In this document: one piece after another, positions 1-64,000 of the stretch | How the letters are laid out: each line of letters begins with the position of its first letter | Position numbering within the stretch: position 1 is the stretch's first letter | Position numbers and translations under genes: made by a program | Notes under the pieces: model-generated | What the model was told of the DNA's origin: nothing | The model's database searches: none | The model's input: the letters and a program-made list of their open reading frames with translations, nothing else | Assembly: GCA_002347855.1 (NCBI GenBank) | Contig: DDYE01000009.1 | Location: 90,265-154,264, forward strand | Reading direction: 5' to 3' | Length of the DNA: 64,000 nt | DNA from: Fidelibacterota bacterium UBA2242 | Lineage (GTDB): Bacteria > Fidelibacterota > UBA2242

Positions 1-36
1 GAATGATAGTCAAAAGAAAAAACCCCAGGGTTCAGG

Positions 37-666
37 ATGATAGTGCTACAATTTTTGCTCATAATACTGAGCGCACTACTCTGCCTGATAATTCTATTGC
101 TCGTCTGCCAGACTCACATAGCAGTGCAGGGTAACTTGCGTTCGCAGGCTAACACGCTCAGCGCCACCGTGACCTTTTTAGGCAGAATTTTGGGCGTCAC
201 TGTTACCACTGATTTGAAAATGATGACCGTTAGACTGGTGCTAATTTCCTGGGGCTTTCGCATTTATCATGGCAAACTTGGTTCGGCCGCTAAATCTACT
301 ACGAAACCCAAGCCGAAACCTAAACCTAAGCCAAAAACGTCGAAGGAGGAACAGCCCAAACTTTCGTTCAAAGAATGGTTAGACCTCGGCAAGGTTTTAA
401 TCCGGAAAGTTGTAAAATTTGTTCATTTCGATAAATTAAGAGCCTATCTGACCATTGGTTTAGGTGATCCCTTTAAGACTGGTATGCTAATGGGGACATT
501 TTATGCCTTGAAAGGAAGCACCGGCATCTGGGAGGATTGCTTGATAGAACCGAATTTTATGCGAAAAATGATTGAGGGTGAAGTGGAACTAGCAGCATCA
601 CTAAGGTTAGCGCGGTTAATTCCGTTGGGATTGTTTATATTTAGCAAGTTGAAACGACGCAAATAA
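37..666 (+). CDS. YtfI-like (DUF2953-like) membrane protein with internal (KP)5 repeat
   Basis: The N-terminal hydrophobic segment and the KPKPKPKPKPK linker resemble Bacillus YtfI-family proteins from memory. It sits immediately upstream of a GerW/YtfJ-like gene, as in the ytfI-ytfJ pair. The window begins only 36 nt upstream, so the start is uncertain. Confidence 0.45.
   Translation: MIVLQFLLIILSALLCLIILLLVCQTHIAVQGNLRSQANTLSATVTFLGRILGVTVTTDLKMMTVRLVLISWGFRIYHGKLGSAAKSTTKPKPKPKPKPKTSKEEQPKLSFKEWLDLGKVLIRKVVKFVHFDKLRAYLTIGLGDPFKTGMLMGTFYALKGSTGIWEDCLIEPNFMRKMIEGEVELAASLRLARLIPLGLFIFSKLKRRK
304..336 (+). repeat. Coding (AAR-CCN)5 microsatellite encoding KPKPKPKPKPK
   Basis: Read directly in the sequence: aaa ccc aag ccg aaa cct aaa cct aag cca aaa. 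Confidence 0.85.
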
Positions 667-669
667 ATA

Positions 670-1053
670 GTGAGGTGCAGGATGTTGGAGAATTTAATTG
701 ACACTCTATTGACGCGGCTTAAAGAAATTGTTAGTTCTGAAACAGTTATTGGCGAACCCATAACGGCTGGCGAAGCTACCGTGATACCAATCACCAAGAT
801 CTCATTGGGTTTTGGTGCTGGTGGTAATAATCCTGAGGAAGCGAAGGGAAAAGCTGCTGGTTCGGGGATTGGCGGTGGAGCAGTAATTGAGCCCATTGCC
901 GTCATCACGATTTTAAAAGGCGAGGTCAGGATTCATTATCTTAAGGAAAAAGAGGCTGGTTTAGAAAAAATTGCCGATCTCATCCCAAAGGTTTTAGATC
1001 GTTTTGTCAAACCTAAAGCCACTCAAGAGAGTGACCAGGCAAAGGCTGAGTAA
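670..1053 (+). CDS. GerW/YtfJ family protein
   Basis: The motif ETVIGEPITAGEATVIPITKISLGFGAGGNN matches the conserved GerW/YtfJ core (VIGEPI..G.T.IPV.KV.FGFGAGGG). It starts 4 nt after the YtfI-like ORF. The start could instead be Met-5 (nt 682). Confidence 0.7.
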   Translation: MRCRMLENLIDTLLTRLKEIVSSETVIGEPITAGEATVIPITKISLGFGAGGNNPEEAKGKAAGSGIGGGAVIEPIAVITILKGEVRIHYLKEKEAGLEKIADLIPKVLDRFVKPKATQESDQAKAE

Positions 1054-1124
1054 GTACTGGTCAGAAAATTTTTCCTTGAAAATTTCCTATATGCCTGCTA
1101 TTTTTCTACAAAAATGAGGGTAGT

Positions 1125-1802
1125 ATGGATTCGAAAGTTCTTAAAAATGTGCCTTTATTTGCCGATCTAAAGGATGAAATCATCCAGAAGATTTTCAATT
1201 TGATGCAAAAACGGGTGTACAAGAAAGGTAACCTCATCCTGATGGAAGAGGAATTTGGGGATACGCTTTTTATTCTTAATCAGGGGAGTGTCAAGATTAC
1301 CCGCCTGAGTGATGATGGTCGCGAGGTTATTTTAGCTATTATGGGTCCTGGCGATTTCTTTGGTGAGATGTCCATATTTGATGGTGAAAATCGTTCCGCC
1401 AATGTGATTGCTCTGGAAGATTCTGAGGTATTTATTCTGAAACGTGGTGATTTCCTGGATTTGTTGGAAAAATATCCGCAAATTGCCATTGTTTTACTCC
1501 AGGAAATGGCAACGCGCCTCAGACGGTCTGATCAGCAAATCGAAGGGCTCTCCCTGAGCGATGCCGAGAACCGAGTCGCAATGAGTCTTCTCCGTCTGGC
1601 TGAGGATTTAGGTGTGATTAAAATGGGGCAGGTCGTCATTGAAAACATGCCTTATCAGCAGGATATTGCCAACATGGCGGGCACTTCCCGGGAGACGGTC
1701 TCACGCATGCTCACCTTACTCCAGCGCAAAGGATATATTCAAAAGCGAGGGCGACGGTTGACAATCACCAACTATGACGAATTCGTCAAACAATTTGGAT
1801 AA
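1125..1802 (+). CDS. Crp/Fnr family transcriptional regulator
   Basis: An N-terminal cNMP-binding fold (FGEMSIFDG, RSANVIALEDS) is followed by a C-terminal HTH (QQDIANMAGTSRETVSRML). Confidence 0.9.
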   Translation: MDSKVLKNVPLFADLKDEIIQKIFNLMQKRVYKKGNLILMEEEFGDTLFILNQGSVKITRLSDDGREVILAIMGPGDFFGEMSIFDGENRSANVIALEDSEVFILKRGDFLDLLEKYPQIAIVLLQEMATRLRRSDQQIEGLSLSDAENRVAMSLLRLAEDLGVIKMGQVVIENMPYQQDIANMAGTSRETVSRMLTLLQRKGYIQKRGRRLTITNYDEFVKQFG

Positions 1803-1979
1803 TAAATTCCAGCGCTAAAACACTTCTATTTAGAAGATTGGTGGTGCGGAAGCCAGGGCGAAAGCACTCTCCATTTGGTGAAAATAGTCGAATTGACCAG
1901 GTAAATTAAGTCTGTTTTTATGTCCCTTGATAGTTATATTTACGATATGATTAGATAGTATTGATAAAAACCGATTGTT

Positions 1980-2768
1980 GTGAAAGGCATGACTAAATCT
2001 AAAACTGAACTGCCGGAAGATAACAAAGAGATGGATTTCCTGGATCATTTGGAAGAGCTGCGCTGGCGATTGATAAAATGCTTACTGACGATTGCGGTGA
2101 TGACCTGCCTCGTTTTCATTTTTTCCGATAAAATCTTGGAATGGTTAATTCTCCCAACCCAAAAGTTAAAAGTTGCGATGACTATCCAGGTTCTAAAGAT
2201 TCAGGGACTCTTGATGCTAAAATTTTCAATCGCCTTATTAGGTGGGATCGCTCTATCTCTTCCCGTCCTGGTTTATCAAATCTGGGCATTTATCTCCCCA
2301 GGATTGTATCATAGTGAGCGACGCTGGGGAGTAGGATTGATTCTTGGAGTTACATTTTCTTTTATACTCGGGGCAGTGTTTGCTTATTTCGTCATGATTC
2401 CCTATGCTCTCGAATTCCTGATAAATGTTGGTGCCGAAGGAATTGCTCGCAATATTTCGATTGAATACTACGCCAAATTTGTCATGCAGCTATTGCTGGC
2501 GACGGGATTAATTTTCCAGATGCCGGTGGTTGCTTTTATTTTGACCCGCATGGGAATTTTGACGCCGCGCTTCATGCGGCGCTACTGGCGTTATGCGGTG
2601 ATGATTATTGTTATTGTTGCGGCAATTATTACCCCACCCGACCCGGTCAGCATGATTTTAATGAGTATTCCACTCCTGTTGCTATATGAAGTGAGCATTG
2701 TGGTGTCGCGCCTGGCTCTGCCGATAAAAAAGAGTCAGGAAGGCGATGCTTCACCCTTAGCTGGTTAG
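1980..2768 (+). CDS. tatC: Twin-arginine translocase subunit TatC
   Basis: A six-TM profile with conserved TatC N-terminus (LDHLEELRWRLIK) and C-terminal PPDP motif. Confidence 0.85.
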   Translation: MKGMTKSKTELPEDNKEMDFLDHLEELRWRLIKCLLTIAVMTCLVFIFSDKILEWLILPTQKLKVAMTIQVLKIQGLLMLKFSIALLGGIALSLPVLVYQIWAFISPGLYHSERRWGVGLILGVTFSFILGAVFAYFVMIPYALEFLINVGAEGIARNISIEYYAKFVMQLLLATGLIFQMPVVAFILTRMGILTPRFMRRYWRYAVMIIVIVAAIITPPDPVSMILMSIPLLLLYEVSIVVSRLALPIKKSQEGDASPLAG

Positions 2769-2769
2769 C

Positions 2770-3747
2770 TTGATGGAAGATTTAGAAAAAATCGTAGCGC
2801 CCGTAGCCCAAGAGTTTGGTTTATTCGAACAACAGCTACCCCTTGCTTTACATTCAGGAGTAGAGCTTGTTAATAAAATTGTTGCTTATTTGCTGAGACA
2901 AGAATCCAAGCGTTTGCGACCACTGCTTGTTCTTCTCAGTGCGCGACTCTGCGGCATTCCTAATGCTGCGACCATTAATGCGGCCAGCCTGGTGGAGATT
3001 CTGCACACCGCTACCCTGGTTCACGACGATGTCATAGATGAATCCCTGAAACGGCGTGGTATGCCTTCGGTTAATGCTGTTTGGAATAATAAAATTGCGG
3101 TTTTATTAGGAGATTTTCTCTTCAGTAAATCGTTGCAAATGATGTTGCAATTGCGCGATTTTGACGCCCTTGATTTATTGGCTATAACTTCGGAATTGCT
3201 CAGTGCGGGTGAAATTTTGCAGCTCGAAAAAGCCGATAATAACACCATGAACGAAGAAATATACTATCAGATGATCTGGGCTAAAACCGCTTCCTTATTT
3301 GCCACCAGTTGTAAAATTGGCGCCATGACAGTTGGCGCTACTCCGGAAACCTGTGAGGCACTCTACGACTATGGCAGTCATCTGGGAATGGCATTTCAAA
3401 TTAAAGATGACCTTTTTGACCTCGTGGGTTCCGAATATCACCTTGGCAAGCCGATTGCCCGTGATTTAAAAAGCAATCTGATTACTCTACCGTTAATTTT
3501 CACCTTGGAGCAGCTTGACGCTAAAGCTGCCGCACACTTGCGACAAACTTTAAAACAGGATCTTTCTGACACTGAGATTTCGCAAATTCGTCAACTTATC
3601 CACGACACTGGTGGTATTAGCTATGCTCAGGAGCGGATGCAGTTTCACTCCACCCGGGCACTTGAGTCTCTAAAGCAGTTTCCCGAGTCCGATGTCAGAT
3701 CTTCCCTGCAAATCTTAGTGCAATATAATGAGTCTCGGTCACGATGA
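2770..3747 (+). CDS. Polyprenyl diphosphate synthase (IspB-like trans-IPPS)
   Basis: Contains the first DDxxD motif (LVHDDVIDES) and the second (FQIKDDLFDL). It has a TTG start, with an ATG 3 nt later. Confidence 0.9.
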   Translation: MMEDLEKIVAPVAQEFGLFEQQLPLALHSGVELVNKIVAYLLRQESKRLRPLLVLLSARLCGIPNAATINAASLVEILHTATLVHDDVIDESLKRRGMPSVNAVWNNKIAVLLGDFLFSKSLQMMLQLRDFDALDLLAITSELLSAGEILQLEKADNNTMNEEIYYQMIWAKTASLFATSCKIGAMTVGATPETCEALYDYGSHLGMAFQIKDDLFDLVGSEYHLGKPIARDLKSNLITLPLIFTLEQLDAKAAAHLRQTLKQDLSDTEISQIRQLIHDTGGISYAQERMQFHSTRALESLKQFPESDVRSSLQILVQYNESRSR

Positions 3748-4778
3748 AACACATTAGCCAACCGCAGAAGATTCTCATCGTTCGACTAAGTTCGCTGGGC
3801 GACATTGTGATTCTGACGCCTCTTTTGCAGAGTTTGCGTGAAAAATTTCCGAATGCACAGATAGATTTTTTAATAAAGCGAGAATTTGCCAACCTAGTGA
3901 CTCATAATTCCTACCTTTCGCGGGTAATAAGTTATGATGTCACAGCAGGATTGCGTGGTTTTTTAAGTCTGGCGCGCCAATTGGCACAGAACGATTACGA
4001 CCTTATTCTTGACATGCATAATAATCTGCGCAGTCACCTACTCGGCTGGATCTGTCGTACTCCAATTAGGCGTTTTCATAAGCCACGCCTGCGTCGGTTT
4101 TTATTATTTTATTGCTGGCTTGATTTTTTCCCGCGTGATTTCAATCTATTAACTGCTTACTATCGGGTAGTACGGAATCTTGGGATTTCCTACCGGAAGG
4201 ATTTTTACCCGCAAATTTATCTGCCATCAGAGTCTATAGATCGTGCCCGACAAATTCTAAAGGAGCGTGGTATCGAGGGCGACTTTGTGGTAATATTACC
4301 GATAGCGACCTGGCAGAATAAACTCTATCCCTTAGAAGGCTACCGCGAAGTTGCTGAGCGGGTCGAGCGGGAGCTCGGGCTTGCGGTGATCTGGTTAGGA
4401 GGGCGTTACGATATTCATTTGCAAAAATTAAAGAAGTTTTCGGGAGTGAAAAATGTGATAGCTGGAGAAACTAACCTAACGGAATCACTAACAATATTGA
4501 GACTGAGTCGAGCGGTGGTTGGTAATGATACCGGATTGACCTATGCGGCTGAGGCACTAGGAGTTCCCACGGTGCTAATTTTGGGTCCAACGGCCCGACA
4601 AACCGGTGCCGGGTGTTATCGTCCAACCAGTGTGACAATTGAGCGTTTACTCTGGTGCCGTCCCTGTTCCCAGAAAGGTGACCGAGCCTGTTATCGCCGC
4701 CGCCGTTATTGTTTAGAAGAAATTCACAGCGCGGAAATATTTTCTGCCCTGTGTTCAGTTATTAAGAGCAACTCATGA
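3744..4778 (+). CDS. GT9 family glycosyltransferase (LPS heptosyltransferase-like)
   Basis: The N-terminus ILIVRLSSLGDIVILTPLL is typical of RfaF/RfaC. It overlaps the upstream stop by 4 nt. It has an unusual C-terminal Cys4 cluster, CRPC..C..C. Confidence 0.8.
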   Translation: MKHISQPQKILIVRLSSLGDIVILTPLLQSLREKFPNAQIDFLIKREFANLVTHNSYLSRVISYDVTAGLRGFLSLARQLAQNDYDLILDMHNNLRSHLLGWICRTPIRRFHKPRLRRFLLFYCWLDFFPRDFNLLTAYYRVVRNLGISYRKDFYPQIYLPSESIDRARQILKERGIEGDFVVILPIATWQNKLYPLEGYREVAERVERELGLAVIWLGGRYDIHLQKLKKFSGVKNVIAGETNLTESLTILRLSRAVVGNDTGLTYAAEALGVPTVLILGPTARQTGAGCYRPTSVTIERLLWCRPCSQKGDRACYRRRRYCLEEIHSAEIFSALCSVIKSNS

Positions 4779-6055
4779 TACTTTTTTGGTTATTAGTTTA
4801 CAATATCCTGGTAGTGCCCCTTGCTTATGTGGCTTTGACTATCTTGGCGATATTTGATGAAAAGATTCGCGAGGGATTGCAGGGGCGCAAGGCTTCTTGG
4901 ATAACGCTTCGTCAATTTCGAGAAAAGCATCCTACCAGGAAGGTATTTCTCATTCATTCCGCATCGCTGGGAGAATTTGAACAGGCAAAACCTGTCATTC
5001 GTGGTCTTAAAACCTTGCGTCCTGATATTTTAATCGTGGCGAGTTTCACTTCACCCAGCGGTTTTAAACACGCAGCCCGCATCGCAGAGGTTGATTTGTT
5101 TATCTACCTGCCTCTGGATACATATATGCGTACGCGGCGTTTTATTCAAAAGCTGCGACCCAGCAAAATCATTTTCGTGACTTATGAACTCTGGCCTAAT
5201 CTGATTTTTAATGCCCGTCGTCATCATGTAACGACTTATTTGATATCGGCTCGCATCCGCGAGGGCAGTTCCAAAATGAAACCTGTTATTAATGCTTTTT
5301 TCAGTAATCTTTATCGCTCGCTGGATTATATATACGCCATTTCTGATGAACATAAGGCATCAGTGGCGAAGTTGATTGGCAGCGTCAATATAACGGTATT
5401 GACTTTAGGCGATACTCGTTATGACCAGGTCATCCAGCGTTCGCAGGAATTGGTTAAAAAAGCCCTCTTGCGTGTTTTCGCGGATGGTTTTGTTTTTATT
5501 GCCGGCAGTATTTGGCCACAGGATGCAAGGCATTTATTGCCCGCCTTAATTCGCAATCTTAAAGAACAGCCTCACCTGCGGGTTATCATTGCACCCCACG
5601 AACCCAATGATTATGCGCTGGAAATGTTAGAGGATACTTTCCATGCTGCTAATTTCAAGACAGTTCGATATTCTACTCTTACGCAGTCTATTGGCGCAGT
5701 GCGGGTGCTGCTGGTTGATCGTGTGGGAATATTAGCTGAACTGTATCATCAATGCCAGCTTGCTTTTGTGGGTGGCTCTTTCCGTGGTTCTATTCATAAT
5801 GTGATGGAACCAGCCGTGGCTGGCTTACCAGTGTTGTTTGGTCCGAGTTATCATAATTCTCATGAAGCTGAATTACTGATAAAGGCGGGTGGCGGAGTAT
5901 GTTGTCCCGATGAGAATGCGCTCTACAAGACAATTCGTCGTTTTATTACTATACCAGCAGATTATCAAAAAGCGGCAAATGCAGCGCGGCAAGTGATTTT
6001 GAGTAATCTGGGGGCTTCGGCTCGAACCGTAAAAGAAATTTTAGAATCGGAATGA
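4775..6055 (+). CDS. waaA: 3-deoxy-D-manno-octulosonic acid (Kdo) transferase
   Basis: The KdtA N-domain motif (LIHSASLGEFEQAKPVIRGLK) and a GT-B C-domain are present. It overlaps the upstream gene by 4 nt. Confidence 0.85.
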   Translation: MILFWLLVYNILVVPLAYVALTILAIFDEKIREGLQGRKASWITLRQFREKHPTRKVFLIHSASLGEFEQAKPVIRGLKTLRPDILIVASFTSPSGFKHAARIAEVDLFIYLPLDTYMRTRRFIQKLRPSKIIFVTYELWPNLIFNARRHHVTTYLISARIREGSSKMKPVINAFFSNLYRSLDYIYAISDEHKASVAKLIGSVNITVLTLGDTRYDQVIQRSQELVKKALLRVFADGFVFIAGSIWPQDARHLLPALIRNLKEQPHLRVIIAPHEPNDYALEMLEDTFHAANFKTVRYSTLTQSIGAVRVLLVDRVGILAELYHQCQLAFVGGSFRGSIHNVMEPAVAGLPVLFGPSYHNSHEAELLIKAGGGVCCPDENALYKTIRRFITIPADYQKAANAARQVILSNLGASARTVKEILESE

Positions 6056-6678
6056 ATATTATCCTGAACGCGGTAGATTTCTGGTATCGTCCGCAAGAAC
6101 CTATTTTTACCGACTTGAATTTGACCATCCCTCTCCGAAGCTGGGTTGCAATAACTGGCGAATCAGGTTGTGGCAAAACGACCTTAGTAAAGCTTTTAGC
6201 TGGTCTTTTACAGCCGTGCCGAGGCGAAATAGTTTATCCATTCAGTGATACCTTGCCCGTCGGTTTCCTTTATCAGAACCCGGAGGACCAGCTGGTGCAA
6301 CTCAATGTCGAGCGGGAGTTAGCCTTTAATCTCGAGAATCAGGGTCTGCGTGTGCCAGAAATGCGCAACCAGGTCAATAAAGTATTGCGGGTGTGGAATT
6401 TATACGAACGGCGCCTTGCCACCTCGCAGGAATTATCTGGCGGAGAAAAACAACGCCTGGCACTGGCAAGTGTGCTTATCAACAACCCGCGCATTTTGAT
6501 TCTTGACGAACCGACGGCGCGGCTGGACATTTTCACGCGTTTGGAACTTTATCAGATAATTCCGAATCTGGTTGCGAATGGCATTAGTATTGTCTGGGTT
6601 ACCCAGGATGAATATGAAATCGCCTTAGCCGAAGCGGTACTCGAGATAAGCAATGATGGAGCAATTACTTGGCGTTGA
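6052..6678 (+). CDS. ABC transporter ATP-binding subunit (short, NBD only)
   Basis: Walker A is GESGCGKTT, the signature is LSGGEKQR and Walker B is ILILDEPT. The H-loop position is Gln (VTQD). Confidence 0.85.
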   Translation: MNIILNAVDFWYRPQEPIFTDLNLTIPLRSWVAITGESGCGKTTLVKLLAGLLQPCRGEIVYPFSDTLPVGFLYQNPEDQLVQLNVERELAFNLENQGLRVPEMRNQVNKVLRVWNLYERRLATSQELSGGEKQRLALASVLINNPRILILDEPTARLDIFTRLELYQIIPNLVANGISIVWVTQDEYEIALAEAVLEISNDGAITWR

Positions 6679-7466
6679 ACATAACCAAACCTGACCGACG
6701 ATATAGCTTGATCGCCAGTGAAATGTGGTTTCGTTACCCGTCGAATCCAAAATTTCGCCTGGCGCTTGACAACCTGACGATTGAGTTTACGACCGTCTTA
6801 GGCATATATGGCTTAAGCGGTAGCGGTAAAAGTACACTTGGCAAAATCATTGGTTCGGTGTTGCAACCCACAGCCGGGACCTTCTGTTGCCAGGTGCAAA
6901 ATTGCAGTTCGACGACTTCATCACCGCCCAATTTTAAATATTTGCCACAGGAACCAGAGGAATTGTTCCTGGGCATGAAAATTGGTGAGGCCATTAATAA
7001 ATTACTTATGCCTAAAACAGATTGGTCTTTTCAACAATTCGTGGACTTCCTGAAATATCTCGGACTGCCTTTCGCTCAAGTTGAAAAACGATTTGGCTAT
7101 GAGCTCAGCACCGGGCAGTTACGCAAGGCAGCCCTGGCATTTGGTTTAGCCTTTCCCTGCGATGGGATTGTATTAGACGAACCGACTTTAGGACTAAGCC
7201 CGGCTGTCCGCCTTCAATTTGAAAAATTATTGACCGCGCGACTGACAGAGAAGGCGATTTTTATCATTTCACATGATTTTAACCTTTTAAGGAGCGTCGC
7301 TGAAAAGATAATTGTCATGGAACAGGGACAAGTCGTTTTTCAGGGTGGCGTAGAAGCCTTGCTATCAGATAAGCCGCTGGTCGAACGAGTTGGTATTAGT
7401 AAATTTGCTTTGCTAACTGCAAACAATTTGAAAATAGGGGATCAAATTTATGAGCCGTGCAAGTGA
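6669..7466 (+). CDS. ABC transporter ATP-binding subunit, partner NBD with degenerate signature
   Basis: Walker A is GLSGSGKST, Walker B is IVLDEPT and the H-loop is ISHD. The signature is degenerate (LSTGQ). It has a TTG start overlapping the upstream gene by 10 nt; ATG 6723 is an alternative. Confidence 0.8.
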   Translation: MALNITKPDRRYSLIASEMWFRYPSNPKFRLALDNLTIEFTTVLGIYGLSGSGKSTLGKIIGSVLQPTAGTFCCQVQNCSSTTSSPPNFKYLPQEPEELFLGMKIGEAINKLLMPKTDWSFQQFVDFLKYLGLPFAQVEKRFGYELSTGQLRKAALAFGLAFPCDGIVLDEPTLGLSPAVRLQFEKLLTARLTEKAIFIISHDFNLLRSVAEKIIVMEQGQVVFQGGVEALLSDKPLVERVGISKFALLTANNLKIGDQIYEPCK

Positions 7467-8067
7467 TGTCAAGAATTTAGTTACTGAAAAATATCGCGCT
7501 ATTCCTCCTCATCAGATAGTGACCACCTCGAATTTGATTTCCATCCTGCGTGCTTTTTTAACTTTACCGATTATTTACTATCTCGAGCGCGGGCGTGGTC
7601 ATGTCGCCTTCATTTTTATTGTAATCGCGATTGTGTCTGATATTCTGGATGGCTGGTTGGCACGTATCAGCCATGCTATAACGGAAATCGGAAAAGTACT
7701 TGATCCCTTTGCTGATGGGGTGGTGATTTTAAGTGTAACGCTTTATTTACTGATGGACAATAGGGTGCCGGGCTACTATTTCGGGCTTTTAGCCATCCGT
7801 TATTTTTTAATTGCTATACTCGGAATATTTTTGCTGAATAACTACGGCATCTCACCGCAGTCGAATAAATTGGGGAAGATCTCGATTGTCTTCACCGCGG
7901 CGACAGTGCTATCATTTGTTTATCAGGATAAAATTGGGAATATCGTCATTCCTTTAATGTGGGTTTCGATTCTTTTCTTAATCATTTCTGGTATATGGTA
8001 TATCTACACCTTCCTGAACCAAATTTTGCATGCTTATCGTCGCAGGAAAGCAGAGCGTAATGCCTGA
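7450..8067 (+). CDS. CDP-alcohol phosphatidyltransferase family protein
   Basis: Contains the D-G-x2-A-R-x8-G-x3-D-x3-D motif (DILDGWLARISHAITEIGKVLDPFADG) and is polytopic. Confidence 0.8.
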   Translation: MSRASDVKNLVTEKYRAIPPHQIVTTSNLISILRAFLTLPIIYYLERGRGHVAFIFIVIAIVSDILDGWLARISHAITEIGKVLDPFADGVVILSVTLYLLMDNRVPGYYFGLLAIRYFLIAILGIFLLNNYGISPQSNKLGKISIVFTAATVLSFVYQDKIGNIVIPLMWVSILFLIISGIWYIYTFLNQILHAYRRRKAERNA

Positions 8068-8941
8068 TTGGGGATTAAAAAAAACAGCCCGTTTCTTGGC
8101 TGCTAAACTGCCGCTGCTTGGGCGCTTTATCCGCCTGGATGAGACAACTTTACAGCAAGTTGAAGAAAGCTTATTGTCCTGTGACCTCGGGGTTGAACTG
8201 ACTGAACAGCTGCTGGAACGTTTGCGGCGGATTGACCGTCAGGATGCCGACCAGTTAAAAGAAATATTAAAAGCCGAATTAGCTGCCCTCATTTCTCCGA
8301 CTCAGATGAACCAAATTGTCGAGGGTAAACCATTGGTCATTCTATTCGTGGGAGTAAATGGCACAGGTAAAACGACCACCATCGGCAAATTAGCTTATTA
8401 TTTCAGCCAGAAGAATGAGAAAGTGCTCATCGCAGCCACCGATACTTTTCGCGCGGCGGCTTACGAGCAACTCCAGATTTGGGCGAAGCAAGCCGGAGCC
8501 GCCTTTCTGGGTAATCCTCAGGGCAAAGACCCGGCTGCCATTGCTTTCGACGCCGTCCAGTCCGCCTTAAAGCATAATTACGATGTCCTATTGATAGATA
8601 CGGCGGGACGTCTGCATACCAAAGCTAACTTGATGGCTGAACTGGCGAAAATTAAACGTGTCATTCAAAAAGTATTGCCTGCAGCTCCTCACGAAGTCTG
8701 GCTTGTCCTGGACGGTAATACCGGGCAGAACAGCATGGTACAGGCACAGGAATTCTTAAAGGCAGTCGGCGTAACAGGTTTAATCGTTTCAAAACTCGAT
8801 GGAACTGCCAAGGGCGGTATTGTACTCGCTATTCATCAGAAGTTGCATGTCCCGATAAAATTCATTGGTGTCGGTGAAAAAATCACCGATTTAGTTGAAT
8901 TCGAACCGCGCGGTTTTATCGAAGCGCTCCTCTCTTCCTGA
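8060..8941 (+). CDS. ftsY: Signal recognition particle receptor FtsY (short form)
   Basis: The SRP54-type GTPase has G1 (GVNGTGKTTT) and DTAGR motifs. The start is taken at ATG 8060; the longest ORF begins at 8030. Confidence 0.9.
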   Translation: MPDWGLKKTARFLAAKLPLLGRFIRLDETTLQQVEESLLSCDLGVELTEQLLERLRRIDRQDADQLKEILKAELAALISPTQMNQIVEGKPLVILFVGVNGTGKTTTIGKLAYYFSQKNEKVLIAATDTFRAAAYEQLQIWAKQAGAAFLGNPQGKDPAAIAFDAVQSALKHNYDVLLIDTAGRLHTKANLMAELAKIKRVIQKVLPAAPHEVWLVLDGNTGQNSMVQAQEFLKAVGVTGLIVSKLDGTAKGGIVLAIHQKLHVPIKFIGVGEKITDLVEFEPRGFIEALLSS

Positions 8942-8960
8942 AAAATTGTGCCTTAAACAG

Positions 8961-10265
8961 ATGAAAGTTGCTAATAGAACATTCAGTTTAATCTCCTTAG
9001 GTTGTCCTAAAAATACAGTTGACTCGGAAGTGCTCAAGGGTGAATTATTGAAGGCTGGCTGGATTTATCTTGAAAAACCCAATGAAGCCGCCCATGTCAT
9101 CATCAATACCTGTGGCTTTATTCAACCGGCAAAAGAGGAATCCATTGAGACAATTTTGGATACGATCCAATTGAAAAAAAGCGGCAAAGTCGAAAAAGTC
9201 ATCGTATGGGGTTGCTTGACTCAGCGTTATTTTGACCAATTGCGCACGGAGTTACCGGAAGTAGATTGTCTTTTCGGGGTGGATGCCCAATCCGCTATTC
9301 TCGAATATCTAACCGGACAGATGCCTTCGTGCCAGGATTTTACACACAGTCGCAATCTGCTCACGCCATCGCATTACGCTTATCTTAAAATTGCGGAAGG
9401 GTGTGACAATGCCTGTTCTTTCTGCGCCATTCCCAATATTCGCGGACCGCAAAAAAGCCGCTCTATTGATAGTCTTCTATTGGAAGCAGAATACGTGAAG
9501 TCTCAGGGGGTTAAAGAACTCATCGTCATTGCTCAGGATATAACCCGCTACGGCTCTGATTTGAAGCCCGCCTCTGGCGGGTTGTTCGATTTGTTGTCAG
9601 AGTTACTCCGTGCCCGTCTTTTTCCATGGGTACGTCTGATGTATGCCAATCCCGCTTTCTGGCAGTCGGAATTGAATAGTTTATTTAATGACTACCCGGA
9701 ATTATGTCCCTACCTTGATATTCCCATTCAACATGCCAGTAATCGTTTATTGCGTCGGATGAAGCGTGGTATAACCCGCCAAAAAATGTCACAGGTTTTG
9801 CAGCGTCTCCGGCGGGAGGTGCCGAATCTGGCGCTGCGCACTGCCGTCATGGTTGGTTATCCCTCAGAAGAAGAGCGCGATTTTGAAGCTCTGTTGGATT
9901 TCATCGAAGAGATACGCTTTGAAAGACTGGGGGTGTTCTCTTATTCAAGTGAGGAAGGTACGCCCGCAGGTTTAGAGCCCGATAATGTGCCCCCTGAAAT
10001 CAAAGAAGAGCGGCGGGAACTTTTAATGCAGGTGCAATACGATATTTCGCATGAATTTGCCCGCCAGAAAATCGGCAAAAATATTACTGTTTTAATAGAA
10101 AAGCGCGACGGCGACTACTATTTAGGAAGGACGGTATGGGATGCGCCTGAAGTAGATTGCTTTGTCAGAGTCACCAGCCAGAAATCGCTGCCGATAGGTG
10201 AGTTCCAGACAGTTCAAATTAGTGGTGTGGATGGTTTAGATTTAATCGGTTTCTGTGCGCATTAA
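8961..10265 (+). CDS. rimO: Ribosomal protein S12 methylthiotransferase RimO
   Basis: It has an MTTase N-domain (SLGCPKNTVDSE), a radical-SAM motif (CxxxCxxC, CDNACSFC) and a C-terminal TRAM domain. The start is taken at the internal Met, because the longest ORF overlaps ftsY. Confidence 0.85.
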   Translation: MKVANRTFSLISLGCPKNTVDSEVLKGELLKAGWIYLEKPNEAAHVIINTCGFIQPAKEESIETILDTIQLKKSGKVEKVIVWGCLTQRYFDQLRTELPEVDCLFGVDAQSAILEYLTGQMPSCQDFTHSRNLLTPSHYAYLKIAEGCDNACSFCAIPNIRGPQKSRSIDSLLLEAEYVKSQGVKELIVIAQDITRYGSDLKPASGGLFDLLSELLRARLFPWVRLMYANPAFWQSELNSLFNDYPELCPYLDIPIQHASNRLLRRMKRGITRQKMSQVLQRLRREVPNLALRTAVMVGYPSEEERDFEALLDFIEEIRFERLGVFSYSSEEGTPAGLEPDNVPPEIKEERRELLMQVQYDISHEFARQKIGKNITVLIEKRDGDYYLGRTVWDAPEVDCFVRVTSQKSLPIGEFQTVQISGVDGLDLIGFCAH

Positions 10266-10348
10266 CTTTTGTTTCTTTAGTCGAGTTTAGCTAATTTTCA
10301 TTGTGATTTTATCATTATTTCAATTCAGAATAAGAAAAAGGAAATGAC

Positions 10349-11413
10349 ATGAAAGCCTTAATTACAGCGGGGGGACACGGTACGCGTTTGCGTCCCATTA
10401 CCCACACTCAAAACAAACACCTCATTCCGATTGCAAATAAGCCTATTTTGAACTATGCTCTTGAATATGTCCGCGATGCGGGAATTCGCGAAGTCGGCAT
10501 CATCACGAATAAGGAAGGGGGAGAAGTTAAAGAAGTCTATGGCGACGGCAGTGCCCTCGGCTTGCATATTACTTATATTCCCCAGGATACTCCGGCTGGG
10601 TTAGCCCATTGCGTTAAGATAGCGGAACCGTTTATCAAGGGAGAAACCTTCGTTTTTTATTTGGGTGATAATATAATCGTCGGCGGCATCAAGCGTTTCA
10701 TTGAGGAATTCGAGAAGAGCAATACGAACTGCCATTTAGTGCTTGCTAAAGTCCCCGATCCTGAGCGCTTCGGTGTGCCTGAAATTAAAGATGGTCGCAT
10801 TGTGAAAATTGTTGAAAAGCCCCAAAAACCAATGAGTGATTTTGCTGTGACTGGCATCTATATCTATGACAGCCATATTTTTGAAGCGGTAAACAATATT
10901 CAACCGAGTCCGCGCGGCGAACTGGAAATTTCCGATGCTCACCAATATCTTCTTGAGAAAGGATACCGCGTTACCTTTTCGGAAATCACCGGTTGGTGGA
11001 AGGATACTGGTAAACCCAATGACCTCTTAGAAGCCAATCGCTTAGTGTTAGATAATATCACGACTCGCATTGACGGCGAAGTGGATCAGGAGAGCAATGT
11101 TACCGGGCGGGTCATCATTGAAAAAGGCGCCAAAATTAGTAATAGTAACCTGCGGGGACCGATTATTATTGGCGCCGGCTCAAAAATCATCAACTCTTAT
11201 ATCGGTCCGTACACTTCTATTGATAAAAATTGCTTGATTGAAGCAACTGAAATTGAGTTTAGCATTATTTCCTCCGGTTGTGTAATCCAGAACCAGTCCA
11301 TTCGAATTGAAGCCAGTTTGCTGGGCAAAGATGTTCATATCTTGCGAGCTAATTCTAAACCACTTGTTAATCGCTTTATTGTTGGCGACCAAAGCCAAAT
11401 CGAGATTAGATAA
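10349..11413 (+). CDS. Sugar-phosphate nucleotidyltransferase (long RmlA-like, with C-terminal LbH domain)
   Basis: The N-terminus is AGGHGTRLRPIT..K and a hexapeptide-repeat C-terminus follows. An SD (AAGGAAA) precedes the ATG. Confidence 0.75.
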   Translation: MKALITAGGHGTRLRPITHTQNKHLIPIANKPILNYALEYVRDAGIREVGIITNKEGGEVKEVYGDGSALGLHITYIPQDTPAGLAHCVKIAEPFIKGETFVFYLGDNIIVGGIKRFIEEFEKSNTNCHLVLAKVPDPERFGVPEIKDGRIVKIVEKPQKPMSDFAVTGIYIYDSHIFEAVNNIQPSPRGELEISDAHQYLLEKGYRVTFSEITGWWKDTGKPNDLLEANRLVLDNITTRIDGEVDQESNVTGRVIIEKGAKISNSNLRGPIIIGAGSKIINSYIGPYTSIDKNCLIEATEIEFSIISSGCVIQNQSIRIEASLLGKDVHILRANSKPLVNRFIVGDQSQIEIR

Positions 11414-11415
11414 AA

Positions 11416-12714
11416 GTGATTCGTACGGTGGCAATTAAGACGCTGGGGTGTCGTCTCAATCAAGCTGAATCAGAAACTATACGTTTTGACTTGGAACAGC
11501 GTGGTCTACAGGTAGTGCAGGCTAACATGCCTGCCGATTTAGTTGTTATTAATTCTTGCGCCGTGACTCAGGCCGCGGAAGCCAAAATGCGTGGGGCAAT
11601 AGCAGCAGTGCGACGCACTGCACCCGACGCTCTTATTGCCGTAGTCGGTTGCGCTGCTTATCTTGGCGCCGAGCGTTTACGACAAATGCCCGCTGTCAAA
11701 TTGATTTTAGGTAATAGCGAGAAAAATAATCTCCCGCAGTATTTGCCCCGTGTAGAAGCCGGAGAAACCATCGTAGCGCTTGACGATTTAGAAGAGTCTC
11801 CGGCAGTATTTAAGCCGACTGATAAAAAATTGCACCCCGAACGGATTCGGGTGCTTTTAAAAGTTCAAGATGGTTGTGATTACCACTGCAGCTATTGCGT
11901 GGTTCCCCATCTGCGTGGTGAACCGCGTAGCCGTCCTTTGACTGAGTGTATATCCGAGGTCAAACAATTGGTAGCGCACGGTTGCCAGGAAGTTGTACTG
12001 ACAGGCATTAACCTTGGCTTGTACCAAACCGCCGAAGGTGACTTAACGACGCTTGTAGAGCGTATTTTAACCGAGACCGATTTGCCGCGTCTGCGCCTGA
12101 GCTCCATCGAGCCCGATTTAGTAACGCCACAGCTGATTACCTTAATGCGCTCAAATAATCGTCTCTGTCAACACTGGCATATCCCATTACAGTACGGCAC
12201 TGATGCCATTCTCCGTCAGATGCGGCGGCGTTACACGACGGCTTTCTATAGCGATTTAGTGCAGAGAATCAAAGATAATTTGCCGGCTGCCTGCGTGGGA
12301 GCAGATGTCATGGTGGGTTATCCTGGCGAGACCACCGAAGCATTTGAAGAAATGCGGGGCTTTTTACAAAAATTGGCTTTAGATTATCTGCATGTTTTTC
12401 GTTATTCGCCACGACCATACACGTCCTCCATTCAAAACCGCGAATCCATTACCAGCGCTGAGAAGAAAAGACGTTCACAAATTTTGATTAATCTGAGTGC
12501 CCAAAAACGACGCCACTTCCGATCGCAATTTATCGGTCAAATATTAACGATACTTTTTGAAGAGCAAGTCGGACCGATGGAATGGCAGGGGCTGAGTGGG
12601 AATTATCTAACAGTGCGCGTTTTTCATAAAGATAACTTGTTAAATAAAATATTTCAAGTTAGAATAATAGGTGAATCGGGAAATGTTTTAAAAGGAGAGA
12701 TTGTAAGTGAATAG
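11416..12714 (+). CDS. mtaB: tRNA t6A37 methylthiotransferase MtaB-like radical SAM enzyme
   Basis: It has an MTTase N-domain (IKTLGCRLNQAESE) and a radical-SAM motif (CDYHCSYC). It has a GTG start. Confidence 0.8.
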   Translation: MIRTVAIKTLGCRLNQAESETIRFDLEQRGLQVVQANMPADLVVINSCAVTQAAEAKMRGAIAAVRRTAPDALIAVVGCAAYLGAERLRQMPAVKLILGNSEKNNLPQYLPRVEAGETIVALDDLEESPAVFKPTDKKLHPERIRVLLKVQDGCDYHCSYCVVPHLRGEPRSRPLTECISEVKQLVAHGCQEVVLTGINLGLYQTAEGDLTTLVERILTETDLPRLRLSSIEPDLVTPQLITLMRSNNRLCQHWHIPLQYGTDAILRQMRRRYTTAFYSDLVQRIKDNLPAACVGADVMVGYPGETTEAFEEMRGFLQKLALDYLHVFRYSPRPYTSSIQNRESITSAEKKRRSQILINLSAQKRRHFRSQFIGQILTILFEEQVGPMEWQGLSGNYLTVRVFHKDNLLNKIFQVRIIGESGNVLKGEIVSE

Positions 12715-13330
12715 TCCGGTCTATTTTATCGGCGTAGCAGGCAATATCGGGGTAGGGAAAACGACCATGACTGACATCATTGCACGAAACTTTGGCTGGC
12801 GTGCCTATTATGAATCGGTCATTGACAATCCGTACCTCGAGGATTTCTACGCTGATATGCGCCAGTGGAGCTTTCATCTACAGGTTTATTTTTTATCGCA
12901 TCGTTTCAAGACCCACAAGCAGATGACCGAAAGCCCGATTTCGACGGTACAAGACCGCACAATATATGAGGATGTCGAAATCTTTGCTCGCAATCTCTAC
13001 GAAATGGGCTATATGAGCAAGCGCGATTGGGATAACTATAGTGCACTTTTCGAAATCATGACTTCTTATCTTAAACGCCCCGACCTGATAATTTATTTGC
13101 GAGCCAGCGTAGATACTCTATTGACCCGCATTAAGAAACGTTCACGCGGCTTTGAACGCGACATCTCTCCTGAATATATTTATCGTCTCAATCTTTCTTA
13201 TGAACGCTGGATTAAGAGAGAACAGGAAAAGAGTCCCGTTTTGATTGTCGAGACTGACCATTTTAATGTCTTCGAGGATTTAGACGAACTGGAAAATATT
13301 CTGCATAAAATCAGAACATATTGCCCATAA
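12707..13330 (+). CDS. Deoxynucleoside kinase
   Basis: The P-loop is GNIGVGKTT, and ERS and RDW motifs of the dNK family are present. It overlaps mtaB by 8 nt. Confidence 0.85.
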   Translation: MNSPVYFIGVAGNIGVGKTTMTDIIARNFGWRAYYESVIDNPYLEDFYADMRQWSFHLQVYFLSHRFKTHKQMTESPISTVQDRTIYEDVEIFARNLYEMGYMSKRDWDNYSALFEIMTSYLKRPDLIIYLRASVDTLLTRIKKRSRGFERDISPEYIYRLNLSYERWIKREQEKSPVLIVETDHFNVFEDLDELENILHKIRTYCP

Positions 13331-13488
13331 TAACTGTACTATCTTTTAGTCTTGTTAATGGGTTAAAACCTATTTTTAGAAGATGACCCATATCCCAATA
13401 CCCTCCCGCCCAGGCGGGACGAATGGCGGACAAGTTTCACGCGGGGCTACTTATTCCTCTTTATTTTTGGATTGCCGCGATTGAATAG

Positions 13489-13508
13489 CTACGGCTTTTA
13501 AGCCGTAG
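13489..13508. terminator. 8-bp stem / 4-nt loop hairpin between convergent genes
   Basis: Seen directly as ctacggct-ttta-agccgtag. A second GC hairpin lies at about 13404–13419. No clean U-tract follows either. Confidence 0.3.
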
Positions 13509-13513
13509 GTCAA

Positions 13514-14221
13514 TTAATAAAGAATGATAATTAAATCATAAAAAGTATGCGTATATGCGGTTATGCCATAGCCGCGCAAGGCATAAAGCGAGCCTAAGAA
13601 AATGCCGGCTGCCAGACGCACCGCTCCCGAACGCAGAGTAAAAGTTTCACCGTAAGGACCCAGATAGTGAAATAAGGTAAACAGCAAGGCTGCAATGATA
13701 ATTGCTAAACCAGTAGCAAGGGCGTTATTAAACCGCAAAATATTCGCCAGGAAAAAAGTCATGCCGGTCACTAAAATAACCCGGAAAATAAATTCTTCGT
13801 AAACTCCAGCGCCTAATGCCAGCACAATCTGAAATTTAAGGTTCGAGGGACCAATGACTAATCCGAATCGCCCAGCTTGCTGGACGACAAGATAGAAAAG
13901 AATGGCGTAAACGATGCTTTCCAGCAACATTAAGATAAAAAATTGACCGCGTAGGGCAAAGTGATGTCGCGAACGATAAGTGAAATAATAAGCCAATAGA
14001 AAAGCGCTTAGAATCACGAAACCGACGGCATAAAAGCCATAGATATTAAAAAGCCTAAAAATCTGGTGAAAAATTATATCGGCGCCATTCCGTAAACCTA
14101 AAATATCCGAATGGTTAAAAGAAAAAATCAAAATTTCATAGATTAACAGCAGTGGCAGCGTGATTACAATACTATAGAGTGGTGACTTAGACTGTTCCCA
14201 GTAGGATTTGAGAATAGACAT
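13514..14221 (-). CDS. CPBP family intramembrane metalloprotease (CAAX protease-like)
   Basis: It is polytopic, with EEFIFR (motif 1), FTLFHY (motif 2) and a later H. Confidence 0.75.
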   Translation of the reverse strand: MSILKSYWEQSKSPLYSIVITLPLLLIYEILIFSFNHSDILGLRNGADIIFHQIFRLFNIYGFYAVGFVILSAFLLAYYFTYRSRHHFALRGQFFILMLLESIVYAILFYLVVQQAGRFGLVIGPSNLKFQIVLALGAGVYEEFIFRVILVTGMTFFLANILRFNNALATGLAIIIAALLFTLFHYLGPYGETFTLRSGAVRLAAGIFLGSLYALRGYGITAYTHTFYDLIIILY

Positions 14222-14253
14222 GTTTTAGCAAGGATGAATGGTACGGGGTAGCA

Positions 14254-16050
14254 TCAATGTTCCATTTTCAGGACTGCAAGAAAAGCTTCCTGCGGTACTT
14301 CGACTTTGCCAATCTGTTTCATGCGACGCTTACCTTCTTTCTGCTTTTCGAGGAGTTTGCGTTTACGGGTGATGTCGCCGCCGTAGCATTTAGCGGTCAC
14401 GTTTTTCCGCAAGGGGCTTTTGACTTCACGGGCAATAACTCGGCTTCCGATTGCCGCTTGAATGACGACTTCAAAGAGTTGCTTGGGAATCAGCTCGCGC
14501 AGCTTGGCGCATAATGCCCGACCGTGTTGGTAGGCTTTGTCGCGATGTACTATGGCGGAAAGGGCGTCCACTGGTTCGCCGGAAATGAGAATATCCAGTT
14601 TGACTAGGTCGCCCTCGCGGAAACCAATTGGTTCATAATCGAAGGAGGCATATCCTCGTGAGACCGATTTAAGCCTATCATAGAAATTGAAAATTATTTC
14701 AGATAAAGGGAATTCGTAGTTTAGTTGGACTTTTTCAGCATCAAGATAGCGGGTATTTTTATAGATACCACGCTTCTCCTGACAGAGTTTGAGAATATTG
14801 CCAAGGTAAGTGGGGGGCGTAATTATTTCGGCTTTGACATATGGTTCGCGCAGGGTTTCTATTTCACCGATGGGTGGCATGCGGGAAGGGTTATCAACTT
14901 CGAGAATTTCTCCATTTTTCAGGATTACCTGAAAGCGCACATTGGGCATGGTCGTGACTAATTCCAGATTGAATTCCCGTTCCAGGCGCTCTTGCACAAT
15001 TTCCATGTGCAGCAAGCCGAGATAACCACAGCGAAAACCGAATCCCAGCGCGCTGGAAGTTTCGGGTTCATATACCAGCGAGCTATCGTTCAACCGCATT
15101 TTTTCCAGAGAAGAGCGCAGGTTTTCGTAGTCGTCGCTATCGACGGGATACATGCCACTGAAAACCATCGGCTTGACCACGCGATAGCCGGGGAGCGGTT
15201 CATGGGCAGGACTGTCTCTAAGAGTGATCGTATCGCCAACTTTGACCTTAGAAATATCCTTGACTCCGCCGATAATATAACCAACTTCACCGGAAGCCAG
15301 CTGGTCGGTCCGCTGGCGATGCATGCGAAAAACACCTACTTCGGAAACCTCGTAGCTCATATTACTGGCGAAAAAACGAATGTAATCGCCTGTTTTGACA
15401 ACTCCTTCAAAAATGCGCACATAAGGAATAGCGCCCCGGAATGAATCAAAAGTCGAATCGAAAATCAGGGCACGCAAGGGACTGGTCAAGTCAAGACATG
15501 GCGGCGGTATGCGCGTAATTATGGCTTCAACCAGGGCTTCGATTCCTATTCCACTCTTGGCACTTGTTAACAGAATTTCATCTTCCCGACAACCGATTAA
15601 ATCTATGATTTGACGACGAGTTTCGGGAATCCGTGCTCCCTGCAAGTCAATTTTATTAATGACTGGTATCAAGGTCAAATTGTGTTCAATCGCCAGATAG
15701 GCATTGCTTACGGTCTGGGCTTCCACGCCTTGCGTGGCGTCAACTAACAACAGGGCGCCTTCGCAAGCTGCCAAACTGCGTGAAACTTCATAAGAAAAAT
15801 CCACATGTCCAGGTGTGTCAATTAAGTTGAGAATATACTCACTGCCGTCAGGTGCGGTGTAATGCATCCGTACCGGGTGAGACTTGATGGTAATACCACG
15901 CTCGCGCTCGAGATCCATGTCGTCTAAGACCTGCTCTTTCATTTCGCGCTGGCTGATTGTACCGGTATACTCTAATAGACGGTCGGCTAAGGTTGATTTG
16001 CCGTGGTCGATATGGGCGATAATGCAGAAATTTCTAATATTCCTACTCAC
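14254..16050 (-). CDS. lepA: Elongation factor 4 (LepA)
   Basis: The N-terminus [22 protein letters not shown], GTPase motifs and the LepA C-terminal domain are present. Confidence 0.95.
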
Positions 16051-16253
16051 GGCGGTGAATTTAACTCTATATGTACAAGATTAACAAGACGAAGAGCAGG
16101 GAAATTATTAACTGCAGAGGACGCGGAGAGCGCGGAGATTTATTATTTCGCCCCAGATGGACACAGATTACTACAGATGTTTATCAAATAAGCGGGGCAT
16201 ATTAGGGAAAGGAATATGATTATCAAAATTGTCGTCGTGGGAATGAGGCTATA

Positions 16254-16832
16254 TTAACGATATAGCTTATGTTCTGTAATATATTGTGCTATTGCCTGTG
16301 GCACATAGCCTTCCAGTGATTGTCCTTGGCGAACCCTATTCCGAACCAAACTGGACGAAATGGGAGACATTTGATTTTTTAAAACTATAACCTGCTGCAG
16401 GAATTTAGGCTCTACTTTATCTAAATCGCATTCCGGTCGCTTTGCAATCACGACCTGCACAGAATTTAGAATGGCTTCTGGTTCGCGCCAGTTGGCGAAG
16501 TCCAGCAGACTGTCTGCGCCAATCAGGAGATAGTACTCGGCTTGGGGCTCTTGCGCTTTTAGAAAACGGATAGTGTCAATAGTATAGGAGATGCCTTCAC
16601 GCTCAATTTCGACCGTGTTGATACGAAAATGGGGATGTCCCGCGAGAGCAAGGCGCAGCATATTCAAGCGGTCTGCGGCAGTAGCATAAGTACGGTGACC
16701 TTTTTGAGGGGCGATATAGGCGGGAATGAAAAGCACTTCGTCTAATTGCAGCTCTTTCAGAAAAGATGTCGCGATGGTCAGATGTCCGTTATGCGGCGGA
16801 TCGAAGCTGCCACCGAATAAGCCGATTTTCAT
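16254..16832 (-). CDS. nadD: Nicotinate-nucleotide adenylyltransferase
   Basis: The N-terminus is GLFGGSFDPPHNGHL. Its start overlaps the bamD stop as ATGA. Confidence 0.9.
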   Translation of the reverse strand: MKIGLFGGSFDPPHNGHLTIATSFLKELQLDEVLFIPAYIAPQKGHRTYATAADRLNMLRLALAGHPHFRINTVEIEREGISYTIDTIRFLKAQEPQAEYYLLIGADSLLDFANWREPEAILNSVQVVIAKRPECDLDKVEPKFLQQVIVLKNQMSPISSSLVRNRVRQGQSLEGYVPQAIAQYITEHKLYR

Positions 16833-17632
16833 GGATTATTTTTCTTCAACTCTTTTTCGAGTTGCTTTTTTTCGCGATTGTAGGAAAGTTGCAAATACAC
16901 CATTTGTTCGGCAGGGATACGCTCTTTGTACTTGCTGTTGAGAATCTGGCGCACCTGTTCGTATTCATCGAAGCGCCGCAAGCGGATAAGGCAATAGGCT
17001 TTTTCCAGATAGGCTGGCAGGACCCAATCGGTGTCGTAATAGAGTTCAAGAACTTTATCGAAGTAAATGATGGCTGACTCCCACTCGCGCAGTTTGCGGT
17101 AGAGTCGTCCGCTTTCGAAAAGTTTTCGTCCTAAACGATTGCGGATTTCGATAATCATTTTTTCAGCAGCAGGACGATATTTGCTATTGGAATAAGTTTC
17201 AACAAAATCCTGAAAACTCTGCAAAGCCTTCAAGGTATATTCCTGGTCAAGTTGATATTGAGGCGCATTTTTAAATTGCGAGAGCGCGATTTTGTAACTG
17301 GCATCTTCGACTAGCGAGCTATACGGATAGCGCTCCGTCAATTTCTGATACTCGGCAATGGCTAAAAGATACTCTTTGCGATTGAAATAACATTCACCAA
17401 TATAAAATTGGGCATCATCGGCTAAATCACTGCCTGGATTATTGAGCACGACCAGAGTGAAATATTCAATGGCTTTGTCCCATTTTTTCTTATTGAAAGC
17501 CTCGGTTCCCTTTTGATAGGTTTTATTGAAATCAGTCACAATTTTCGGCTGATTGCTCGAACAGCTCGTCATTATCAATATCAGATAAATTAGACTCGTC
17601 AGGCTAATTTTTTCCAGAAGACTATTTTTCAT
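16829..17632 (-). CDS. bamD: Outer membrane protein assembly factor BamD-like TPR lipoprotein
   Basis: It has a lipoprotein signal (LILIMTSCSS) and YfiO/BamD-like TPRs (DDAQFYIGECYFNRKEY..AIAEYQKL). Confidence 0.8.
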   Translation of the reverse strand: MKNSLLEKISLTSLIYLILIMTSCSSNQPKIVTDFNKTYQKGTEAFNKKKWDKAIEYFTLVVLNNPGSDLADDAQFYIGECYFNRKEYLLAIAEYQKLTERYPYSSLVEDASYKIALSQFKNAPQYQLDQEYTLKALQSFQDFVETYSNSKYRPAAEKMIIEIRNRLGRKLFESGRLYRKLREWESAIIYFDKVLELYYDTDWVLPAYLEKAYCLIRLRRFDEYEQVRQILNSKYKERIPAEQMVYLQLSYNREKKQLEKELKKNNP

Positions 17633-17673
17633 GCTGCTACTTTCTAAAAACTTTGAGAGACGATGACAATTGG

Positions 17674-18585
17674 CTAAAACGAGAGGGAGACATTAATTCC
17701 CCGAATTGGATAGCGATAACGGTAATCGGCGACTAAGTCTAATGACCAGCTGACAGACTTGCTTTCCGGTGGACGATAATGTTTGGCAGCAATCTGAGCA
17801 TGAAAGGCGCTAATAAGATGGTTAAACATGATTACCGTAGCGAAATTGGTCGCCATTTTCAATGCCTGATTCGATTTGTAGCGGTCATTGAGATATTTAT
17901 TGCGTTCAGGGCTATTCTTGACCGGTTCAATCTGGGTAGTATCTACATAATCAGTGGAAAAATCATCCCAGCCAGTCGCAAATTGGTCATACTTGCCGAT
18001 ATTTTCATAAAAATCGCGCGTACGTATCGGGCGCAAGGTCTGCTGTTCAAAGGGTAAATCCTTTTCGTTGGCGAGAATGCTTGCCCAGGTAGGTATGTAA
18101 AGGTTAAGGGTATCCTCATGAGCAGGATATTCCATCCCATTATATTCAATCCAGATGGAATGGGAACCAAAGCCTTTGCGCGTCAAGCCAAATAAATCTG
18201 GATAAGTCAAGCTATTAGCGTACCAGTTCCACAAACTCCAATGATTATTGGCAAAGTGCTTATAACTTTTTTCGATTTTATTACCGGTACTTTTTTGATT
18301 GAAGTAAACAGCCCATGAGATAGCCTCGACGCTGGCAAAAGCAATGGCGCGATAGCGGGCGCCAGCATAAAATTCACCTGCACCTGGAATCGCTGCCGAT
18401 AGCAAAAAGGCTACGCCCGGTGATTTGGCATAATTGAATTCGAAAGTATCAGATTGCACTTGGGCATAACGCAAATTATAGAGTAAGCGTTCCCGTGTAG
18501 TGGCATCGTCCTTGTCCCAGCCACCGAGTTGTTGCGAAAATGCTAAGTAAGGGATGAAAATCGCGAATAATAAACGTGATTTCAT
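17674..18585 (-). CDS. Secreted protein, DUF5683-like (SAxIPGAGEFY motif)
   Basis: A signal peptide starts at MKSRLLFAIF. A strong SD (AAGGAGG) lies 5 nt upstream of ATG 18585 and overlaps the stop of the upstream gene. The protein ends in F. The DUF assignment is from memory. Confidence 0.4.
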   Translation of the reverse strand: MKSRLLFAIFIPYLAFSQQLGGWDKDDATTRERLLYNLRYAQVQSDTFEFNYAKSPGVAFLLSAAIPGAGEFYAGARYRAIAFASVEAISWAVYFNQKSTGNKIEKSYKHFANNHWSLWNWYANSLTYPDLFGLTRKGFGSHSIWIEYNGMEYPAHEDTLNLYIPTWASILANEKDLPFEQQTLRPIRTRDFYENIGKYDQFATGWDDFSTDYVDTTQIEPVKNSPERNKYLNDRYKSNQALKMATNFATVIMFNHLISAFHAQIAAKHYRPPESKSVSWSLDLVADYRYRYPIRGINVSLSF

Positions 18586-18595
18586 AGCGCCTCCT

Positions 18596-21500
18596 TTATA
18601 GTCCAAATAAAATAGTTAAATAAGTCTGCCATTCTTTGCCGTAGCGATGAGCTTTTCCCTGGCGGTCTGTCAGATCGAACTGATCGAGACCATAGACAAA
18701 ATCCCAGCTGATAGCGGTTGGGTAAGCATAGAAGGAAAAGCCACTCAGGCGGAGCTGCACGCCGGCATCGCGTTTAAAATCACCTACTATCCGGCGGGTT
18801 ATTTTTAATGGATTTGTACTGATATCGCTCAACTGCACTTTTGGATACCCTCTAACTCCATTCCAGGCGTTTCCGGCTTCAATATAAAAACCAAGGAAGG
18901 CATTTTGCAAATTAAAAGATAACAAGGGAAAAGATTTTTCTCGAAAAAGCGGCACCCGCCAGGTATATTGTCCTATCAAGAGGTTGCGCCCTTCGATGCT
19001 ATAATAGGGATAGCCTTTTAATCCATCCAGCCCACCGGCAAAGAAGTAGAAAAAGGAATCAACATCCGGTTTGGAAATAAAGCCCCATCGCCAATGCAAA
19101 TTGCCCGTCAAATTCTTTATCAAAGGATATTTGTGGTACCAATCGCCAGTTTGTTCAATACGCCAGTAGTAGTTTTTACGAAAGTCCACATTGAGTGTGC
19201 TGTAGGCTTGGTTGGTACTAAAGCCGCGAATGAATTGGTCATAATTGCGGGCAACGAGCGTATTGACGACAATGCCGTTGTCGGGATTGGTTTCGGCATT
19301 GATACTTGGCAGAGTGGTATTGTGCTGCCATAGCATCTTAAAATTCAGTCCCCGATAGTAGTCGTAAGAAAAGCCATTCTGGTAAATAGCCTGAGAGGGA
19401 ATGCGTTCGTTGGTTGAGGTCCTATATTTAGCGAAAGAAACATCAAAACGAAGGCGATTGACGCCCGACACTGGCAGCGCCATTCCCAAATCAGCTTCGC
19501 TCAGATAATAGGTGTAATCCAGTTCAGCAGGGTAACTATTAATCGTTTCTTTTATATTCTTGATATGCCGACTAAGGTTATAAAGTTCGATGTAGAAAGT
19601 CGGATACCACTGGCGATATTCGAGAATAGTGAACAAGTCGCGGTCAAAGTATTGATTGACGGCGGCACCGCCGAAAATATTAAAGCGGTTGAGAATTTCT
19701 GAAGAATAAAAGTAGAACCCCGGTTTGGCTTTTTTATAATCCCACATTAGGCGCGGCAGGAAAAAAAGACGGGCAAACTGCTCCTTATAAGGTTCAGCCT
19801 GTGTCACAGTGACTTCGGGCGCAGGTAGGAGCCCGGGATTAGTCGCAGGTTGGCGATTGTAAGTGGCATTCTGTAAGTCGAGAGATTGTGGGTTTTTTAT
19901 CAAGCTGATTTTGAAAGCAGTGTCGTCAAAAAGCACATAGGCTAATTCGCCCGCGCTATTGACAGCCGGCATAAAAGCCCCGCCGAGGACATTGGTCACT
20001 AATTCTTTTTCGCCAGAAATCAGGTTCAGGCGATAGAGATTAAAAATGCCAGTCTCATCGGAAGAATAGTAGAGCCACTTGCCGTCGGGACTGAAGAAGG
20101 GATGGCGCGTATCGCAATCACTCTCATTCCGATAGATGATTGAGTCGCAACTCAGGTCATAAAGCGCTAAATTGCGTCCGTGACTGACTAAGTAATCGAA
20201 GGCAATTAAGCGTCCATCAGGTGACCAGCTGGCAGTAAAGACTTGGGTACCGTCGGTAAAATGAGTGAGATTGCGCTTGCTTTTATTTTCTAAGTTATAC
20301 ATCACCAGATTGGAAGTGCCATCGCGTCCCGTGATGTAAACTAATTCCTTTCCATTGGGTGCCAGGGCAGGGTTATATGCTCTGGCTTCTTTTGTCAAAC
20401 GTTCTTCTTTTCGGCGCCGCAAATCGTAGCGATAGAGGTCATAAAAAATTGAACCACGGCGATTAGGACGACTGGGACGGGAGTAGTAAATATAACGACC
20501 ATCGGGAGAAAGCGAAAGGCTGGAATTGACCCGCGCCACGAGGCGTTTAGTTTTGCCGCTGCGCCGGTCAAAACGAAAAAGCGCCGTCTGTGAAAAGTAG
20601 TCACGCCCTTCGTTGGATACATAATAAAGGCAGCTATCACCACTCCAGGTAGGATAAAACTGAGTGCTGCCTTTTTGCAGTAACACTTCGCCAGCGAAAA
20701 CGTGAGGCTTTATAAAACGAGTGAGCTCGGCATAATGCTTATCAAGATACTGCCCCCACTCTTGATAAAGCAGGTCGCCCGGAGAAGCCGTGGCGCCTTT
20801 CATTGCCGAGCTCACTGAATATTGGTTTGGTTTTGCAAGCTCTGCCGCCAGTTTTGAAAGAACATCAGTACCAAATCTGTTACTAATATAATATACAAAA
20901 GAAAAACCTAAATTGTAAACACTTTCGTTACCAATTCCTCTTTTTCCGAATGATCCCATCTCGGAAAAGGTCAATAATTTTTTATGCAAAACCCGATCAC
21001 GCAACAACATATCGCGGTGCGAGTCCCAGTAATCGTTGGGATTGCCAGGATACATATACTGCGCCATGCCTTCTGCCAACCACATCGGAATAACTAAACC
21101 CGGAACCGGGTAGGAACAAATAATTCTCGGATAACCGTAAATTACATCCTGTCGCTTTTCTTTTTCGTAATCAATCATTTGCAGGTAAAAGCCGGGGATT
21201 GCGCGCCCAAACTTCATGGCTTTCTGCAAGGAAACGATATGGGTAAACTCGTGGGTGATGACATCTCTTAGCCAGCTGTGACTGCCGCGCATCGGGAAAT
21301 CAAGAGGCGTTGCCCAGATTTCGATTTTGTTGTCATAGTAGTAAGCCGCTCCGTTAGAGATGTCGTCCGTATCTTTAATAATGAGCGCGGTTTTTTCGCG
21401 CGGCGCAAAATTATAAAAATTGGTAACCGGTCCATAAATAGCTTCGGCAATGCGGGCGCTTTCATAAGCCGTCCATTCCGTGCCTTCATGATAATGCACT

Positions 21501-21634
21501 TTGAAATGCGCAGTTTCAAAGGTCAACCATTTCAGCTCGGGATGATTGAATTCACTAAATTGGGCAAAAGCCCCCTGAAAGATACCTAACAGCAACCAGC
21601 AGAATAAAAAAAATTTATGCGGCGTAATAAACAT
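18596..21634 (-). CDS. Secreted zinc-metallopeptidase-like (HEFTH) protein fused to TolB/PD40-like beta-propeller repeats
   Basis: The HExxH motif is at nt 21239–21253, with a downstream Glu-rich MA-clan-like region. There are multiple SPDG(R/K)..Y PD40-like repeats. The start is taken at the Met that gives a signal peptide (MFITPHKFFLFCWLLLGIFQGAFA), whose ATG overlaps the upstream stop as TAATG. The 6-frame ORF runs to 21739. Confidence 0.6.
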   Translation of the reverse strand: MFITPHKFFLFCWLLLGIFQGAFAQFSEFNHPELKWLTFETAHFKVHYHEGTEWTAYESARIAEAIYGPVTNFYNFAPREKTALIIKDTDDISNGAAYYYDNKIEIWATPLDFPMRGSHSWLRDVITHEFTHIVSLQKAMKFGRAIPGFYLQMIDYEKEKRQDVIYGYPRIICSYPVPGLVIPMWLAEGMAQYMYPGNPNDYWDSHRDMLLRDRVLHKKLLTFSEMGSFGKRGIGNESVYNLGFSFVYYISNRFGTDVLSKLAAELAKPNQYSVSSAMKGATASPGDLLYQEWGQYLDKHYAELTRFIKPHVFAGEVLLQKGSTQFYPTWSGDSCLYYVSNEGRDYFSQTALFRFDRRSGKTKRLVARVNSSLSLSPDGRYIYYSRPSRPNRRGSIFYDLYRYDLRRRKEERLTKEARAYNPALAPNGKELVYITGRDGTSNLVMYNLENKSKRNLTHFTDGTQVFTASWSPDGRLIAFDYLVSHGRNLALYDLSCDSIIYRNESDCDTRHPFFSPDGKWLYYSSDETGIFNLYRLNLISGEKELVTNVLGGAFMPAVNSAGELAYVLFDDTAFKISLIKNPQSLDLQNATYNRQPATNPGLLPAPEVTVTQAEPYKEQFARLFFLPRLMWDYKKAKPGFYFYSSEILNRFNIFGGAAVNQYFDRDLFTILEYRQWYPTFYIELYNLSRHIKNIKETINSYPAELDYTYYLSEADLGMALPVSGVNRLRFDVSFAKYRTSTNERIPSQAIYQNGFSYDYYRGLNFKMLWQHNTTLPSINAETNPDNGIVVNTLVARNYDQFIRGFSTNQAYSTLNVDFRKNYYWRIEQTGDWYHKYPLIKNLTGNLHWRWGFISKPDVDSFFYFFAGGLDGLKGYPYYSIEGRNLLIGQYTWRVPLFREKSFPLLSFNLQNAFLGFYIEAGNAWNGVRGYPKVQLSDISTNPLKITRRIVGDFKRDAGVQLRLSGFSFYAYPTAISWDFVYGLDQFDLTDRQGKAHRYGKEWQTYLTILFGL

Positions 21635-24600
21635 TATTTGATGACGATAATTTTGATGATTTTTATGTCGGTCTGCGCTCCAACACTGGCTTTGACCACA
21701 GCGAAATAGACCCCGCTCTTTATCTCTCCGACATACCATTCTTTTTCGTTGAAATCACCACTGCGGGGATGATTGTCTTCGAAAGAAGTGATTAAGTCGC
21801 CGGCTAAGTCGTAAATATCGATGTTGATTTTGCACGAAGAATTAACAAAGTAACGAATAAAAGTACGATTATCGCGAGCCGGATTGGGCCAGTTAAAAGT
21901 CAATTCATGATTGAGCAAGCCCTTGGCATTTTTACCCGAGGTGATTGGTAAAACAGGATAAAAGTAGCGCCGGCTGGCATTGCCTCCCTGACAAACCCAG
22001 TCCGTGCTTGTCAGTGCCGCCGCCGCTAAGAGCGCGCCACCAATCTGGCGATAATCAGACTGCCCGATTGGCTGAGTGGCGCCCAGCAAAAGCTGTCCAC
22101 CGGCTGAATTGATTAAAATTCCCGAACCAGCACGCGGCTGGACAAAATTCAGGGGGAAATTAGCAATTAGTCTGCCCTGCTTGTTGAAAGCAACAACGCC
22201 CCTTTGGGTTGTCAGCAAAACGTCCTTGATGCCATCACCGTCAAGGTCGCTTAAACAAAGGTTGCTACTGAATTCGTCGCCTTTTAAAATGTTGGGCAAG
22301 CTAATCGGGAAATTGTATTTGAACTTTAAATCCTGGTTAAAAGCGTAAACCGCATTGGCGTCGTAGGCGATAATTTCGTTTTTACCATCACCGTCAATAT
22401 CCGCACAGGCTAAGTCACCGCTTAGAACGATATTCCGGGTGATGGTTTTTTGACTTTCATCAATGTCAAAAATTATTTCTAAATGTCCATTATAGTAATG
22501 AATTATATCAGGAAGCTCATTGCCGTCAATAAATGCCAGTAAATGTTCACCCTGACCGAGATTTGCCGATTGCCCCAGGGAAGTAATGCCGAAGGGCTGC
22601 GGCTGAATTCTAAGCAGCTCATTGGCGTCGGTGATGCCGTATAAAAAGGTAGAATCACCTAAAAAACGTGCGATAGGAGCAGACAAATACACCGATTGGA
22701 CGGAGGAGGATTGCGGCAAGTAATAGCCCAATTCGTATTGCTTGACATCCGTTGCCAGAACACAATATATGATGCCCTTGCCAATGGGAAGTGGTTGACC
22801 ATACAGGTTTTTTTTCTGCCAATTGGTCTGTGCTAAAACCTGCCATTTGCCGTTGGAATCAATCTGCCAGGTGGTAATAGTGAGGTCATCGCCCGGTTGC
22901 GGTTGGAAGCCGGTGATTTGAGAGCCATTAATGGCATAAGTCGTGTTGGCGACGGCGGTGGAAAGCAAATACCCTTCGTCATTGAATATATAAGCGCTAT
23001 CAGCGCAAACTAAAAAAGCGTCGGGAATCCTATTCATATTTAGGGAAAGTGGTAAAAGATGCGTGATAGTAGTCGGGAAATTGAGAGGAAAATTTTCCGG
23101 TGTAGTTGCTCGCCTGATCTGAAAATACATGACCATACCTGCCGGACCAATACTGTCAATGCTGACCCCGGTGTAAAGATAGGCGTTGGTAGTTGTAGCG
23201 GGATTAGTGAAAGGAGTGAAGCCCACATGTTGCGCGGCGTCGCGCGGATAATCAGGATTCAAGTGGAAAAAGCCTTCATTACCGGCAAACCACGGGTCGA
23301 AATACCAACCAATGTTGATATTTGCTCCTAAGATACCGGTGTCGTAACCTAAATCCTGTGCGCCATCACCTTCTTCGAGATCAACACCGCGGTAGTTGCG
23401 GTTGATATTGACTTGGTTCTTGGCGAGATTGCTTTGGATAATTGATTCGTCAATGTGCCAGATGAGGAGACCGGAACCGGGCAATCCGTAATCATATTTG
23501 GGAACACTAAGCATAACCCCTGTTTGGGGAGAAAAGACTGCTCGCAGGGAGTCACGCAGAAGCGGAAAAAGGGATGGCCAGGTTTGACTGGGGCTTTGTA
23601 GATAAAGCCGATATTGAATGCTATCTAAACTAACACCAGGTCGCACATGCGCACAGCGATTTTCGATTAAAAAGTATTCAGAAGCATTTAAAGTCACTTT
23701 CCAAATAGTAGTATCGGAACCGGATTCGATTTCAGGCAGGTGAATTGTAGCGCTATTCGGTGACTCGATTGGTTCTTCCCATCCCATGAAAAAGCGTTCC
23801 CAGGCAGATGGTACCGCGGGCACCAAGCCATTGAGGTTGGCTGAGCCCTGGTCCATGAGCCCAAATTTCCCAATACCGGTTGTGCCAGTCTGGGTATCGT
23901 AAAGAGCTGGTAATCCCAAATAAAACCCGAAAATAAAGGCGAAGGTACCATTTAACCCAATCTGGTATTCGCAAGGTGTTGCTGCTGAACCAAAAACTTC
24001 CTGCCAATTGTCAAAAAGCAGATGATTTTGCGTTTCCGGCAAAATTAGACCACGGTCGAGATGATAATTACCTTTTTCGACCGCAATACCGAAAAAATCA
24101 GGATCATCCGGAGCCAGCAGGTTTTTCAAGTCAGTGCGGTTAATGAAAACCGAGGGAATATCATAAGGCGTTGGATCGAGAAAAAGGTCGAAGTCCTGCC
24201 CGACCCCCGCGTGAAAAACGACCACTACATCATATTGACGGAAATCTACTTCAGAATCAGCAGCTTGGATAGCATCATAAAATAGCTCCGCTAAGCGTAA
24301 ATCAATCGAGTCTTTCTGTAAAAAAGGATGATAATAAGCCATCCGGTGCGGCACGGTATAGGTCGAATCGTCTTGTATGGGAAAAACCTGCGAATTAACT
24401 GTGTCAATGGTTACTTTGCCATGGGAAACTTTGGAATAGTAATTGTTTAACGCGCGCAAATGGTCAATGAAATAGGCGCGATTATGGGGCGGTGGATCAA
24501 TTACAAAATCAGAACAGGGTGTATTCGTGTCATTTAGAAATTGACCATTGCCAGTTGTTCCAGGGTCTGCATCGCTCGGAAAGCTGACTCGTAATGCGCA

Positions 24601-24738
24601 GATTTTCAAATTTGTAGTAGTAGTGACACTCGCACGGCTCTTTTTATGATAAAAGTTGGGTTTTATAGATTCGGCGCCCTGCGTAAGAGTCGCCAGAAAA
24701 GTCAGAACACTAATGAAGATTAAGGAGGATTTTGGCAT
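21634..24738 (-). CDS. T9SS C-terminal sorting domain cargo protein with FG-GAP/VCBS-like repeats and N-terminal peptidase-like domain
   Basis: The C-terminal ~88 aa (NWPNPARDNRTFIRYF..IDIYDLAGDLITSF..SGVYFAVVKA..KIIKIIVIK) match the Por secretion tail pattern. FG-GAP-like motifs are present (DIDGDGKNEII, DLDGDGIKDVLL). The start is taken at ATG 24738, which gives the signal peptide MPKSSLIFISVLTFLATLTQGA; the ORF extends to TTG 24777. Confidence 0.7.
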   Translation of the reverse strand: MPKSSLIFISVLTFLATLTQGAESIKPNFYHKKSRASVTTTTNLKICALRVSFPSDADPGTTGNGQFLNDTNTPCSDFVIDPPPHNRAYFIDHLRALNNYYSKVSHGKVTIDTVNSQVFPIQDDSTYTVPHRMAYYHPFLQKDSIDLRLAELFYDAIQAADSEVDFRQYDVVVVFHAGVGQDFDLFLDPTPYDIPSVFINRTDLKNLLAPDDPDFFGIAVEKGNYHLDRGLILPETQNHLLFDNWQEVFGSAATPCEYQIGLNGTFAFIFGFYLGLPALYDTQTGTTGIGKFGLMDQGSANLNGLVPAVPSAWERFFMGWEEPIESPNSATIHLPEIESGSDTTIWKVTLNASEYFLIENRCAHVRPGVSLDSIQYRLYLQSPSQTWPSLFPLLRDSLRAVFSPQTGVMLSVPKYDYGLPGSGLLIWHIDESIIQSNLAKNQVNINRNYRGVDLEEGDGAQDLGYDTGILGANINIGWYFDPWFAGNEGFFHLNPDYPRDAAQHVGFTPFTNPATTTNAYLYTGVSIDSIGPAGMVMYFQIRRATTPENFPLNFPTTITHLLPLSLNMNRIPDAFLVCADSAYIFNDEGYLLSTAVANTTYAINGSQITGFQPQPGDDLTITTWQIDSNGKWQVLAQTNWQKKNLYGQPLPIGKGIIYCVLATDVKQYELGYYLPQSSSVQSVYLSAPIARFLGDSTFLYGITDANELLRIQPQPFGITSLGQSANLGQGEHLLAFIDGNELPDIIHYYNGHLEIIFDIDESQKTITRNIVLSGDLACADIDGDGKNEIIAYDANAVYAFNQDLKFKYNFPISLPNILKGDEFSSNLCLSDLDGDGIKDVLLTTQRGVVAFNKQGRLIANFPLNFVQPRAGSGILINSAGGQLLLGATQPIGQSDYRQIGGALLAAAALTSTDWVCQGGNASRRYFYPVLPITSGKNAKGLLNHELTFNWPNPARDNRTFIRYFVNSSCKINIDIYDLAGDLITSFEDNHPRSGDFNEKEWYVGEIKSGVYFAVVKASVGAQTDIKIIKIIVIK

Positions 24739-24790
24739 CAGATCTTTTTTGATTTGAGGTATCGTTAGAGTGGTCAAACTCAGAGCATTA

Positions 24791-26014
24791 TCAGAATTTT
24801 ATATTAAGGGAAAACAACATAGTATTCTGCCGCGGGTGACCGGCTTCGCCTGCAGTGTAGCCGAAATCGAAGCCCAAGCCTGCCCAGCGTAAACCGGCTC
24901 CAAAAGTCGGCACCGGAAGATTATTTTTCATGACAATCTTCCCGATTTTGTCATAGATACATCCCACCCGAATGGCAAACAGGTCGGAATACCAGTATTC
25001 GATGCCAAAATTGTGTACTAATTTCTCGAATTCTCTTTTCAGAGAGCCGTCGTTGGTATTGCCGTCCTCATCGTTAGCACCTATGCCATCCGAAGCGGAA
25101 TCGTAGGTCAATAGCCAATCATCAATCCACGAAGTGAAGATGCCTTTGTACCAGTCATCAGAATAAGCCGTTTCGCGTTGTCCTTTTTTATTGTAATCGC
25201 CGCCGGCTATGCGATGACCATCGGCATCATAGCCGCCCACTTTGCCATCGCCGTCAATATCACGGTCAGGGTAAGAAGCCACGAGGAGTTTATTGACGTC
25301 GTAGGCAATGGTCACGCGGTTATATTCGCCGCCTAAGGTATAGCTGAGACCAAACTTAAGATTAGTTGGCATGGGGTCAGCCTGCGAAACATCGATAAAG
25401 GCGATTTTCGGTCCGATATTAGCAATCGTGGCGCCCATAGTCAAATTTCTTAACAGGAATTGCTTCTTTAGATAGCCGACATCAAAGCAAAAGTTGGTCG
25501 AAGTTCCCTTCCCTTTTTCATGACCGGCGCCGCGGTCGGTAAGATGTTGGTGAACCATTTTGACATTGACGCCTAAGGATGAATTGCGGGTCAGAGCTGT
25601 CCCATAGGATGCTGTTACCGCCATCATATAAGAGCTAAAATCTCCTAAATAATTGCCGCGCTCATCCATACGAGCTTGTTCTCCCAGGTTCATCAAAATG
25701 ATATTGCCACCCAAAGTCCCGACGTCTTTTAAAAATTGCCGATAGCTCACGAATTCGTAGTACATATCGGAAGCCAGATTTGGTAACCAGTTGGTATGCG
25801 TCAAACCGGCTTCGCGTCCCCGCAGGAAACCCAAGCCAGCTGGATTATAGTAGGTAGCGTAGGCGTCGTCGGTAAAACCGGCACCGGCTTCGCCCATACC
25901 GCAGTACCGTGCCCCGGGATTGATTAAAAGCCAGACCGCACCAGCCTCACTCTGGGAGTAAGCCATCAAAGTCATACTCAATATTAAAAGCGATATGCTC
26001 AAAAATCTATGCAT
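24791..26014 (-). CDS. PorV/PorQ/PorP-superfamily (FadL-like) outer-membrane beta-barrel
   Basis: It has a signal peptide, GARYCGMGEAGAG and YYNPAGLG motifs like T9SS shuttle proteins, and a C-terminal Phe (NIKF). A strong SD (AGGAGG) precedes the ATG. Confidence 0.55.
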   Translation of the reverse strand: MHRFLSISLLILSMTLMAYSQSEAGAVWLLINPGARYCGMGEAGAGFTDDAYATYYNPAGLGFLRGREAGLTHTNWLPNLASDMYYEFVSYRQFLKDVGTLGGNIILMNLGEQARMDERGNYLGDFSSYMMAVTASYGTALTRNSSLGVNVKMVHQHLTDRGAGHEKGKGTSTNFCFDVGYLKKQFLLRNLTMGATIANIGPKIAFIDVSQADPMPTNLKFGLSYTLGGEYNRVTIAYDVNKLLVASYPDRDIDGDGKVGGYDADGHRIAGGDYNKKGQRETAYSDDWYKGIFTSWIDDWLLTYDSASDGIGANDEDGNTNDGSLKREFEKLVHNFGIEYWYSDLFAIRVGCIYDKIGKIVMKNNLPVPTFGAGLRWAGLGFDFGYTAGEAGHPRQNTMLFSLNIKF

Positions 26015-26155
26015 CTATTCCTCCTGACAAACGAATAATATATTGCTCTCTAAATATACGCAAACGTTGATATATGTAGTACTATTGAAAAAAGATAGGT
26101 TGTAACAATTAGAAGATTGTCGGTCCCCCTGTGCTTATATGGTAAAAACAGGCGC

Positions 26156-26320
26156 TCAAAATTTCTGTGCCTCCTCGACAAGCATGATGGGAATATCGTC
26201 TTCGATTGCATATATTAATCGGCAATTCGAGCAGATTAATTTCTGATTTTCGGCGTCGTAGGTCAGTTCGCCTTTACATTGTGGACAGACTAAGATTTCG
26301 AGTAGGTCTTGACTTAACAT
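26156..26320 (-). CDS. Trm112/UPF0434 family small zinc-ribbon protein (54 aa)
   Basis: It is not in the ORF track because it is under 60 aa. I translated it as MLSQDLLEILVCPQCKGELTYDAENQKLICSNCRLIYAIEDDIPIMLVEEAQKF, which is a classic Trm112 sequence (LLEILVCP.CKG.L, C.NC...Y.I.DGIP.ML). Confidence 0.75.
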   Translation of the reverse strand: MLSQDLLEILVCPQCKGELTYDAENQKLICSNCRLIYAIEDDIPIMLVEEAQKF

Positions 26321-26411
26321 TGGTTTCCCATTTCTTTAATATCTAAAAGTCCTCTTTGCATTGCATAGTTTTCCTACCTGTAGAATGGCAAAAAGTTCCA
26401 ATTGATTTACC

Positions 26412-26861
26412 TTAATTGTTGAGTTGCGCGATATGGTCACGGAATTCATCTAAGTCCTTGAATTTTTTATAGACTGACGCAAAACGGATATAGGCGACCT
26501 CGTCAAGCTGCCGCAGTTTTTGCATCACTAATTCCCCAATCTGGCTGGAACGGACTTCACCGCCAGCGTGTTCTTCAATTTCTTTTTCGATGTCCATCAC
26601 CAGCATTTCAAGTTTTTCCCGAGGAATAGGGCGTTTATTACAGGCAATTTTGATACTATTGAGCAATTTAGTGCGGTCATACTCTTCGCGCCGACCATCA
26701 TTTTTTATGACCTGAAGGGGGTATTCGACGACATATTCATAGGTGGTAAAACGATGCCCACAATCAAGGCATTCTCGGCGCCGACGAATAGCATTATTTT
26801 TTTGCGCAGTGCGTGAATCTATCACTTTTGTATCTCGCGAGTTGCAAAAAGGGCACTTCAT
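26412..26861 (-). CDS. nrdR: Transcriptional repressor NrdR
   Basis: It has a zinc ribbon (MKCPFCNSRDTKVIDSR..C.DCGHRFTTYE) and an ATP-cone. Confidence 0.9.
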   Translation of the reverse strand: MKCPFCNSRDTKVIDSRTAQKNNAIRRRRECLDCGHRFTTYEYVVEYPLQVIKNDGRREEYDRTKLLNSIKIACNKRPIPREKLEMLVMDIEKEIEEHAGGEVRSSQIGELVMQKLRQLDEVAYIRFASVYKKFKDLDEFRDHIAQLNN

Positions 26862-26869
26862 AGACATAC

Positions 26870-28174
26870 CTATATTTTGATTTCTTGATATAAAGGAAAC
26901 TGTCTACAGAGCTCGAGCACTTCTTTCCGCACAGTCTTTTTCACATTCTTATCGTCAGGATGGCTAATGACTCGATTAATCAAGTGCGCGATATGTTTCA
27001 TCTCGTTTTCGCGCATACCGCGGGTTGTCATAGCGGCGGTGCCGATGCGAATACCACTGGTAACGAAAGGGCTTTTCTGGTCAAAGGGCACCATATTTTT
27101 ATTGGTTGTGATGCCACTCTCTTCCAGGGCTGTTTCGGCGGCTTTGCCGGTGAGGTTTTTATTGGTCAAATCTATCAGCAATAGATGATTATCTGTACCG
27201 CCCGAGATTAACTGAAAATCAAATTTGAGCAATTCCTCCGCCAGAGTCTGTGCATTGATAATAATCTGGCGGATGTAAGCCTTGAAACTTGGCTGAAGCG
27301 CCTCACCAAAGGCAACCGCTTTGGCAGCAATGATATGCATCAAAGGTCCGCCCTGAATACCTGGCATGACATTGGAGTCAATTATTTCTGACATCATCTT
27401 TAAGCGACCGGTTTTGGCAACAACCTGTCCGAAAGGATTCTCCCAATCGCGGCCCATTAAAATTAAACCCCCGCGGGGACCACGCAGCGTCTTATGAGTG
27501 GTTGAAGTAACAACATGGCAATAGGGTAAGGGAGAAGGATGCCAGCCCGCAGCTATCAATCCTGCTGGATGAGCAATATCGGCAACTAAAAAGGCGCCAA
27601 CTTCATCGGCGATTTCCCGAAATCGGGCAAAGTCTATCTGACGTGGATAAGCACTGCCACCAGCAATTATCAATTTAGGGCGATGCTCACGCGCTAAGTG
27701 CACCATCTGGTCAAAATCTATCCTGCCGGTTTCTTTTTTCACGCCATAGGAAACTACTTTAAAAAGCTTACCTGAAAAATTGACCGGGCTGCCATGAGTC
27801 AGGTGCCCGCCATGCGCTAAATCCATTCCCATTAGCGTATCACCCGGCGCGATTAACGAGAAAAATGCTGCCATATTTGCCTGGGAACCAGAATGCGGTT
27901 GCACATTGGCGTACTCAGCGCCGAAAAGTTTTTTCACCCTTTCACGGGCTAAATTTTCTGCCTGATCTACAGCATAGCAGCCGCCATAATAGCGTTTACC
28001 GGGGTAACCCTCGGCATATTTATTGGTCATTGTGCAGCCTGCAGCTTCCAAAACAGCCGGGCTAACGAAATTTTCGGAAGCAATTAATTCCAGAGTATAG
28101 CGTTCACGCTCTAATTCATTTTGAATTGCATTAAAAAGTTCGGCATCCTGCTGCTTAATGAATTTGTAATCCAC
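26870..28174 (-). CDS. glyA: Serine hydroxymethyltransferase
   Basis: It is full-length SHMT with the PLP lysine motif [12 protein letters not shown]. Confidence 0.95.
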
Positions 28175-28615
28175 CTATTCCTCCAGAGCCTGAATTTTCT
28201 TAATCCGTCTGAGATGACGTTCTTCACCTGAAAAAGAGGTAGTGAGCCATAATTGGAGATATTCTTTGGCTTTTTCTGGTAAAATAAAATCGGCACCGAA
28301 ACAGAGCACATTTGAATCATTATGCTGACGACTTAAAGTGACGACCTGGGGATTGTAGGCAATTGCTGCCCGGACGCCATGTATTTTATTGGCCGATATG
28401 CACATTCCGATGCCAGTGCGGCAAATCAGGACTCCATAATCGGCAGTTCGGGACTGAATAGCAGTACCTACAGCTTGGGCGAAGTCTGGATAATCAACCG
28501 GGTTATCTGAATCGGTGCCTGCATCCAGGACGGTATGCCCGAGCTGCTGGGCAAATGCGCTAAGCTGCTTTTTCAGGTTCACACCACCGTGATCAGCACC
28601 AAAAATGATACGCAT
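28175..28615 (-). CDS. rpiB: Ribose-5-phosphate isomerase B
   Basis: The N-terminus is MRIIFGADHGG, it is RpiB/LacAB sized, and the stop abuts the glyA start. Confidence 0.9.
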   Translation of the reverse strand: MRIIFGADHGGVNLKKQLSAFAQQLGHTVLDAGTDSDNPVDYPDFAQAVGTAIQSRTADYGVLICRTGIGMCISANKIHGVRAAIAYNPQVVTLSRQHNDSNVLCFGADFILPEKAKEYLQLWLTTSFSGEERHLRRIKKIQALEE

Positions 28616-29892
28616 TAATCCTTCTTTGCTTCGGTAGTTATCCAGTTATAGCAGGCTTTATTGGGACGAAAACTTGTGCGACGATTGCCCAGGGCGTCGA
28701 AATTATTGAAAAACCATTCTTCGGTGGTCGGGATGAGGTAGTCTTTCAAATGGTCGATACGATTTTTTACTGAACTATCGCCTAATTCAAGGGCTTTCTT
28801 ATAGTCGTCATAAGCTAATTTATAAACTAATTTGTCTTCGAAAGTCATTTTCTCCGAGCCGATACAATAGTCAGCGGCAGTATAATAGAGATCAGCCCGA
28901 ATTTTATAGGCTTGAGCGCCACCAATGCTAACGGCTTTTTCTGCCCAGGAATAAGCAGCCGGGAAATTGGCGAGTCTGATGTAATTGGTGCAGATTTTCT
29001 GGATGACATCTAAATCACGTGGTGCCAGGTTTTTAGCAATGAATTCCAGGGCATTGATTGCCTCCGGAATGCTGTTCTTATTCTGGTAAAGATCAGCAAG
29101 ATTTTGCCAGGCTTCGAGGTTACGCGAATCGATTTGCGTAACTTTTTGATAAACCTGGATAGCGCGTTCAAAGTCGCGTGCTTGCTTCAAGGCAGTAGCA
29201 TATTCTAAGCCGGAGCGCACGGAAGGCGATTTTTCCCAGTTATCCCGAATAATCTGAATCGGGTCCTTGCCTAATTTCTGATAGGCTAAAATCAGGTCGT
29301 TTTTCGCCTGCTCATCATTCGGACTGATTTTTAAAATTTCGTTGGAGATGTAGACTACATCATTCCAACGCTGATTGGAAAAATACAATTTAGCCAGAGT
29401 GCGATAAAGCTCTATATCATTGGGATTGAGCTCAATCATTTTTTCATATTCGCGAATTTCCAGGTCAATTTTGTTCTGCAAGTGGTATATGTAAGCGATG
29501 TATTTTTTTAAGTACAGATCATTAGGAAGATATTTTTCTCCCTTTAAATAGACAAATAAGGCGCTATCTAAATAAACAGGGTTCTCGGATGCCAACTGTT
29601 GATAGGCTCTACCCCAATAGATGAAAATATCCTGGGCATATTCCTCTTCGCAACCATGATCTATCATTTTTCGATAATTTTCGATGGCGCTCTTCCAGTT
29701 CTGGTTCTGATAATAGCTGTAAGCAAAACTAAGGTAGAGATCGCACTTGGTGTGATCCATAGGTGGTTTAGGGGCAGCTGGAGCGGTTTTTTCGACTGGT
29801 TCCGGCGATGGCGGAACGCAACCGACTAAACCTAAACCCGTTACTAATAAGAGGATAATTAAAAAGTTAAAAACAATCCGACTTTTCATCAA
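28615..29892 (-). CDS. TPR-repeat lipoprotein
   Basis: It has a lipobox (LVGC) and multiple TPR-like repeats. Its stop overlaps the rpiB start. Confidence 0.6.
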   Translation of the reverse strand: MMKSRIVFNFLIILLLVTGLGLVGCVPPSPEPVEKTAPAAPKPPMDHTKCDLYLSFAYSYYQNQNWKSAIENYRKMIDHGCEEEYAQDIFIYWGRAYQQLASENPVYLDSALFVYLKGEKYLPNDLYLKKYIAYIYHLQNKIDLEIREYEKMIELNPNDIELYRTLAKLYFSNQRWNDVVYISNEILKISPNDEQAKNDLILAYQKLGKDPIQIIRDNWEKSPSVRSGLEYATALKQARDFERAIQVYQKVTQIDSRNLEAWQNLADLYQNKNSIPEAINALEFIAKNLAPRDLDVIQKICTNYIRLANFPAAYSWAEKAVSIGGAQAYKIRADLYYTAADYCIGSEKMTFEDKLVYKLAYDDYKKALELGDSSVKNRIDHLKDYLIPTTEEWFFNNFDALGNRRTSFRPNKACYNWITTEAKKD

Positions 29893-29905
29893 TGCACCTC
29901 ACAAA

Positions 29906-31114
29906 TTAGCGTCGTTTATATTTCAAAAACCATAGTTCACCTGTCGTTAACCCGCACGACAAGGTAAAGAATTTTTCATTACTTAAAAAGCCCTTGCGCA
30001 ACCCATAAGTTAAGGCAAAATCAATGCGATTCAAATCATTAAAAATTGGCAACCCGATTCCCGCCGTCAAACCCCTTTCGCTTATCTGAGTACCCGCCCA
30101 ATAGACTGGTTCTGTACGATAATAAAGACCGAAGCGATAGGCAAAGCGGCTGATTTCAGGATGTTTTTCGTCAATAACGGGAGTTAATTCAATGCCGACT
30201 CCAATATACTGAGCATTTTGCCATTTAACAGGAGTGAAGAGGTAGAAATCTTGGAAAACTGAGTGATCGGTGTAGGTATAATGCCACTCGAGATTCAACC
30301 GCAAGAAATTAGAGAACTTATTGGTCAGAGCCAGGCGCAGAGTGCCGGGATAGGCGAGTGGCCGGGATGGAGCGGTGGTATCGGGACCATAAGAATAGTC
30401 AATGCTTTTTTGGTAAGAAAATTTTAGATTTTTATCAAAAGTGAATGCCATAGTAAGATGGGTTCGCGGTACATTCCACAGGCTGCCGACTTCTAATGAA
30501 GTGCCCTTTACAACCGAGTTCATCTGCCAGTAGCTATAGACCTTGTTGGTGCCACTTAAGGTCGTATTGTAATTGACGACATAATTGCCCAAAAGGAAGC
30601 GCGCTTTTGCTCCCAAGTTTAGATAAGGTGATAAGCGAAAGCCTCCGCCCAGAAAAAATTCCGAAATGCCACCTGTTAGGAGCAAATCAGATTGACTGCT
30701 GATTTTAATGCCATCAAAAAGCAAGGTATCTATAAAAGTGCGATTAGCGTCCATCCGCGTAACGGGATTTAATCCCAAGCCAATGCCGATCTTTTTACCA
30801 ATCGGGAACTTGAAGGCAAAACCAACGAAACGCCCGAAGTTAGTAGTGTAATCGAGGTTGGGAACGGCAATGTTAGAGAAGTACATTTGCCCCTGCAGCG
30901 AGGTGCTCACAAAATTAGTCCAGAGAGCAGGATTGACGCTATTGAGACTGATGGAATCAGGAAGAGCAGCACCGGTCAAACCCAGACCAAGCGAACGCAC
31001 TGGCTGAACCGGAGACGCAATACCGAAGCCGTACATCGAATAATGCGAAAACTGACCTAATGCCGGTAAAGCAATTAAGCCAATGGCGGTGACTATGGCA
31101 AATATTCGTTTCAT
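29906..31114 (-). CDS. Outer-membrane beta-barrel, second PorV/FadL-like paralog
   Basis: It has a signal peptide (ALPALGQ) and an N-terminal VRSLGLGLTGAAL...NPALW motif like the 24791–26014 protein, with an alternating β-strand pattern. Confidence 0.45.
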   Translation of the reverse strand: MKRIFAIVTAIGLIALPALGQFSHYSMYGFGIASPVQPVRSLGLGLTGAALPDSISLNSVNPALWTNFVSTSLQGQMYFSNIAVPNLDYTTNFGRFVGFAFKFPIGKKIGIGLGLNPVTRMDANRTFIDTLLFDGIKISSQSDLLLTGGISEFFLGGGFRLSPYLNLGAKARFLLGNYVVNYNTTLSGTNKVYSYWQMNSVVKGTSLEVGSLWNVPRTHLTMAFTFDKNLKFSYQKSIDYSYGPDTTAPSRPLAYPGTLRLALTNKFSNFLRLNLEWHYTYTDHSVFQDFYLFTPVKWQNAQYIGVGIELTPVIDEKHPEISRFAYRFGLYYRTEPVYWAGTQISERGLTAGIGLPIFNDLNRIDFALTYGLRKGFLSNEKFFTLSCGLTTGELWFLKYKRR

Positions 31115-32352
31115 CGTTCTTTCATTAAAAATAGTTTGAGATAAGGCTGCCTGGCGGAATCTGCTGTAGTATAAAGGCTATAGAGAATGGGATTGTAAGA
31201 TGATGGCGCTAACCAGATTACAAAACCGAAATTTTTAGAATAACCACTGGTAATATTCTGAATTGTCCTCGGCAAATTCATTTTTAATATTTGACTACCT
31301 GCTGTAAGAGTGTGGCTCGCCTCATAGGTGCTTGGGGTAGTAAAATCAGAGGCGTTCCAGGCGGTCGAATCCAACATGTTCAGGTAAACCGTAATACTTT
31401 TATTGTAAGACATAGATAAAGAAGAGTCAATATAGAGATACAAATTAGCATCGCCGACGACCCAGTTTTTATCAATATTTAACTCATCGAGATTAACTTT
31501 CAGGAAAGCGTAGCCTGTTAAACCTGCCGAAAGTACCAGTCGCTGATTGTTAATTTTGGCTGAGTTGTATTTCAAGATTGCGACATCGTTGGTTGCCGCG
31601 ATAGTCCGCGTGAGAGTGTCGCCCTGGTAAATGTACTGAACAATGAGAGTGGGAGCGTAAACGGTACTGCGGGTATAGATACAACCGATGGCGGTTTCGG
31701 TCTGATTAGCAGTCTGGAGAATCAACCCGTAATTAGTTTTGCTCGTATCCAGCCAGTCATTAATCATTGCTTTGGCAAAATTAGTGATGTCGAGCTGGAC
31801 GGTATCTGATATTTGGAAATCGAATTCTGTAAAAGGTGTTACCCGGTATGAGGTTAAATCGAAATTCTTATCGGAAACACTATCTTCTTCCCAATTGGGT
31901 GCTGCATTAGATTGGAGCAGTCCAATTTTTATAGTTGGATTTAGCACCTGGTTGGTGTCGGTTGCTAAACTGGTGGCAGTATAAAGATTCAAGGTACAAC
32001 TCAGGAGGGTGTCGAGAGTGTCAGGCAGTAGACTAAGATTGGAAAAGCGCAATAAAGAATAAGCGGTCACCCACTCGTTTTGTCCAACATAAAGATAGAA
32101 GTAGCTGCCTAATTTGCCGGGGACAATTAAATTGCGGGTCTGAATCAGACTTGCCGGTACGACTAGAGTATCAAAATATGCCAGAGGCTGGTCGTACGGA
32201 AGTGTCGGTAATTTTTCCTCACAACCGCTGCTAATTATCAGCATTAGTCCCACCACGATAAATATTAAAAGGTGGTGTGGTGGGTTAGAAGTTGCCTGCG
32301 CGAGTTGGTTAAAGCGAGCTTTACATGCGTTCCATGAGTGCGATAATTTCAT
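31111..32352 (-). CDS. Lipoprotein of unknown function (DUF4270-like)
   Basis: The lipobox is ISSGC. Its size and its position next to a short glycogen-synthase-like gene match the conserved Bacteroidota pair (from memory). It overlaps the downstream gene by 4 nt. Confidence 0.4.
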   Translation of the reverse strand: MKLSHSWNACKARFNQLAQATSNPPHHLLIFIVVGLMLIISSGCEEKLPTLPYDQPLAYFDTLVVPASLIQTRNLIVPGKLGSYFYLYVGQNEWVTAYSLLRFSNLSLLPDTLDTLLSCTLNLYTATSLATDTNQVLNPTIKIGLLQSNAAPNWEEDSVSDKNFDLTSYRVTPFTEFDFQISDTVQLDITNFAKAMINDWLDTSKTNYGLILQTANQTETAIGCIYTRSTVYAPTLIVQYIYQGDTLTRTIAATNDVAILKYNSAKINNQRLVLSAGLTGYAFLKVNLDELNIDKNWVVGDANLYLYIDSSLSMSYNKSITVYLNMLDSTAWNASDFTTPSTYEASHTLTAGSQILKMNLPRTIQNITSGYSKNFGFVIWLAPSSYNPILYSLYTTADSARQPYLKLFLMKER

Positions 32353-33163
32353 CTGCTAATTTCTGCCAATCTTCTGGTTCATTACCGGTTAAGTTATAAA
32401 TCGAATATTTTTTCTTGTCTCGTTTTAAAATTTCAGTGAAGTGAGCATCTTGCTGAAAGGCATCCCATATATTTTCTTTATGATTAATAAATAGAGTGTG
32501 ATGGCAGAAAGGTAGCGCTGCCGCCAGGCAATCAATCGTCTCATTAGTAGAAGCAGGGTTCAAATTGTTAATTCCAATAGCTTCATATTCTGAGCGACGG
32601 TACAAAGCATGCTCTGATTTGGAATGCACAATCTGTAGGATTTTGACTCCATCTAAATAATCAGGATTGAGTTGCCCGGAGTTAATCAGGAGAGGAATCA
32701 GACTCATCTGCCAGTCGTTACAGATAATGACTTCTGGTTTCCAGCGTAAATAATTGAGGGTGACCAATGCGGCGGTAGCAAAATATCCGAAGCGAGAAGC
32801 ATTATTTTGCTCAGCATTGGAAGGCTCATTGTAGTAGAGGTTATTATCGGGCAAGTTGAAATAGAGATTATGCTCTAAGAAATAGACCTGCACCTTAGTA
32901 TTGGGGATAAAGGCGGATTTAACTGCGGCTTTCACCGGTTGATTTTTGTACAACAAATCCATTTCGCGCAGGCGGATGACTTCGCGCAAAATATAGCGCC
33001 GCTCGCTGATGAAATTGTACTTGGGCATCATCAAGCGGAAGTCATATTTACGCTCATTAAAGATGATGGAAATTTCTTTGGAGAAGGTCGCAAGAGAATA
33101 AGTCTCAGCAAAGGGTACGATTTCAGAGGTGAGAAAATAGATTCTTTTTATCATAGTAGTCAT
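32321..33163 (-). CDS. Truncated glycogen/starch synthase-like protein (GT5 N-domain only, degenerate KTGGL)
   Basis: Its N-terminus IYFLTSEIVPFAETYSLATF corresponds to GlgA's FV.SE..PFAKTGGLADV, with KTGGL changed to ETYSL. It is about 280 aa and lacks the C-terminal GT-B half. Its ATG overlaps the upstream TGA as ATGA. Confidence 0.55.
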   Translation of the reverse strand: MTTMIKRIYFLTSEIVPFAETYSLATFSKEISIIFNERKYDFRLMMPKYNFISERRYILREVIRLREMDLLYKNQPVKAAVKSAFIPNTKVQVYFLEHNLYFNLPDNNLYYNEPSNAEQNNASRFGYFATAALVTLNYLRWKPEVIICNDWQMSLIPLLINSGQLNPDYLDGVKILQIVHSKSEHALYRRSEYEAIGINNLNPASTNETIDCLAAALPFCHHTLFINHKENIWDAFQQDAHFTEILKRDKKKYSIYNLTGNEPEDWQKLADEIIALMERM

Positions 33164-34041
33164 TTCATTAGTTGTTTAGCATTTTCCACGAATTCACTCT
33201 GCGGATAGGTTTCAATTAAGGTTTTAAATTCAGCGCGGGCACGTTCCTGGTTGCCGAGTTGACGATAACATAGACCCAGTTTATACTGAGCATCATCACC
33301 TTTATCTGTATTTGGAAAAGAGCGTACTTTTTCAAATTCAATGATGGCGCGTTGATATTGTTTCATGGAGTAGTAACATTCTCCCATCCAATATTGGGCA
33401 TTGTCGGCTAATTCATTGCTACGATCTTCAGCGATGAGTCGGCGAAACTGCTCGGCAGCTTCTTCGTGATGACCATTTTGGTGGAGGGCAAGGGCATTGA
33501 GGTAGCGTTCGCGAAATGAAGCCGGAAGGTTGGTAGGTGTACGGTTGTCTTTGAGGCTCATGCTATTGAATTCTGAGAGGCTATTGCTAAGGGAGACGAT
33601 GCGATTCTCGAGAATGACCAGCTGGGATAGGATTTCAAAATTGATGCTGTCGGCGTAAGTGGCGCGCTTTTCGGCGATAGCCATGCGGTTCTGGAGTCTA
33701 TTGATTTCGTTATTGAGAGATTTCAAGCCGATTTCCAGATTGCCGATGGTCTTTTGCAAATTATCGACTTGTTTTTTTAATTCGATCTGGATCGAGTCAG
33801 AAGCTTTGCTGCTTGCCAGTTGGCGAGCAGAAGCATTAGCAAGGTTGATGACGGCATTGAGCTTATTTTTCAGGTTGGCGATTTCCTTATCCAATTGGTC
33901 GAATTTCTGGGCAATCTCTGCATTCGATAGTTTGGTATCAGCGGGTGAGTTAGCATAGCCAGGCAAAGCATTGGCAATTATTAAACTCAGCCCGATGAGT
34001 GCATAACTAATTAATTTGATGTGTCTCATAATATTATTCAT
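33160..34041 (-). CDS. CpoB/YbgF-like periplasmic protein (coiled coil + C-terminal TPR)
   Basis: It has a signal peptide, a long heptad-rich middle (LQKTIGNLEIGLKSLNNEINRLQNRM) and C-terminal TPRs (YWMGECYYSMKQYQRAIIEFEKV). Confidence 0.55.
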   Translation of the reverse strand: MNNIMRHIKLISYALIGLSLIIANALPGYANSPADTKLSNAEIAQKFDQLDKEIANLKNKLNAVINLANASARQLASSKASDSIQIELKKQVDNLQKTIGNLEIGLKSLNNEINRLQNRMAIAEKRATYADSINFEILSQLVILENRIVSLSNSLSEFNSMSLKDNRTPTNLPASFRERYLNALALHQNGHHEEAAEQFRRLIAEDRSNELADNAQYWMGECYYSMKQYQRAIIEFEKVRSFPNTDKGDDAQYKLGLCYRQLGNQERARAEFKTLIETYPQSEFVENAKQLMK

Positions 34042-34126
34042 ATAGACGACTGTTCACATTTGTTGTTTAAAGCTAAGCAATTTAACGGTAAAATAAAACT
34101 AAAATTTAGAAGCGGGAGTGAGGGAA

Positions 34127-35377
34127 CTAATATTGTTTACCACCTGCAATATTTAGAATCAAGCCCAGCAAAATAAAGCAGGTTATGATAAATGAACCGC
34201 CATAACTGAAAAAAGGCAGCGGTAAGCCCGTAACCGGCATTAAGCCAATTGTCATTGCCACATTGATTGCGACATGAATGAAAATAATACTAGCAGCACC
34301 GACGATAACAAGGGCGCAGAAGCGGTCTTTAAGGCGATAAGCAGTATAAAAACATAACAGTAAAAAGGCAAGGAATAAAACCAGAATAAATACTACTCCC
34401 ACAAAACCATACTCTTCACCAATTACTGAGAAGATAAAATCAGTATGTCCTTCCGGTAAAAATTTTAAGTGGGTCTGAGTACCATGCCCGATTCCCTTGC
34501 CGAAAAGACCGCCAGAACCAATGGCAATCTTCGATTGAATTATTTGATAGCCAGAACCCTGCGGATCTGCTTCGACATTAAATAGGGTGAGGATGCGTTC
34601 CTGTTGATAGGGTTTGAGATGATTCCAGATTAGGGGTGTCGCCGAACCCAATACTAAATTGAGCAAAAAAACAGTTAGGGAAACCCACAATTTTTCATGA
34701 GTGAGGTAGAGTATCGTGATGATTATGATAATCCAGACGAAATAAGTGTAAAAGTTGAAAGCAGTTACAATACTGAGGACGGGGGCAATGATGATAAACA
34801 GATGAAATAGACGAGCGCCTGCCCAAAATAGCATCGGGAAAAGTAACCCAAAATAAACAATTGATGTGCCTAAATCGGGTTGCTTTAAAACAATGACCAT
34901 CGGAGTCAGAGCAAAAAAGAGAGGGAAAAGTAGTGCTTTGAAATCAAGAATAGAATAAGGTGTGGTAGCCAGATATTTGGCAATGGCTAACATTACCAAG
35001 ACCTTCATGAACTCCGAAGGTTGGACGCCAAAGGAACCGATACCAATCCAGCGAGCTGTGCCTCCGATGCGCGCACCCAAAAAGTAGGGCAGGATAAGGA
35101 AAATCAAGCCAAGACCATATAGAAAATATGTTGAGACGAAGATTATTTTTTGATTTAAATAATAGATTATCGCCGCTACTCCTGATCCAACCAGCACCCA
35201 AAGTATTTGCCGTCCAATAGGTCGGCGGAAAAAGGGCTGTGGGTCGAAAAGCGAGGCGCTGTAAAGGGTGATGAGCCCGGCAAGACATAATATGGCTACT
35301 ATCACCAGAATGATAGTATGCGTGTCGGAAAGAGAATCAGTAATTTTTTTAATTGTGCGGATATAGCGGTTCAGCAT
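34127..35377 (-). CDS. rodA: Rod shape-determining protein RodA (SEDS family)
   Basis: It is a polytopic FtsW/RodA family protein (QPSEFMK, GSGG.FGKG motifs) and sits next to mrdA and mreBCD. Confidence 0.85.
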   Translation of the reverse strand: MLNRYIRTIKKITDSLSDTHTIILVIVAILCLAGLITLYSASLFDPQPFFRRPIGRQILWVLVGSGVAAIIYYLNQKIIFVSTYFLYGLGLIFLILPYFLGARIGGTARWIGIGSFGVQPSEFMKVLVMLAIAKYLATTPYSILDFKALLFPLFFALTPMVIVLKQPDLGTSIVYFGLLFPMLFWAGARLFHLFIIIAPVLSIVTAFNFYTYFVWIIIIITILYLTHEKLWVSLTVFLLNLVLGSATPLIWNHLKPYQQERILTLFNVEADPQGSGYQIIQSKIAIGSGGLFGKGIGHGTQTHLKFLPEGHTDFIFSVIGEEYGFVGVVFILVLFLAFLLLCFYTAYRLKDRFCALVIVGAASIIFIHVAINVAMTIGLMPVTGLPLPFFSYGGSFIITCFILLGLILNIAGGKQY

Positions 35378-37163
35378 TGGCGGCTACCAATTGAATGCGG
35401 GATTGTTGGTGCAGAAAGTTGAAGATTTTTCCGGCAATTTGGGCAGCGATACCGCCTCCCGATTTGCCATGCTCGATGAGGATTGCCAGGGCAATCGTCT
35501 GCTGGGGTTCTTTGAGATATCCGATAAACCAGGCATGCGCTTCGCCGTGCGGGTTTTGGGCGGTACCCGTCTTGCCACCCACGAGAGCACCTTTGACTTT
35601 AGCAGCCCGCCCGGTTCCCATTTCGACCACATCGAACATAGCTTGTTCCAGGAATTCCCAGCTGGATGAAGAGATACTACTGATAGAATCACTCTTGAAT
35701 TCAAAACTAATCATCTGGTCACTTTTTTTATCGAAATATTTCAAACCGACATGGGGTTGAACAAGTTTGCCGCGGGTCGCAAGAGCAGCACAGAACCGTG
35801 CCATCTGGATTGGAGTCGTCAGGACATCACCCTGTCCGATGACCAGATTTAGTTTATTGCCATCGGTCCAGCCATTTTCGCCATATTTCTTGTTTAGAAA
35901 GGCGACATCGGGTAAGACACCGGGTGATTCACTGGGTAAATCTATATTGGTTACTTTGCCAAATTGAAAGAGTTTAGCCATATTTGCCCAGTCGTCCAGC
36001 TCTTCGTGGCGGATAAGATTATAAAAATAGACATTACAGGAATGGACAATGGCGTCGTGCAAGTTCATCCGTCCATGCCCTTTGGCTTCCCAGCATTTGA
36101 AAATCCGACGCCCAAGGCGGTATTGACCGGTACAGAAAACCGACCAATTCGGCTCTACCGCCTTTTTTCCCAGGGCAGTAAGTACAGCTACAATTTTAAA
36201 GGTTGAACCCGGAGGATAAGTGCCCTGAGTAGCACGATTATAGAGCGGCTGGTCAGGGTCAGTGCGCAATTTATTCCAGAGTTCAGCGGATATTACTCCC
36301 GAAAAAACTTCCGGTGGATAATCAGGCTTACTTACCATTGATAATATTTCGCCAGTATTGGCATCTAAAACGATCGCGGCACCCTTTCGGTTTTCCATTA
36401 ACGATTCCACCAGCAGTTGTAAGTCGCGGTCAATGGTCAGATAAAGGTCATTGCCTGGTTGCGGCGGCAAGTTTTGACGATCTCGCAGACGACCAATTTC
36501 TCGCCCAAGCGCATCTACCTGGATATAAGTGTACCCGCGTATGCCTCGCAAGATGGATTCATATTGGCGTTCTACGCCTCGCCAACCAATCAAATCCTCC
36601 TTTTTATAACCCAGTCCTTCGACCCGCAGTAAGTCGTCCTTACCAATTTCCCGGACATAACCTAAAACCTGTGATAAATGCACTCCTGAGGGGCTGTACC
36701 GAATCGGTTCAATCGAATAATATACTCCCGGCAAATCAATTTTGTGTTCTTCCAGTGTCATAAGGGTTGCCAAATCAACATCAGCGGCAACCTTGATAGG
36801 GACAAATTGTCCACGCCAGTTATTTTTTATGCGTTGTGATAATTGTTCCCGAGCCAATTTTAAGATGCAGGCTAAGTTTGAGTCAGTATTGGGCGTATGG
36901 CTCAATTCAAAGGGAATGACATTGATGTTATATTGCGATTTATTGTCGAGTAATATCAATCCATTGCGGTCGTAAATAATACCTCGCGGGGCTTCAATCG
37001 GTACTAAGCGTACCCGATTAGCTTCAGCAATATCCCGATAACGAGGCCCCTTCACAATCTGGAGATAATAAAGTCGTCCGACTAAAACAATAAAAGTCAA
37101 GACAATGATGCCCAGGATGGTGTTTTTTCGGATGCTTGTGATATGATTGGTCGAAATATACAT
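35349..37163 (-). CDS. mrdA: Penicillin-binding protein 2
   Basis: The transpeptidase motifs STFK, SCN and KTGT are present, with a PBP dimerisation domain. Confidence 0.9.
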   Translation of the reverse strand: MYISTNHITSIRKNTILGIIVLTFIVLVGRLYYLQIVKGPRYRDIAEANRVRLVPIEAPRGIIYDRNGLILLDNKSQYNINVIPFELSHTPNTDSNLACILKLAREQLSQRIKNNWRGQFVPIKVAADVDLATLMTLEEHKIDLPGVYYSIEPIRYSPSGVHLSQVLGYVREIGKDDLLRVEGLGYKKEDLIGWRGVERQYESILRGIRGYTYIQVDALGREIGRLRDRQNLPPQPGNDLYLTIDRDLQLLVESLMENRKGAAIVLDANTGEILSMVSKPDYPPEVFSGVISAELWNKLRTDPDQPLYNRATQGTYPPGSTFKIVAVLTALGKKAVEPNWSVFCTGQYRLGRRIFKCWEAKGHGRMNLHDAIVHSCNVYFYNLIRHEELDDWANMAKLFQFGKVTNIDLPSESPGVLPDVAFLNKKYGENGWTDGNKLNLVIGQGDVLTTPIQMARFCAALATRGKLVQPHVGLKYFDKKSDQMISFEFKSDSISSISSSSWEFLEQAMFDVVEMGTGRAAKVKGALVGGKTGTAQNPHGEAHAWFIGYLKEPQQTIALAILIEHGKSGGGIAAQIAGKIFNFLHQQSRIQLVAANAEPLYPHN

Positions 37164-37165
37164 GA

Positions 37166-37645
37166 CTAATCGGGTTCCAGCGCCGCAAAATGTTTTATCA
37201 GATAATAGAATATGATGGTGTAAAGACTGGAAGGAAGAATGTAGCGGAGAAATATGTACTGGTACGATAAATCGCTATTTTTAAAATTTATCAGGAAAAT
37301 GATGCTAAAGTGCATAATGATTATTAAAACCTCGGAGCCATATAGTAAAAAGGGATTCCAGCGCCGCTGCTTTTTCCTTAATAGACCGGCACAGAAACCA
37401 GCGATAGTCTTTGCCAATGCCGATAACCCGAGAAAAGACCCAATGCCTACACCGTCAACCAATAAACCGCTGCCAAAACCGAATAGTTGTCCCGCTACTT
37501 TGCCCTGTAGCCGTCCGACAAATAGCACTAAAATCAGCATGAAGTCGGGACGTATATCACGAATACTAAGCCACGGTCCAACCAGAATCTGGATTAACAA
37601 AATCAACAGAGTAAATGCAACTATTATGAGGGTTTTACGAACCAT
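37166..37645 (-). CDS. mreD: Rod shape-determining protein MreD
   Basis: It is a small polytopic membrane protein lying between mreC and mrdA. Confidence 0.65.
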   Translation of the reverse strand: MVRKTLIIVAFTLLILLIQILVGPWLSIRDIRPDFMLILVLFVGRLQGKVAGQLFGFGSGLLVDGVGIGSFLGLSALAKTIAGFCAGLLRKKQRRWNPFLLYGSEVLIIIMHFSIIFLINFKNSDLSYQYIFLRYILPSSLYTIIFYYLIKHFAALEPD

Positions 37646-38433
37646 CTATTATTCCGTACCACAAAAACTTCTTCGAGAGCATTTAATAAAACACTGGGCT
37701 TAATCACTGCAATCTGGAACAATTCCGATGCCGATTGACGGATTTCCAGAACTTCACCGACAAGGATATTGGGGGGATAAATTTCACTATAGCCTGAGGT
37801 GAGTACTTTTTCTCCAGGGTAAATGATGGCGGTCTTGGGGATTTCTCTTACCTCGCCGTAGCCATCAGGATGCCAGCGCATAATACCATAGACCCGTGAG
37901 ACTTGAAACTTGACTCCTAAACGGAAATTGACATCCAGGAATATCTGCACGATGGTATTGTTTTGCCCGACGGAAACCGTCTTTCCGACGATGCCGTGTT
38001 GTGAAATTACCGCCATATTAGGTTTAATGCCGTCTTTCTGTCCGACGTTGATGAGGATAGAATTGAAAAGCGGGGTAACACCCTGGTTAATTACTTCGGC
38101 TGGCATCAAATCAAGGCGCGTGGTATCTTTAAAGTTCAACAACTCCCGCAGGCGCTGGTTTTCGAGATAGGCTTCTTTTAAAGAGGCATTCATTAGACTT
38201 AGACGCAGATTCTCTTCTTTCAGGGTTTCATTTTCGCGCATCAAGTTTGACAAGTCATCAATCCATATTTTAGGGTAATGAACAAAAGCAAATAAATCGG
38301 TAAAATTGCCCTGTAAGCTGCGGATTTGAGGTGCTTCATTTGACATGAGAATGATAAAAGAAATGCCAATTAGAAGAGCCAGCAAAAGGTATTCATAAAT
38401 ACTTACCAGAAACCGGAGAATTTTAATGAACAT
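37624..38433 (-). CDS. mreC: Rod shape-determining protein MreC
   Basis: It has an N-terminal TM and a coiled coil (ENETLKEENLRL), followed by MreC β-domains. Confidence 0.85.
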   Translation of the reverse strand: MFIKILRFLVSIYEYLLLALLIGISFIILMSNEAPQIRSLQGNFTDLFAFVHYPKIWIDDLSNLMRENETLKEENLRLSLMNASLKEAYLENQRLRELLNFKDTTRLDLMPAEVINQGVTPLFNSILINVGQKDGIKPNMAVISQHGIVGKTVSVGQNNTIVQIFLDVNFRLGVKFQVSRVYGIMRWHPDGYGEVREIPKTAIIYPGEKVLTSGYSEIYPPNILVGEVLEIRQSASELFQIAVIKPSVLLNALEEVFVVRNNRWFVKPS

Positions 38434-38438
38434 GGCTT

Positions 38439-39458
38439 TTAGACCAGAACGTCCCGGTATTTCTCGGGATCGTCAATAATCATCCCCGCCCCTTTTACTA
38501 CCGACAGTAACGGTTCTTCAGCAACATTGACTGGCAAATCGGTTTCGACGCGAATACGCTGGTCCAAGCCTTTTAAAAGGGCACCTCCGCCCGTTAGAAT
38601 TATCCCACGATCTAAAATATCAGATGAAAGTTCCGGTGGTGTCATCTCCAGGGCTTGTTTGATAGCCTGAATTATTAAATCTACGGTGTCTTTCAGACAT
38701 TCGCGGATTTCCACAGACGAGATTTCTATTGTTTTGGGAATGCCGGCGACCAGACTGCGCCCTTTGACTTGAATAGTAGTATCGGCGATTGGCATTGCGG
38801 AACCGACCGTGCACTTAATCCACTCCGCCGTTCTTTCTCCAATTAAAAGATTATGCTCAGTCTTAAAATATTGCACAATGGCATCATCCATCTCGTCACC
38901 AGCAACCCGAATTGCCTGTTTTGTTACAATACCATTCAAAGCAATCACGGCAATTTCCGTCGTGCCGCCGCCAATATCTACAATAATATTGCCGACAGGT
39001 TTGGAAATATCGATACCAATTCCAATTGCTGCCGCAACCGGTTCCTCAACCAGAAAAACCTCTCGCGCATTAGCGCGGTCGGCTGAATCGCGTACCGCCC
39101 GCTTCTCGACTTCGGTGATACCGGAAGGGATGCAAAAAACCATCCGGGGACGAGCAATGCGGCTGAGATTTATTTTGTGGATAAAACCACGGATCATGGC
39201 ATCAGTCATTTCAAAATCGGCGATAACGCCATCCTTTAATGGACGAATAGTGATAATATCGCGGTGCGTTTTGCCCAGCATCTCTTTGGCATCTTCACCT
39301 ACCGCTACTACTTCACCATTATGAATAGACCGGGCAACGATAGACGGCTCATTCAGAAGAATGCCCCTGCCTTTCATATAAATCAAGGTGTTGGCAGTCC
39401 CTAAATCAATGGCAATATCGCCCGTAAAAATATTAAAAAGGTTCAATGGCATATTCAC
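38439..39458 (-). CDS. mreB: Rod shape-determining protein MreB
   Basis: It is an actin-like ATPase with the motifs DLGTANTLIY and DIGGGTTE. Confidence 0.95.
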   Translation of the reverse strand: MNMPLNLFNIFTGDIAIDLGTANTLIYMKGRGILLNEPSIVARSIHNGEVVAVGEDAKEMLGKTHRDIITIRPLKDGVIADFEMTDAMIRGFIHKINLSRIARPRMVFCIPSGITEVEKRAVRDSADRANAREVFLVEEPVAAAIGIGIDISKPVGNIIVDIGGGTTEIAVIALNGIVTKQAIRVAGDEMDDAIVQYFKTEHNLLIGERTAEWIKCTVGSAMPIADTTIQVKGRSLVAGIPKTIEISSVEIRECLKDTVDLIIQAIKQALEMTPPELSSDILDRGIILTGGGALLKGLDQRIRVETDLPVNVAEEPLLSVVKGAGMIIDDPEKYRDVLV

Positions 39459-39467
39459 TCCGTTGGA

Positions 39468-41024
39468 TTAATGTTTGAAAACTCTTCGACCTGTAAATAT
39501 CATAAAAAGATGATGTTCGTTGCAAGCAGTTATTGAATCCTGATCTCGAAGACTGCCGCCCGGCTGAATTATTCCGGCAATTTGGTGTTCTGCCGCCACA
39601 TCGACTGAGTCCCGAAATGGGAAAAAGGCGTCGGATGCCATGACCGTGTTGGTCAGGTCCAAGCCAGCTTCCTGTGCTTTGCGAATAGCAATTTTGACCG
39701 CATCGACACGCGACATCTGACCAGCACCTATTCCTACCGAACCGTTCGCATCACAAAAGACAATTGCATTCGATTTGACATGCTTGACCAGTTGCCAGGC
39801 AAGCCGAATCGCCGACCAATGCTCGGGCGCCGGTTGCCGTTCCGTCACAACCCGCCAGGTACTTTCGTCATCAGGCGCGGCTGAGATGGTCTGGACTAAA
39901 AGACCACTGCCATAATTGCGAATGTCAAGATTCATCGCCAGACATTCAGGGCAAGGCACTAAAAGTCGCAGATTCTTTTTCTTGCTGAGAATAAACAAAG
40001 CATTCTCGTCAAACTCGGGGGCAACAATACATTCTAAAAAACTTGCCGATAATTCCTGAGCAAATTCAGCATTTATAGGTTGATTGGCGCCGACAATTCC
40101 GCCAAAATAACTTACTGGATCGGCGGCTACTGCCCGACGATAGGCTGCCAGAGCTGTGTTCCCGACTCCCAATCCGCAGGGATTAGTATGCTTGACATTG
40201 ACGACGACAGCTTGTTCCGTTTTAAAACTTGTAATAAGGCGGTAGGCTGCCAGGCAATCATAGTAATTGTTATAGGAAATTTCCTTGCCCTGGAGCTGCT
40301 TAAAAGGCTGCCAATCGAGCTGGAAATAGGGCGCGTAAAGAGCCGCTGTTTGATCTGGATTTTCGCCGTACCGGAGGGTTTGCACACGACGAAAATTCTC
40401 ATGCCAGATTTGGGGTAAATCAGACTTATCACTACTCAGGAAACGGGATATCTCAGCATCATAAGCGGTTGTTTTTTCAAAAACCTGCTGCGCCAGCTGC
40501 TGGCGATAATCGAGACTAATGGCGTTCTCTGCCAGACGCCGCTGAAATTCAGGATATTGGGTTGGGTCAGAAAGAACTGCGACATTGCGAAAATTTTTCG
40601 CTGCCGCGCGTAACATTGCTGGTCCGCCGATGTCTATCATTTCAATCATTTCGTCAAAAGTTTTTTCGCCTTTGCGAAGCGATTCAACAAAAGGATAAAG
40701 ATTGACTACCACCAGCTGAAAAGGCGCCAGGGCTGCGCGCTGTAAATCATTGACATGCTGGGAATTGTCCACATCGGCTAAAATTCCGCCAAAAATAGCC
40801 GGGTGCAAAGTTTTGACGCGTCCTCCTAATATTTCCGGGAAATTAGTCAATTCTTCGACGCGGGTGACAGCCAATCCATGGGTTTTAAGGGCATCATAAG
40901 TACCACCGGTTGAAAAAATCGTTACCTGCCGGGCAACGAGCATTTCCGCCAGCGGCAAAATCCCGCTCTTGTCCCACACACTAATAATAGCACGTTCAAT
41001 AGGGAATTGGTCTAATTTTGCCAT
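39468..41024 (-). CDS. purH: Bifunctional AICAR transformylase / IMP cyclohydrolase
   Basis: An MGS-like domain (ISVWDKSGI..STGGT) is followed by an AICARFT domain. Confidence 0.95.
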   Translation of the reverse strand: MAKLDQFPIERAIISVWDKSGILPLAEMLVARQVTIFSTGGTYDALKTHGLAVTRVEELTNFPEILGGRVKTLHPAIFGGILADVDNSQHVNDLQRAALAPFQLVVVNLYPFVESLRKGEKTFDEMIEMIDIGGPAMLRAAAKNFRNVAVLSDPTQYPEFQRRLAENAISLDYRQQLAQQVFEKTTAYDAEISRFLSSDKSDLPQIWHENFRRVQTLRYGENPDQTAALYAPYFQLDWQPFKQLQGKEISYNNYYDCLAAYRLITSFKTEQAVVVNVKHTNPCGLGVGNTALAAYRRAVAADPVSYFGGIVGANQPINAEFAQELSASFLECIVAPEFDENALFILSKKKNLRLLVPCPECLAMNLDIRNYGSGLLVQTISAAPDDESTWRVVTERQPAPEHWSAIRLAWQLVKHVKSNAIVFCDANGSVGIGAGQMSRVDAVKIAIRKAQEAGLDLTNTVMASDAFFPFRDSVDVAAEHQIAGIIQPGGSLRDQDSITACNEHHLFMIFTGRRVFKH

Positions 41025-41647
41025 ATTACCTTTCTATCAACGAGTTTCAAGCGTCCTTCGCACCAGGCTTTGATAACTTCAGGATAAATGCGGTGTTCGA
41101 CTGCCAGCACGCGCTCCGCCAGTGATTCGGGAGTGTCGTTAGGCAGAACCGCGACTTTTTCCTGCCGGATGATTGCACCGGTATCATAATGTTCATCAAC
41201 AAAATGCACCGTGACACCGGTGACTTTTAGACCGGCAGCGAGAACTGCTTCGTGTACTTTCATTCCATAAAAGCCTTTGCCGCCAAAATTCGGTAAAAGT
41301 GCCGGATGAATATTGATAATCGCTCCGGGATATTGCTGCACTACGGTAGACGGAATCAGTTTTAAATAACCGGCTAAGACGATTAAATTGGTTTCATGTC
41401 GTTTCAAAATTGCCAGAAGGTAAGCAGCATAATCTTCCGGCAATGAGAATTGCTTGCGATTTATCCAATAGGTCGGAATGCCGGCCTTGGTAGCGTGGTC
41501 AAAAACGGGTGGATGAGGATTGTCGCTAATGACGCACGCTATCCTTGCTGGAATCTCTCCCTTCTGAATTCTGGTCAAAATGGCAACGAAGTTGGAACCA
41601 CGCCCCGATGCCAAGACGGCGATGTTTTTCAAGGTCCTCACTTTCAC
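41012..41647 (-). CDS. purN: Phosphoribosylglycinamide formyltransferase
   Basis: It has the GAR transformylase fold (LASGRGSN, NIHPALLP). It overlaps purH by 13 nt. Confidence 0.9.
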   Translation of the reverse strand: MKVRTLKNIAVLASGRGSNFVAILTRIQKGEIPARIACVISDNPHPPVFDHATKAGIPTYWINRKQFSLPEDYAAYLLAILKRHETNLIVLAGYLKLIPSTVVQQYPGAIINIHPALLPNFGGKGFYGMKVHEAVLAAGLKVTGVTVHFVDEHYDTGAIIRQEKVAVLPNDTPESLAERVLAVEHRIYPEVIKAWCEGRLKLVDRKVIWQN

Positions 41648-41851
41648 AAAACCTCCTCAAATTTAGCTAAATATATACGGATAATCAACCAAGACTTAAT
41701 TAAGTTTTGAAGAAATTGCTGCCAGGCTGGTAGATAAATGAAAAAATCGCCTGTCAATGTCAATCTGCGAATAAATGAGTGCCATTTTCTTAATGCAGAT
41801 ACTACTCTACAAAATCGGGAGAGAAAATTAAAAGTTATTGATAAAATTGAG

Positions 41852-41941
41852 CGGAGAGACCGGGATTCGAACCCGGGGTACCGCTTTTAACGATACAACT
41901 GCTTAGCAGGCAGCTGCCTTCAGCCGCTCGGCCATCTCTCC
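41852..41941 (-). tRNA. tRNA-Ser (anticodon GCT)
   Basis: I folded it by hand. The acceptor is GGAGAGA/TCTCTCC and the D-stem is 3 bp. The anticodon stem is GCTGC/GCAGT with loop CTGCTAA, giving anticodon GCT. A long variable arm pairs TATCG with CGGTA. The T-arm is CCGGG-TTCGAAT-CCCGG, and the discriminator is G. Confidence 0.8.
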
Positions 41942-42016
41942 ATAAATTCGTCGCCTTTAAAAAACGAAATGAATTTATGGAATTAATTCTATAAATTCAA
42001 AACAATAAGCAAGGAG

Positions 42017-43801
42017 TTGAGGATGAATAAAGATGTCATTGCTCAAAGATTTTTTGAGAATGTTGCCCGCCTCGGAGATAAGCCTGCTCTCCTTTCCAAG
42101 ATCAATGGTCAGTATGTGCCTCTTTCCTATCGGAAGTTAGGTGAAATTGTGCGCGCGATTGCCTTGACGCTCGATTCTTGGGGCATCCGCAAAGGAGACC
42201 GCTGTGCTATCATTTCGGATAATCGGCAGGAATGGATTATGGCGGATATGGCAAATCAAGCCCTCGGTGTACCTTCGGTACCTATCTATCCGACCCTATC
42301 AAGCGTTCAGATAGATGAATTGCTGAAACATTCGGAACCGCGCGTGATTTATGTTGGTACTCCTGAATTACTCAAAAAAGTGCTGGCATGTCAATATCGC
42401 CCGGAATATTATGTGGGTTTTGATCCGCAAATGGCGAGCGCGGAGGTTGTTTCGCTCGAACAGGTTATTACTAAAGGTTCGCAGCTCGACCCAGAGCATT
42501 TCAATTCTATCCTTGCTGCGGTGGAACCTGGTGACCTTGCTTGTATCAATTACACTTCAGGAACTACCGGTGTGCCGAAAGGAGTCATGCTCACCAACGA
42601 AAATTTTGTGCGGGATGTTGATAATAGTGTCCAGAATTTGCAAATATTTGAAAGTGATGTATTCCTTTCATTCTTGCCCTTGAGCCATGTTCTGGAACGC
42701 ATGGGGGGGTATTATGTGCCCATGTTGGTGGGAGCCACGATAGGTTTTGCGGAGAGTATAGAGAAAGTGCTTGATAATATGGCAGAGGTCAAGCCCACCA
42801 TTTTAATCAGTGTGCCTCGTCTTTTTGAAAAGATATACGCTACGGTCATGTCTGGGGTTGAATCAGGCTCCTTTTTAAAAAAGAAAATATTCTTCTGGGC
42901 TTTAAAAGCGGGCCGCGAGCGGATGAATGCCGAAATCTACGGTACTCCTTTAAGTTGGTGGACGCAACGCAAAATCAAAATTGCTGATAAATTAGTGTTT
43001 AGCAAGCTGCAAAATCGCACCGGAGGACGCTTACAACGCTTTGTATCCGGTGGTGCGCCGCTATCCAAAGAGATTGCCGAATTTCTTTTTGCTGCCGGTT
43101 TGCGGGTCTACGAGGGTTATGGTCTGACCGAAACCAGTCCGGTGGTGACTGTAAATGGTCCGGGGCATGTGCGCCTCGGTTCGGTGGGAATTGCCATCCC
43201 TGAGACTGAGTTCAAGATTTCCGAAGATAATGAGATTTTGGTGCGCGGTCCGCAAGTCATGAGGGGGTATTATAAAAATGAAGAAGCAACCCGCGAGGTC
43301 ATCGATTCGGACGGTTTTTTACACACCGGAGATATAGGTTATTTTGATGAAGACGGTTTCCTGTTTTTAACCGACCGCAAGAAAAATATTTTAATTACCG
43401 CGGGAGGCAAGAATGTTGCTCCTCAACCGATAGAGGACGCAATCAAACTGAGCCCCTACATTGCCGAAGTAGTGCTGATTGGTGACCGACGCAATTTTAT
43501 TTCGGCTCTGATTGTGCTTGACCAGGCGATGATCCGCAAATGGGCGGAGAGCCACCAGATTACATTTGAGCCTTATAGTGAATTTATCAAACGCCCCGAG
43601 GTCTATCGACTAATCGAATCGGAAATTGAACGGTTGACGCCTCATCTGTCGCGTTTTGAGAAAGTAAAGAAATTTAGTATTGTGCCGCACGATTTCAGTA
43701 TCGAGACTGGCGAATTGACTCCATCCTTGAAAGTCAAGCGGAAAATCGTTCTCGAAAAGTACGCCGATTTGATTGACGAAATGTACCGAGAGACCGTGTA
43801 A
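42017..43801 (+). CDS. Long-chain fatty acid–CoA ligase (AMP-dependent synthetase)
   Basis: The AMP-binding motif is YTSGTTGVPKGV, and GYGLTE and the C-terminal K are present. An SD (AAGGAG) precedes the ATG. Confidence 0.85.
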   Translation: MRMNKDVIAQRFFENVARLGDKPALLSKINGQYVPLSYRKLGEIVRAIALTLDSWGIRKGDRCAIISDNRQEWIMADMANQALGVPSVPIYPTLSSVQIDELLKHSEPRVIYVGTPELLKKVLACQYRPEYYVGFDPQMASAEVVSLEQVITKGSQLDPEHFNSILAAVEPGDLACINYTSGTTGVPKGVMLTNENFVRDVDNSVQNLQIFESDVFLSFLPLSHVLERMGGYYVPMLVGATIGFAESIEKVLDNMAEVKPTILISVPRLFEKIYATVMSGVESGSFLKKKIFFWALKAGRERMNAEIYGTPLSWWTQRKIKIADKLVFSKLQNRTGGRLQRFVSGGAPLSKEIAEFLFAAGLRVYEGYGLTETSPVVTVNGPGHVRLGSVGIAIPETEFKISEDNEILVRGPQVMRGYYKNEEATREVIDSDGFLHTGDIGYFDEDGFLFLTDRKKNILITAGGKNVAPQPIEDAIKLSPYIAEVVLIGDRRNFISALIVLDQAMIRKWAESHQITFEPYSEFIKRPEVYRLIESEIERLTPHLSRFEKVKKFSIVPHDFSIETGELTPSLKVKRKIVLEKYADLIDEMYRETV

Positions 43802-43859
43802 AAGCCTTGTCTTAGACGGGCGGATAAATTAATTTCTGCCGCGTCTGGCTCTTTGTTTT

Positions 43860-43943
43860 GGAGGTATAGACCTAACTGGTAAGGCAGCGGTCTTGAAAAC
43901 CGCCGGGTTTACGCCCTTGGGGGTTCGAGTCCCTCTACCTCCG
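43860..43943 (+). tRNA. tRNA-Ser (anticodon TGA)
   Basis: I folded it by hand. The acceptor is GGAGGTA/TACCTCC. The anticodon stem is GCGGT/ACCGC with loop CTTGAAA, giving anticodon TGA. It has a long variable arm, and the T-arm is GGGGG-TTCGAGT-CCCTC. Confidence 0.75.
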
Positions 43944-44187
43944 CTCTCTTTCGATCCGGTTGAAAGTTCCCAATCATCCAAAAGCCTTTGGACTGCGCTA
44001 GAACCACCTTGATATGTTCCCGTCGCCTTCAGTTGAGAAAAGATTTATGGCGAGTGATAGCCGGCAAATCCAGATGCCAAAGCAGGGAACAATTCATCAC
44101 AACCGAATTTGAATAGAACGAGCAGGACGAGACTTTGTTGGAGAATTGCAGTTAGATAGCTAAATTAAACCGCAAAGTGAGTCGCCA

Positions 44188-47100
44188 TTGAAAAAAGTAT
44201 TAAAAATAGCACTTTATACTCTGGTCATCGGCATCTTTCTGCTGAGCGTTTTAGGTTTTGTAATTCTTAAAACCACCTGGTGGCAAACCACATTTTTAGC
44301 GTATGTCAATCGTCAATTAGGACAACGTTATAATTTGGCTCTCCAGGTCAAAGAATTTAGAGGCAACCTTTTTTTTCGCTTGCGCTTTTCAGATTGGCGT
44401 CTCCTGACAGACAAGCAAACTCCATTATTGCAGGGTGAGGAGCTGAACCTGACTTACAATCTCAAAGCACTACTAAAGCAAAAGCCAACTATTCAAGCTA
44501 TCCAGGGTAATGGGATTTCTCTGACTTATCCTAATAGTCTTGATTCCCTGCGAACTCATCTGGCGCTTTACAAAGACACCACCCGCGCGCTTCAATTAAC
44601 TGTGAAGAAAATTAAACTCACAGATATAACTGTTCTCGCTTCTGATTCTATAAATGAGGCGCTCGTCAAGCAAGCCTATATGCAGGGAACGCTATCCATT
44701 GTAGGTCAAGAACTGACCGCTGAATTTGATTCGCTGGGATTAGCGTTGCCCAGAATCCAGGAAAAGCTGCTCGTACGGCATCTCAATCTCGTTCTAAGAC
44801 AAGATACGCTCTGGGTTAAGGATTGTCAGTTAAAAAACCGCGCCGCGGGAGTAAGAATCGCCGGCCAGGTACTCCTTCGGCAGCCTATCAAAAGTCATTT
44901 AGCTTTTCAGGTTGATAATTTACTCGTCAGAGAACGACTGGCTGCTTACCAAAAGATATTTGCCCTGAACGATTTCTTGAATTTGCGCGGTGAGGCTGAC
45001 ATTTCATCAAATAGTGTTGACCTGAGCGCGCAATTCGACGGCAAATTCCGCAATCGTTCCATTACCGCCGGCAGAATCAAGGGCAGCTTTATCAATTCTC
45101 ATTTCCAGATTAAAAACTTTGCTTGCAAGGTCGATTCAGAAGAGGTACAAGGAATCCTCGAAGGAGACTTTAACCAAAAACTTGAAGCTGTGCTGAATTT
45201 CAAGGGATTGAATGCTTATGATTGGGGGGTGACAGAGCAGACGACCAATTTAACCGGCTCTTTATTTTTATCGAGTTTGGGGCAATTGAATCGTCCTGAA
45301 CGAATAACAGCACAGGTGGATTTGAATGATGCCACCATCTCGACTTTTAACTTCAATCGCATCCACGGGACTATTGTTTATGAAAAAGGGTACCTGACGA
45401 TAACTGATACATTGCATTTTCAATTGGGGGAGACGGAATTGATGCTGGATGGGTTGGTGGATTTAAATGATAATACTCTCGATACCCGCGCTTATTTTAA
45501 AAATATCGATGCCAATTTAGCAGCGAATTGGCTGAAGCTTGATACGCTTTTAGGTAAGGTGGATGGTTTTATTGAAGCGACTGGCAGCTTGAGTGCTCCC
45601 GATTTGCGCGGCTGGATTAAAGGCAAGGCATTCGGTGTCCCCAACTTAGTTTTTAGTGAAGGTATTGCTCGTTTCGGGTTAGTCAATCTTCAGCAACATA
45701 GGTTTGGTGACATTTTCATCGAAGCCACGAATGCTCGTATACCGTTGATTGCGGAGGAAATACCTCTCACCTCTCTGATTGTCCGCTTTGAAGGTGACAC
45801 TACCATTGTCCAATCCCTCAAAATTGTTAGCGATAACTTAGATATTGAAGCCCAAGGTAGAGTCGTAAACTTTACTGAGGTTAACCTGCAGAGCATCAAA
45901 ATTCGGCGGGGCGCCAATCTCCTGAGCAGTATTGACCCCATTCATTTTTCTTTGGACAAAGATACTCTGCAACTGAATCAGGTCAGGTTTGCTCTTAATC
46001 AGGGTCGCTTGACTTTATCGGCAAAATTCCTGAAACGCATACCGCAGGATATTAAAGTCGAATTTGCCGACCTTTCGCTGGAGCCGTTGAATCAATTTAT
46101 TAAGGGGACGCCGGATATTTCCGGCAAGCTACAGGGAGTAATCGAATACCATAACGGCATTCGCCGACCATATTTTAAAGGTAATTTAGTCGTTGATAAC
46201 GCTAGATTCTTAGGGCAACGTTTTAAAAGGGTAAATTTTAATGGCAAATTGAGCGAGCACCGCCTGGAAATCGAGCAAGTGACAATCCAGGATATGCAGA
46301 AAGGCGTACTCAATGGTCAGGGCTTTGTGGGCTGCAATTTTAATTGGAATGCCAAGCGGCCTTTAATCGTGGCGCAAGACAGCGTCAATTTGACTTTAAA
46401 TCTCGACGATTTTGATTTAAAAGTGTTTCAGAAGTTCTTAAGACAGCAGCGCGCAATTGATGGCAAACTGTCCGGCAATTTGATTGTCTATAATTTTTTA
46501 GGGGCACCGCGTCTGAGCTACGATTTTGAACTCGCTAAACCCATCTTTGACAAGTTAAAAGGTGAAACCCTGAAAATTAAGGGAATCTACCAGGACAATA
46601 AACTAACTTTTTCGGATATTCAATTACTCGACGAGGGAGGAGTAACTCGTGGGCGTGGCTATTTTGGTACTATCATCTCACTATTTCCTCTTCGCTTTGA
46701 AATCGGTCAGGATGCCCCTATCAGTATGAATTTTACTATGCACACTACCGCCCTAAATTTTCTAAGTGCCTATATTAAAGGTTTGGAGAGCGCTACCGGT
46801 AATTTCGATTTGGCATTGAGTATCTCTGGCACCCCTCGCCAACCTATTCGCTCAGGTAATTTAATAGCCAAGGATGCTACTCTCAATATTAGTACTCTCG
46901 AAAATCCTATTACTGGGGTCGCTGGTAGCGCCGTGCTGAGAAATAACATTCTGGAAATTGTTACACTCACCGGCTTTATGAAAAAGCCCCTGCCACCAGC
47001 CCGCTTTGAACGCCTTAAGGACAAAATAAAAGCATATACCTGGGATATTATCTTTCCGCCTAAGGTTGCTCCGGAACAACCCAATCTGGTGGTTACTGGC

Positions 47101-48111
47101 AATATTGATTTTTCATCATTCTTTCACCCCAAATATGATATCAAGGTCAAAGGGGAGGAACTGTACTTACGTACTCTCCTTGCTGAACAAGAGGGAGTGC
47201 TTGACGCTGAAATTAGTCTACGAGGACGCGATTCGCTTCTAATTGATGGCGAACTCGATATAATTGATTTCGTTTTACGCAATGAATTTACTAGCTCATC
47301 CAAAATTCAATTACCACCCGCACCACCAAGCAGCACTTATACTTCCGTGAATCTGCACACAGTCATTCCGGGTAATTTCTACTTCCAAAATTCACAACTG
47401 GATTGTGAACTGGAAGGTGAAATATGGATAATACAAACCGGCGATGAGCCCTATCGCTTTGCAGGCACGCTGGATGTTCGCAAAGGCAAATTTTTCTACT
47501 ATGGCTGGGAATTTGAAATATTAAACGGTACGATTGTTTTCGAGCCGACGGAGTTCAACCCGATTCTCGATATTGAAGCGCAGGTTGATTTAGCAGCTTA
47601 CGGCTTAGGTGATACCACGATTTCGCAAAGTAGTACCACTAGCGAATATGCCATTGTAAAGTTAACTGGCTACTTAGACGATCCCGCCCTTTCGTTCGAA
47701 TCGCAGAACTATTCCCAGAGTGATATCTTGATGTTCCTTACTCGTACCCAAAATCTAACCAGTCAGGGATTGAGTCAGGAAAATATATCAGCGGATGCCT
47801 TAAATATGTTCGGAATGTACTTTGAGCGCCAGCTGGAAAAGAACATAACACGCTTAAGCGGATTGGACGAATTTGAATTACGAACCAGAGGCAATCTCTT
47901 GGCTAATCAACAACCCGAGCAATGGAGCATCCTTTTAGGACGCAAAATTGCTCCCAACCTTTACTTTAAATATGAACGTACTTTTAGTCTGGCAGAACCT
48001 TACCAGCAATTTGGTCTCGAATACCGGTTGAATCGTAATATGTCGCTGGTGGGCGATGTCGATCAAAATGGCTCGTTAAGAATTAATTACCGTTTTAGAT
48101 TCCGCTATTGA
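44188..48111 (+). CDS. tamB: TamB-like translocation and assembly module protein (1307 aa)
   Basis: It has a single N-terminal TM anchor, then a very long β-rich body with a DUF490-like C-terminus. It has a TTG start. It is immediately upstream of an Omp85 gene. Confidence 0.7.
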   Translation: MKKVLKIALYTLVIGIFLLSVLGFVILKTTWWQTTFLAYVNRQLGQRYNLALQVKEFRGNLFFRLRFSDWRLLTDKQTPLLQGEELNLTYNLKALLKQKPTIQAIQGNGISLTYPNSLDSLRTHLALYKDTTRALQLTVKKIKLTDITVLASDSINEALVKQAYMQGTLSIVGQELTAEFDSLGLALPRIQEKLLVRHLNLVLRQDTLWVKDCQLKNRAAGVRIAGQVLLRQPIKSHLAFQVDNLLVRERLAAYQKIFALNDFLNLRGEADISSNSVDLSAQFDGKFRNRSITAGRIKGSFINSHFQIKNFACKVDSEEVQGILEGDFNQKLEAVLNFKGLNAYDWGVTEQTTNLTGSLFLSSLGQLNRPERITAQVDLNDATISTFNFNRIHGTIVYEKGYLTITDTLHFQLGETELMLDGLVDLNDNTLDTRAYFKNIDANLAANWLKLDTLLGKVDGFIEATGSLSAPDLRGWIKGKAFGVPNLVFSEGIARFGLVNLQQHRFGDIFIEATNARIPLIAEEIPLTSLIVRFEGDTTIVQSLKIVSDNLDIEAQGRVVNFTEVNLQSIKIRRGANLLSSIDPIHFSLDKDTLQLNQVRFALNQGRLTLSAKFLKRIPQDIKVEFADLSLEPLNQFIKGTPDISGKLQGVIEYHNGIRRPYFKGNLVVDNARFLGQRFKRVNFNGKLSEHRLEIEQVTIQDMQKGVLNGQGFVGCNFNWNAKRPLIVAQDSVNLTLNLDDFDLKVFQKFLRQQRAIDGKLSGNLIVYNFLGAPRLSYDFELAKPIFDKLKGETLKIKGIYQDNKLTFSDIQLLDEGGVTRGRGYFGTIISLFPLRFEIGQDAPISMNFTMHTTALNFLSAYIKGLESATGNFDLALSISGTPRQPIRSGNLIAKDATLNISTLENPITGVAGSAVLRNNILEIVTLTGFMKKPLPPARFERLKDKIKAYTWDIIFPPKVAPEQPNLVVTGNIDFSSFFHPKYDIKVKGEELYLRTLLAEQEGVLDAEISLRGRDSLLIDGELDIIDFVLRNEFTSSSKIQLPPAPPSSTYTSVNLHTVIPGNFYFQNSQLDCELEGEIWIIQTGDEPYRFAGTLDVRKGKFFYYGWEFEILNGTIVFEPTEFNPILDIEAQVDLAAYGLGDTTISQSSTTSEYAIVKLTGYLDDPALSFESQNYSQSDILMFLTRTQNLTSQGLSQENISADALNMFGMYFERQLEKNITRLSGLDEFELRTRGNLLANQQPEQWSILLGRKIAPNLYFKYERTFSLAEPYQQFGLEYRLNRNMSLVGDVDQNGSLRINYRFRFRY

Positions 48112-49952
48112 AGTATTTTCTTTTATTCGGAAGATTGATTATTGCTCTAATAGGGATTGAAATGATATCTCAAACCCTTTGGGCAAAAAGCGAGTTCCGT
48201 TCTACCGAATACATTGTGCGAAATATCCTTTTGCATGGAAATGAACGCTATACAAATCGTCAGATAAAGCGTCAGCTAAAGCTCAAGGCTAAAAGTTTTT
48301 GGAGTTCGACGACCTTTACCCGGCGCTTATTAGAATTAGACCGCCTCAACCTGGAGACTTTCTACATCAAGAATGGCTATCTCTATTGCAGTGTGACCGA
48401 TTCCTTCAGCGTCCAGTCCAATAATGAAGTTGATGTCTTTTTTAGTATAAAGGAAGGTCCCCAATTTTATCTTAAAACTATCCAGGTCCAGGGGGCAAAA
48501 TCTATTCCTAAAGCGAAAATCATTGCTATGATTGACCATAAATTGAATCATCCTTATAATCCTATTCAGGTAAGGGAGGGTATCAAGAAGATTAAAAGGG
48601 AATACGCTAACCTGGGCAAGCCATTGGCAACCATTGTCGATTCACTGCAGGTCAATCATGACATAAATCTTTTTCTGATTATCAACGAAAATCAGACCCT
48701 GTTTGTTGACAATATCAAGGTCGTTAATAACAATAAAGTCAAAGAGAAGCCGATTCGACGAGAAATTATCTTCAAAACCGGTGACCCATTTTCGCAGGAA
48801 AAATTGGAAATATCCGAACGGCATGTCTACGAAACAGGGCTGTTTTCCAGCGTGCGTATTCGGCCGGTAGACATTGATACCGCCCGTCAACACTTAAACC
48901 TGCTGGTTGATGTCCGTGAATTGGACATGCGCTATCTTGGTTTGAATTTTGGTCTGGGTCAGGATCGCGGATTAACTCCTGGTAGCGAACCATATACTTC
49001 CTTCGATATTTCAGGTGAATGGTTGAACCGCAATATTAGCGGGGTCGGACGGCGTCTCAGCCTGAAATTGCAAACTGCTTTGAACCTGACGGTTGATAAT
49101 TTACTGCGACCGCGCACTGCTGCCGAAATTTATTATGTTGAACCATGGTTATTGGGTTTTCGCTCTTCAACCACCTTTCGTCTCTTTATCGAGAATCAAG
49201 AACTGCGTGAGCAATCCACAACGAATTATGGTGGCGCAATCAGTTTGATTTATCAACCGGATCGCCGTTCTTATCTCGAAACTGGAGTAGAAATCAAAGG
49301 TATCCGCTTTAGCACCCTCGTTGCCAATCAGTCTGTCAATCCGCTTGACCAAGAGCGTGCTCTGACAATGACCTTGCGGCGTGACCAGCGCGATGATTTT
49401 ATTTTTCCGAAAAAGGGCACATTACTATCTGCAAATGGTAAATTGGTGGGAACATTTTTAGGTGGCACCCAAGACTATTATAAATTGGAGGCGTCCTTTA
49501 GTCATTATTTTACATTTTGGAAACCAGTGACCATTGCCTATCGAGCTAAAATCGGCTGGATGGATACTTTTCGTGCTGGTGAAGCCACTCCTGCTTACGA
49601 AAAATTTTATTTGGGTGGTTCGAATAGTTTGAGAGGCTGGCCAGAGCGTAAGTTTCTTACTGATGCCAAAGGTTACCCACTGGGTAGTGATATCAAGGTA
49701 CTCACAAGTGCAGAAATACGCTTCCCTTTGTTCTGGCTTCTTGGTGGGGAGATTTTTATCGACGGCGGGAACCTGGTGGCGGATTTTCAGGAATTAAAAG
49801 CTAAGCAATATCGCTGGAATTGGGGAATTGGCTTGACAATTGCTACTCCTTTAGGACCAATAAGGATTGACTATGCGAAGAAGATCAGTCCAAGAGGTGA
49901 TGAAAAAGAGAACCTCAATCAGGTTCAGTTCGGGATACCCTATGCTTTTTAG
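48108..49952 (+). CDS. Omp85 family outer-membrane protein (TamA/BamA-like; POTRA + bacterial surface antigen barrel)
   Basis: It has a signal peptide and POTRA-like repeats. The barrel is β-rich and ends in ..GIPYAF. The TTG start overlaps the tamB TGA; ATG 48162 is an alternative. Confidence 0.8.
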   Translation: MKYFLLFGRLIIALIGIEMISQTLWAKSEFRSTEYIVRNILLHGNERYTNRQIKRQLKLKAKSFWSSTTFTRRLLELDRLNLETFYIKNGYLYCSVTDSFSVQSNNEVDVFFSIKEGPQFYLKTIQVQGAKSIPKAKIIAMIDHKLNHPYNPIQVREGIKKIKREYANLGKPLATIVDSLQVNHDINLFLIINENQTLFVDNIKVVNNNKVKEKPIRREIIFKTGDPFSQEKLEISERHVYETGLFSSVRIRPVDIDTARQHLNLLVDVRELDMRYLGLNFGLGQDRGLTPGSEPYTSFDISGEWLNRNISGVGRRLSLKLQTALNLTVDNLLRPRTAAEIYYVEPWLLGFRSSTTFRLFIENQELREQSTTNYGGAISLIYQPDRRSYLETGVEIKGIRFSTLVANQSVNPLDQERALTMTLRRDQRDDFIFPKKGTLLSANGKLVGTFLGGTQDYYKLEASFSHYFTFWKPVTIAYRAKIGWMDTFRAGEATPAYEKFYLGGSNSLRGWPERKFLTDAKGYPLGSDIKVLTSAEIRFPLFWLLGGEIFIDGGNLVADFQELKAKQYRWNWGIGLTIATPLGPIRIDYAKKISPRGDEKENLNQVQFGIPYAF

Positions 49953-49967
49953 AAGGAGGAGCAGACT

Positions 49968-52589
49968 ATGATAGCCTTTGACCGTTTTACGATTAAAGCC
50001 CAGGAAATTTTAAAAAACACTTTAGAGACCGCCAGTCGATTGGGCAATCAGCAAATTGAGCCGGCGCATTTACTTTATGCCATTTTGACCACTCCGGAAA
50101 ATGTTGGCTTAATTGTTTTGAGCAAATTGATGGGCAACCCTGACGGATTTACCAAAGCTGTGGAAAAATTGCTCGACCGTCTGCCGAAAATTTCGGGTGG
50201 TGTCGGACAACCTTACTTAACCCCGGCTACCGATAAGCTTATTCAGGGCGCTGAACAGCAAGCTCAGCAATTTGGCGATGAGTATATCAGCGCTGAGCAT
50301 CTACTATTGAGTCTAACAGAGGGAGCCACGGGCGAAATTAAGCAGCTATTCAGGCAGTATGGCATCACCACTGAGAATATCTTAGCGGCATTGAAAGAAA
50401 TCCGTGGCTCGCAAATTATCCGTGACCAGTCACCGGAGGATAAATATCAGGCGTTGAAACGCTATTGTCGGGATTTGAACGATTTAGCGCGGCGTGGCAA
50501 ACTCGACCCGGTCATCGGACGGGAAGAGGAGATTCGGCGCGTGCTCCAAGTCCTCGCACGTCGGACAAAAAATAACCCGGTACTTATCGGTGAACCCGGT
50601 GTTGGTAAGACCGCTATTGCCGAAGGTTTAGCTTTACGGATTGTGGCGGCTGATGTGCCGGAAGGAATGCGAGACAAACGTATCCTCGCCCTTGATATGG
50701 GAGCTCTCATTGCCGGTGCCAAATTTCGGGGTGAATTTGAAGAGCGTCTCAAGTCAGTTTTACGGGAAATCAGTGAGGCGCAGGGAGCGATTATTCTGTT
50801 CATTGACGAAATCCATACAGTGGTGGGGGCAGGGGCGGCGGAAGGAGCCGTGGATGCATCTAACCTTTTGAAGCCAGCTTTAGCGCGGGGCGAATTACGC
50901 TGTATTGGTGCCACTACTTTCAATGAATACCGCAAGTACATCGAAAAGGATAAAGCCTTAGAAAGACGTTTTCAGCCGGTGATAATCGATGAGCCTTCCG
51001 TCGAAGATTCGATTTCGATTTTGCGGGGCATCAAAGAGCGCTATGAAATTCATCACGGCATCCGTATTACTGATGCTGCTATCGTCGCGGCGGTCGAGCT
51101 TTCACATCGCTATATCACCGACCGGTTTTTACCGGACAAAGCTATTGATTTAATTGATGAAGCCGCCAGCCGTTTACGCCTGGAAAGTGAATCTCTGCCG
51201 GCTGAATTAGACGAGGTCGAACGCCGCATTAGTCAGATGGAAATCGAGAGTCGCGCGCTCGCCAAAGAGAAGGATATTGAAGAATCCCGTCAGCGCTACG
51301 AAAAAATCCAGGCTGAATTAGCGCAACTAAAAGAACAAGCTGCAGTTTTACGCAGTCGCTGGCAGGAGGAGAAGCGTTACCTCTCCGCCATCAATGAATT
51401 ACAAAGGGAAATCGAAGCCAAACGCCTCGAAGCCGAAAAAGCCGAGCGCGAAAGTAATTGGGAAAAAGCCGCCCAGCTGCTCCATGCTGATTTAGTTATT
51501 CTGAATAAAAAGCTACAGACTGCCAAAGAGGCGCTCCGCGAGTTACAGGGAAAACGCGCTTTGCTGCGCCAGGAAGTGACTGAAGAAGACATTGCCGAAA
51601 TTGTGTCTAAGTGGACGCATATTCCCGTTGCGCGTCTGATAGAAGGTGAACGCCAGAAGCTCCTGCACATGGAAGAGAATCTCCATAAACGAGTGGTAGG
51701 ACAGGACGAGGCGATTCAAGCTGTCTCTAATGCTGTTCGTCGTGCCCGAGCCGGTCTCCAGGATGAGAACCGACCTCTGGCAACCTTCATTTTTACCGGT
51801 TCGACGGGGGTAGGCAAAACGGAACTTGCCAAAGCCTTAGCCGAATTCCTATTCGATGATGAAAACGCCATGATTCGAATAGACATGTCAGAATATATGG
51901 AAAAACACGCCGTCTCACGCCTGATTGGTGCTCCACCGGGCTATGTCGGTTACGATGAGGGAGGCCAGCTGACTGAAGCCGTGCGACGCAAGCCATATTC
52001 AGTAGTCTTATTAGATGAAATCGAGAAAGCTCACCCCGATGTTTTCAATATCCTCTTGCAGGTTCTGGAAGATGGTCGTTTGACCGATAACAAAGGACGC
52101 GTCGCCAATTTTAAAAATACCATCATCATCATGACTTCCAACCTTGGTTCACAGACCATTATGGGACAAACAACTGAGGTAGATGAAGACAATATCAATG
52201 TCATTTACGCCAATATCCAGGAAACTATCTTGAGTCAACTGCGCGAATTACTGAAGCCTGAATTTCTCAACCGCATTGACGAAATCATCGTCTTTAAACC
52301 GTTGCTACCACGTGAAATTCGTCAAATCGTACGCCTCCAGTTCCAGCGCCTGATGGAACGCGTCGAGAGTCGCGGCTTGCATGTCGAGCTCTCCGAAGCC
52401 GCTTGTGATTTAATTGCTCAGGCAGGCTGGGACCCGGCTTTTGGGGCTCGCCCAATTAAACGGGTCATTCAGCGTCAGATTACTGACCCATTAGCTCTGG
52501 CAGTCCTCGAAGAAAAGTTTCAACCGGGCGATAAAATTCGCATTGATATTCGTGAAGGGCAGATTGTCTTTGACAAAATAGCGGCTTAG
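49968..52589 (+). CDS. clpB: ATP-dependent chaperone ClpB
   Basis: It has two AAA+ modules ([16 protein letters not shown]), a long middle coiled coil and a Clp N-domain. An SD (GGAGGAG) is present. Confidence 0.95.
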
Positions 52590-52702
52590 TAAGGAACCTT
52601 TGGGATTGTAAGAAAGTTTAAACCCAAAGTTTGCACCGTAGCCGATTCAATTAAAAGTGGGATTCAAAATTGTAGATCAACTTTTTGAGGAGGATTGAAA
52701 TC

Positions 52703-53206
52703 ATGCGAAAGCTTGGTAATCTCTTTTTTTTAGTAATTGTAACGGCGCTGGTCTGGAATTGTGGTAAAAAACCGGCGGAAAACGCCCAGGCTCTCTGGGA
52801 ACAAGCTGAAATGAATTTTAATGCCGGCGAATATCAAAAATCCCTTACAATTTATAACCAAATTGCCCAAAAATTTCCTAAAGATAGTTTGGCTGTGCCC
52901 GCTCTTTTCACCATGGCTGACATCTACAAGAATAACCTGAATGATGTGAACAAAGCCGTAAAAATATACCATAAAATCCTGCGCAAATATCGTCGCGATA
53001 GCAGAGCCCCTAATGCGCTTTTTATGATTGGCTACACCTATGCCAATGATACCAAAGATTTAAAAAAAGCCGAAAAGTACTATCGACTTTTTATTAAAAA
53101 ATATCCTGAGCATATCTTGAGACCATCCGCGGAATGGGAATTAAAATACCTTGGGAAAAGCCTGGAGGAAATCCCGGAGTTACAAACTCTAAGTAAAGAA
53201 CAGTAG
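52703..53206 (+). CDS. TPR-repeat lipoprotein
   Basis: A GAGGAGG SD lies 8 nt upstream of ATG 52703. It has a lipobox (VWNCG) and TPRs. Confidence 0.55.
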   Translation: MRKLGNLFFLVIVTALVWNCGKKPAENAQALWEQAEMNFNAGEYQKSLTIYNQIAQKFPKDSLAVPALFTMADIYKNNLNDVNKAVKIYHKILRKYRRDSRAPNALFMIGYTYANDTKDLKKAEKYYRLFIKKYPEHILRPSAEWELKYLGKSLEEIPELQTLSKEQ

Positions 53207-53222
53207 CAAACGGAGTCGTACT

Positions 53223-54215
53223 ATGGCATTTAATCTGGCAGAAATGAGTGAAAGAGTCAAGCAGGAGAGTGCTTTTGTCAAAGATATAAAAGCCGAAATG
53301 GCGAAGGTCATCGTTGGCCAAACCGCCATGATTGACCGGCTGATTATTGGGTTGCTGACGAATGGACATATTCTTCTCGAAGGTGTTCCGGGATTAGCCA
53401 AATCCCTGACAGTCAGTACCTTAGCTAAAGTCATCCAGGTTGGCTTTCGCCGCATTCAGTTTACCCCCGACCTTCTGCCCGCCGACTTGATTGGTACCAT
53501 GATTTACAATCAGAAGAGCGGCACTTTTGAGACAAAGAAGGGCCCCATTTTTAGCAATATTATTCTGGCCGATGAAATCAACCGCTCCCCAGCGAAAGTG
53601 CAGTCCGCCCTGCTCGAAGCCATGCAAGAACGACAGGTTACTATCGGAGAAAATAGTCACAAACTGGATGACCCTTTCCTGGTCTTAGCAACCCAGAATC
53701 CCATCGAACAGGAAGGAACCTATCCCTTACCGGAAGCCCAGGTTGACCGCTTTATGCTCAAGGTGATTGTTGGCTATCCTGATAAAGAAGAAGAGCTGGA
53801 AATAATGCGGCGCATGGCGCATCCCGATAATATGCTAAGTGTCAATGCCGTCATTACACCGGAAGCGATTCGCCGTGCCCGCAAAGTCGTTGACGATATT
53901 TATATTGATGAAAAAATTCATAAATATATCCTGGATTTAGTATTCGCCAGTCGTGACCCGAAGGCTTACCATTTAGCGGAACTGGCGGATTTGGTTCAGT
54001 ACGGTGCTTCCCCGCGGGCTTCCATTTATTTAGCTCTGGCAAGTAAAGCCCGGGCTTTTCTCCAGGGACGAAGTTATGTCACACCGGAAGATGTGCGGGA
54101 AGTTCTGCCGGATGTACTTCGTCATCGTCTTATTTTGACATTTGAAGCCGAAGCCGAAGAGGTCACTGTCGAAAATGTCATTCAGCGCATTGTCGAAACT
54201 GTGACAGTACCGTAA
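53223..54215 (+). CDS. MoxR-family AAA+ ATPase
   Basis: It is AAA_3 type, with the motifs HILLEGVPGLAKS and ILADEINRS. Confidence 0.9.
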   Translation: MAFNLAEMSERVKQESAFVKDIKAEMAKVIVGQTAMIDRLIIGLLTNGHILLEGVPGLAKSLTVSTLAKVIQVGFRRIQFTPDLLPADLIGTMIYNQKSGTFETKKGPIFSNIILADEINRSPAKVQSALLEAMQERQVTIGENSHKLDDPFLVLATQNPIEQEGTYPLPEAQVDRFMLKVIVGYPDKEEELEIMRRMAHPDNMLSVNAVITPEAIRRARKVVDDIYIDEKIHKYILDLVFASRDPKAYHLAELADLVQYGASPRASIYLALASKARAFLQGRSYVTPEDVREVLPDVLRHRLILTFEAEAEEVTVENVIQRIVETVTVP

Positions 54216-54238
54216 GCCGTACCTTTTTACTAATCAAT

Positions 54239-55117
54239 ATGCTTACCCGTGAAATATTAAAAGCGGTCCGACAAATTGAACTCCGTACACGACATCTGGT
54301 GAACGATGTTTTCAGTGGCGAGTACCATTCGGTGTTTAAAGGTAGAGGAATGGAGTTCGCGGAAGTACGCGAATATCAATATGGCGACGATTTCCGGAGC
54401 ATTGACTGGAATGTCACGGCGCGCTATGCTCATCCTTACGTTAAAGTACTCGAAGAAGAACGGGAACTGACGGTCATGCTCGCTGTCGATGTTTCGCGTT
54501 CTACTGCCTTCGGCAGCGTACGGAAATTCAAGTCTGAAATAGCCGCCGAAATCAGTGCACTACTCTCATTTGCGGCGATTAAAAACAACGATAAAGTTGG
54601 CTTGTTGCTGTTTACTGACCGCGTGGAAAGATTTATTCCACCTCGAAAAGGTACTTCACATGGCTTGCGCGTCATTCGAGAGGTACTGTATAATCAGCCT
54701 CAATCGACCCAGACCGATCTCAAAACCGGCATCGAGTTTTTATTGAAAGGATTAAAGCGGCGCGCTATCGTGTTCCTTATCTCGGACTTTATTGATGAAA
54801 ATTTTGAGCGTTCGTTGCGCATCCTTAATCGCAAGCACGATGTCATCACCATTCATTTAATTGATCGTCGCGATGAAGAAATCCCCGATTTGGGATTGTT
54901 AAAAATGCAAGATGCCGAAACTGGCAGGGAAATGTGGCTGGATACCAGTGCATCTGACTTTCGGCAGCAATACTCAGAAATGGTTCGCCAGCGACGCCAG
55001 GAATTTTATCAGTCTGCTCAGCAGATGGATTTAGATATAATCCCAATTGATACCGCTCTTTCATATGTTGACCCGTTAGTAGCATTTTTCAAAATGCGGG
55101 AGCGACGCTGGCGTTAG
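54239..55117 (+). CDS. DUF58 domain protein (vWA-like MoxR partner)
   Basis: It has the typical DUF58 N-terminus (F.G...S..KG.G.EF...REYQ.GDD.R.IDW) and is a canonical MoxR neighbour. Confidence 0.8.
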   Translation: MLTREILKAVRQIELRTRHLVNDVFSGEYHSVFKGRGMEFAEVREYQYGDDFRSIDWNVTARYAHPYVKVLEEERELTVMLAVDVSRSTAFGSVRKFKSEIAAEISALLSFAAIKNNDKVGLLLFTDRVERFIPPRKGTSHGLRVIREVLYNQPQSTQTDLKTGIEFLLKGLKRRAIVFLISDFIDENFERSLRILNRKHDVITIHLIDRRDEEIPDLGLLKMQDAETGREMWLDTSASDFRQQYSEMVRQRRQEFYQSAQQMDLDIIPIDTALSYVDPLVAFFKMRERRWR

Positions 55118-55120
55118 TTT

Positions 55121-56083
55121 TTGCTAATTATGTATAGTAAGCTCAGAAAATATCTATTACTCTCGGTTCTAACAGTCAGTGTACTTAACTTTACCAGAGC
55201 GAGCGAGCCCGGCATTAGCGTCCAGACAACCGTTGATACCACTATCGCCACCGTTGGTGACCGCTTGAATTTGCGCATAAAGTTGAGTTATCCAGCGGGT
55301 ACGACTTTTCAATTACCAGAGTTGCAGGGTAATCTGGATAAATTCGAGATAGTAGATAATCAACTTACTTCTCCGCAACGGCGTGGTGGTTTAATTCAGC
55401 AGGAATGGCAGTTGGTTTTAGCTGTGTTTGATACGGGCAAAATTACCATTCCTGCTTTAGAATTACTGGCGCGTAAAGTCTCTGATACGACGCAAGTCTG
55501 GCGTTTCAAGACAGCTCCGCAGACCATTACGGTCTACTCGGTACTCGCTCCTGGTTCGAGAGAATTGAAAGAAATTAAGCCACCTTTTCAACTACGCCGC
55601 TATCTGCCATGGCGCTGGGTAATTTTGCTTTTACTTCTCGGCGGAATTGTAACGGGAGCAGTCTTTTACTACCGTGCTTGGAAACGGCGCCATCCGCCCA
55701 TTGTGCTGAACGAAACTTATCTTGACCCACCGCATGTCGTTGCCCTGCGCCAATTGCAGGAACTTTTACAGCGCAGACCTGAGACCGTGGACGAACGGCG
55801 CGGCTATTATTTTGCCCTGTCTCAGATATTACGTCTTTACTTAGAGCGCCGCTTTTTTATCCGTGCCCTCGAAATGACCACGGGTGAAATCAAATTGGTA
55901 TTACCTGAACTCGAGATTGAGCCGCGTCCAGCGGCTGAGATAGTCACGCTGCTAAACGATCTCGATTTAATCAAATATACCGGCATTGATCCTGACCCAA
56001 ATAACATAAACCAGTCGGCTAATCAAGCCATTAAGATAATCGAACAAACCAAACGAGAATCATTTTTAAGGAGGACGATGTGA
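55121..56083 (+). CDS. Bitopic membrane protein of unknown function (Bat-operon-like position)
   Basis: It has a signal peptide, a periplasmic domain, one TM (WRWVILLLLLGGIVTGAVFYY) and a cytoplasmic tail. It ends in ATGTGA overlapping the next gene. Confidence 0.4.
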   Translation: MLIMYSKLRKYLLLSVLTVSVLNFTRASEPGISVQTTVDTTIATVGDRLNLRIKLSYPAGTTFQLPELQGNLDKFEIVDNQLTSPQRRGGLIQQEWQLVLAVFDTGKITIPALELLARKVSDTTQVWRFKTAPQTITVYSVLAPGSRELKEIKPPFQLRRYLPWRWVILLLLLGGIVTGAVFYYRAWKRRHPPIVLNETYLDPPHVVALRQLQELLQRRPETVDERRGYYFALSQILRLYLERRFFIRALEMTTGEIKLVLPELEIEPRPAAEIVTLLNDLDLIKYTGIDPDPNNINQSANQAIKIIEQTKRESFLRRTM

Positions 56084-57027
56084 TAGAAGTAAAAAATCTG
56101 GTCAAGCACTACGGCAGCGTCCGTGCCGTGGATGATATTTCTTTCTCCGTCGAGAAAGGAGAAATTCTCGGTTTTTTGGGACCAAATGCTGCTGGCAAGA
56201 CTACTACCATGCGCATCATAACAGGTTACATGCCTGCTACCAGCGGGACGGTACGCGTTGCCGGTTACGATGTATTTGAAGATAGCCTGGAAGTCAAGCG
56301 CCGCATTGGTTATTTACCGGAAACTCCGCCGCTTTACTTCGATATGCGGGTGCGTGATTATCTGAAGTTCGTAGCCCGCATTAAAGGCGTCGAACCAAAA
56401 ACTATTCCTGTAGAAATCGAGCGGGTCGCCGAGCGCATCTCAATTACGGATGTCCTTGATAATCATATTGGAAAACTCTCCAAGGGTTACAAACAGCGGG
56501 TCGGTTTCGCTCAGGCACTTTTGAATAACCCGCCTGTGCTGATTTTCGACGAGCCGACCAACGGGCTCGATCCTCGTCAGATTATCGAAGTACGCGAAAT
56601 CATTAAAAGCCTCAGCTTCGACCACACGATTATTCTTTCAACCCACATCTTGCCGGAAGTCAGCATGACCTGCAATCGGGTCGCGATTATCAACGAGGGC
56701 AAGTTGGTGAAAATTGACACACCGGATAATTTGCAAACCCAATTGCAGGGTTCGGAAGCCGTGACTCTCGAAGTCGAAGGACCCATTGAAGAAGTGCAAG
56801 CCGCTATCCAGCAACTCAATCAAGTGACAGCAATAACCGTTCAACCGAGCAGAAAAGAAAATGTCGCTACTTATCGCGTCGAAACAGCGGCAGGAACCGA
56901 TTTGCGCAAGGAGTTAGCCGCCACGGTGGTCCAGAACAGCTGGGGACTGCTGGGCTTGAAATCGGAAGGCTTGAGTCTGGAAGATATCTTCCTGCGCTTA
57001 ACTACCAAAGAAGAGGAGGTCAATTAA
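56080..57027 (+). CDS. ABC transporter ATP-binding protein (GldA-like, ABC-2 type)
   Basis: Walker A is GPNAAGKTT, the signature is LSKGYKQR and Walker B is LIFDEPT. It has a GTG start. Confidence 0.85.
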   Translation: MIEVKNLVKHYGSVRAVDDISFSVEKGEILGFLGPNAAGKTTTMRIITGYMPATSGTVRVAGYDVFEDSLEVKRRIGYLPETPPLYFDMRVRDYLKFVARIKGVEPKTIPVEIERVAERISITDVLDNHIGKLSKGYKQRVGFAQALLNNPPVLIFDEPTNGLDPRQIIEVREIIKSLSFDHTIILSTHILPEVSMTCNRVAIINEGKLVKIDTPDNLQTQLQGSEAVTLEVEGPIEEVQAAIQQLNQVTAITVQPSRKENVATYRVETAAGTDLRKELAATVVQNSWGLLGLKSEGLSLEDIFLRLTTKEEEVN

Positions 57028-57028
57028 T

Positions 57029-57799
57029 ATGGGTAATATTTGGACAATCTTCAAACGCGACCTCAAAGGCTATTTTTCTTCACCTATCGCCTATGTCGTG
57101 ATTGGACTATTTTTAATCGTTACAGGCATTTTCTTTTATCTCTTGCTTTCCAGCTTTTTACAATATAGCTACGCCGTCATGATGCAACAGCGCGGGGGCA
57201 TGGCAGTCAATGTTAACCTGATGATGATTCGCCCCTTCCTGCTAAATATGAGTGTCATCGTACTATTTGTAATTCCAATGATAACCATGCGCAGTTTCAG
57301 CGAAGAAAAAAAGAGTGGCACAGTGGAACTGTTATTGACTTCACCGCTGACCACCACCCAGATCGTCTTCGGGAAATTTCTGGCGACTTATTTACTCTAT
57401 TTCGTCATGGTGGCAGTCACCTTTCTTTTCATGGTGTTTCTGTTCATCTGGGGTAAACCGGCATTCTGGCCCATTTTCCTGGGTTATTGTGGAATATTGT
57501 TGATGGGTGGTGGTCTGGTCGCGCTCGGCAACTTTATTTCCTCATTGACCGAGAACCAGATTGTCGCCGCCGTAGGGACCTTCGGTGCTACTATGCTCTT
57601 ATGGGTAATTGGTTTTGCAGGTGATCTGTCGGGCAAGGTTCTGGGGGAAATTTTCAGGTATCTTTCGATTGTCAACCACTTCGAGGATTTCTCGAAGGGT
57701 GTTTTTGATACCAGTCACCTCGTTTATTACTTGTCCCTGTCTTTCTTGATGTTGTTTCTTACCTACCAATCCATTGAATCTTCCAAATGGAGGGGCTAA
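57029..57799 (+). CDS. ABC-2 family permease (GldF-like)
   Basis: It is a six-TM ABC-2 permease lying 2 nt after the ATPase. Confidence 0.75.
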   Translation: MGNIWTIFKRDLKGYFSSPIAYVVIGLFLIVTGIFFYLLLSSFLQYSYAVMMQQRGGMAVNVNLMMIRPFLLNMSVIVLFVIPMITMRSFSEEKKSGTVELLLTSPLTTTQIVFGKFLATYLLYFVMVAVTFLFMVFLFIWGKPAFWPIFLGYCGILLMGGGLVALGNFISSLTENQIVAAVGTFGATMLLWVIGFAGDLSGKVLGEIFRYLSIVNHFEDFSKGVFDTSHLVYYLSLSFLMLFLTYQSIESSKWRG

Positions 57800-57802
57800 A
57801 CC

Positions 57803-59335
57803 ATGAAAGTGAATGCGATGAAACTTAGTAAATGGATTTTGATTGCCGGACTCCTGCTGATAACGGTTGGTTTGATTATCTATTCCGTGATGAATGTCTG
57901 GAGCTGGAAAAGTCTGATTTTTATTGCCGCAGGTTTGATAGCGACGGTCTATGCCCTTATCAAACTTGACCTGCGCAATTTAATCAAGAGCCGTCGTTTC
58001 ATTTACGGCGGGAATATGGCGTTGGTCATTATCCTGGTAATTGCCAGCCTTGGCTTAGTAAATTTTTTCTTAGCGCGGCATACCTGGCGCCTCGATACGA
58101 CCAGCAGTGGCACTTTTAGTCTTTCACCCCAGACCAAGAAAATCCTGAAGGAACTGAAAAATGATGTGCAGATTTATGCCTTCGCTAAGAATATTACCAA
58201 GGGACCAATTATTGACCAGCTCAATGAATATCGCCATTTCTCAAAACGCCTGAAATGGGAAGTGATTGACCCTGATGAAAAACCAGCGCTGGCACGGCAG
58301 TATAAAGTAAAGGACTATGGCAATTTGGTGGTTTTATGCGAAGGAAAAGAGGAAATTGTCCCGAGTTACTCCGAACAATCGCTGACCAACGCCATTATTA
58401 AAGTCACTCGCGAAGGTCAAAAACGGGTGGCATTTTTAACTGGTCATGGCGAAGGGAATATCAATTCTGCTGACCGCAACGGTTATGAACGCGCGAAAAA
58501 GGCAATTGAGGAGCAAAATTATTTAGTGGAAGAGTTACTCCTGGCTGATAAGGATTCCATTCCCAGTGACTATGCCGTAGTGATTGTCGCCGGACCGAAG
58601 AAAGATCTGTTCGACAAAGAGAAGCAATTGCTCACTGATTATTTAGACAATGGTGGGGGAGTGCTTTTCATGCTCGATCCTCGTCCAGCAGTGGGCTTGG
58701 CGGATTTCTTGAAAAAATGGTACATCGAGGTCGGCGATAACCTGGTGATAGATGCCAGTGGCTTTGGACGCATTTTCGGGGCGAGTCCCGATGTGCCACT
58801 TGTTTCTAATTATACCAGCCACCCCATCGTCAAGGACATGCAGGGCGTGATGACTTTCTTCCCGGTGACGCGTTCGGTGCGAGCAATGGATACCGGCGAC
58901 AACTATCAGGTAACAGTTGAGGAATTAGCTCGCACCAGTGCGCAGAGTTTTGCCGTGCGGAATATCGAAGAAGTTTACCGCACTGGTCGCGTAGCGCTGG
59001 GACCTAATGACATGCGTGGACCGATTTCGGTAGCAGTTGCTATGTCTAAAGATGCTCGAGTTGCCAATCGCAAAACCCGCATCGTGGCGGTAGGCGATTC
59101 CGATTTTGCTTCTAATGCTTATTTTGGTACCCAGGCTAATGGCGACCTGTTCATGAATATGGTTTCCTGGCTTCTGGCGGACGAGGATTTAATTTCTATT
59201 CGTCCCAAAGACCCGGAAATTCGCCTGGTCAATATGACCCCCGGACAGACTAAGTCCGTCTTCTGGTTGACGGTAGTGGTTCTGCCGGCAATTGCTTTTG
59301 GCGTGGCGATTTTAGTGTTTGTAAGGAGGAAATAG
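57803..59335 (+). CDS. GldG-like ABC-transporter auxiliary component
   Basis: It has N- and C-terminal TM anchors flanking a large periplasmic domain. Its size and gene context match GldG-family proteins. Confidence 0.7.
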   Translation: MKVNAMKLSKWILIAGLLLITVGLIIYSVMNVWSWKSLIFIAAGLIATVYALIKLDLRNLIKSRRFIYGGNMALVIILVIASLGLVNFFLARHTWRLDTTSSGTFSLSPQTKKILKELKNDVQIYAFAKNITKGPIIDQLNEYRHFSKRLKWEVIDPDEKPALARQYKVKDYGNLVVLCEGKEEIVPSYSEQSLTNAIIKVTREGQKRVAFLTGHGEGNINSADRNGYERAKKAIEEQNYLVEELLLADKDSIPSDYAVVIVAGPKKDLFDKEKQLLTDYLDNGGGVLFMLDPRPAVGLADFLKKWYIEVGDNLVIDASGFGRIFGASPDVPLVSNYTSHPIVKDMQGVMTFFPVTRSVRAMDTGDNYQVTVEELARTSAQSFAVRNIEEVYRTGRVALGPNDMRGPISVAVAMSKDARVANRKTRIVAVGDSDFASNAYFGTQANGDLFMNMVSWLLADEDLISIRPKDPEIRLVNMTPGQTKSVFWLTVVVLPAIAFGVAILVFVRRK

Positions 59336-59338
59336 GGA

Positions 59339-60724
59339 ATGGCTACCAAATACCTAGGAGGGAAAGGTAAAAAAACCCTGATTTTGTTTGGGATTTTTCT
59401 CGCTTTGCTGGCTTTTGTTTATTTTTACGAAATCAAAGGCGGTGCTCAGCGTGAGGCACGCGAGAAAAGCTCTAACCAGTTGTTCCCGATAGAAAGAGAC
59501 AACGTCAGACGGCTGGAGTTAATTACCGCTAAAGACAGCATTGTCTGCGAACGCAAGGGTAACGCCTGGGTAATAACGGCGCCAGTTCAGACCGAAGGTG
59601 ATTCTTCGCTGATTAATTCCTACCTCGGTTCAATCGTCGAAAGCACCATCGAGCGCAAGGTGTTGGATACTCTCGATGCGCCGGAAGCATATGGATTGCA
59701 GGCGCCACGCGGGAAGGTACGTCTGACGACCCGTACCAATCAGGTCTATACCCTTGCGATTGGTGATGAAAATCCCACCGGCAGCGCTCTCTATGTTAAA
59801 TATCCCGAAAAGCCGGCAGTCTATACCACCAGCACCTCGCTCTGGACTTATGCCAGCAAGAGCCTTTATGACCTGCGTGATAAACGGACAATGCATATCA
59901 ATGTAAACGAGGTACGAAAAATTGAAATCCATTCCCGCAAGAAAGGAACGGTCAAATTAGAAAAGGTTGGCAATGACTGGCAAATTACCAGTCCAGTGTT
60001 GCTTGCTGCCAATAATAGTGAAGTTCAGTCGCTGCTAAATCGGCTAGCAAACGGTAGAGTGAAAAATTTCATCAGTGAGACGCCAGAACGTTCGGCGAAG
60101 TACGGTTTTGCTAAACCGCAATTGCAGATTGTGCTCTATCTTGGAGAAAGTTTAGCCAAAACCAGCTTTACAGTTGGCGATACGGCTCGCGATGATGGGG
60201 GCGGGTTCTATGCTTACGAAGAGAATAGGGCGCCCGTATTTACCATCGAAAACTGGGCAAAAGATAATCTAATAAAGGGAGCATTTGAACTACAGAACAA
60301 GAAATTACTGGATTTCGCTCCGGAAAGTCCTGACCGTATCGTCTGGCGCCTCGGAAATCGGGAATACGCAGCAATTAAGATTGATACTACCAATTGGCTG
60401 ATTGTTTTGCCCGATACCGTACAGGTAGACAATAGCCAGATGAATCGCTGGCTGGAGATGCTGGGTAACTTTAGCGCGGACGAGATGGAATCCTACCAGC
60501 CTAAATCGCTGGTAAATTATGGTCTCGACCTACCGCGCCTACAGATAACCGTATTCAAAAAAGATCAGCAACTCGGAACCATCCTGGTTGGCAAAGAAAC
60601 CAAGGAAAACTTCTATACCAAAGCTGGGTCGGCGCCCTACATTTATAAAATCCGAAAATATTCCTACCAGCGTATTGCCAAAACACCAGACGACCTCAAG
60701 GTGAAGACGCCTGAGAAGAAATAA
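59339..60724 (+). CDS. DUF4340-like protein (common GldG neighbour)
   Basis: It has an N-terminal TM and repeated β-rich modules. It directly follows the GldG-like gene, as in many genomes (from memory). Confidence 0.5.
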   Translation: MATKYLGGKGKKTLILFGIFLALLAFVYFYEIKGGAQREAREKSSNQLFPIERDNVRRLELITAKDSIVCERKGNAWVITAPVQTEGDSSLINSYLGSIVESTIERKVLDTLDAPEAYGLQAPRGKVRLTTRTNQVYTLAIGDENPTGSALYVKYPEKPAVYTTSTSLWTYASKSLYDLRDKRTMHINVNEVRKIEIHSRKKGTVKLEKVGNDWQITSPVLLAANNSEVQSLLNRLANGRVKNFISETPERSAKYGFAKPQLQIVLYLGESLAKTSFTVGDTARDDGGGFYAYEENRAPVFTIENWAKDNLIKGAFELQNKKLLDFAPESPDRIVWRLGNREYAAIKIDTTNWLIVLPDTVQVDNSQMNRWLEMLGNFSADEMESYQPKSLVNYGLDLPRLQITVFKKDQQLGTILVGKETKENFYTKAGSAPYIYKIRKYSYQRIAKTPDDLKVKTPEKK

Positions 60725-60777
60725 GATTGAAAAACAGAACTTCCTGAAGGTTTTCTTCCCCCTCTTATCAGAGGGGA

Positions 60778-60915
60778 AATTCAAAATTTCAAATTCCAAA
60801 CAATTTCAAAATTCCAATATCCAATTTTTTAAACCGGTGATGGTTGGGCAACACGCGTTTAGAATTTAGAATTTTGGTCATTGAATATTGTTTTTGATTT
60901 AAGATTTAAGATTTT
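60778..60915. repeat. AT-rich short tandem repeats (ttcaaa/ttccaa units; tagaattt x2; ttaagat x2) downstream of a GC hairpin
   Basis: Seen directly. The hairpin is cccctc-ttatca-gagggg at 60759–60776. It is followed by tcaaaatttcaaattccaaacaatttcaaaattccaatatccaa, then tttagaatttagaatttt, then gatttaagatttaagatttt. Confidence 0.4.
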
Positions 60916-61769
60916 GCTCTTTCCTTGTCGGCGAAGTATTTACTAAGCAGCAAGAGGGTGGTTTTTTCCTGTTCGCTCAAACTGTCATAACCGCTGTGAC
61001 TAATTTGGTCGAGAATGCGGTCGAGTTCTTCCCGCATGGTTTCTTCGGTCTGATATTGAGGCGTGCGGGGTTTGGCAGGTCGAGATTTGTGTTTCCACGG
61101 TCTGACTCGAAATAGACGCCACTTGATATGCGGCAGGCGCAGAGTAAAATGGGAGAGCAATGTTCTTCGTTTCAGGTAAATATAACCGATTGCCAGACCG
61201 CCAAGGTGAGTAAGATGACTGATGTTACTGATATTTGGAGAGAGAGTCGCAAAGAAAGTGATGGCGACGATAATCCAGACGAAATATTTGGCCCGGATTG
61301 GTATTAGGAAGTAAAAATAAATGTACCGTTCGGGAAACATCAGGGCGAAAGCCACGAGAACAGCATAAATTGCCCCACTAGCACCAACTACCGGAATACT
61401 TGAATTGAGGCTGAACAGAAAGGTTATCAAACCGGAGCCAATGCCGCAAAGTAGATAGAATTTTAAGAATTCGCGACGACCCCAGTAATTTTCGATTTCG
61501 GTGCCGAACATCCAGAGAACAAACATATTCCAGAACAGGTGCCAGAATCCACCGTGAATAAAAAGGTAGGTCAATAATTGCCAGATGTAGCCCTTTAAAA
61601 CCAGCTGCGGCACTAATCCAAAATAGCGGAGAAAGAAAGTTTGCGTCCGCAGGAGATACATGATGACAAAAACCACAACGTTAATGATGATAATTTCCCG
61701 TACGACTCCCCGTAGAAGTTTAGGACGGACGTAATGATATTGTTGACCAGGATATTGATAATAATTCAT
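60906..61769 (-). CDS. Rhomboid family intramembrane serine protease
   Basis: It has a GASGAIYAV motif (GxSG) in TM4 and a conserved His in TM6 (SHLTHLGG). Confidence 0.85.
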   Translation of the reverse strand: MNYYQYPGQQYHYVRPKLLRGVVREIIIINVVVFVIMYLLRTQTFFLRYFGLVPQLVLKGYIWQLLTYLFIHGGFWHLFWNMFVLWMFGTEIENYWGRREFLKFYLLCGIGSGLITFLFSLNSSIPVVGASGAIYAVLVAFALMFPERYIYFYFLIPIRAKYFVWIIVAITFFATLSPNISNISHLTHLGGLAIGYIYLKRRTLLSHFTLRLPHIKWRLFRVRPWKHKSRPAKPRTPQYQTEETMREELDRILDQISHSGYDSLSEQEKTTLLLLSKYFADKERAKS

Positions 61770-62542
61770 GGCTGTTTTTCCTGAGTATGAGGGTTTATCA
61801 TGTTTATCAAGATGTCCAGACTTTTGAGGTGCGTATTGAGATCATGCTGGTAGGTCAAATAATGCACCAGCATTTGCTCAAGGAATGCATTTTCCTGAAA
61901 ATGCGGCGCAGCGGGTAGAGTAGTCTCCCAGTCGGAATTCTGGAGATGGCGGAGAAACTGCAATTCGCTATTATCGAGAGAGAGTCTCTTCGGTAAAGGG
62001 TGACTGCAATCGGTGCACAACAGAAGGGCGCGGGCTTCGTCGAAGAAAGACTGCTCCATAGCCCGATGACAAATTGCACAGCTCCATAAATCTATGCGAT
62101 AGCCGGATAATTCAGCCAGCTGCAGCAGAAATTTTACCAATGCAGAACGCAGGAGATTAGGGTGTTGACTCATATAATTGAGAGTTGCAACTGCCAGCTG
62201 AAAGACGGCTTTATCGGGTTGATGGGTAGTTAGTTTGTCGAGTGCTTCCAATACGACGCTGCCGTAAATAGCGAATTGCCAGTCGGTGGTATCAGCTCCG
62301 AATGTTTGGAGTTTTTCGATTTTGCTCAAGGTCTGGATGTCGCGGGTAGGTTTGTAGTAGTAGATTATTTCCAGGCAGGCGAATAGTTCCAGATAGCCGC
62401 GGAAGGGGCTTTTTAAGCGACGGGCGCCTTTGGCAATGGCAGCGACCTTGCCATGTTTTTCAGTATAAAAATGGACGACTGAGCTGCTGTCTCCAAAATG
62501 GATGACTTTCAAAATCAGCGCGCGGGTTTTAAGAATACTCAT
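61766..62542 (-). CDS. recO: DNA repair protein RecO
   Basis: It has an N-terminal OB fold (ALILKVIHFGDSS) and a C-terminal Cys4 zinc motif (C.IC...C..C). It overlaps the rhomboid gene by 4 nt. Confidence 0.85.
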   Translation of the reverse strand: MSILKTRALILKVIHFGDSSSVVHFYTEKHGKVAAIAKGARRLKSPFRGYLELFACLEIIYYYKPTRDIQTLSKIEKLQTFGADTTDWQFAIYGSVVLEALDKLTTHQPDKAVFQLAVATLNYMSQHPNLLRSALVKFLLQLAELSGYRIDLWSCAICHRAMEQSFFDEARALLLCTDCSHPLPKRLSLDNSELQFLRHLQNSDWETTLPAAPHFQENAFLEQMLVHYLTYQHDLNTHLKSLDILINMINPHTQEKQP

Positions 62543-62617
62543 TCCGATTGGAATTTCTGTTAGATTTAGTGAAAAGTCAACCGCTAAAATCCGGTTTGGC
62601 AGGTTTGCCCTGTGCCA

Positions 62618-64000
62618 TTAATAAGCTTTAGCGAAAACGACAATTTTATCAGCCGATTTGCCGGTGTAGAAACAGGTACCTTTCTGGTTTTGCTCAAAAG
62701 GAATGACTCGGATGGTGGCTTTGGTTTCTTCTTGAATCCTAGCTTCGGCGGCGGTATCTCCTCCCCAGAAAGCCTGAACGAAACGCCCTTCTTCAATTGC
62801 CTGGCAAAACTGGTGATAATTTTCGACTGTGACCGTATTTTCTGTCCTGAATTGGAGTGCCTTCTGGAAAAGGTCACGATGGAAGGTGTCGAGTAGAGGT
62901 GCGATTTGTTCAACAGCTGCGTCGAGAGGCAGCATTTGCCTGGTCAATTGGTCACGGCGCACAATGACAATTTTATTCTGGGTTGCTTCGCGGGGACCGA
63001 TTTCGATGCGGAGTGGAGTCCCTCTCATTTCCCAGTGATTGAATTTCCAGCCGGGAGTATTTTGCTCGCTGTCATCATAGTAAAAGCGAATTTGCTGAGC
63101 CTGGAGGGCTTCAGTGAGACGCGCTACCAGTTCATTGATTTGCGATTTTTCCGAATCATTTTTCCAGATTGGGACGATTACTACCTGATAAGGTGCGACG
63201 CGTGGAGGCAAAATTAAACCTTTATCGTCACCATGCGCCATAATAATTCCGCCGATTAGACGGGTACTCACACCCCAACTTGTTGCCCAGACATATTCGA
63301 GTTGGTTTTCGCGATTTAGAAAAGTGACATCAAAAGCCTTGGCGAAATTTTGCCCCAGAAAATGGGAAGTTCCCGCTTGTAGTGCTTTTTTATCGCCCAT
63401 CATGGCCTCGATAGCGTAGGTGCGAACGGCTCCGGCAAATTTTTGTGATTCGGATTTCTGGCCGACCAGCACCGGCATAGCCAGATAATCTTCAGCCAGC
63501 TGGCGATAGATTTCCAGTATGCGCTGAGCTTCCTCTTCGGCTTCCCGGGCGTCTGCGTGCGCGGTATGTCCCTCCTGCCAGAGGAATTCGGTCGTGCGTA
63601 AAAAGAGACGGGTGCGCATTTCCCAACGCACGACATTAGCCCACTGATTGATGAGTAAGGGTAAATCACGGTAGGATTTAATCCACCTCTTATACATAGC
63701 CCAGATGATGGTCTCGGAAGTGGGGCGGATATAAAGCGGTTCAGTTAGCTTTTTGCCTCCTCCATGGGTGACAACGGCACACTCGGGTGCAAAGCCGGCT
63801 ACATGTTCTGCCTCCCGCTTCATATAACTTTCAGGAATGAAGAGTGGAAAATAGGCGTTCACATGACCGGTAGCTTTGAACATGCGATCAGCAATGTTGC
63901 GGATATTTTCCCAGATGGCATAGCCATAAGGGCGAATGACCATGGTACCTTTGACCGGTCCATAATCCGCTAATTCGGCTTTTTGGACGACATCAGTGTA
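62618..64000 (-). CDS. proS: Prolyl-tRNA synthetase, archaeal/eukaryotic-type (5' end beyond window)
   Basis: It has class II aaRS motifs and a ProRS C-terminal zinc-binding domain. The reading frame continues through nt 64000 (..[27 protein letters not shown]), so the N-terminus is missing. Confidence 0.9.

Follow-up and report, generated by a model that had tools for sequence, protein, structure and literature searches.

In Bacteroidota, the BAM complex has accessory subunits, namely BamG, BamH, BamM and BamP in F. johnsoniae and BamG-K in B. thetaiotaomicron and P. gingivalis, and one of them, the small periplasmic BamP, can place a segment of itself inside the barrel of BamA (PMC12611786). 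The DUF5683-like protein described here resembles these subunits in that it is a lineage-specific envelope protein of the FCB group associated, in this case by gene context, with an Omp85 barrel and BamD. It differs from them in that only a single phylum shows its linkage to bamD and that the Omp85 adjoining its gene is a POTRA-less paralogue and not BamA. The protein is encoded in a window of 64,000 nucleotides, i.e. the whole stretch of DNA that was analysed, from Fidelibacterota bacterium UBA2242. The original prediction, made from the sequence, had seen in this linkage of BamD with type IX secretion system (T9SS) components a lineage-specific BAM/secretion accessory set. In the literature on DUF5683, PF18935, PorV2/PorU2 and Marinimicrobia T9SS, we found no function to start from, and the literature searched gave no description of a module made of PorV, an M6-like pseudo-protease (M6i) and an Omp85 protein.

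All genes of the cluster lie on the minus strand (Table 1). The predicted co-directional order of PorV, CTD cargo, "HExxH-propeller", DUF5683-like, BamD and NadD genes, followed by LepA after a 203-nt gap, was recovered with gene identities backed by Pfam and NCBIfam, and the predicted spacing was likewise confirmed on the sequence, bamD starting 41 nt past the stop codon of the DUF5683-like ORF and the nadD ATG (16832-16830) overlapping the bamD TGA as ATGA. The run of six genes that begins with PorV and ends with NadD has the packing of a single operon, and the stretch from the Omp85-like gene to NadD is also tight in related loci, where the gap between the DUF5683-like gene and bamD has a median of 18 nt (BamD-linked loci) and that between BamD and NadD a median of -4 nt (54 loci). 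Terminators separating these genes in homologous loci had been named as evidence that would speak against the accessory set; no terminator-like hairpin was found between the DUF5683-like gene and bamD in 60 related loci, nor along the Omp85-like-to-NadD stretch of 60 related loci. Within the window, scans of positions 13300-26600 stayed at the level of shuffled sequences for sigma-70-type promoters (27 versus 24.8 in shuffles) and for terminators (19 versus 14.3), and the Bacteroidota-type promoter pattern TTTG..TAnnTTTG had 0 matches in the cluster. A weak hairpin with a 5-bp stem (17702-17686) lies within the 3' end of the DUF5683-like ORF.

Table 1. Features of the gene cluster, with positions counted from the first letter of the window.
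Feature	Position	Strand	Evidence
14-strand outer-membrane protein of the PorV family (T9SS shuttle); opens the cluster	24791..26014	-	NF033709, PF19572
T9SS cargo, M6-like inactivated metalloprotease (M6i), FG-GAP repeats, type A CTD	21634..24738	-	NF052323, TIGR04183, PF18962
1012-aa Omp85-family protein ("HExxH-propeller" gene), predicted	18596..21634	-	AF2, Foldseek, hhalign
Shine-Dalgarno AAGGAGG of the DUF5683-like gene	18590..18596	-	direct sequence reading
DUF5683-like exported protein, 303 aa	17674..18585	-	PF18935 weak match, AF2, homologue conservation
BamD lipoprotein	16829..17632	-	TIGR03302, PF13525, PDB matches
NadD (nicotinate-nucleotide adenylyltransferase)	16254..16832	-	TIGR00482

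The PorV-family assignment of the first gene is given by 239.7 bits on NF033709 PorV_fam (cut-off 90) and 79.5 bits on PF19572, with a score on the PorV equivalog NF033710 (178 bits) below its cut-off of 250; the sole match among PDB sequences, F. johnsoniae PorV (6h3i_F), has E=1.3e-21 and takes in residues 8-407, which is the full length. BamG, which is also FadL-like, was considered for this gene and rejected since the only PDB match is PorV. The cargo, judged by its profile score, is a close relative of NF052323 (T9SSA_dep_M6i), with 545 bits over the full length and thus just under the 600 cut-off. Its residues 963-1042 form a C-terminal sorting domain (TIGR04183, 32.4 bits, cut-off 23; PF18962, 27.4 bits, cut-off 27), and it is devoid of HExxH, the site reading FAFIFGFYLGLP. 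The bamD call also proved sound: the product scores 151.3 bits on TIGR03302 (cut-off 81.4) and 77.8 on PF13525 (cut-off 25), carries the lipobox ..IMTS|C, and has as top PDB matches Rhodothermus YfiO (3qky, 8e-32) and the BamD chain 9n2d_F (3e-22), the BamA-BamD fusion 5efr being matched as well. NadD reaches 189.7 bits on TIGR00482 (cut-off 112).

The gene immediately upstream of the DUF5683-like gene had been labelled "HExxH-propeller", and both of these elements are present, but the label missed a C-terminal domain. The protein is made of a signal peptide, an HExxH MA-clan peptidase domain (residues ~30-305), a TolB-like beta-propeller (~315-580) and a BamA-like barrel (~624-1010). Its AF2 model (pLDDT 90.4, pTM 0.88) has 16 long strands in residues 624-1010, and Foldseek matched it to TolB (1.8e-11) and to the E. 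coli BamA barrel 6fsu (3.8e-8, TM 0.54-0.56). Moreover, hhalign against the Omp85/POTRA genes aligned the loop-6 GG..L[KR]GY element (E=0.0032; FFAGGLxGLKGY with IGGFxSLRGY), and PF01103 is recorded on four homologues (P0216, P0219, P0222 and P0232), while Pfam did not detect it on the window protein itself. Model and alignments thus identify the C-terminal domain as a 16-stranded barrel of the Omp85/BamA type, which offers a better basis for a BAM-like theme than the adjacency of BamD. The peptidase domain gives a weak Peptidase_MA_2 match, and its residues H128, E129 and H132 do not vary across 72 sequences. A 1100-aa Zixibacteria neighbour was examined as a split peptidase-propeller part and rejected (hhalign against the Omp85-like family, E=0.46).

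The DUF5683-like ORF can be extended to a TTG (17674-18606); from the ATG at 18585 it encodes 303 aa, identical to the public gene-call product. The features on which the original prediction had drawn were all read again in the sequence: a signal peptide of residues 1-19, MKSRLLFAIFIPYLAFS|QQ (cleavage ..AFS|QQ), the motif SAAIPGAGEFYAG at residues 63-75, a C-terminus ...INVSLSF with Phe at 303, and a Shine-Dalgarno AAGGAGG placed 4 nt 5' of the ATG and overlapping the TAA stop (18596-18598) of the Omp85-like gene. The window protein itself gives only 14 bits on PF18935 (E=0.051; gathering score 26.7), residues 54-111 aligning with positions 3-60 of the 151-position profile, and so stays under the cut-off. 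However, 88/109 homologues match PF18935 at E<=1e-3 (best 4.8e-13), 5 of the 10 homologues tested pass the gathering score, and the matches of Zixibacteria members and of second paralogues cover profile positions 3-113 and 4-144, interrupted by an insertion. Compared by sequence through these homologues, the 303-aa protein is a divergent member of DUF5683, as had been proposed. With DUF5683 as typified by Bacteroidota, it shares the signal peptide, a helical hairpin of the form S-x3-PGxG-[EQ]-x-Y and, further on, a long helix, but its own family is about 300 aa long against 151 positions for the PF18935 domain, because the hairpin and the last helix are set apart by an inserted alpha/beta head of about 110 residues. 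The subfamily profile collected 699 clusters (50% identity) at E<=1e-30, and a further search with the 109-sequence profile, aimed at canonical Bacteroidota DUF5683, returned the same subfamily only among the matches listed.

The AF2 model of this protein (pLDDT 85.9) lays out a helical hairpin (55-93) holding the motif, two stalk helices (94-115 and 226-242) around the head (116-225), a helix at 243-266 and a C-terminal beta-hairpin (279-302), the least confident region of the model (pLDDT 57-72); around the motif, helices are modelled at 56-65, 69-73 and 77-115. Across 109 sequences S63, P67, G68 and G70 never change, Y73 is at least 90% conserved, and the inserted head carries YENIGKYDQF..GW, invariant throughout the family. 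The C-terminal residue is aromatic in 103/109 sequences, hydrophobic residues alternate at 0, -2, -4 and -6, and the last strand, [IV][RP]G[LV]xLS[VLI]x[FW], resembles the beta-signal of outer-membrane proteins. For the helices, Kyte-Doolittle hydropathy averages 0.66-0.85 and reaches 1.07 and 1.29 in the best 19-residue windows, less than is usual for inner-membrane helices; E86, N255, H256 and S259 are conserved polar or charged residues inside helices. An A-x-A|Q-type signal-peptidase site is found at the N-terminus of 46/109 sequences. None of the NCBIfam T9SS component models matches the protein. A profile search of PDB sequences gave 0 matches at E<=1 and the best Foldseek hit of the model in the PDB had E=3.1; with no solved relative of this fold, nothing can be transferred from known structures.

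Synteny was counted in 80 related loci of the same DUF5683-like subfamily. BamD and NadD follow the DUF5683-like gene directly in 56/56 informative BamD-linked loci, and all such loci with a phylum on record belong to Marinimicrobia/Fidelibacterota. BamD is adjacent in 0/20 loci from Zixibacteria, Ignavibacteria, Latescibacterota, KSB1, Caldithrix and other relatives; tblastn "BamD" matches of the KSB1 type, 7-8 kb away, were not counted, as they lie on the opposite strand within ORFs of ~1000 aa and score 56-60 bits. The expected co-location of the DUF5683-like gene and bamD thus gave a mixed outcome, being seen throughout the Marinimicrobia-type loci but not in the other lineages sampled. 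By contrast, in 54/54 loci the DUF5683-like gene has PorV and the M6i CTD protein upstream, and the Omp85-like gene is adjacent in 55/65. Most of the loci without it (7 seen in Zixibacteria/Ignavibacteria) have, 2-3 genes downstream, a POTRA-Omp85 paralogue with an NHL propeller, and there PorU (687 bits) precedes PorV; the POTRA-Omp85 paralogue of Zixibacteria reaches only 99 bits on TIGR03303, whose cut-off is 297. Outside Marinimicrobia, DUF5683-like paralogues occur in tandem and both retain the signal peptide and the C-terminal strand, and distant members (25% identity) retain the context. The order recurs in dozens of independent genomes in which the ORF shares just 29-64% identity, so that chance does not account for the arrangement; common inheritance, and not selection, could explain part of its conservation among related phyla. 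The invariant neighbours are PorV and M6i and not BamD, whose linkage is a feature of one phylum and does not define the function of the DUF5683-like protein.

On balance, the homology, the predicted structure and the gene context lead us to favour a role of the DUF5683-like protein as an outer-membrane-associated subunit or adaptor of a PorV-M6i-Omp85 module, whose operon bamD would have joined in one lineage, as a passenger or as a recruit. The housekeeping genes bamD and nadD sit at the 3' end of the operon in Marinimicrobia/Fidelibacterota and are probably co-transcribed with the module.

Its closest competitor keeps more of the original prediction and makes the protein a lineage-specific accessory subunit acting with BamD and BamA, in the manner of BamG, BamH or BamP, with an operon coupling BAM to T9SS. 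Operon-like packing, an invariable BamD neighbour in Marinimicrobia-type loci with a short, hairpin-free gap, an Omp85-family barrel gene immediately upstream, an Omp85/POTRA paralogue also within the Zixibacteria/Ignavibacteria clusters and a beta-signal-like C-terminus are all in line with it, as is the existence of extra BAM subunits in Bacteroidota, which are common to FCB phyla (PMC12611786). We nevertheless regard it as rather unlikely, given that the five other lineages keeping the DUF5683-like gene lack the BamD adjacency and that neither sequence nor predicted fold shows any likeness to solved Bacteroidota BAM or T9SS chains or to other PDB entries. Moreover, the proteins named in the BamA pull-downs that have been published are BamD, G, H, M, P and I-K, none of which is described as DUF5683, and the Omp85 proteins of the module are paralogues and not canonical BamA, as the low TIGR03303 score in Zixibacteria illustrates.

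The OMP-like terminal strand with its aromatic last residue, the poor definition of the hairpin in a monomer model and the tandem paralogues, which suggest hetero-oligomers, might also be explained by a self-sufficient oligomeric outer-membrane protein, in which copies or paralogue heteromers pool their C-terminal hairpins into a small barrel or pore, the helical domains being periplasmic and the neighbours sharing only envelope regulation. With two strands per chain, six or more chains would be needed to close such a barrel, and the strict retention beside PorV and M6i argues for a partner-dependent role, so that we hold this explanation for very improbable. Small inner-membrane proteins contain PGxGQ hairpins of a similar type, and together with the three hydrophobic-leaning helices, the N-terminal hydrophobic segment and the Arg/Lys residues on either side of the hairpin turn and after helix 243-266 they could suggest an inner-membrane protein of three or four helices (an uncleaved N-terminal anchor, the hairpin and helix 243-266) with a periplasmic head unrelated to neighbours placed by historical accident, but this is the least probable explanation of all, since the helices stay under the usual transmembrane threshold and contain conserved polar residues, many N-termini have a signal-peptidase site, a beta-signal-like C-terminus would be unexplained in the cytoplasm and the context is conserved across phyla.

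The gene module consists, in this order, of PorV, the T9SS-CTD pseudo-protease M6i, an Omp85 barrel with propeller and one or two DUF5683-like genes, and it is conserved in at least six FCB-group lineages. The DUF5683-like protein would be exported by Sec and cleaved, and the mature protein, facing the periplasm, would consist of a base of three moderately hydrophobic helices (the first two being the S-x3-PGxGE-x-Y hairpin), the two-helix stalk, the head and the amphipathic beta-hairpin, which might hold it at the membrane either by adding a strand to a partner barrel or through oligomerisation. With the Omp85 paralogue, it may take part in the assembly, anchoring or quality control of a PorV-M6i surface complex. 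A broader idea, possible though doubtful, is that DUF5683 proteins are outer-membrane-anchored subunits of an FCB-wide machine, composed of a PorV shuttle, a catalytically dead M6-like T9SS surface protein and a specialised protease-propeller-barrel Omp85 paralogue, with the beta-signal-like hairpin docking in the partner barrel and BamD recruited in Marinimicrobia/Fidelibacterota. If true, type IX secretion would be tied directly to Omp85-type insertion or quality control, and a first function would be given to DUF5683 and to WD40-Omp85. No function is assigned to DUF5683 or to the POTRA-less WD40-Omp85 barrels, widespread as both are, and their co-occurrence, in at least six FCB lineages, with PorV and a pseudo-protease sorted by T9SS leads to a testable hypothesis on how a protein-rich surface is built or policed.

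Several known systems resemble parts of this module. BepA is a periplasmic M48/TPR metalloprotease and chaperone working at BAM. Both BepA and, by prediction, the upstream gene place a periplasmic zinc-protease module at an Omp85 machine, an analogy that suggests quality control of outer-membrane or surface proteins, but BepA is a separate M48/TPR protein whereas the peptidase here belongs to another family and is fused to the barrel. As in the WD40-Omp85 subfamily (Heinz & Lithgow 2014, PMC4104836), the TolB-like propeller of the upstream protein appears to replace POTRA before a 16-strand barrel; the upstream gene adds an N-terminal HExxH peptidase domain with an intact and invariant site, and the conserved neighbourhood with PorV, M6i and DUF5683 is absent from that description. 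Like the T9SS attachment complex (PorU-PorV, PorQ-PorZ), the module combines a barrel of the PorV family with a propeller protein that bears a CTD, and a bona fide PorU sortase comes before it in Zixibacteria, but its CTD protein is an inactivated M6-like protease and not PorZ, and the cluster includes an Omp85 paralogue, which is not described in the T9SS of Bacteroidota. Our results add to the recent discovery of unusual extra parts in the outer-membrane biogenesis machines of the FCB group.

The DUF5683-like gene lies in a cluster whose genes, from PorV to LepA, are all on the minus strand. The original prediction placed it in a chain of PorV, CTD cargo, HExxH propeller, DUF5683-like protein, BamD, NadD and LepA, which Pfam and NCBIfam bear out; its ORF, SD, signal peptide, motif, C-terminal Phe, gaps and ATGA overlap are all correct on the sequence. 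The N-terminus reads MKSRLLFAIFIPYLAFS, with QQ following the signal-peptide cleavage site, residues 63-75 are SAAIPGAGEFYAG, and the protein ends in ...INVSLSF. The best solved relatives of the bamD product are Rhodothermus YfiO (8e-32) and BamD chains of BAM complexes, and, judged by sequence, it is a genuine BamD. A weak YfiO/TPR_6 match, possibly CpoB-like, was also seen at 33160-34041; this gene and the TPR protein at 28615-29892 flank a pair of neighbouring ORFs (402 and 413 aa; 29906-32352, minus strand; signal peptide on the first) with no Pfam match, the latter TPR protein adjoining them and the former one gene beyond.

Cluster features and AlphaFold2-predicted domains (nucleotide positions refer to the whole stretch)
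Feature	Position	Strand	Evidence or remark
PorV family gene	24791-26014	-	NF033709, 239.7 bits; first in cluster
M6i, T9SS type A CTD protein ('M6-like inactivated metalloprotease')	21634-24738	-	NF052323, 545 bits; CTD, 32.4 bits
Omp85-like gene (HExxH/PD40-propeller protein)	18596-21634	-	Pfam/NCBIfam
SD AAGGAGG	18590-18596	-	4 nt 5' of ATG; overlaps TAA stop of upstream gene
DUF5683-like ORF	17674-18606	-	From TTG; ATG at 18585 gives 303 aa; product identical in public gene calls
bamD	16829-17632	-	TIGR03302, 151 bits (cut-off 81); starts 41 nt past DUF5683-like stop codon
nadD	16254-16832	-	ATGA overlap with bamD
lepA	203 nt beyond nadD	-	Pfam/NCBIfam
Omp85-like protein, peptidase domain	residues ~30-305		AlphaFold2
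Omp85-like protein, propeller	residues ~315-580		AlphaFold2
Omp85-like protein, barrel	residues 624-1010		AlphaFold2; 16 long strands
DUF5683-like protein, short helices	residues 56-65, 69-73		AlphaFold2
DUF5683-like protein, 39-residue helix	residues 77-115		AlphaFold2
DUF5683-like protein, small alpha/beta head	residues about 116-225		AlphaFold2
DUF5683-like protein, 41-residue helix	residues 226-266		AlphaFold2
DUF5683-like protein, C-terminal beta-hairpin	residues 279-302		AlphaFold2, less confident (pLDDT 57-72)

The family alignment was scanned against 185,579 species genomes, giving 570 encoded relatives, and the best 80 loci were taken with 10-kb flanks; neighbours were assigned by tblastn of the window proteins and by ORF-boundary location. 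Among these best 80 of 570, BamD and NadD lie 3' of the DUF5683-like gene in 56 of the 76 loci with sufficient downstream sequence (a count of 55 plus L028, whose BamD overlaps the DUF5683-like gene by 1 nt). Every BamD-linked locus with a phylum on record is from Marinimicrobia/Neomarinimicrobiota/Fidelibacterota, with DUF5683-like identity down to 29-30%. Median gaps are 10 nt from the Omp85-like to the DUF5683-like gene, 18 nt from there to BamD (50 nt or less in 46/59) and -4 nt from BamD to NadD. No terminator-like hairpin separates the DUF5683-like gene from bamD in 60 of 60 loci, promoter-like and terminator-like sites in the window show no excess over shuffled sequence, and the Bacteroidota-type promoter pattern does not occur in the window cluster. 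Thus, co-transcription of the DUF5683-like gene, bamD and nadD is plausible within this phylum. The full Marinimicrobia-type cluster was also found on a contig deposited as 'MAG: archaeon' (locus L009, JBAZPA010000026.1; protein P0013), a label that probably reflects a binning or labelling error.

The co-location with bamD that had been predicted for related genomes therefore holds for all 56 Marinimicrobia-type loci but for none of the 20 remaining ones (classed from their record titles as 7 Zixibacteria, 2 Ignavibacteria, 2 Latescibacterota, 1 KSB1, 1 Caldithrix and 7 others). Candidate BamD matches in those 20 loci were weak TPR hits (56-60 bits) inside proteins of ~1000 aa, on the opposite strand and 7-8 kb away, and were rejected. 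A separately fetched distant member, P0114, has YfiO and then NadD downstream. Upstream, PorV and an M6-like CTD protein are present in 54/54 loci whose upstream sequence extends 7.5 kb or more, and another distant member (P0119, 25% identity) is preceded by PorV, an FG-GAP protein and a PD40 protein. In M6i, the zinc site reads FAFIFGFYLGLP and HExxH is lost, yet the gene is kept beside PorV in every locus examined, which suggests a structural or binding role for its product rather than a proteolytic one.

The 'HExxH-propeller' description of the gene directly upstream was right as to the HExxH motif and the propeller but overlooked an Omp85/BamA-like barrel. PF01103 is present on several homologues, and the AlphaFold2 model (72 sequences; pLDDT 90.4, pTM 0.88) matched TolB (1.8e-11) and the E. 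coli BamA barrel 6fsu (3.8e-8, TM 0.54-0.56) in Foldseek. Moreover, hhalign against Zixibacteria Omp85/POTRA genes paired its loop-6 hallmark FFAGGLxGLKGY with IGGFxSLRGY (E=0.0032). These lines of evidence agree that the product is an Omp85-family outer-membrane protein, in which an MA-type peptidase, a propeller like that of TolB and a BamA-like barrel of 16 strands occur without POTRA domains. The predicted peptidase is probably active, since H128, E129 and H132 are invariant in the 72 sequences, and if the topology is that usual for Omp85 proteins, its N-terminal domains would face the periplasm. The same 64-kb window holds an additional Omp85-family member, a TamA-like protein (614 aa, 3 POTRA) encoded after TamB (1307 aa, PF04357) at 44188-49952 on the plus strand.

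The peptidase-propeller Omp85-like gene is absent from the Zixibacteria and Ignavibacteria clusters. A larger cluster (L042, L050, L054, L055, L057 and L071 from Zixibacteria and relatives, L051 and L076 from Ignavibacteria; for example L050:82-17459) instead comprises, in turn, a PorU sortase (NF033707, 687 bits), PorV with an N-terminal extension of ~550 residues, M6i and then a single DUF5683-like gene or a pair of them; next come an NHL propeller, a protein of ~1100 aa that matches no family (17 bits against SprA, a weak hit) and a POTRA-bearing Omp85 paralogue (TIGR03303, 99 bits, under the cut-off of 297). In nearly all lineages seen, the module is thus accompanied by a propeller and an Omp85 paralogue, arranged in two different architectures. 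The larger cluster then continues with UbiA, MoxR and DUF58 genes. In the window, a plus-strand run at 53223-60724 resembles the Bacteroidota Bat and gliding-associated GldA/F/G clusters: MoxR/DUF58-sized ORFs at 53223-55117, likened by size alone, a weak BatD-like match at 55121-56083, and downstream an ABC transporter together with a GldG-like auxiliary component (PF09822), and DUF4340.

Assignment to DUF5683 stands for the family but not for the window protein taken alone, which scores 14 bits against PF18935 (E=0.051, cut-off 26.7) over residues 54-111 only. The homologue search gave 131 relatives, the named ones being Marinimicrobia/Neomarinimicrobiota/Fidelibacterota or Zixibacteria, and 88 of 109 scanned singly match PF18935 at E<=1e-3 (best 4.8e-13); 5 of 10 tested individually reach its gathering score. 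Zixibacteria members and a second paralogue match along ~180 residues, covering positions 3-113 or 4-144 of the 151 in the profile; the proteins therefore form a DUF5683 family that carries a large insertion. Against 1.84 billion cluster representatives, the family profile found 699 at E<=1e-30, rising to 2002 at E<=1e-10. Tandem DUF5683-like paralogues are frequent outside Marinimicrobia (e.g. L046, L063, L064, L067, L068, L070 and L072, about 9800-11450); each copy has its own signal peptide and C-terminal F/W strand, suggesting that the two form a heteromer.

Invariant in the alignments (26 and 109 sequences) are the hairpin-turn positions S63, P67, G68 and G70, Y193, E194, G197, K198, Y199, G205 and W206 of the YENIGKYDQF..GW motif, and Y231, N255 and S259. 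The AlphaFold2 model (109-sequence alignment) has pLDDT 85.9 and pTM 0.73, with residues 50-270 above 90. A signal-peptide site of the A-x-A|Q type ends the signal peptide in 46/109 sequences; Gln at +1 is typical among exported proteins of this bacterial group. In the last strand, hydrophobic residues alternate at 0, -2, -4 and -6 (consensus [IV][RP]G[LV]xLS[VLI]x[FW]), and the C-terminal residue is aromatic in 103 of 109 sequences. We take this strand to resemble the C-terminal beta-signal of outer-membrane proteins; PorV of the same operon ends in ...FSLNIKF.

The DUF5683-like protein is constantly accompanied by PorV, the CTD pseudo-protease and, in nearly all lineages seen, an Omp85 paralogue, but not by BamD. 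We therefore somewhat favor reading it as exported and associated with the outer membrane, where it would be a subunit or adaptor of an envelope module made up of PorV, M6i and Omp85. Sequence features, family kinship, models and synteny counts are what the analysis shows, whereas localisation, contacts and activity are inferred. The beta-signal-like hairpin might fix the protein to the outer membrane, either through strand addition to the barrel of a partner or through oligomerisation, with stalk and head in the periplasm, and it might serve in assembly, anchoring or quality control of a PorV-bound surface complex. The bamD and nadD genes are then best seen as a housekeeping pair at the operon's end in one phylum.

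The original prediction, a lineage-specific BAM accessory alongside BamD, is rather unlikely: an Omp85 barrel is encoded next door and the BamD linkage is perfect within the phylum, but that linkage vanishes in the 20 loci elsewhere and the protein resembles no known BAM subunit. Two 2025 BAM structure papers describe as subunits BamA, D, G, H, M, P and BamG-K. A BAM subunit of known type is not borne out, as neither sequence nor fold is like solved BAM chains: the family profile matched no PDB chain, not even in the BAM and T9SS complexes recently solved from Bacteroidota, and Foldseek of the model against the PDB gave no resembling structure (best E=3.1). That the hairpins self-assemble into a barrel of their own is improbable. 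An unrelated inner-membrane protein is about as improbable, fitting less well with the C-terminal motif, the conserved context and the hydrophobicity, as the three hydrophobic-leaning segments average only 0.66-0.85 (Kyte-Doolittle) family-wide and the best 19-residue windows reach 1.07 and 1.29, lower than classical inner-membrane helices.

DUF5683, PorV, T9SS CTD cargo, WD40-Omp85 and BamD are all known kinds; their fixed combination across FCB lineages is not described in the literature searched, where no relevant paper names 'DUF5683'. The module gives a first functional context to two uncharacterised families, DUF5683 and WD40-Omp85; the association is well supported and makes a concrete hypothesis, with its inferred mechanism, testable. 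The Omp85-like protein fits the WD40-Omp85 subfamily, defined by Heinz & Lithgow 2014 and compared by them to a BamA-BamB fusion (PMC4104836), but with an added peptidase domain. By analogy, the PorV-family barrel and the CTD/propeller protein found here may recall two pairs in the T9SS attachment complex of P. gingivalis, PorV-PorU and PorQ-PorZ.

Follow-up and report, generated by a model that had tools for sequence, protein, structure and literature searches.

The window analysed here, a stretch of 64,000 nucleotides, carries a run of minus-strand genes whose first member (24791..26014) encodes a PorV-family outer-membrane barrel, scoring 239.7 bits against the NCBIfam PorV_fam model (cut-off 90) and 178 bits against the PorV equivalog model (cut-off 250), and matching F. 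johnsoniae PorV (6h3i_F) over its full length at E 1.3e-21. There follow a gene (21634..24738) that we term M6i, encoding an M6-like inactivated metalloprotease with an FG-GAP propeller and a T9SS type-A CTD (NCBIfam NF052323, Por_Secre_tail, FG-GAP; 545 bits against NF052323, cut-off 600); a gene termed X (18596..21634), whose translated reading frame is a 1,012-aa peptidase-propeller-Omp85 outer-membrane protein; a gene (17674..18585) for a 303-aa DUF5683-family protein with a signal peptide (PF18935 in relatives); and bamD (16829..17632; TIGR03302 151 bits, cut-off 81), a neighbour of the cluster in Marinimicrobia only. BamG-family, TamB-like and BamA/TamA-like genes lie less than 30 kb away in the window.

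Judged by its sequence, M6i is a catalytically dead pseudo-protease: at the place of the HExxH of M6 peptidases it has the degenerate stretch FAFIFGF (23923..23943, minus strand), in which both histidines and the glutamate are replaced, and no intact HExxH was found among its orthologues (0/60). The T9SS C-terminal sorting domain (21658..21891, minus strand) is recognised by PF18962 (27.4 bits) and TIGR04183 (32.4 bits, cut-off 23); the CTDs of the Zixibacteria, Gemmatimonadota and L087/L088 orthologues weakly resemble that of PorZ, a propeller protein that retains its CTD and is a component of the machine (PMC5121618). The initial annotation had taken M6i for a T9SS cargo. Being dead, CTD-bearing and encoded in a porV operon (elsewhere porU-porV), M6i looks less like a payload than like a PorZ-like structural or machine component of an attachment-complex operon. 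Like PorZ it is a large CTD protein that contains a propeller and lacks catalytic residues, similar in position and character, though there is no homology between the two outside the CTD.

M6i and X meet in the stop/start overlap TAATG (21632..21636, read 21636 to 21632 on the minus strand), as had been noted: the M6i gene ends ATC AAA TAA, and the final A of its stop codon is the A of the X ATG. A longer X reading frame, extending to 21739, is possible; we favour the ATG at 21634 in view of the typical signal peptide that it yields, the public gene call of an identical 1,012-aa protein (P0001) and the lengths of relatives, 970-1,020 aa. The TAATG by itself is ordinary in this genome, 12 of the window's 45 junctions between closely spaced genes on one strand overlapping by 1 or 4 nt, and denotes operon membership and possible coupling rather than the set stoichiometry that had been read from it. 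What is not ordinary is its retention: the M6i/X junction is tight (1-nt or 4-nt overlap, or a gap below 40 nt) in most of 80 related genomes.

The AF2 model of X (pLDDT 89.4, pTM 0.87) resolves five parts: signal peptide, gluzincin-fold peptidase, six-bladed TolB-type propeller, POTRA-less linker and 16-strand Omp85 barrel. The signal peptide, read from the sequence as aa 1-24 (21563..21634, minus strand), is MFITPHKFFLFCWLLLGIFQGAFA, with predicted cleavage between AFA and Q; it is modelled as a helix of low pLDDT, and Gln also prevails at +1 in the consensus of relatives. Identity to distant family members is 57% in the peptidase against 38% in propeller and barrel; conservation among the domains is highest in the peptidase and lowest in the barrel region of long strands, and the linker is the least conserved part after the signal peptide.

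The peptidase domain, aa ~28-305 (20720..21553, minus strand), is supported by Pfam Peptidase_MA_2 and Foldseek. Each of the 49 family members is recognised by Peptidase_MA_2 at E<0.01; the window protein itself scores 21.7 bits (cut-off 32.4), and the domain model resembles M1 aminopeptidases, M9 collagenases and M61 (TM ~0.5, best E 4.6e-4 by Foldseek). The HEFTH motif, aa 128-132, lies exactly where the initial annotation had placed it (21239..21253, minus strand); none of the 49 aligned relatives departs from H128, E129 or H132, and HExxH is kept in the relatives from Zixibacteria, Gemmatimonadota, Krumholzibacteria and Latescibacteria-like genomes. A second motif, WLAEG, aa 185-189 (21068..21082, minus strand), has invariant W185, A187, E188 and G189, the glutamate in all 49 relatives. 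M1 peptidases have a WLNEG motif, and analogy with that family makes E188 the likely third ligand of the zinc. X has every element of the HExxH...E site and is apparently an active zinc peptidase. No well-characterised peptidase family claims it among the Pfam, NCBIfam and structure matches, those to TolB, Tricorn, S9 and M1 being at the level of domain folds only; the Pfam scan gave no match to M48 in X. In all, 405 clusters (50% identity) match this peptidase type at E<=1e-30, placed almost only at the N-terminus of proteins of ~1,000 aa.

The propeller, aa ~315-580 (19895..20692, minus strand; Pfam PD40 and DPPIV_N, Foldseek, model), confirms the TolB/PD40 repeats noticed earlier: PD40 scores 65.7 bits (cut-off 20.9), TolB is matched at E 7e-13 by Foldseek and is the sole match of the profile search against the PDB, and 24 strands are modelled; repeats include SPDGRYIYYSRP, aa 376-387, and FSPDGKWLYYSSDETGIFNLYRL, aa 514-536. 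The linker that follows, aa 581-623 (19766..19894, minus strand), is mostly coil (pLDDT 64-81) and lacks a POTRA domain; none was found in X by Pfam scan or in the AF2 model, nor matched by Pfam among family members.

The long β-rich C-terminal region of the earlier description proved to be a 16-strand Omp85-type β-barrel, aa 624-1012 (18599..19765, minus strand; strand count of the model, Foldseek, hhalign), ending ...TILFGL, where the family consensus has ...LFGF. Since the C-terminus is a BamA-type barrel, X is membrane-embedded, an integral outer-membrane protein and not a soluble secreted one. Foldseek aligns the barrel with that of E. coli BamA (6fsu/6qgy; E 1e-9, TM 0.53-0.58), and an hhalign comparison (E 5.9e-4) brings the L6 and β13 motifs of X into register with the BamA/TamA-like protein encoded in the window; PF01103 matches 6/49 relatives. 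The loop-6 motif GGLDGLKGYPYYSIEG, aa 867-882 (18989..19036, minus strand), is the counterpart of the (V/L)RG(F/Y) of BamA and aligns with LGGSNSLRGW of the window's Omp85; G867, G871, G874, Y875 and G882 are invariant, and L6 is the most conserved segment of the barrel. The β13 motif EAGNAW, aa 919-924 (18863..18880, minus strand), corresponds to the FxDxG of BamA, aligns with IDGGN of the window's Omp85 and conserves G921, A923 and W924. X shares with BamA and TamA the 16-strand barrel, an L6 motif of (V/L)RG(F/Y) type, the β13 motif and the C-terminal aromatic signature, but in place of POTRA domains its N-terminus is an enzyme and a propeller; neither the BamA nor the TamA model of NCBIfam recognises it.

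This architecture, described earlier as unrecognised, has been catalogued: X is by its build a POTRA-less member of the Omp85 superfamily, of the subfamily that Heinz & Lithgow listed in 2014 as 'WD40-like Omp85' (PMC4104836). Their published description gives the same three parts, an aminopeptidase-like domain, a TolB-like propeller and an Omp85 barrel, with best structural matches to M1/M9 (Table S3), and likens the class to BamA fused with BamB; clustering is the sole basis on which the subfamily was drawn up, no function, experiment or T9SS linkage being given (PMC4104836). Its members include Caldithrix abyssi, as well as Sorangium and Sideroxydans (PMC4104836), and a Caldithrix locus in our set (L048) encodes a full-length X orthologue. 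Omp85s with 'divergent WD40 and peptidase domains' are mentioned again in PMC11358297. The class is catalogued, yet unstudied. That X is not a named T9SS component was right, all Pfam and NCBIfam T9SS models being without a match to it. It is the gene context, the tie to a T9SS cluster, that seems not to have been reported.

To examine this context we used 80 genomes, from Marinimicrobia, KSB1 and Calditrichota, and counted loci with enough flank. The gene order is porV, M6i, X, DUF5683: M6i is upstream of X in 73/74 loci, PorV upstream in 55/55 and the DUF5683 gene downstream in 72/72, the last as a tandem duplicate in KSB1/Calditrichota. A Zixibacteria locus encodes PorU (751 bits, cut-off 420), two PorV-family proteins, M6i, DUF5683 and X, and a Gemmatimonadota locus PorU (738 bits), PorV, M6i, X and DUF5683; in both the sortase gene porU lies directly upstream of the cluster. 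Two further genomes have the M6i-X pair without porV. The flanking genes are glyA/nrdR in Marinimicrobia, gatB/efp/accBC/gcv in KSB1 and the dcw cluster in Gemmatimonadota; as those of KSB1/Calditrichota are housekeeping genes, conservation is limited to the cassette itself. The X class is in this way locked into a cluster of T9SS genes in no fewer than five phyla of bacteria. The initial annotation had let its case depend on three matters, and each came out in its favour: the protein falls into no well-characterised family of Tricorn-like or acyl-peptide hydrolase kind, HExxH is conserved in 49/49 relatives and in more distant phyla, and X is paired with a CTD gene from genome to genome.

In Bacteroidota this gene set makes the attachment complex of the cell surface (PorU/PorV/PorQ/PorZ), M6i here taking a PorZ-like position. 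The likeness to the P. gingivalis (Porphyromonas gingivalis) PorU-PorV-PorQ-PorZ assembly lies in the PorV-family barrels here and the true PorU of Zixibacteria and Gemmatimonadota. The complex is described, in the account drawn on here (PMC12365241), as PorQ, PorU, PorV and PorZ; the Bacteroidota complex has no Omp85 or DUF5683 protein among its known parts. Our preferred reading, to which we give a probability of roughly 45%, is that X is an accessory outer-membrane subunit of the T9SS shuttle/attachment module in non-Bacteroidota FCB phyla, a propeller-gated, probably periplasm-facing metallopeptidase. In BamA and TamA the N-terminal domains are periplasmic, and by this Omp85 topology peptidase and propeller of X are probably periplasmic too. 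The barrel would anchor X next to PorV and M6i, presumably in contact with them; six of its strands, which are unusually long and little conserved, probably project outwards as a docking surface. The propeller may gate the peptidase, in the manner of Tricorn and the S9 enzymes, and the peptidase would cleave polypeptides that are unfolded or extended, on the periplasmic side of the outer membrane, candidate substrates being T9SS cargo, CTD remnants and mis-assembled components. In Tricorn and the S9 family (DPP-IV, acylaminoacyl peptidase) a PD40/TolB-type propeller likewise stands beside a peptidase, and the Foldseek matches of X to these enzymes arise via the propeller; they are, however, serine peptidases, their catalytic domain being of α/β-hydrolase or S41 type, where X has a gluzincin and a membrane barrel. 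Alike in concept is BepA of E. coli, a periplasmic HExxH protease with TPR repeats that works with BAM, and hence on the periplasmic side of an Omp85 machine, but it belongs to M48 and is a separate soluble protein, not a fusion.

A peptidase most likely in the periplasm makes a maturase or sheddase of surface cargo, among the roles first proposed for X, awkward. That idea comes nearest to a type Vd-like scheme, in which the barrel carries the peptidase-propeller passenger to the surface, there to act with M6i as surface protease, CTD-processing enzyme or sheddase. PlpD is the precedent for an enzyme N-terminal to an Omp85 barrel (PMC4104836), the 40-residue linker of X is long enough to span the barrel lumen, an enzyme with a non-catalytic partner is known in the PorU sortase with PorZ (PMC8545088), and tight coupling to a surface-exported M6i would be sensible if both act on the same side. 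PlpD, however, has a POTRA domain and exports a patatin/lipase passenger (PMC4104836). TpsB proteins have POTRA domains as well, and X has none; export of a two-domain passenger of ~550 residues by a POTRA-less barrel is without known precedent. TolB/PD40 propellers of envelope machines, TolB itself included, are periplasmic. Moreover, a bona fide PorU adjoins X in Zixibacteria and Gemmatimonadota, so X is not needed there as CTD peptidase. We regard self-export as highly improbable.

An Omp85 insertase or assembly factor of BamA/TamA kind is a more serious candidate, though on balance we think it unlikely. X would then serve T9SS barrels such as the PorV-family protein or a PorV-M6i complex, its propeller replacing BamB/POTRA as docking platform and its peptidase removing stalled barrel precursors in the manner of BepA. 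The L6 and β13 signatures of functional Omp85s are kept, L6 most strongly of all barrel segments, and the comparison with a BamA-BamB fusion (PMC4104836) points the same way, as do the window's nearby BamG-family, TamB-like and BamA/TamA-like genes. The Bacteroidota BAM complex of BamA, BamD, BamG and BamH (Liu et al. 2025, PMC12611786) offers a parallel, its Omp85 barrel, its FadL-type barrel BamG and its canopy protein at the surface mirroring X, PorV and M6i. Like parts are encoded together here: PorV against the FadL-fold 14-strand barrel BamG, M6i against the barrel-held surface protein BamH, with BamD adjoining the cluster in Marinimicrobia. PorV is nevertheless not BamG, of whose family the window has a separate gene, and M6i, unlike BamH, is a T9SS substrate and not a lipoprotein. 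In 49/67 loci bamD is the next gene downstream, and in Zixibacteria the cluster is succeeded by a gene for a POTRA-Omp85; neighbours of this kind suit barrel assembly no less than the accessory role. The BamD linkage is, however, confined to Marinimicrobia, being absent from KSB1, Calditrichota and Gemmatimonadota; X lacks POTRA; the peptidase, not the barrel, is its most constrained part; and the partner that stays with it most steadily, M6i, is no barrel protein but one that the T9SS exports to the surface.

Some occurrences of the class count against the T9SS-accessory role. Close X homologues with intact HExxH stand alone, free of T9SS neighbours, in three Latescibacteria-like loci (L086, L089, L090), and X is missing from two Zixibacteria operons, at the loci seen, that hold porU, porV-porV, M6i and DUF5683 (L083, L084). 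The lineages of Sorangium and Sideroxydans are not known to have a T9SS. Synteny among related phyla may also stem in part from inheritance, not function. X could be a general envelope peptidase, breaking down nutrient peptides or serving housekeeping proteolysis, whose place beside T9SS genes in some FCB lineages is a matter of inheritance, with no functional tie to secretion. The stand-alone homologues, the WD40-like Omp85s listed from Proteobacteria and Myxobacteria (PMC4104836) and a propeller-peptidase build typical of the oligopeptide-degrading S9 peptidases and Tricorn are in keeping with this. We nonetheless hold it to be improbable: the cassette is intact across five phyla although all flanking genes differ, the M6i-X junction usually overlaps, and so much conservation would hardly arise without selection for co-expression.

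The product of X, the minus-strand gene at 18596..21634, had been taken for a secreted protein; the structural model points to an outer-membrane one, the Omp85 nature of its C-terminal β-barrel having been missed. Built on 49 relatives, the AlphaFold2 model of the 1,012-residue protein (pLDDT 89.4, pTM 0.87) comprises a signal peptide (aa 1-24), a mixed α/β domain (aa ~28-305), a six-bladed propeller of 24 β-strands (aa ~315-580), a linker of ~40 residues (aa 581-623) and a β-barrel of 16 strands (aa 624-1012). Foldseek searches of the PDB matched the propeller with TolB (E 7e-13) and the barrel with those of E. coli BamA (6fsu, 6qgy and 7bnq; E 1e-9 to 5e-9, prob 1.0; TM 0.53-0.58 on the target). 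The Omp85 signature looked for was a loop-6 (V/I/L)RG(F/Y) and a β13 motif of (F/G)xDxG type. In the X family loop 6 reads GG(L/M)xG(L/I)(K/R/Q)GYP, with G874 and Y875 invariant, the strand after it carries a β13-type G(D/N)AW, and both line up in register with the BamA/TamA-like protein encoded in the window itself (hhalign E 5.9e-4); the family members end in ...LFGF. The Pfam Omp85 model, PF01103, does not match the window copy, and finds 6 of the 49 relatives at E<0.01 (best 3.5e-9); a Gemmatimonadota orthologue has a precomputed Omp85 match. Taken together, the predicted 16-strand BamA-type fold and the loop-6 and β13 motifs place X in the Omp85 superfamily. Neither Pfam nor NCBIfam finds a POTRA domain ahead of the barrel, where the linker is modelled as coil. 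Six barrel strands are unusually long (20-23 residues); at 26% identity they are its most variable portion, as expected for exposed surface.

The 3' end of M6i, the gene directly upstream, reads ATC AAA TAA, and the last A of the stop doubles as first base of the X ATG, making the TAATG at 21636->21632. The X frame is open further, to 21739, but we favour the ATG at 21634 as the probable start, since a classical signal peptide, MFITPHKFFLFCWLLLGIFQGAFA|Q, begins there, public gene calls include an identical 1,012-aa protein, and the relatives of X span 970-1,020 aa. The TAATG itself was read correctly in the initial annotation; the set stoichiometry deduced from it does not follow, because stop/start overlaps occur in 12 of the 45 close same-strand junctions of the window, so that TAATG alone says "same operon" and no more. 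In most loci M6i and X overlap by 1 or 4 nt or lie <40 nt apart. A promoter and terminator scan of 13.4-26.5 kb gave the same counts as shuffled sequence and is thus uninformative.

The other sequence features first reported in X, the HEFTH motif (aa 128-132, nt 21239-21253) and two PD40 stretches, were all found, and the HExxH proved to be conserved: H128, E129, H132 and a downstream E188 are invariant among aligned relatives, and are kept also in those from Zixibacteria, Gemmatimonadota, Latescibacteria-like and Krumholzibacteria genomes. E188 lies in WLAEG, which resembles the WLNEG of M1 peptidases. Modelled alone (pLDDT 80.5), the N-terminal domain retrieved by Foldseek the catalytic domains of M1 enzymes (IRAP, ERAP, F3), M9 collagenases and M61, with TM ~0.5 and 12-15% identity to gluzincins and a best E of 4.6e-4. 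Peptidase_MA_2 matches 49/49 family members, the window copy falling under Pfam's cut-off. An HExxH, a downstream Glu and a predicted thermolysin-like fold mark the domain as a probable gluzincin of clan MA(E). Family M1 was rejected: GxMEN is missing, the corresponding strand being SNGAAYY, without Glu, and H132 is separated from E188 by 55 residues rather than 18, with an inserted β-hairpin. Absence of GxMEN and the long spacing leave X with a gluzincin fold but in no characterised family. The peptidase is the most conserved of its domains, at 57% identity to distant members versus 38% for propeller and barrel. Run against 1.84 billion representatives, a profile of it matched 405 clusters (50% identity) at E<=1e-30, and among the best 150 of these the peptidase is nearly always N-terminal in proteins of ~1,000-1,200 aa.

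The initial annotation, which did not recognise the architecture of X as a named T9SS component (T9SS, type IX secretion system), missed an existing catalogue entry. Heinz & Lithgow (2014; PMC4104836) described a "WD40-like Omp85" subfamily of propeller, peptidase and Omp85 barrel, which they likened to a BamA-BamB fusion; their supplementary tables list PD40 + Omp85 Pfam architectures, their members include Caldithrix abyssi H1XQ58, and their best structural matches were BamA or TamA, TolB, and M1/M9 peptidases. Such Omp85s were later said to bear "divergent WD40 and peptidase domains" (PMC11358297, 2024). X has the same make-up, a TolB-like propeller and an aminopeptidase-like domain N-terminal to the Omp85 barrel; its N-terminal fold matches (M1/M9) are the PDB families of their Table S3, and a Caldithrix sp. 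genome encodes a full-length orthologue at 39% identity. By its build X is a member of a known but uncharacterised class, for which the literature searched offered neither a functional study nor a link to T9SS; searches for follow-up on TolB-like Omp85 proteins, and for Omp85 proteins with PorV or the attachment complex, returned nothing relevant.

Better-known families fit less well. NCBI names the relatives "BamA/TamA family outer membrane protein" or "PD40 domain-containing protein". Insertases of the BamA/TamA type have POTRA domains, unlike X. Tricorn-like protease and acyl-peptide hydrolase, identities that would have refuted the initial reading, resemble X through the propeller only. 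Tricorn has two propellers, then a PDZ and a serine-protease domain; X has a single propeller and no PDZ or Tricorn C-domain match, its TM with Tricorn (1k32) is 0.2, and precomputed Tricorn_N/2nd matches are confined to propeller repeats; in S9 peptidases (acyl-peptide hydrolase, DPP-IV) the propeller is followed by an α/β-hydrolase with a Ser-Asp-His triad, whereas in X, where only DPPIV_N/propeller is matched, it is followed by a β-barrel. TolB of Tol-Pal, which also has an N-terminal TolA-binding domain, was rejected likewise (TIGR02800, 82.9 bits against a cut-off of 343, propeller positions 171-354 only). As had been supposed, X is no named T9SS component, its only NCBIfam match among these being to PorE, via propeller repeats, at 18.3 bits against a cut-off of 600.

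In the window X is third in a minus-strand cluster of porV, M6i, X and DUF5683. The first gene encodes a barrel of the PorV family: its score clears the NCBIfam PorV/PorQ family model, and it aligns with F. johnsoniae PorV (6h3i_F) from end to end (E 1e-21). That alignment, together with a separate BamG-family gene in the window, ruled it out as BamG. M6i, of 1,034 aa, scores 545 bits with NF052323, the NCBIfam model for "T9SS-dependent M6-like inactivated metalloprotease"; it combines an FG-GAP propeller with a type-A CTD. The DUF5683-family gene occupies 17674..18585, and genes for BamD, NadD and LepA come after it on the same strand. A small Trm112-like zinc-ribbon ORF (CPxC...CxxC; ~26150..26320, minus) sits between nrdR and a non-coding stretch of ~140 nt before porV.

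With one genome scanned per species, an X relative turned up in at least 512 species. Neighbours were counted in the best 80 loci, from Marinimicrobia/Fidelibacterota, KSB1 and Calditrichota, with loci having enough flank as denominators. M6i lies upstream of X in 73/74, bearing out the proposed partnership with a CTD gene, PorV further upstream in 55/55 and DUF5683 downstream in 72/72; BamD is downstream in 49/67, in Marinimicrobia only. In KSB1 and Calditrichota the cassette, with two tandem DUF5683 genes, is flanked by housekeeping genes (gatB, efp, accBC, gcvH/P), nothing but the cassette being conserved. X might be a dedicated BAM/TAM-like assembly factor with a built-in, BepA-like protease: its Omp85 motifs are intact, BamD and a POTRA-Omp85 are neighbours, and there is a parallel in the BAM complex of Bacteroidota, which brings together an Omp85, a FadL-fold barrel and a surface canopy (PMC12611786). 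We think this rather doubtful, given the missing POTRA, the lineage restriction of the BamD linkage, and a most faithful partner that is an exported surface protein; BepA resembles X in proposed role only, no M48 or TPR match being found in X.

Further afield, a Zixibacteria locus reads PorU, PorV-family, PorV-family, M6i, DUF5683, X, DUF5683-like, its PorU sortase scoring 751 bits with NF033707 (cut-off 420), and a complete Gemmatimonadota chromosome has PorU (738 bits), PorV, M6i, X and DUF5683, then an unrelated dcw cluster. The cluster corresponds to the attachment-complex genes of Bacteroidota, with PorU and PorV recognisable. X as a stand-in for a missing PorU is rejected for both these phyla, where a true PorU adjoins; what fills the ~3.9-kb gap ahead of porV in many Marinimicrobia loci is a TRAP transporter rather than porU. 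A type Vd-like self-exporter placing its peptidase on the surface, the reading nearest the maturase or sheddase originally suggested, would not be needed as a CTD peptidase where PorU is present, and X matches neither patatin nor the POTRA found in PlpD; we regard it as very unlikely. The embedding of X in a porU/porV/M6i/DUF5683 cluster across phyla appears to be a new, testable lead. Searches of the literature for T9SS with Marinimicrobia or Fidelibacterota yielded nothing relevant.

Two further genomes retain the M6i-X pair alone. The association is not universal: X is absent from two Zixibacteria operons that contain porU, a porV-porV fusion, M6i and DUF5683, and in three Latescibacteria-like genomes X stands alone. 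Such solitary copies, and the members from outside FCB catalogued in 2014 (PMC4104836), are what a general envelope peptidase with merely inherited synteny would predict, but the cassette persists while every flanking gene changes, and we judge this explanation distinctly improbable. In those two Zixibacteria operons the fusion gene (L083, 4125..6698; L084, 4088..6667) encodes one protein of ~858 aa with two PorV domains, between PorU and M6i.

An intact HExxH is missing from M6i in 60/60 orthologues, and a comparison with PDB sequences gave no match. One orthologue, in a KSB1 single-cell genome (L079, about 6946..9945), has HQFGH, with Gln for Glu, where the active site of M6 lies, which may be an intermediate state of inactivation; others have lost one or both histidines. 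PorZ, which has two propellers and is exported without loss of its CTD, is used as a machine part (PMC5121618, PMC8545088), and M6i is similar in kind: large, propeller-containing, CTD-bearing and without catalytic residues. By this analogy M6i is more likely a machine component than payload, so that of the "cargo" first proposed the CTD stands and the role probably does not; the initial interpretation as a whole is partly supported. DUF5683 is duplicated in KSB1, Calditrichota and Gemmatimonadota, and one copy precedes X in Zixibacteria. The window protein has no clear transmembrane helix by hydropathy, and a literature search on the family returned nothing relevant.

Our preferred reading, to which we give a probability of somewhat under one half, is that X is a gated peptidase, anchored in the outer membrane and facing the periplasm, which serves the PorV/M6i module as an accessory subunit. 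What the analysis shows directly is the anatomy, the conserved motifs and the synteny; orientation, gating, contacts and substrate are inferences. In BamA and TamA the N-terminal domains are periplasmic. By that topology the peptidase and propeller of X should also face the periplasm, and the Tricorn and S9 enzymes suggest by analogy that the propeller would restrict entry to extended polypeptides. The barrel would serve as an Omp85 membrane anchor for a strongly conserved, complete putative metallopeptidase site, its long variable strands perhaps contacting surface partners. A bolder and unlikely version, again by analogy, has porV, M6i, X and DUF5683 encoding a single physical Omp85 machine in the outer membrane, like BAM in bearing a canopy and ancestral to T9SS: the X barrel, FadL-fold PorV and a large CTD-held M6i surface canopy would then correspond to BamA-BamG-BamH of the recently solved Bacteroidota BAM complex. 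Were it true, it would be of high interest: in most FCB phyla the handling or attachment of T9SS cargo would include a protease-bearing Omp85 protein as an integral and ancestral part, one that Bacteroidota would have lost or replaced.

Nearly all that is known of type IX secretion comes from Bacteroidota, and what is in question here is its outer-membrane end in the other FCB phyla, which include an abundant ocean group, Marinimicrobia. The cluster gives a concrete cellular context to a WD40/peptidase Omp85 class catalogued since 2014 without function or lead, and offers X and DUF5683 as candidates for two extra T9SS components, along with M6i as a PorZ-like pseudo-protease. Should the link prove functional, X would be the first Omp85-family protein, and the first periplasm-facing protease, built into a T9SS outer-membrane module; if not, it is still a clear case of an Omp85 barrel as an enzyme's membrane anchor.

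Other envelope genes lie nearby. A BamG-family barrel at 29906..31114 (minus; NF053685, 165 bits, under the cut-off of 250) comes directly after a DNRLRE-domain protein (31111..32352, minus), with a 4-nt overlap; the two may be a BamG/BamH-like pair, as would be consistent with Liu et al. (2025; PMC12611786), who claim that Bacteroidota-type BAM accessory subunits occur across FCB phyla. On the plus strand a TamB-like protein of 1,307 aa (44188..48111) overlaps by 4 nt a POTRA-Omp85 of 614 aa (48108..49952), either TamA-like or a short BamA (291 bits against a BamA model cut-off of 297). In Zixibacteria a protein of ~1,100-1,150 aa (L081, 16001..19453; also L082-L084) has no family match beyond one weak SprA-like stretch (26 bits), and no similarity to the window's TamB-like protein, so that it was rejected as TamB; its gene comes right after the T9SS-like cluster, its end abutting or overlapping the start of a POTRA-Omp85 gene.

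Follow-up and report, generated by a model that had tools for sequence, protein, structure and literature searches.

An old porV–M6i gene pair and its neighbours in Marinimicrobia (Fidelibacterota)

Genes and features of the locus

The window, by which we mean the whole 64-kb stretch of DNA that was analysed, carries on its minus strand a run of closely spaced genes. It starts with an outer-membrane barrel gene, porV, from which the transcription unit probably starts, and continues through the gene of a large T9SS protein, here called M6i, and two further genes (gene 3 and gene 4) into bamD. Going by the source names of its closest homologues, the lineage is Marinimicrobia/Fidelibacterota. The features are the following.

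24791..26014, minus strand: porV, a PorV/PorQ-family barrel of the outer membrane (407 aa); the gene has a strong Shine-Dalgarno sequence, AGGAGG, and its product a signal peptide
21634..24738, minus strand: M6i, 1,034 aa, a member of the 'M6-like inactivated metalloprotease' family with a T9SS type-A CTD (stop codon 21634-21636 included)
24667..24738, minus strand: M6i signal peptide, MPKSSLIFISVLTFLATLTQGAES, read from the sequence
23104..24621, minus strand: domain of M6i (residues 40-545) that resembles M6 proteases (immune inhibitor A); loss of catalytic activity is predicted
23923..23937, minus strand: degenerate zinc site of M6i, FIFGF where M6 enzymes have HExxH, with a retained GLPxLYD motif after it
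21919..23091, minus strand: M6i residues ~550-940, a beta-propeller in which two calcium motifs of the FG-GAP type (DxDGDG) lie at residues 780 and 831
21637..21906, minus strand: type-A T9SS C-terminal sorting domain (CTD) of M6i, residues 945-1034, with motifs NWPNP, SGVYFAVVKA and KIIKIIVIK
18596..21634, minus strand: gene 3, 1,012 aa; the signal peptide is followed by an HExxH peptidase-MA-like domain (~30-305), then by a TolB-like propeller of six blades (~315-580) and finally by an Omp85-type barrel of ~16 strands (~624-1012)
21239..21253, minus strand: intact zinc-binding motif of gene 3, HEFTH; HExxH is present in 66/66 syntenic orthologues
17674..18585, minus strand: gene 4, a conserved protein of 303 aa; it has a signal peptide, the hairpin motif SAAIPGAGEFY (DUF5683-like) and the motif YYENIGKYDQF..GWDD, and its C-terminal residue is aromatic
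16829..17632, minus strand: bamD (TIGR03302, 151 bits against 81)

The start of M6i is the ATG at 24738, a start that was also called independently on four metagenome contigs (1,034 aa). The first-pass annotation gave a gap of 14 nt between porV and the cargo gene. This value fits an alternative TTG start at 24777, leading to a 1,047-aa product, while for the 1,034-aa product the gap is 52 nt. Further downstream, the M6i stop codon overlaps the ATG of gene 3 (TAATG, 21634), gene 3 ends 10 nt before gene 4, 41 nt separate gene 4 from bamD, and bamD and nadD share 4 nt. The layout originally described, one minus-strand operon running into bamD, is retained, with the correction that two more genes sit between the cargo gene and bamD.

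Gene 3 has no match among the NCBIfam families, and its residues H128, E129 and H132 are invariant in the ortholog alignment. Compared to the Omp85 superfamily (BamA, TamA, Sam50, FhaC), it lacks POTRA and has the peptidase-MA-like domain and the TolB-like propeller instead. For gene 4, Pfam DUF5683 gives a weak match (E 0.053), and those of the orthologues from Kryptonia and Ignavibacteria are weak or faint too.

The barrel and the M6i protein

The proposal that the barrel is PorV/PorQ-like is confirmed by NCBIfam NF033709 (239.7 bits, cutoff 90) and by the Pfam PorV family PF19572 (79.5, cutoff 27). With the PorV equivalog NF033710 the score is 178.4, which is below the NCBI cutoff of 250 and is to be compared with 68 for the PorQ model and 42 for PorV2. 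The alternative raised at first pass, a FadL/OmpP1 identity, was rejected, because the only PDB sequence match of the barrel is F. johnsoniae PorV (6H3I_F; residues 8-407, E 1e-21). The syntenic PorV proteins of four related loci (L027, L048, L085 and L086) exceed the equivalog cutoff (259-271 bits), and no second PorV-family match was found within 10 kb in any locus examined. Judged from these comparisons, the barrel looks like the ordinary PorV of the lineage and not like a private paralogue. An additional PorV-like barrel serving a subsystem is also the concept behind the NCBIfam families PorU2/PorV2 (NF052324, NF052325), a putative second sorting system; at 42 bits against the PorV2 cutoff of 325, the window barrel is not a member.

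The cargo family is already curated at NCBI, as NF052323, 'T9SS-dependent M6-like inactivated metalloprotease'. The window M6i matches this model end to end (positions 3-1043 of 1043, E 3e-163), and it has the same domain order, HExxH loss and neighbours as the above-cutoff members, although its 545 bits lie below the equivalog cutoff of 600. As a whole, the locus counts as a divergent member of known families. Among the relatives, the NF052323 score is 668 bits for L027, 607 for L048, 1014 for L085, 1060 for L086 and 401 for L028, and the Marinimicrobia form a divergent branch.

Several features suggested for the cargo at first pass hold up. The CTD (last ~80 aa) scores 32.4 with TIGR04183 (cutoff 23) and 27.4 with PF18962 (cutoff 27), and the FG-GAP repeats are recognized by FG-GAP_3 (29.6, cutoff 26.9) in addition to the two DxDGDG motifs. 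The caspase/C25-like fold that had been entertained for the N-terminal half, on the other hand, was rejected in view of the M6 (InhA) fold and the full-length NF052323 match. In the AF2 model (pLDDT 86.6, pTM 0.81), the N-terminus is a helix followed by a disordered linker, and the CTD is a beta-sandwich. Conservation within the family is poor in the middle propeller region. When the M6i family profile is compared with PDB sequences, just one match is significant, that to the PorU CTD of P. gingivalis (6ZA2_A, E 3.6e-5), and a Foldseek search with the C-terminal half (propeller and CTD) places PorZ (5M11) at rank 3 with E 3e-11.

Motif inspection of the whole M6i finds no HExxH, as had been noted earlier for its N-terminal ~350 aa. 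The protein differs in this respect from Bacillus immune inhibitor A (InhA, MEROPS M6), and further by its predicted T9SS export via the CTD and by a beta-propeller in place of the InhA C-terminal domains. We predict from the FIFGF at the zinc site that the window protein is catalytically dead. HExxH is missing at the aligned position in all of the syntenic orthologues (0/82), in an alignment that leaves out the one from Zixibacteria; the KSB1 members of this alignment have HQFGH or HQFAH. The Zixibacteria orthologue reads HEFGHQLGLVDLY at the equivalent motif and has kept HEFGH. Since HEFGH occurs in Zixibacteria and HQFGH in KSB1, the M6i lineage was probably once an active protease.

Conservation across phyla

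The neighbourhoods of related loci bear out that porV and the cargo gene form a conserved pair. In 78/78 related loci with upstream DNA, porV is directly upstream of M6i on the same strand, and the adjacency spans at least six phylum-level lineages. The order porV-M6i-gene 3-gene 4 is kept in Marinimicrobia, KSB1, Calditrichaceae, Kryptonia and Ignavibacteria. Where real downstream DNA is available, gene 3 is absent only from a Bacteroidota MAG (L069), which has the pair without gene 3 and gene 4, and gene 4 was found in 52 of the 53 loci with enough downstream DNA. In Marinimicrobia loci only, bamD follows gene 4; this is not the case in KSB1, Calditrichaceae, Kryptonia and Ignavibacteria. 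M6i relatives occur in at least 574 species genomes, and a library of 50%-identity representatives contains 637 of them at E <= 1e-30. In the checked Flavobacterium and Lewinellaceae loci and in C. hutchinsonii, porV has neither M6i nor genes 3 and 4 beside it, and the T9SS of these model organisms therefore works without them there.

The pair is real and old, yet it is probably not a private shuttle for a single cargo. A dedicated shuttle had been proposed from the seemingly unusual pairing, but in sister phyla the syntenic porV itself follows porU: the latter is immediately 5' of the porV-M6i pair in KSB1 (L020), Kryptonia (L085), Ignavibacteriaceae (L086), Zixibacteria (L088) and the Bacteroidota MAG L069, and porZ is also present at the KSB1 locus. 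The porU-porV adjacency is the canonical arrangement, and Flavobacterium (L087) and C. hutchinsonii (PMC8564354) show it as well. Moreover, SAR406 genomes and bins have about two dozen CTD proteins (PMC5596340), and in F. johnsoniae PorV serves all type-A CTDs (PMC12618676).

In the window itself and ~9 kb beyond its start, none of porK-N/gldK-N, sprA/sov, porU and porZ was found, and no Marinimicrobia locus has porU within 10 kb. With the KSB1 PorU as query, no Marinimicrobia-named PorU appeared among the best 120 matches, in a search limited by its word index.

Possible role of M6i and alternative readings

We consider it reasonably probable that the locus consists of the ordinary porV of Marinimicrobia (Fidelibacterota) together with three genes that have travelled with it since before these FCB-group phyla split, with M6i perhaps being an attachment partner. 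M6i would be exported by Sec, pass the T9SS translocon by means of its CTD, and then be handed to PorV, which serves type-A CTDs in general. The catalytic motif of M6i appears to have decayed, being HEFGH in Zixibacteria, HQFGH in KSB1 and FIFGF in the window, but the protein has retained its fold, its CTD and its place beside porV, and for this reason the retained role would most likely be that of a non-catalytic binding or scaffolding surface protein. M6i may act jointly with PorV and the envelope proteins encoded by genes 3 and 4, in the manner of the CTD proteins PorU and PorZ in the attachment complex of P. gingivalis; if so, it would not be just one exchangeable cargo out of many. The three genes 3' of porV may be unstudied T9SS accessories.

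That a CTD protein can belong to the machinery, and need not be cargo, has its precedent in PorU and PorZ (PMC8545088, PMC12365241). In P. gingivalis and F. johnsoniae, which have the PorU/PorV/PorQ/PorZ attachment complex, porV is likewise beside a gene for a protease-fold, type-A-CTD protein of ~1,000-1,300 aa, and the sister phyla have the very same porV after porU. There are differences: M6i is downstream of porV, has an M6 and not a C25 fold, has no catalytic site, and the window has no porU. A functional partnership of M6i with PorV, argued from this analogy, may exist.

It is less probable, though a possibility to be taken seriously, that M6i is a plain type-A CTD cargo, e.g. a surface binding protein or adhesin, inherited within an old operon without any role in the machinery, and that gene 3 and gene 4 encode unrelated envelope proteins on the same transcript. 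The deep synteny would also fit an ordinary cargo gene handed down in this way, the NCBI name 'T9SS-dependent' denotes a substrate, and the model organisms have no M6i beside porV. In the same direction point the L069 pair without genes 3 and 4 and the extension of the Marinimicrobia gene run to the housekeeping genes bamD and nadD. However, cargo genes do not usually stay beside machinery genes across phyla, and here the order holds in at least six phylum-level lineages and in all 78 loci; fold, CTD and position have also outlasted catalysis.

A PorV paralogue dedicated to the adjacent cargo, the model of the first-pass annotation, is unlikely. Strict adjacency and a barrel score below the PorV equivalog cutoff agree with it, and in F. 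johnsoniae PorP/SprF-like shuttle genes are linked to CTD-protein genes as cognate pairs (PMC12618676). Those shuttles are cargo-specific and serve type-B CTDs, whereas here the barrel is PorV, a general shuttle, and the M6i CTD is of type A, the class that PorV handles. The porU neighbours (and porZ in KSB1), the above-cutoff orthologues, the preference for PorV over the PorQ and PorV2 models, and the lack of a second PorV-family gene in any flank examined also argue against a dedicated paralogue.

We regard it as very improbable that, in Marinimicrobia, M6i or gene 3 has replaced PorU/PorZ in CTD removal and attachment, with porU not beside porV and perhaps missing. The negative porU results are consistent with such a takeover, as are the intact HExxH of gene 3, the PorU CTD as best PDB match and the resemblance of propeller and CTD to PorZ. 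The likenesses of propeller and CTD are generic, however; M6i has no catalytic site, and the PorU search was constrained by the word index. In KSB1, Kryptonia and Ignavibacteria, a bona fide PorU is present alongside M6i and gene 3, and in KSB1 there is PorZ too.

A six-gene run headed by porV

Between 16.2 and 26.0 kb of the window, six genes are tightly packed on the minus strand. M6i stands here for the M6-like inactivated metalloprotease with a T9SS C-terminal sorting domain (CTD).

Genes of the run, from the porV end
26014-24791, minus: porV-like gene, first of the six
24738-21634, minus: M6i, 1,034 aa, starting 52 nt past the end of porV
21634-18596, minus: gene 3, 1,012 aa, its ATG overlapping the stop of M6i (TAATG)
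18585-17674, minus: gene 4, 303 aa, starting 10 nt past the end of gene 3
17632-16829, minus: bamD, 41 nt beyond gene 4
minus: nadD, with a 4-nt overlap with bamD

The products of 407, 1,034, 1,012 and 303 aa also appear in independent gene calls, as identical proteins on four metagenome contigs, one of them a 1.35-Mb JGI contig (Ga0310376_1000003 of metagenome 3300028916). The first-pass annotation had described one minus-strand run from porV and the CTD protein into bamD; the run is seen, with gene 3 and gene 4 lying between M6i and bamD. It had also combined a length of 1,034 aa with a 14-nt gap. The length holds for the ATG at 24738, with a gap of 52 nt, while the 14 nt belong to an upstream TTG at 24777 and a 1,047-aa product. 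A scan for promoters and terminators over 16.0-26.5 kb gave no standout site and was uninformative: the counts were near those of shuffled controls, with 23 promoter-like sites against 18.9 +/- 4.3 and 17 terminator-like sites against 11.4 +/- 3.4.

The barrel is PorV/PorQ-like, as had been proposed: it reaches 239.7 bits with NF033709, the PorV/PorQ family of NCBIfam (cutoff 90), and 79.5 bits with PF19572, Pfam's PorV model (cutoff 27). Its sole PDB sequence match is F. johnsoniae PorV (6H3I_F; residues 8-407, E 1e-21), and it is not a FadL-type transporter. With the PorV equivalog NF033710 the score is 178.4 bits, below the cutoff of 250, and the match falls into two segments on either side of an acidic loop insertion; the syntenic PorV orthologues of the related loci L027, L048, L085 and L086 pass this model with 259-271 bits. 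Among the other specific models it scores 68 on PorQ and 42 on PorV2, where the cutoff is 325, so that PorV2/PorU2 membership is ruled out. The insertion is Asp/Gly-rich and lies at 25030-25270 on the minus strand, at PorV residues ~248-330 (DRDIDGDGKVGGYDADG...NDEDGNTNDG); a similar stretch is present in F. johnsoniae PorV.

M6i matches NF052323, "T9SS-dependent M6-like inactivated metalloprotease", over model positions 3-1043 of 1043 (E 3e-163). The score of 545.2 bits is just under the equivalog cutoff of 600, and the protein is a divergent Marinimicrobia branch of this family, with an M6 fold from which the zinc-site HExxH has been lost. Its neighbourhood is the same as that of the above-cutoff members, porV-M6i-gene3-gene4 in L027, L048, L085 and L086. 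The expected T9SS CTD is present, since the last ~80 residues (963-1042 of the 1,047-aa ORF) pass both type-A models, TIGR04183 (32.4 against 23) and PF18962 (27.4 against 27), and the FG-GAP-like repeats are borne out by FG-GAP_3, also above cutoff. Among all ORFs of the window, a family-specific CTD HMM matched M6i alone. The AlphaFold2 model, built with 54 homologues, is confident (pLDDT 86.6, pTM 0.81).

Parts of the AlphaFold2 model of M6i
residues 40-545: alpha/beta domain
residues about 550-940: all-beta propeller
residues 945-1034: beta-sandwich CTD

In this model the CTD has seven strands (residues 948-1032, pLDDT >90), and the CTD motifs PNP, GVYF and terminal K..K..V.K are kept across phyla. 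The single sequence has no match in the PDB, and the CTD of PorU is the sole significant PDB sequence match of the family profile. PorZ (5M11; propellers and CTD) ranks third in Foldseek. The likenesses to PorZ and to the PorU CTD are generic and can be taken as hints only.

The absence of HExxH, claimed earlier for the N-terminal part, is confirmed over the whole of M6i. The caspase/C25-like fold suggested at the same time does not stand. Peptidase_C25 has no match in M6i in either Pfam or NCBIfam, and the VVVVFHAG strand that was read as a C25 hint is a standard M6 motif. Where M6 enzymes have HExxHxxGLPDLYD, M6i reads FIFGFYLGLPALYD, and the C25 idea is therefore wrong. On the active M6 (InhA) model TIGR03296 the protein scores 75, under the cutoff of 110.8.

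Conservation of gene 3 is strong, with a mean column identity of 52%, and its HExxH is invariant both in alignment A3 (H128, E129 and H132) and in 66/66 orthologues. Its AlphaFold2 model (pLDDT 86.1, pTM 0.85) has three parts. Residues 30-580 form an HExxH alpha/beta domain, peptidase-like and helical/beta at residues about 30-305, and a TolB-like propeller; the third part is a 16-strand Omp85-type barrel. Pfam Omp85 (PF01103) matches some homologues and Peptidase_MA_2 most of them; for the window protein the Peptidase_MA_2 match stops at E 2e-4, short of its cutoff. The precomputed matches of the window protein are Tricorn_N, Tricorn_2nd, DPPIV_N and PD40. POTRA domains have no match in Pfam or NCBIfam, and no NCBIfam family covers the protein. 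Gene 3 thus encodes a member of the Omp85 superfamily that shares its barrel but differs in carrying a metallopeptidase and a TolB-like propeller in place of POTRA; judging from the topology of other Omp85 proteins, these two domains would, we infer, face the periplasm. The gene 4 product has a signal peptide and ends in an aromatic residue, and it shows two motifs, a DUF5683-like hairpin and the conserved YYExIGKYDQF..GWDD.

The block in other phyla

The nearest source-named homologues of M6i and gene 3 come from Candidatus Marinimicrobia (= Neomarinimicrobiota/Fidelibacterota). A scan with the M6i alignment, one genome per species, picked up relatives in no fewer than 574 species genomes; 79 loci were retained and compared with the window's proteins by tblastn. 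They cover Marinimicrobia, KSB1, Calditrichaceae and MAGs that carry a Cytophagia or Bacteroidota label. The pairing of PorV and CTD protein is conserved: a PorV-family gene stands immediately upstream of M6i and in the same orientation in all 78 loci with upstream DNA, and the same tblastn comparison gave no second PorV-family match within 10 kb in any related locus. L069, a Bacteroidota MAG, is the one locus with real downstream DNA in which gene 3 does not follow M6i; its seeming absence elsewhere is due to contigs that end in or just past M6i. Gene 4 was found in 52 of the 53 loci with sufficient downstream DNA.

The window has no porU. In five loci, from KSB1, Kryptonia, Ignavibacteriaceae, Zixibacteria and one Bacteroidota MAG, the orthologous porV is immediately preceded by porU.

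Gene order in loci with porU
L020, KSB1 single-cell genome: porZ, TolB-like gene, porU, porV, M6i, gene 3, gene 4
L085, Ca. Chrysopegis kryptomonas, Kryptonia: porU, porV, M6i, gene 3, gene 4
L086, Ignavibacteriaceae contig: porU, porV, M6i, gene 3, gene 4
L069, Bacteroidota MAG: porU, porV, M6i
L088, Zixibacteria: porU, porV, M6 homologue, contig end

PorV is above cutoff in L085 (268) and L086 (259), and M6i scores 1,014 and 1,060 there; these lineages are evidently close to the NF052323 seed. The KSB1 scores are 863 for porU (cutoff 420) and 246 for porV (cutoff 250). At L020:1037-4366, porZ (NF052228, 277 bits, cutoff 260) and a separate 341-aa TolB-like propeller gene abut the porU-porV-M6i-gene3-gene4 block directly upstream, and four attachment-type genes are therefore clustered. 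The Zixibacteria porV (L088:4555-7134; JGI 3300022540, contig Ga0247425_1002779) has a product of 859 aa; additional domains seem to break up or lengthen its barrel, and Pfam gives faint matches to LysM, Reg_prop and beta-propeller models. The window PorV aligns to it by tblastn in three pieces over 4630-7131.

Adjacency of porU and porV is also found in the Flavobacterium locus L087 and has been reported for C. hutchinsonii (PMC8564354); it is the canonical arrangement. After porU-porV, none of M6i, gene 3 and gene 4 is found in the Flavobacterium locus or in a Lewinellaceae locus (L089). In C. hutchinsonii the "zinc protease" gene chu_3239 follows porV, but its size is too small for M6i. At L089:10001-19025 (GCA_020636435.1), two tandem Peptidase_C25 PorU-like genes (1,295 and 1,151 aa) precede porV, with a porP/sprF gene and a gldJ-like (FGE-sulfatase) gene upstream. 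The organisms in which T9SS was dissected are without the M6i-gene3-gene4 block, which may be why we found no paper on it. Literature searches on PorV2/PorU2 and on T9SS in Marinimicrobia/Marinisomatota likewise returned essentially nothing relevant.

Upstream of porV, most Marinimicrobia loci (L011-L079) have a TRAP transporter (DctP and a fused DctQM) and a 298-aa gene between glyA and porV, at about 4.7-8.4 kb of the locus coordinates. The window's own clade has nrdR and a small zinc-ribbon gene in their place. The zinc-ribbon gene is a 54-aa Trm112p-like ORF between nrdR and porV (window ~26100-26270, minus strand), called on 4/4 matching contigs, and about 140 nt of AT-rich intergenic DNA separate it from the strong Shine-Dalgarno of porV.

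Decay of the M6 active site

Eighty-two syntenic M6i orthologues were aligned, leaving out the Zixibacteria homologue. None of the 82 has HExxH at the homologous position, the majority reading (F/L)(A/S)(L/F)M.GF at the zinc site, and three keep the second histidine alone. The two KSB1 proteins have HQFGH and HQFAH; in them glutamine has taken the place of the catalytic glutamate, and the two zinc histidines remain. Unlike all 82, the Zixibacteria M6 homologue (L088:7177-9063, after porU-porV) has a fully intact motif, HEFGHQLGLVDLY; its contig stops short of the C-terminus, so that the CTD region lies outside it.

The simplest reading of these sequences is that an ancestral active M6 protease stood next to porU-porV and was later inactivated in most lineages. 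The common ancestor would already have encoded the enzyme with a CTD at this place, and most descendants would have lost catalysis and kept the fold, the CTD and the genomic position. The series HEFGH to HQFGH to FIFGF would clearly illustrate how an enzyme can become a structural partner, if the downstream genes act in secretion or surface attachment.

PorV, M6i and their surroundings

It had been proposed that the barrel is a private shuttle, forming a cargo-specific pair with its neighbour. The same porV follows porU in L020, L069, L085, L086 and L088, and the orthologues of L027, L048, L085 and L086 pass the PorV cutoff. Since the orthologous porV follows porU in sister phyla, in the canonical arrangement, the window barrel is therefore probably the lineage's ordinary PorV orthologue. 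In F. johnsoniae, PorV recognises all type-A CTDs (PMC12618676), and SAR406 genomes encode up to ~24 CTD-domain proteins each (PMC5596340), which makes a shuttle dedicated to one cargo unlikely. The known cognate shuttle-cargo gene pairs join PorP/SprF barrels to type-B CTDs (PMC12618676), whereas the window pair joins a PorV barrel to a type-A CTD. The private shuttle should be dropped whether or not M6i, gene 3 and gene 4 act in T9SS.

The domain content, family memberships, synteny and catalytic-site decay are observed. Beyond them, a route can be suggested in which M6i would be exported by Sec, pass through T9SS by way of its CTD and be received by PorV after translocation. At the surface it would serve as a non-catalytic partner of PorV, possibly with the products of gene 3 and gene 4. 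We consider this explanation as a whole, an ordinary PorV with M6i as a non-catalytic partner and more than an arbitrary cargo, to be moderately probable. Most of the remaining probability falls to M6i being an ordinary cargo protein whose gene has simply been inherited in an old operon; the loss of catalysis, with fold, CTD and position nevertheless preserved, argues for a conserved non-catalytic role. M6i as a general stand-in for PorU or PorZ is rejected, because all three coexist in KSB1 (L020).

A further-reaching idea, which we hold to be rather unlikely, is that M6i, gene 3 and gene 4 make up an unrecognised T9SS accessory module for outer-membrane processing or attachment, ancestral to the FCB-group phyla and lost from model Bacteroidota. 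The ancestral order would have been porU-porV-M6-omp85-like-DUF5683-like, with M6i, once an active M6 enzyme, now a pseudo-protease docked on PorV. Loss of the module in Flavobacterium, Porphyromonas and Cytophaga would be the reason why it was never studied.

To our knowledge, Porphyromonas and Flavobacterium have supplied nearly all mechanistic work on T9SS, a system that many papers still call Bacteroidota-confined. In Marinimicrobia/SAR406, an abundant, uncultured marine lineage, and in several sister phyla, porV is fixed beside three envelope genes that are absent from the model organisms. If these three act in secretion or surface attachment, the textbook list of T9SS parts falls short for most of the lineages with this system; if they take no part, the locus is a well-annotated PorV and a curated cargo family. 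PorV and M6i are divergent members of families already curated by NCBI, and what goes beyond existing annotation is the four-to-five-gene block across phyla and the active-to-dead protease series.

T9SS core genes (sprA/sov, porK-N/gldK-N, porT, porU) were found neither in the 64-kb window nor in the ~9 kb beyond its start, and tblastn of the window with PorU gave no match. A KSB1 PorU query returned 194 matches, with PorU in KSB1, Kryptonia, Ignavibacteria, Zixibacteria and Bacteroidota; none of the best 120 is Marinimicrobia-named, in a search that needs shared words and is thus no proof of absence.

The genes around the locus are of housekeeping, envelope, cell-shape and purine types: nrdR, glyA, rpiB, a BamG-like gene, mreBCD-pbp2-rodA, purHN, tamB with a bamA-like gene, and clpB. 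Outer-membrane biogenesis is thus richly represented in the gene content of the window (TamB-like, BamA/TamL-like, bamD, BamG-like and gene 3). At 44188-49952 on the plus strand, a TamB-like gene of 1,307 aa overlaps a BamA/TamL-like Omp85 gene of 614 aa (291 on TIGR03303, just below the cutoff of 297), followed by clpB. The BamG-like protein (29906-31114, minus strand) scores 165 bits on NF053685, where the cutoff is 250. It sits between a DNRLRE-domain protein and a TPR protein (31111-32352 and 28615-29892, both minus strand), an arrangement also seen upstream of glyA in many Marinimicrobia loci. At 32321-33163 on the minus strand, the match of a 280-aa ORF to glycogen/starch synthase GlgA is confined to the N-terminal ~220 residues of the synthase, and the gene may be truncated or domain-only.
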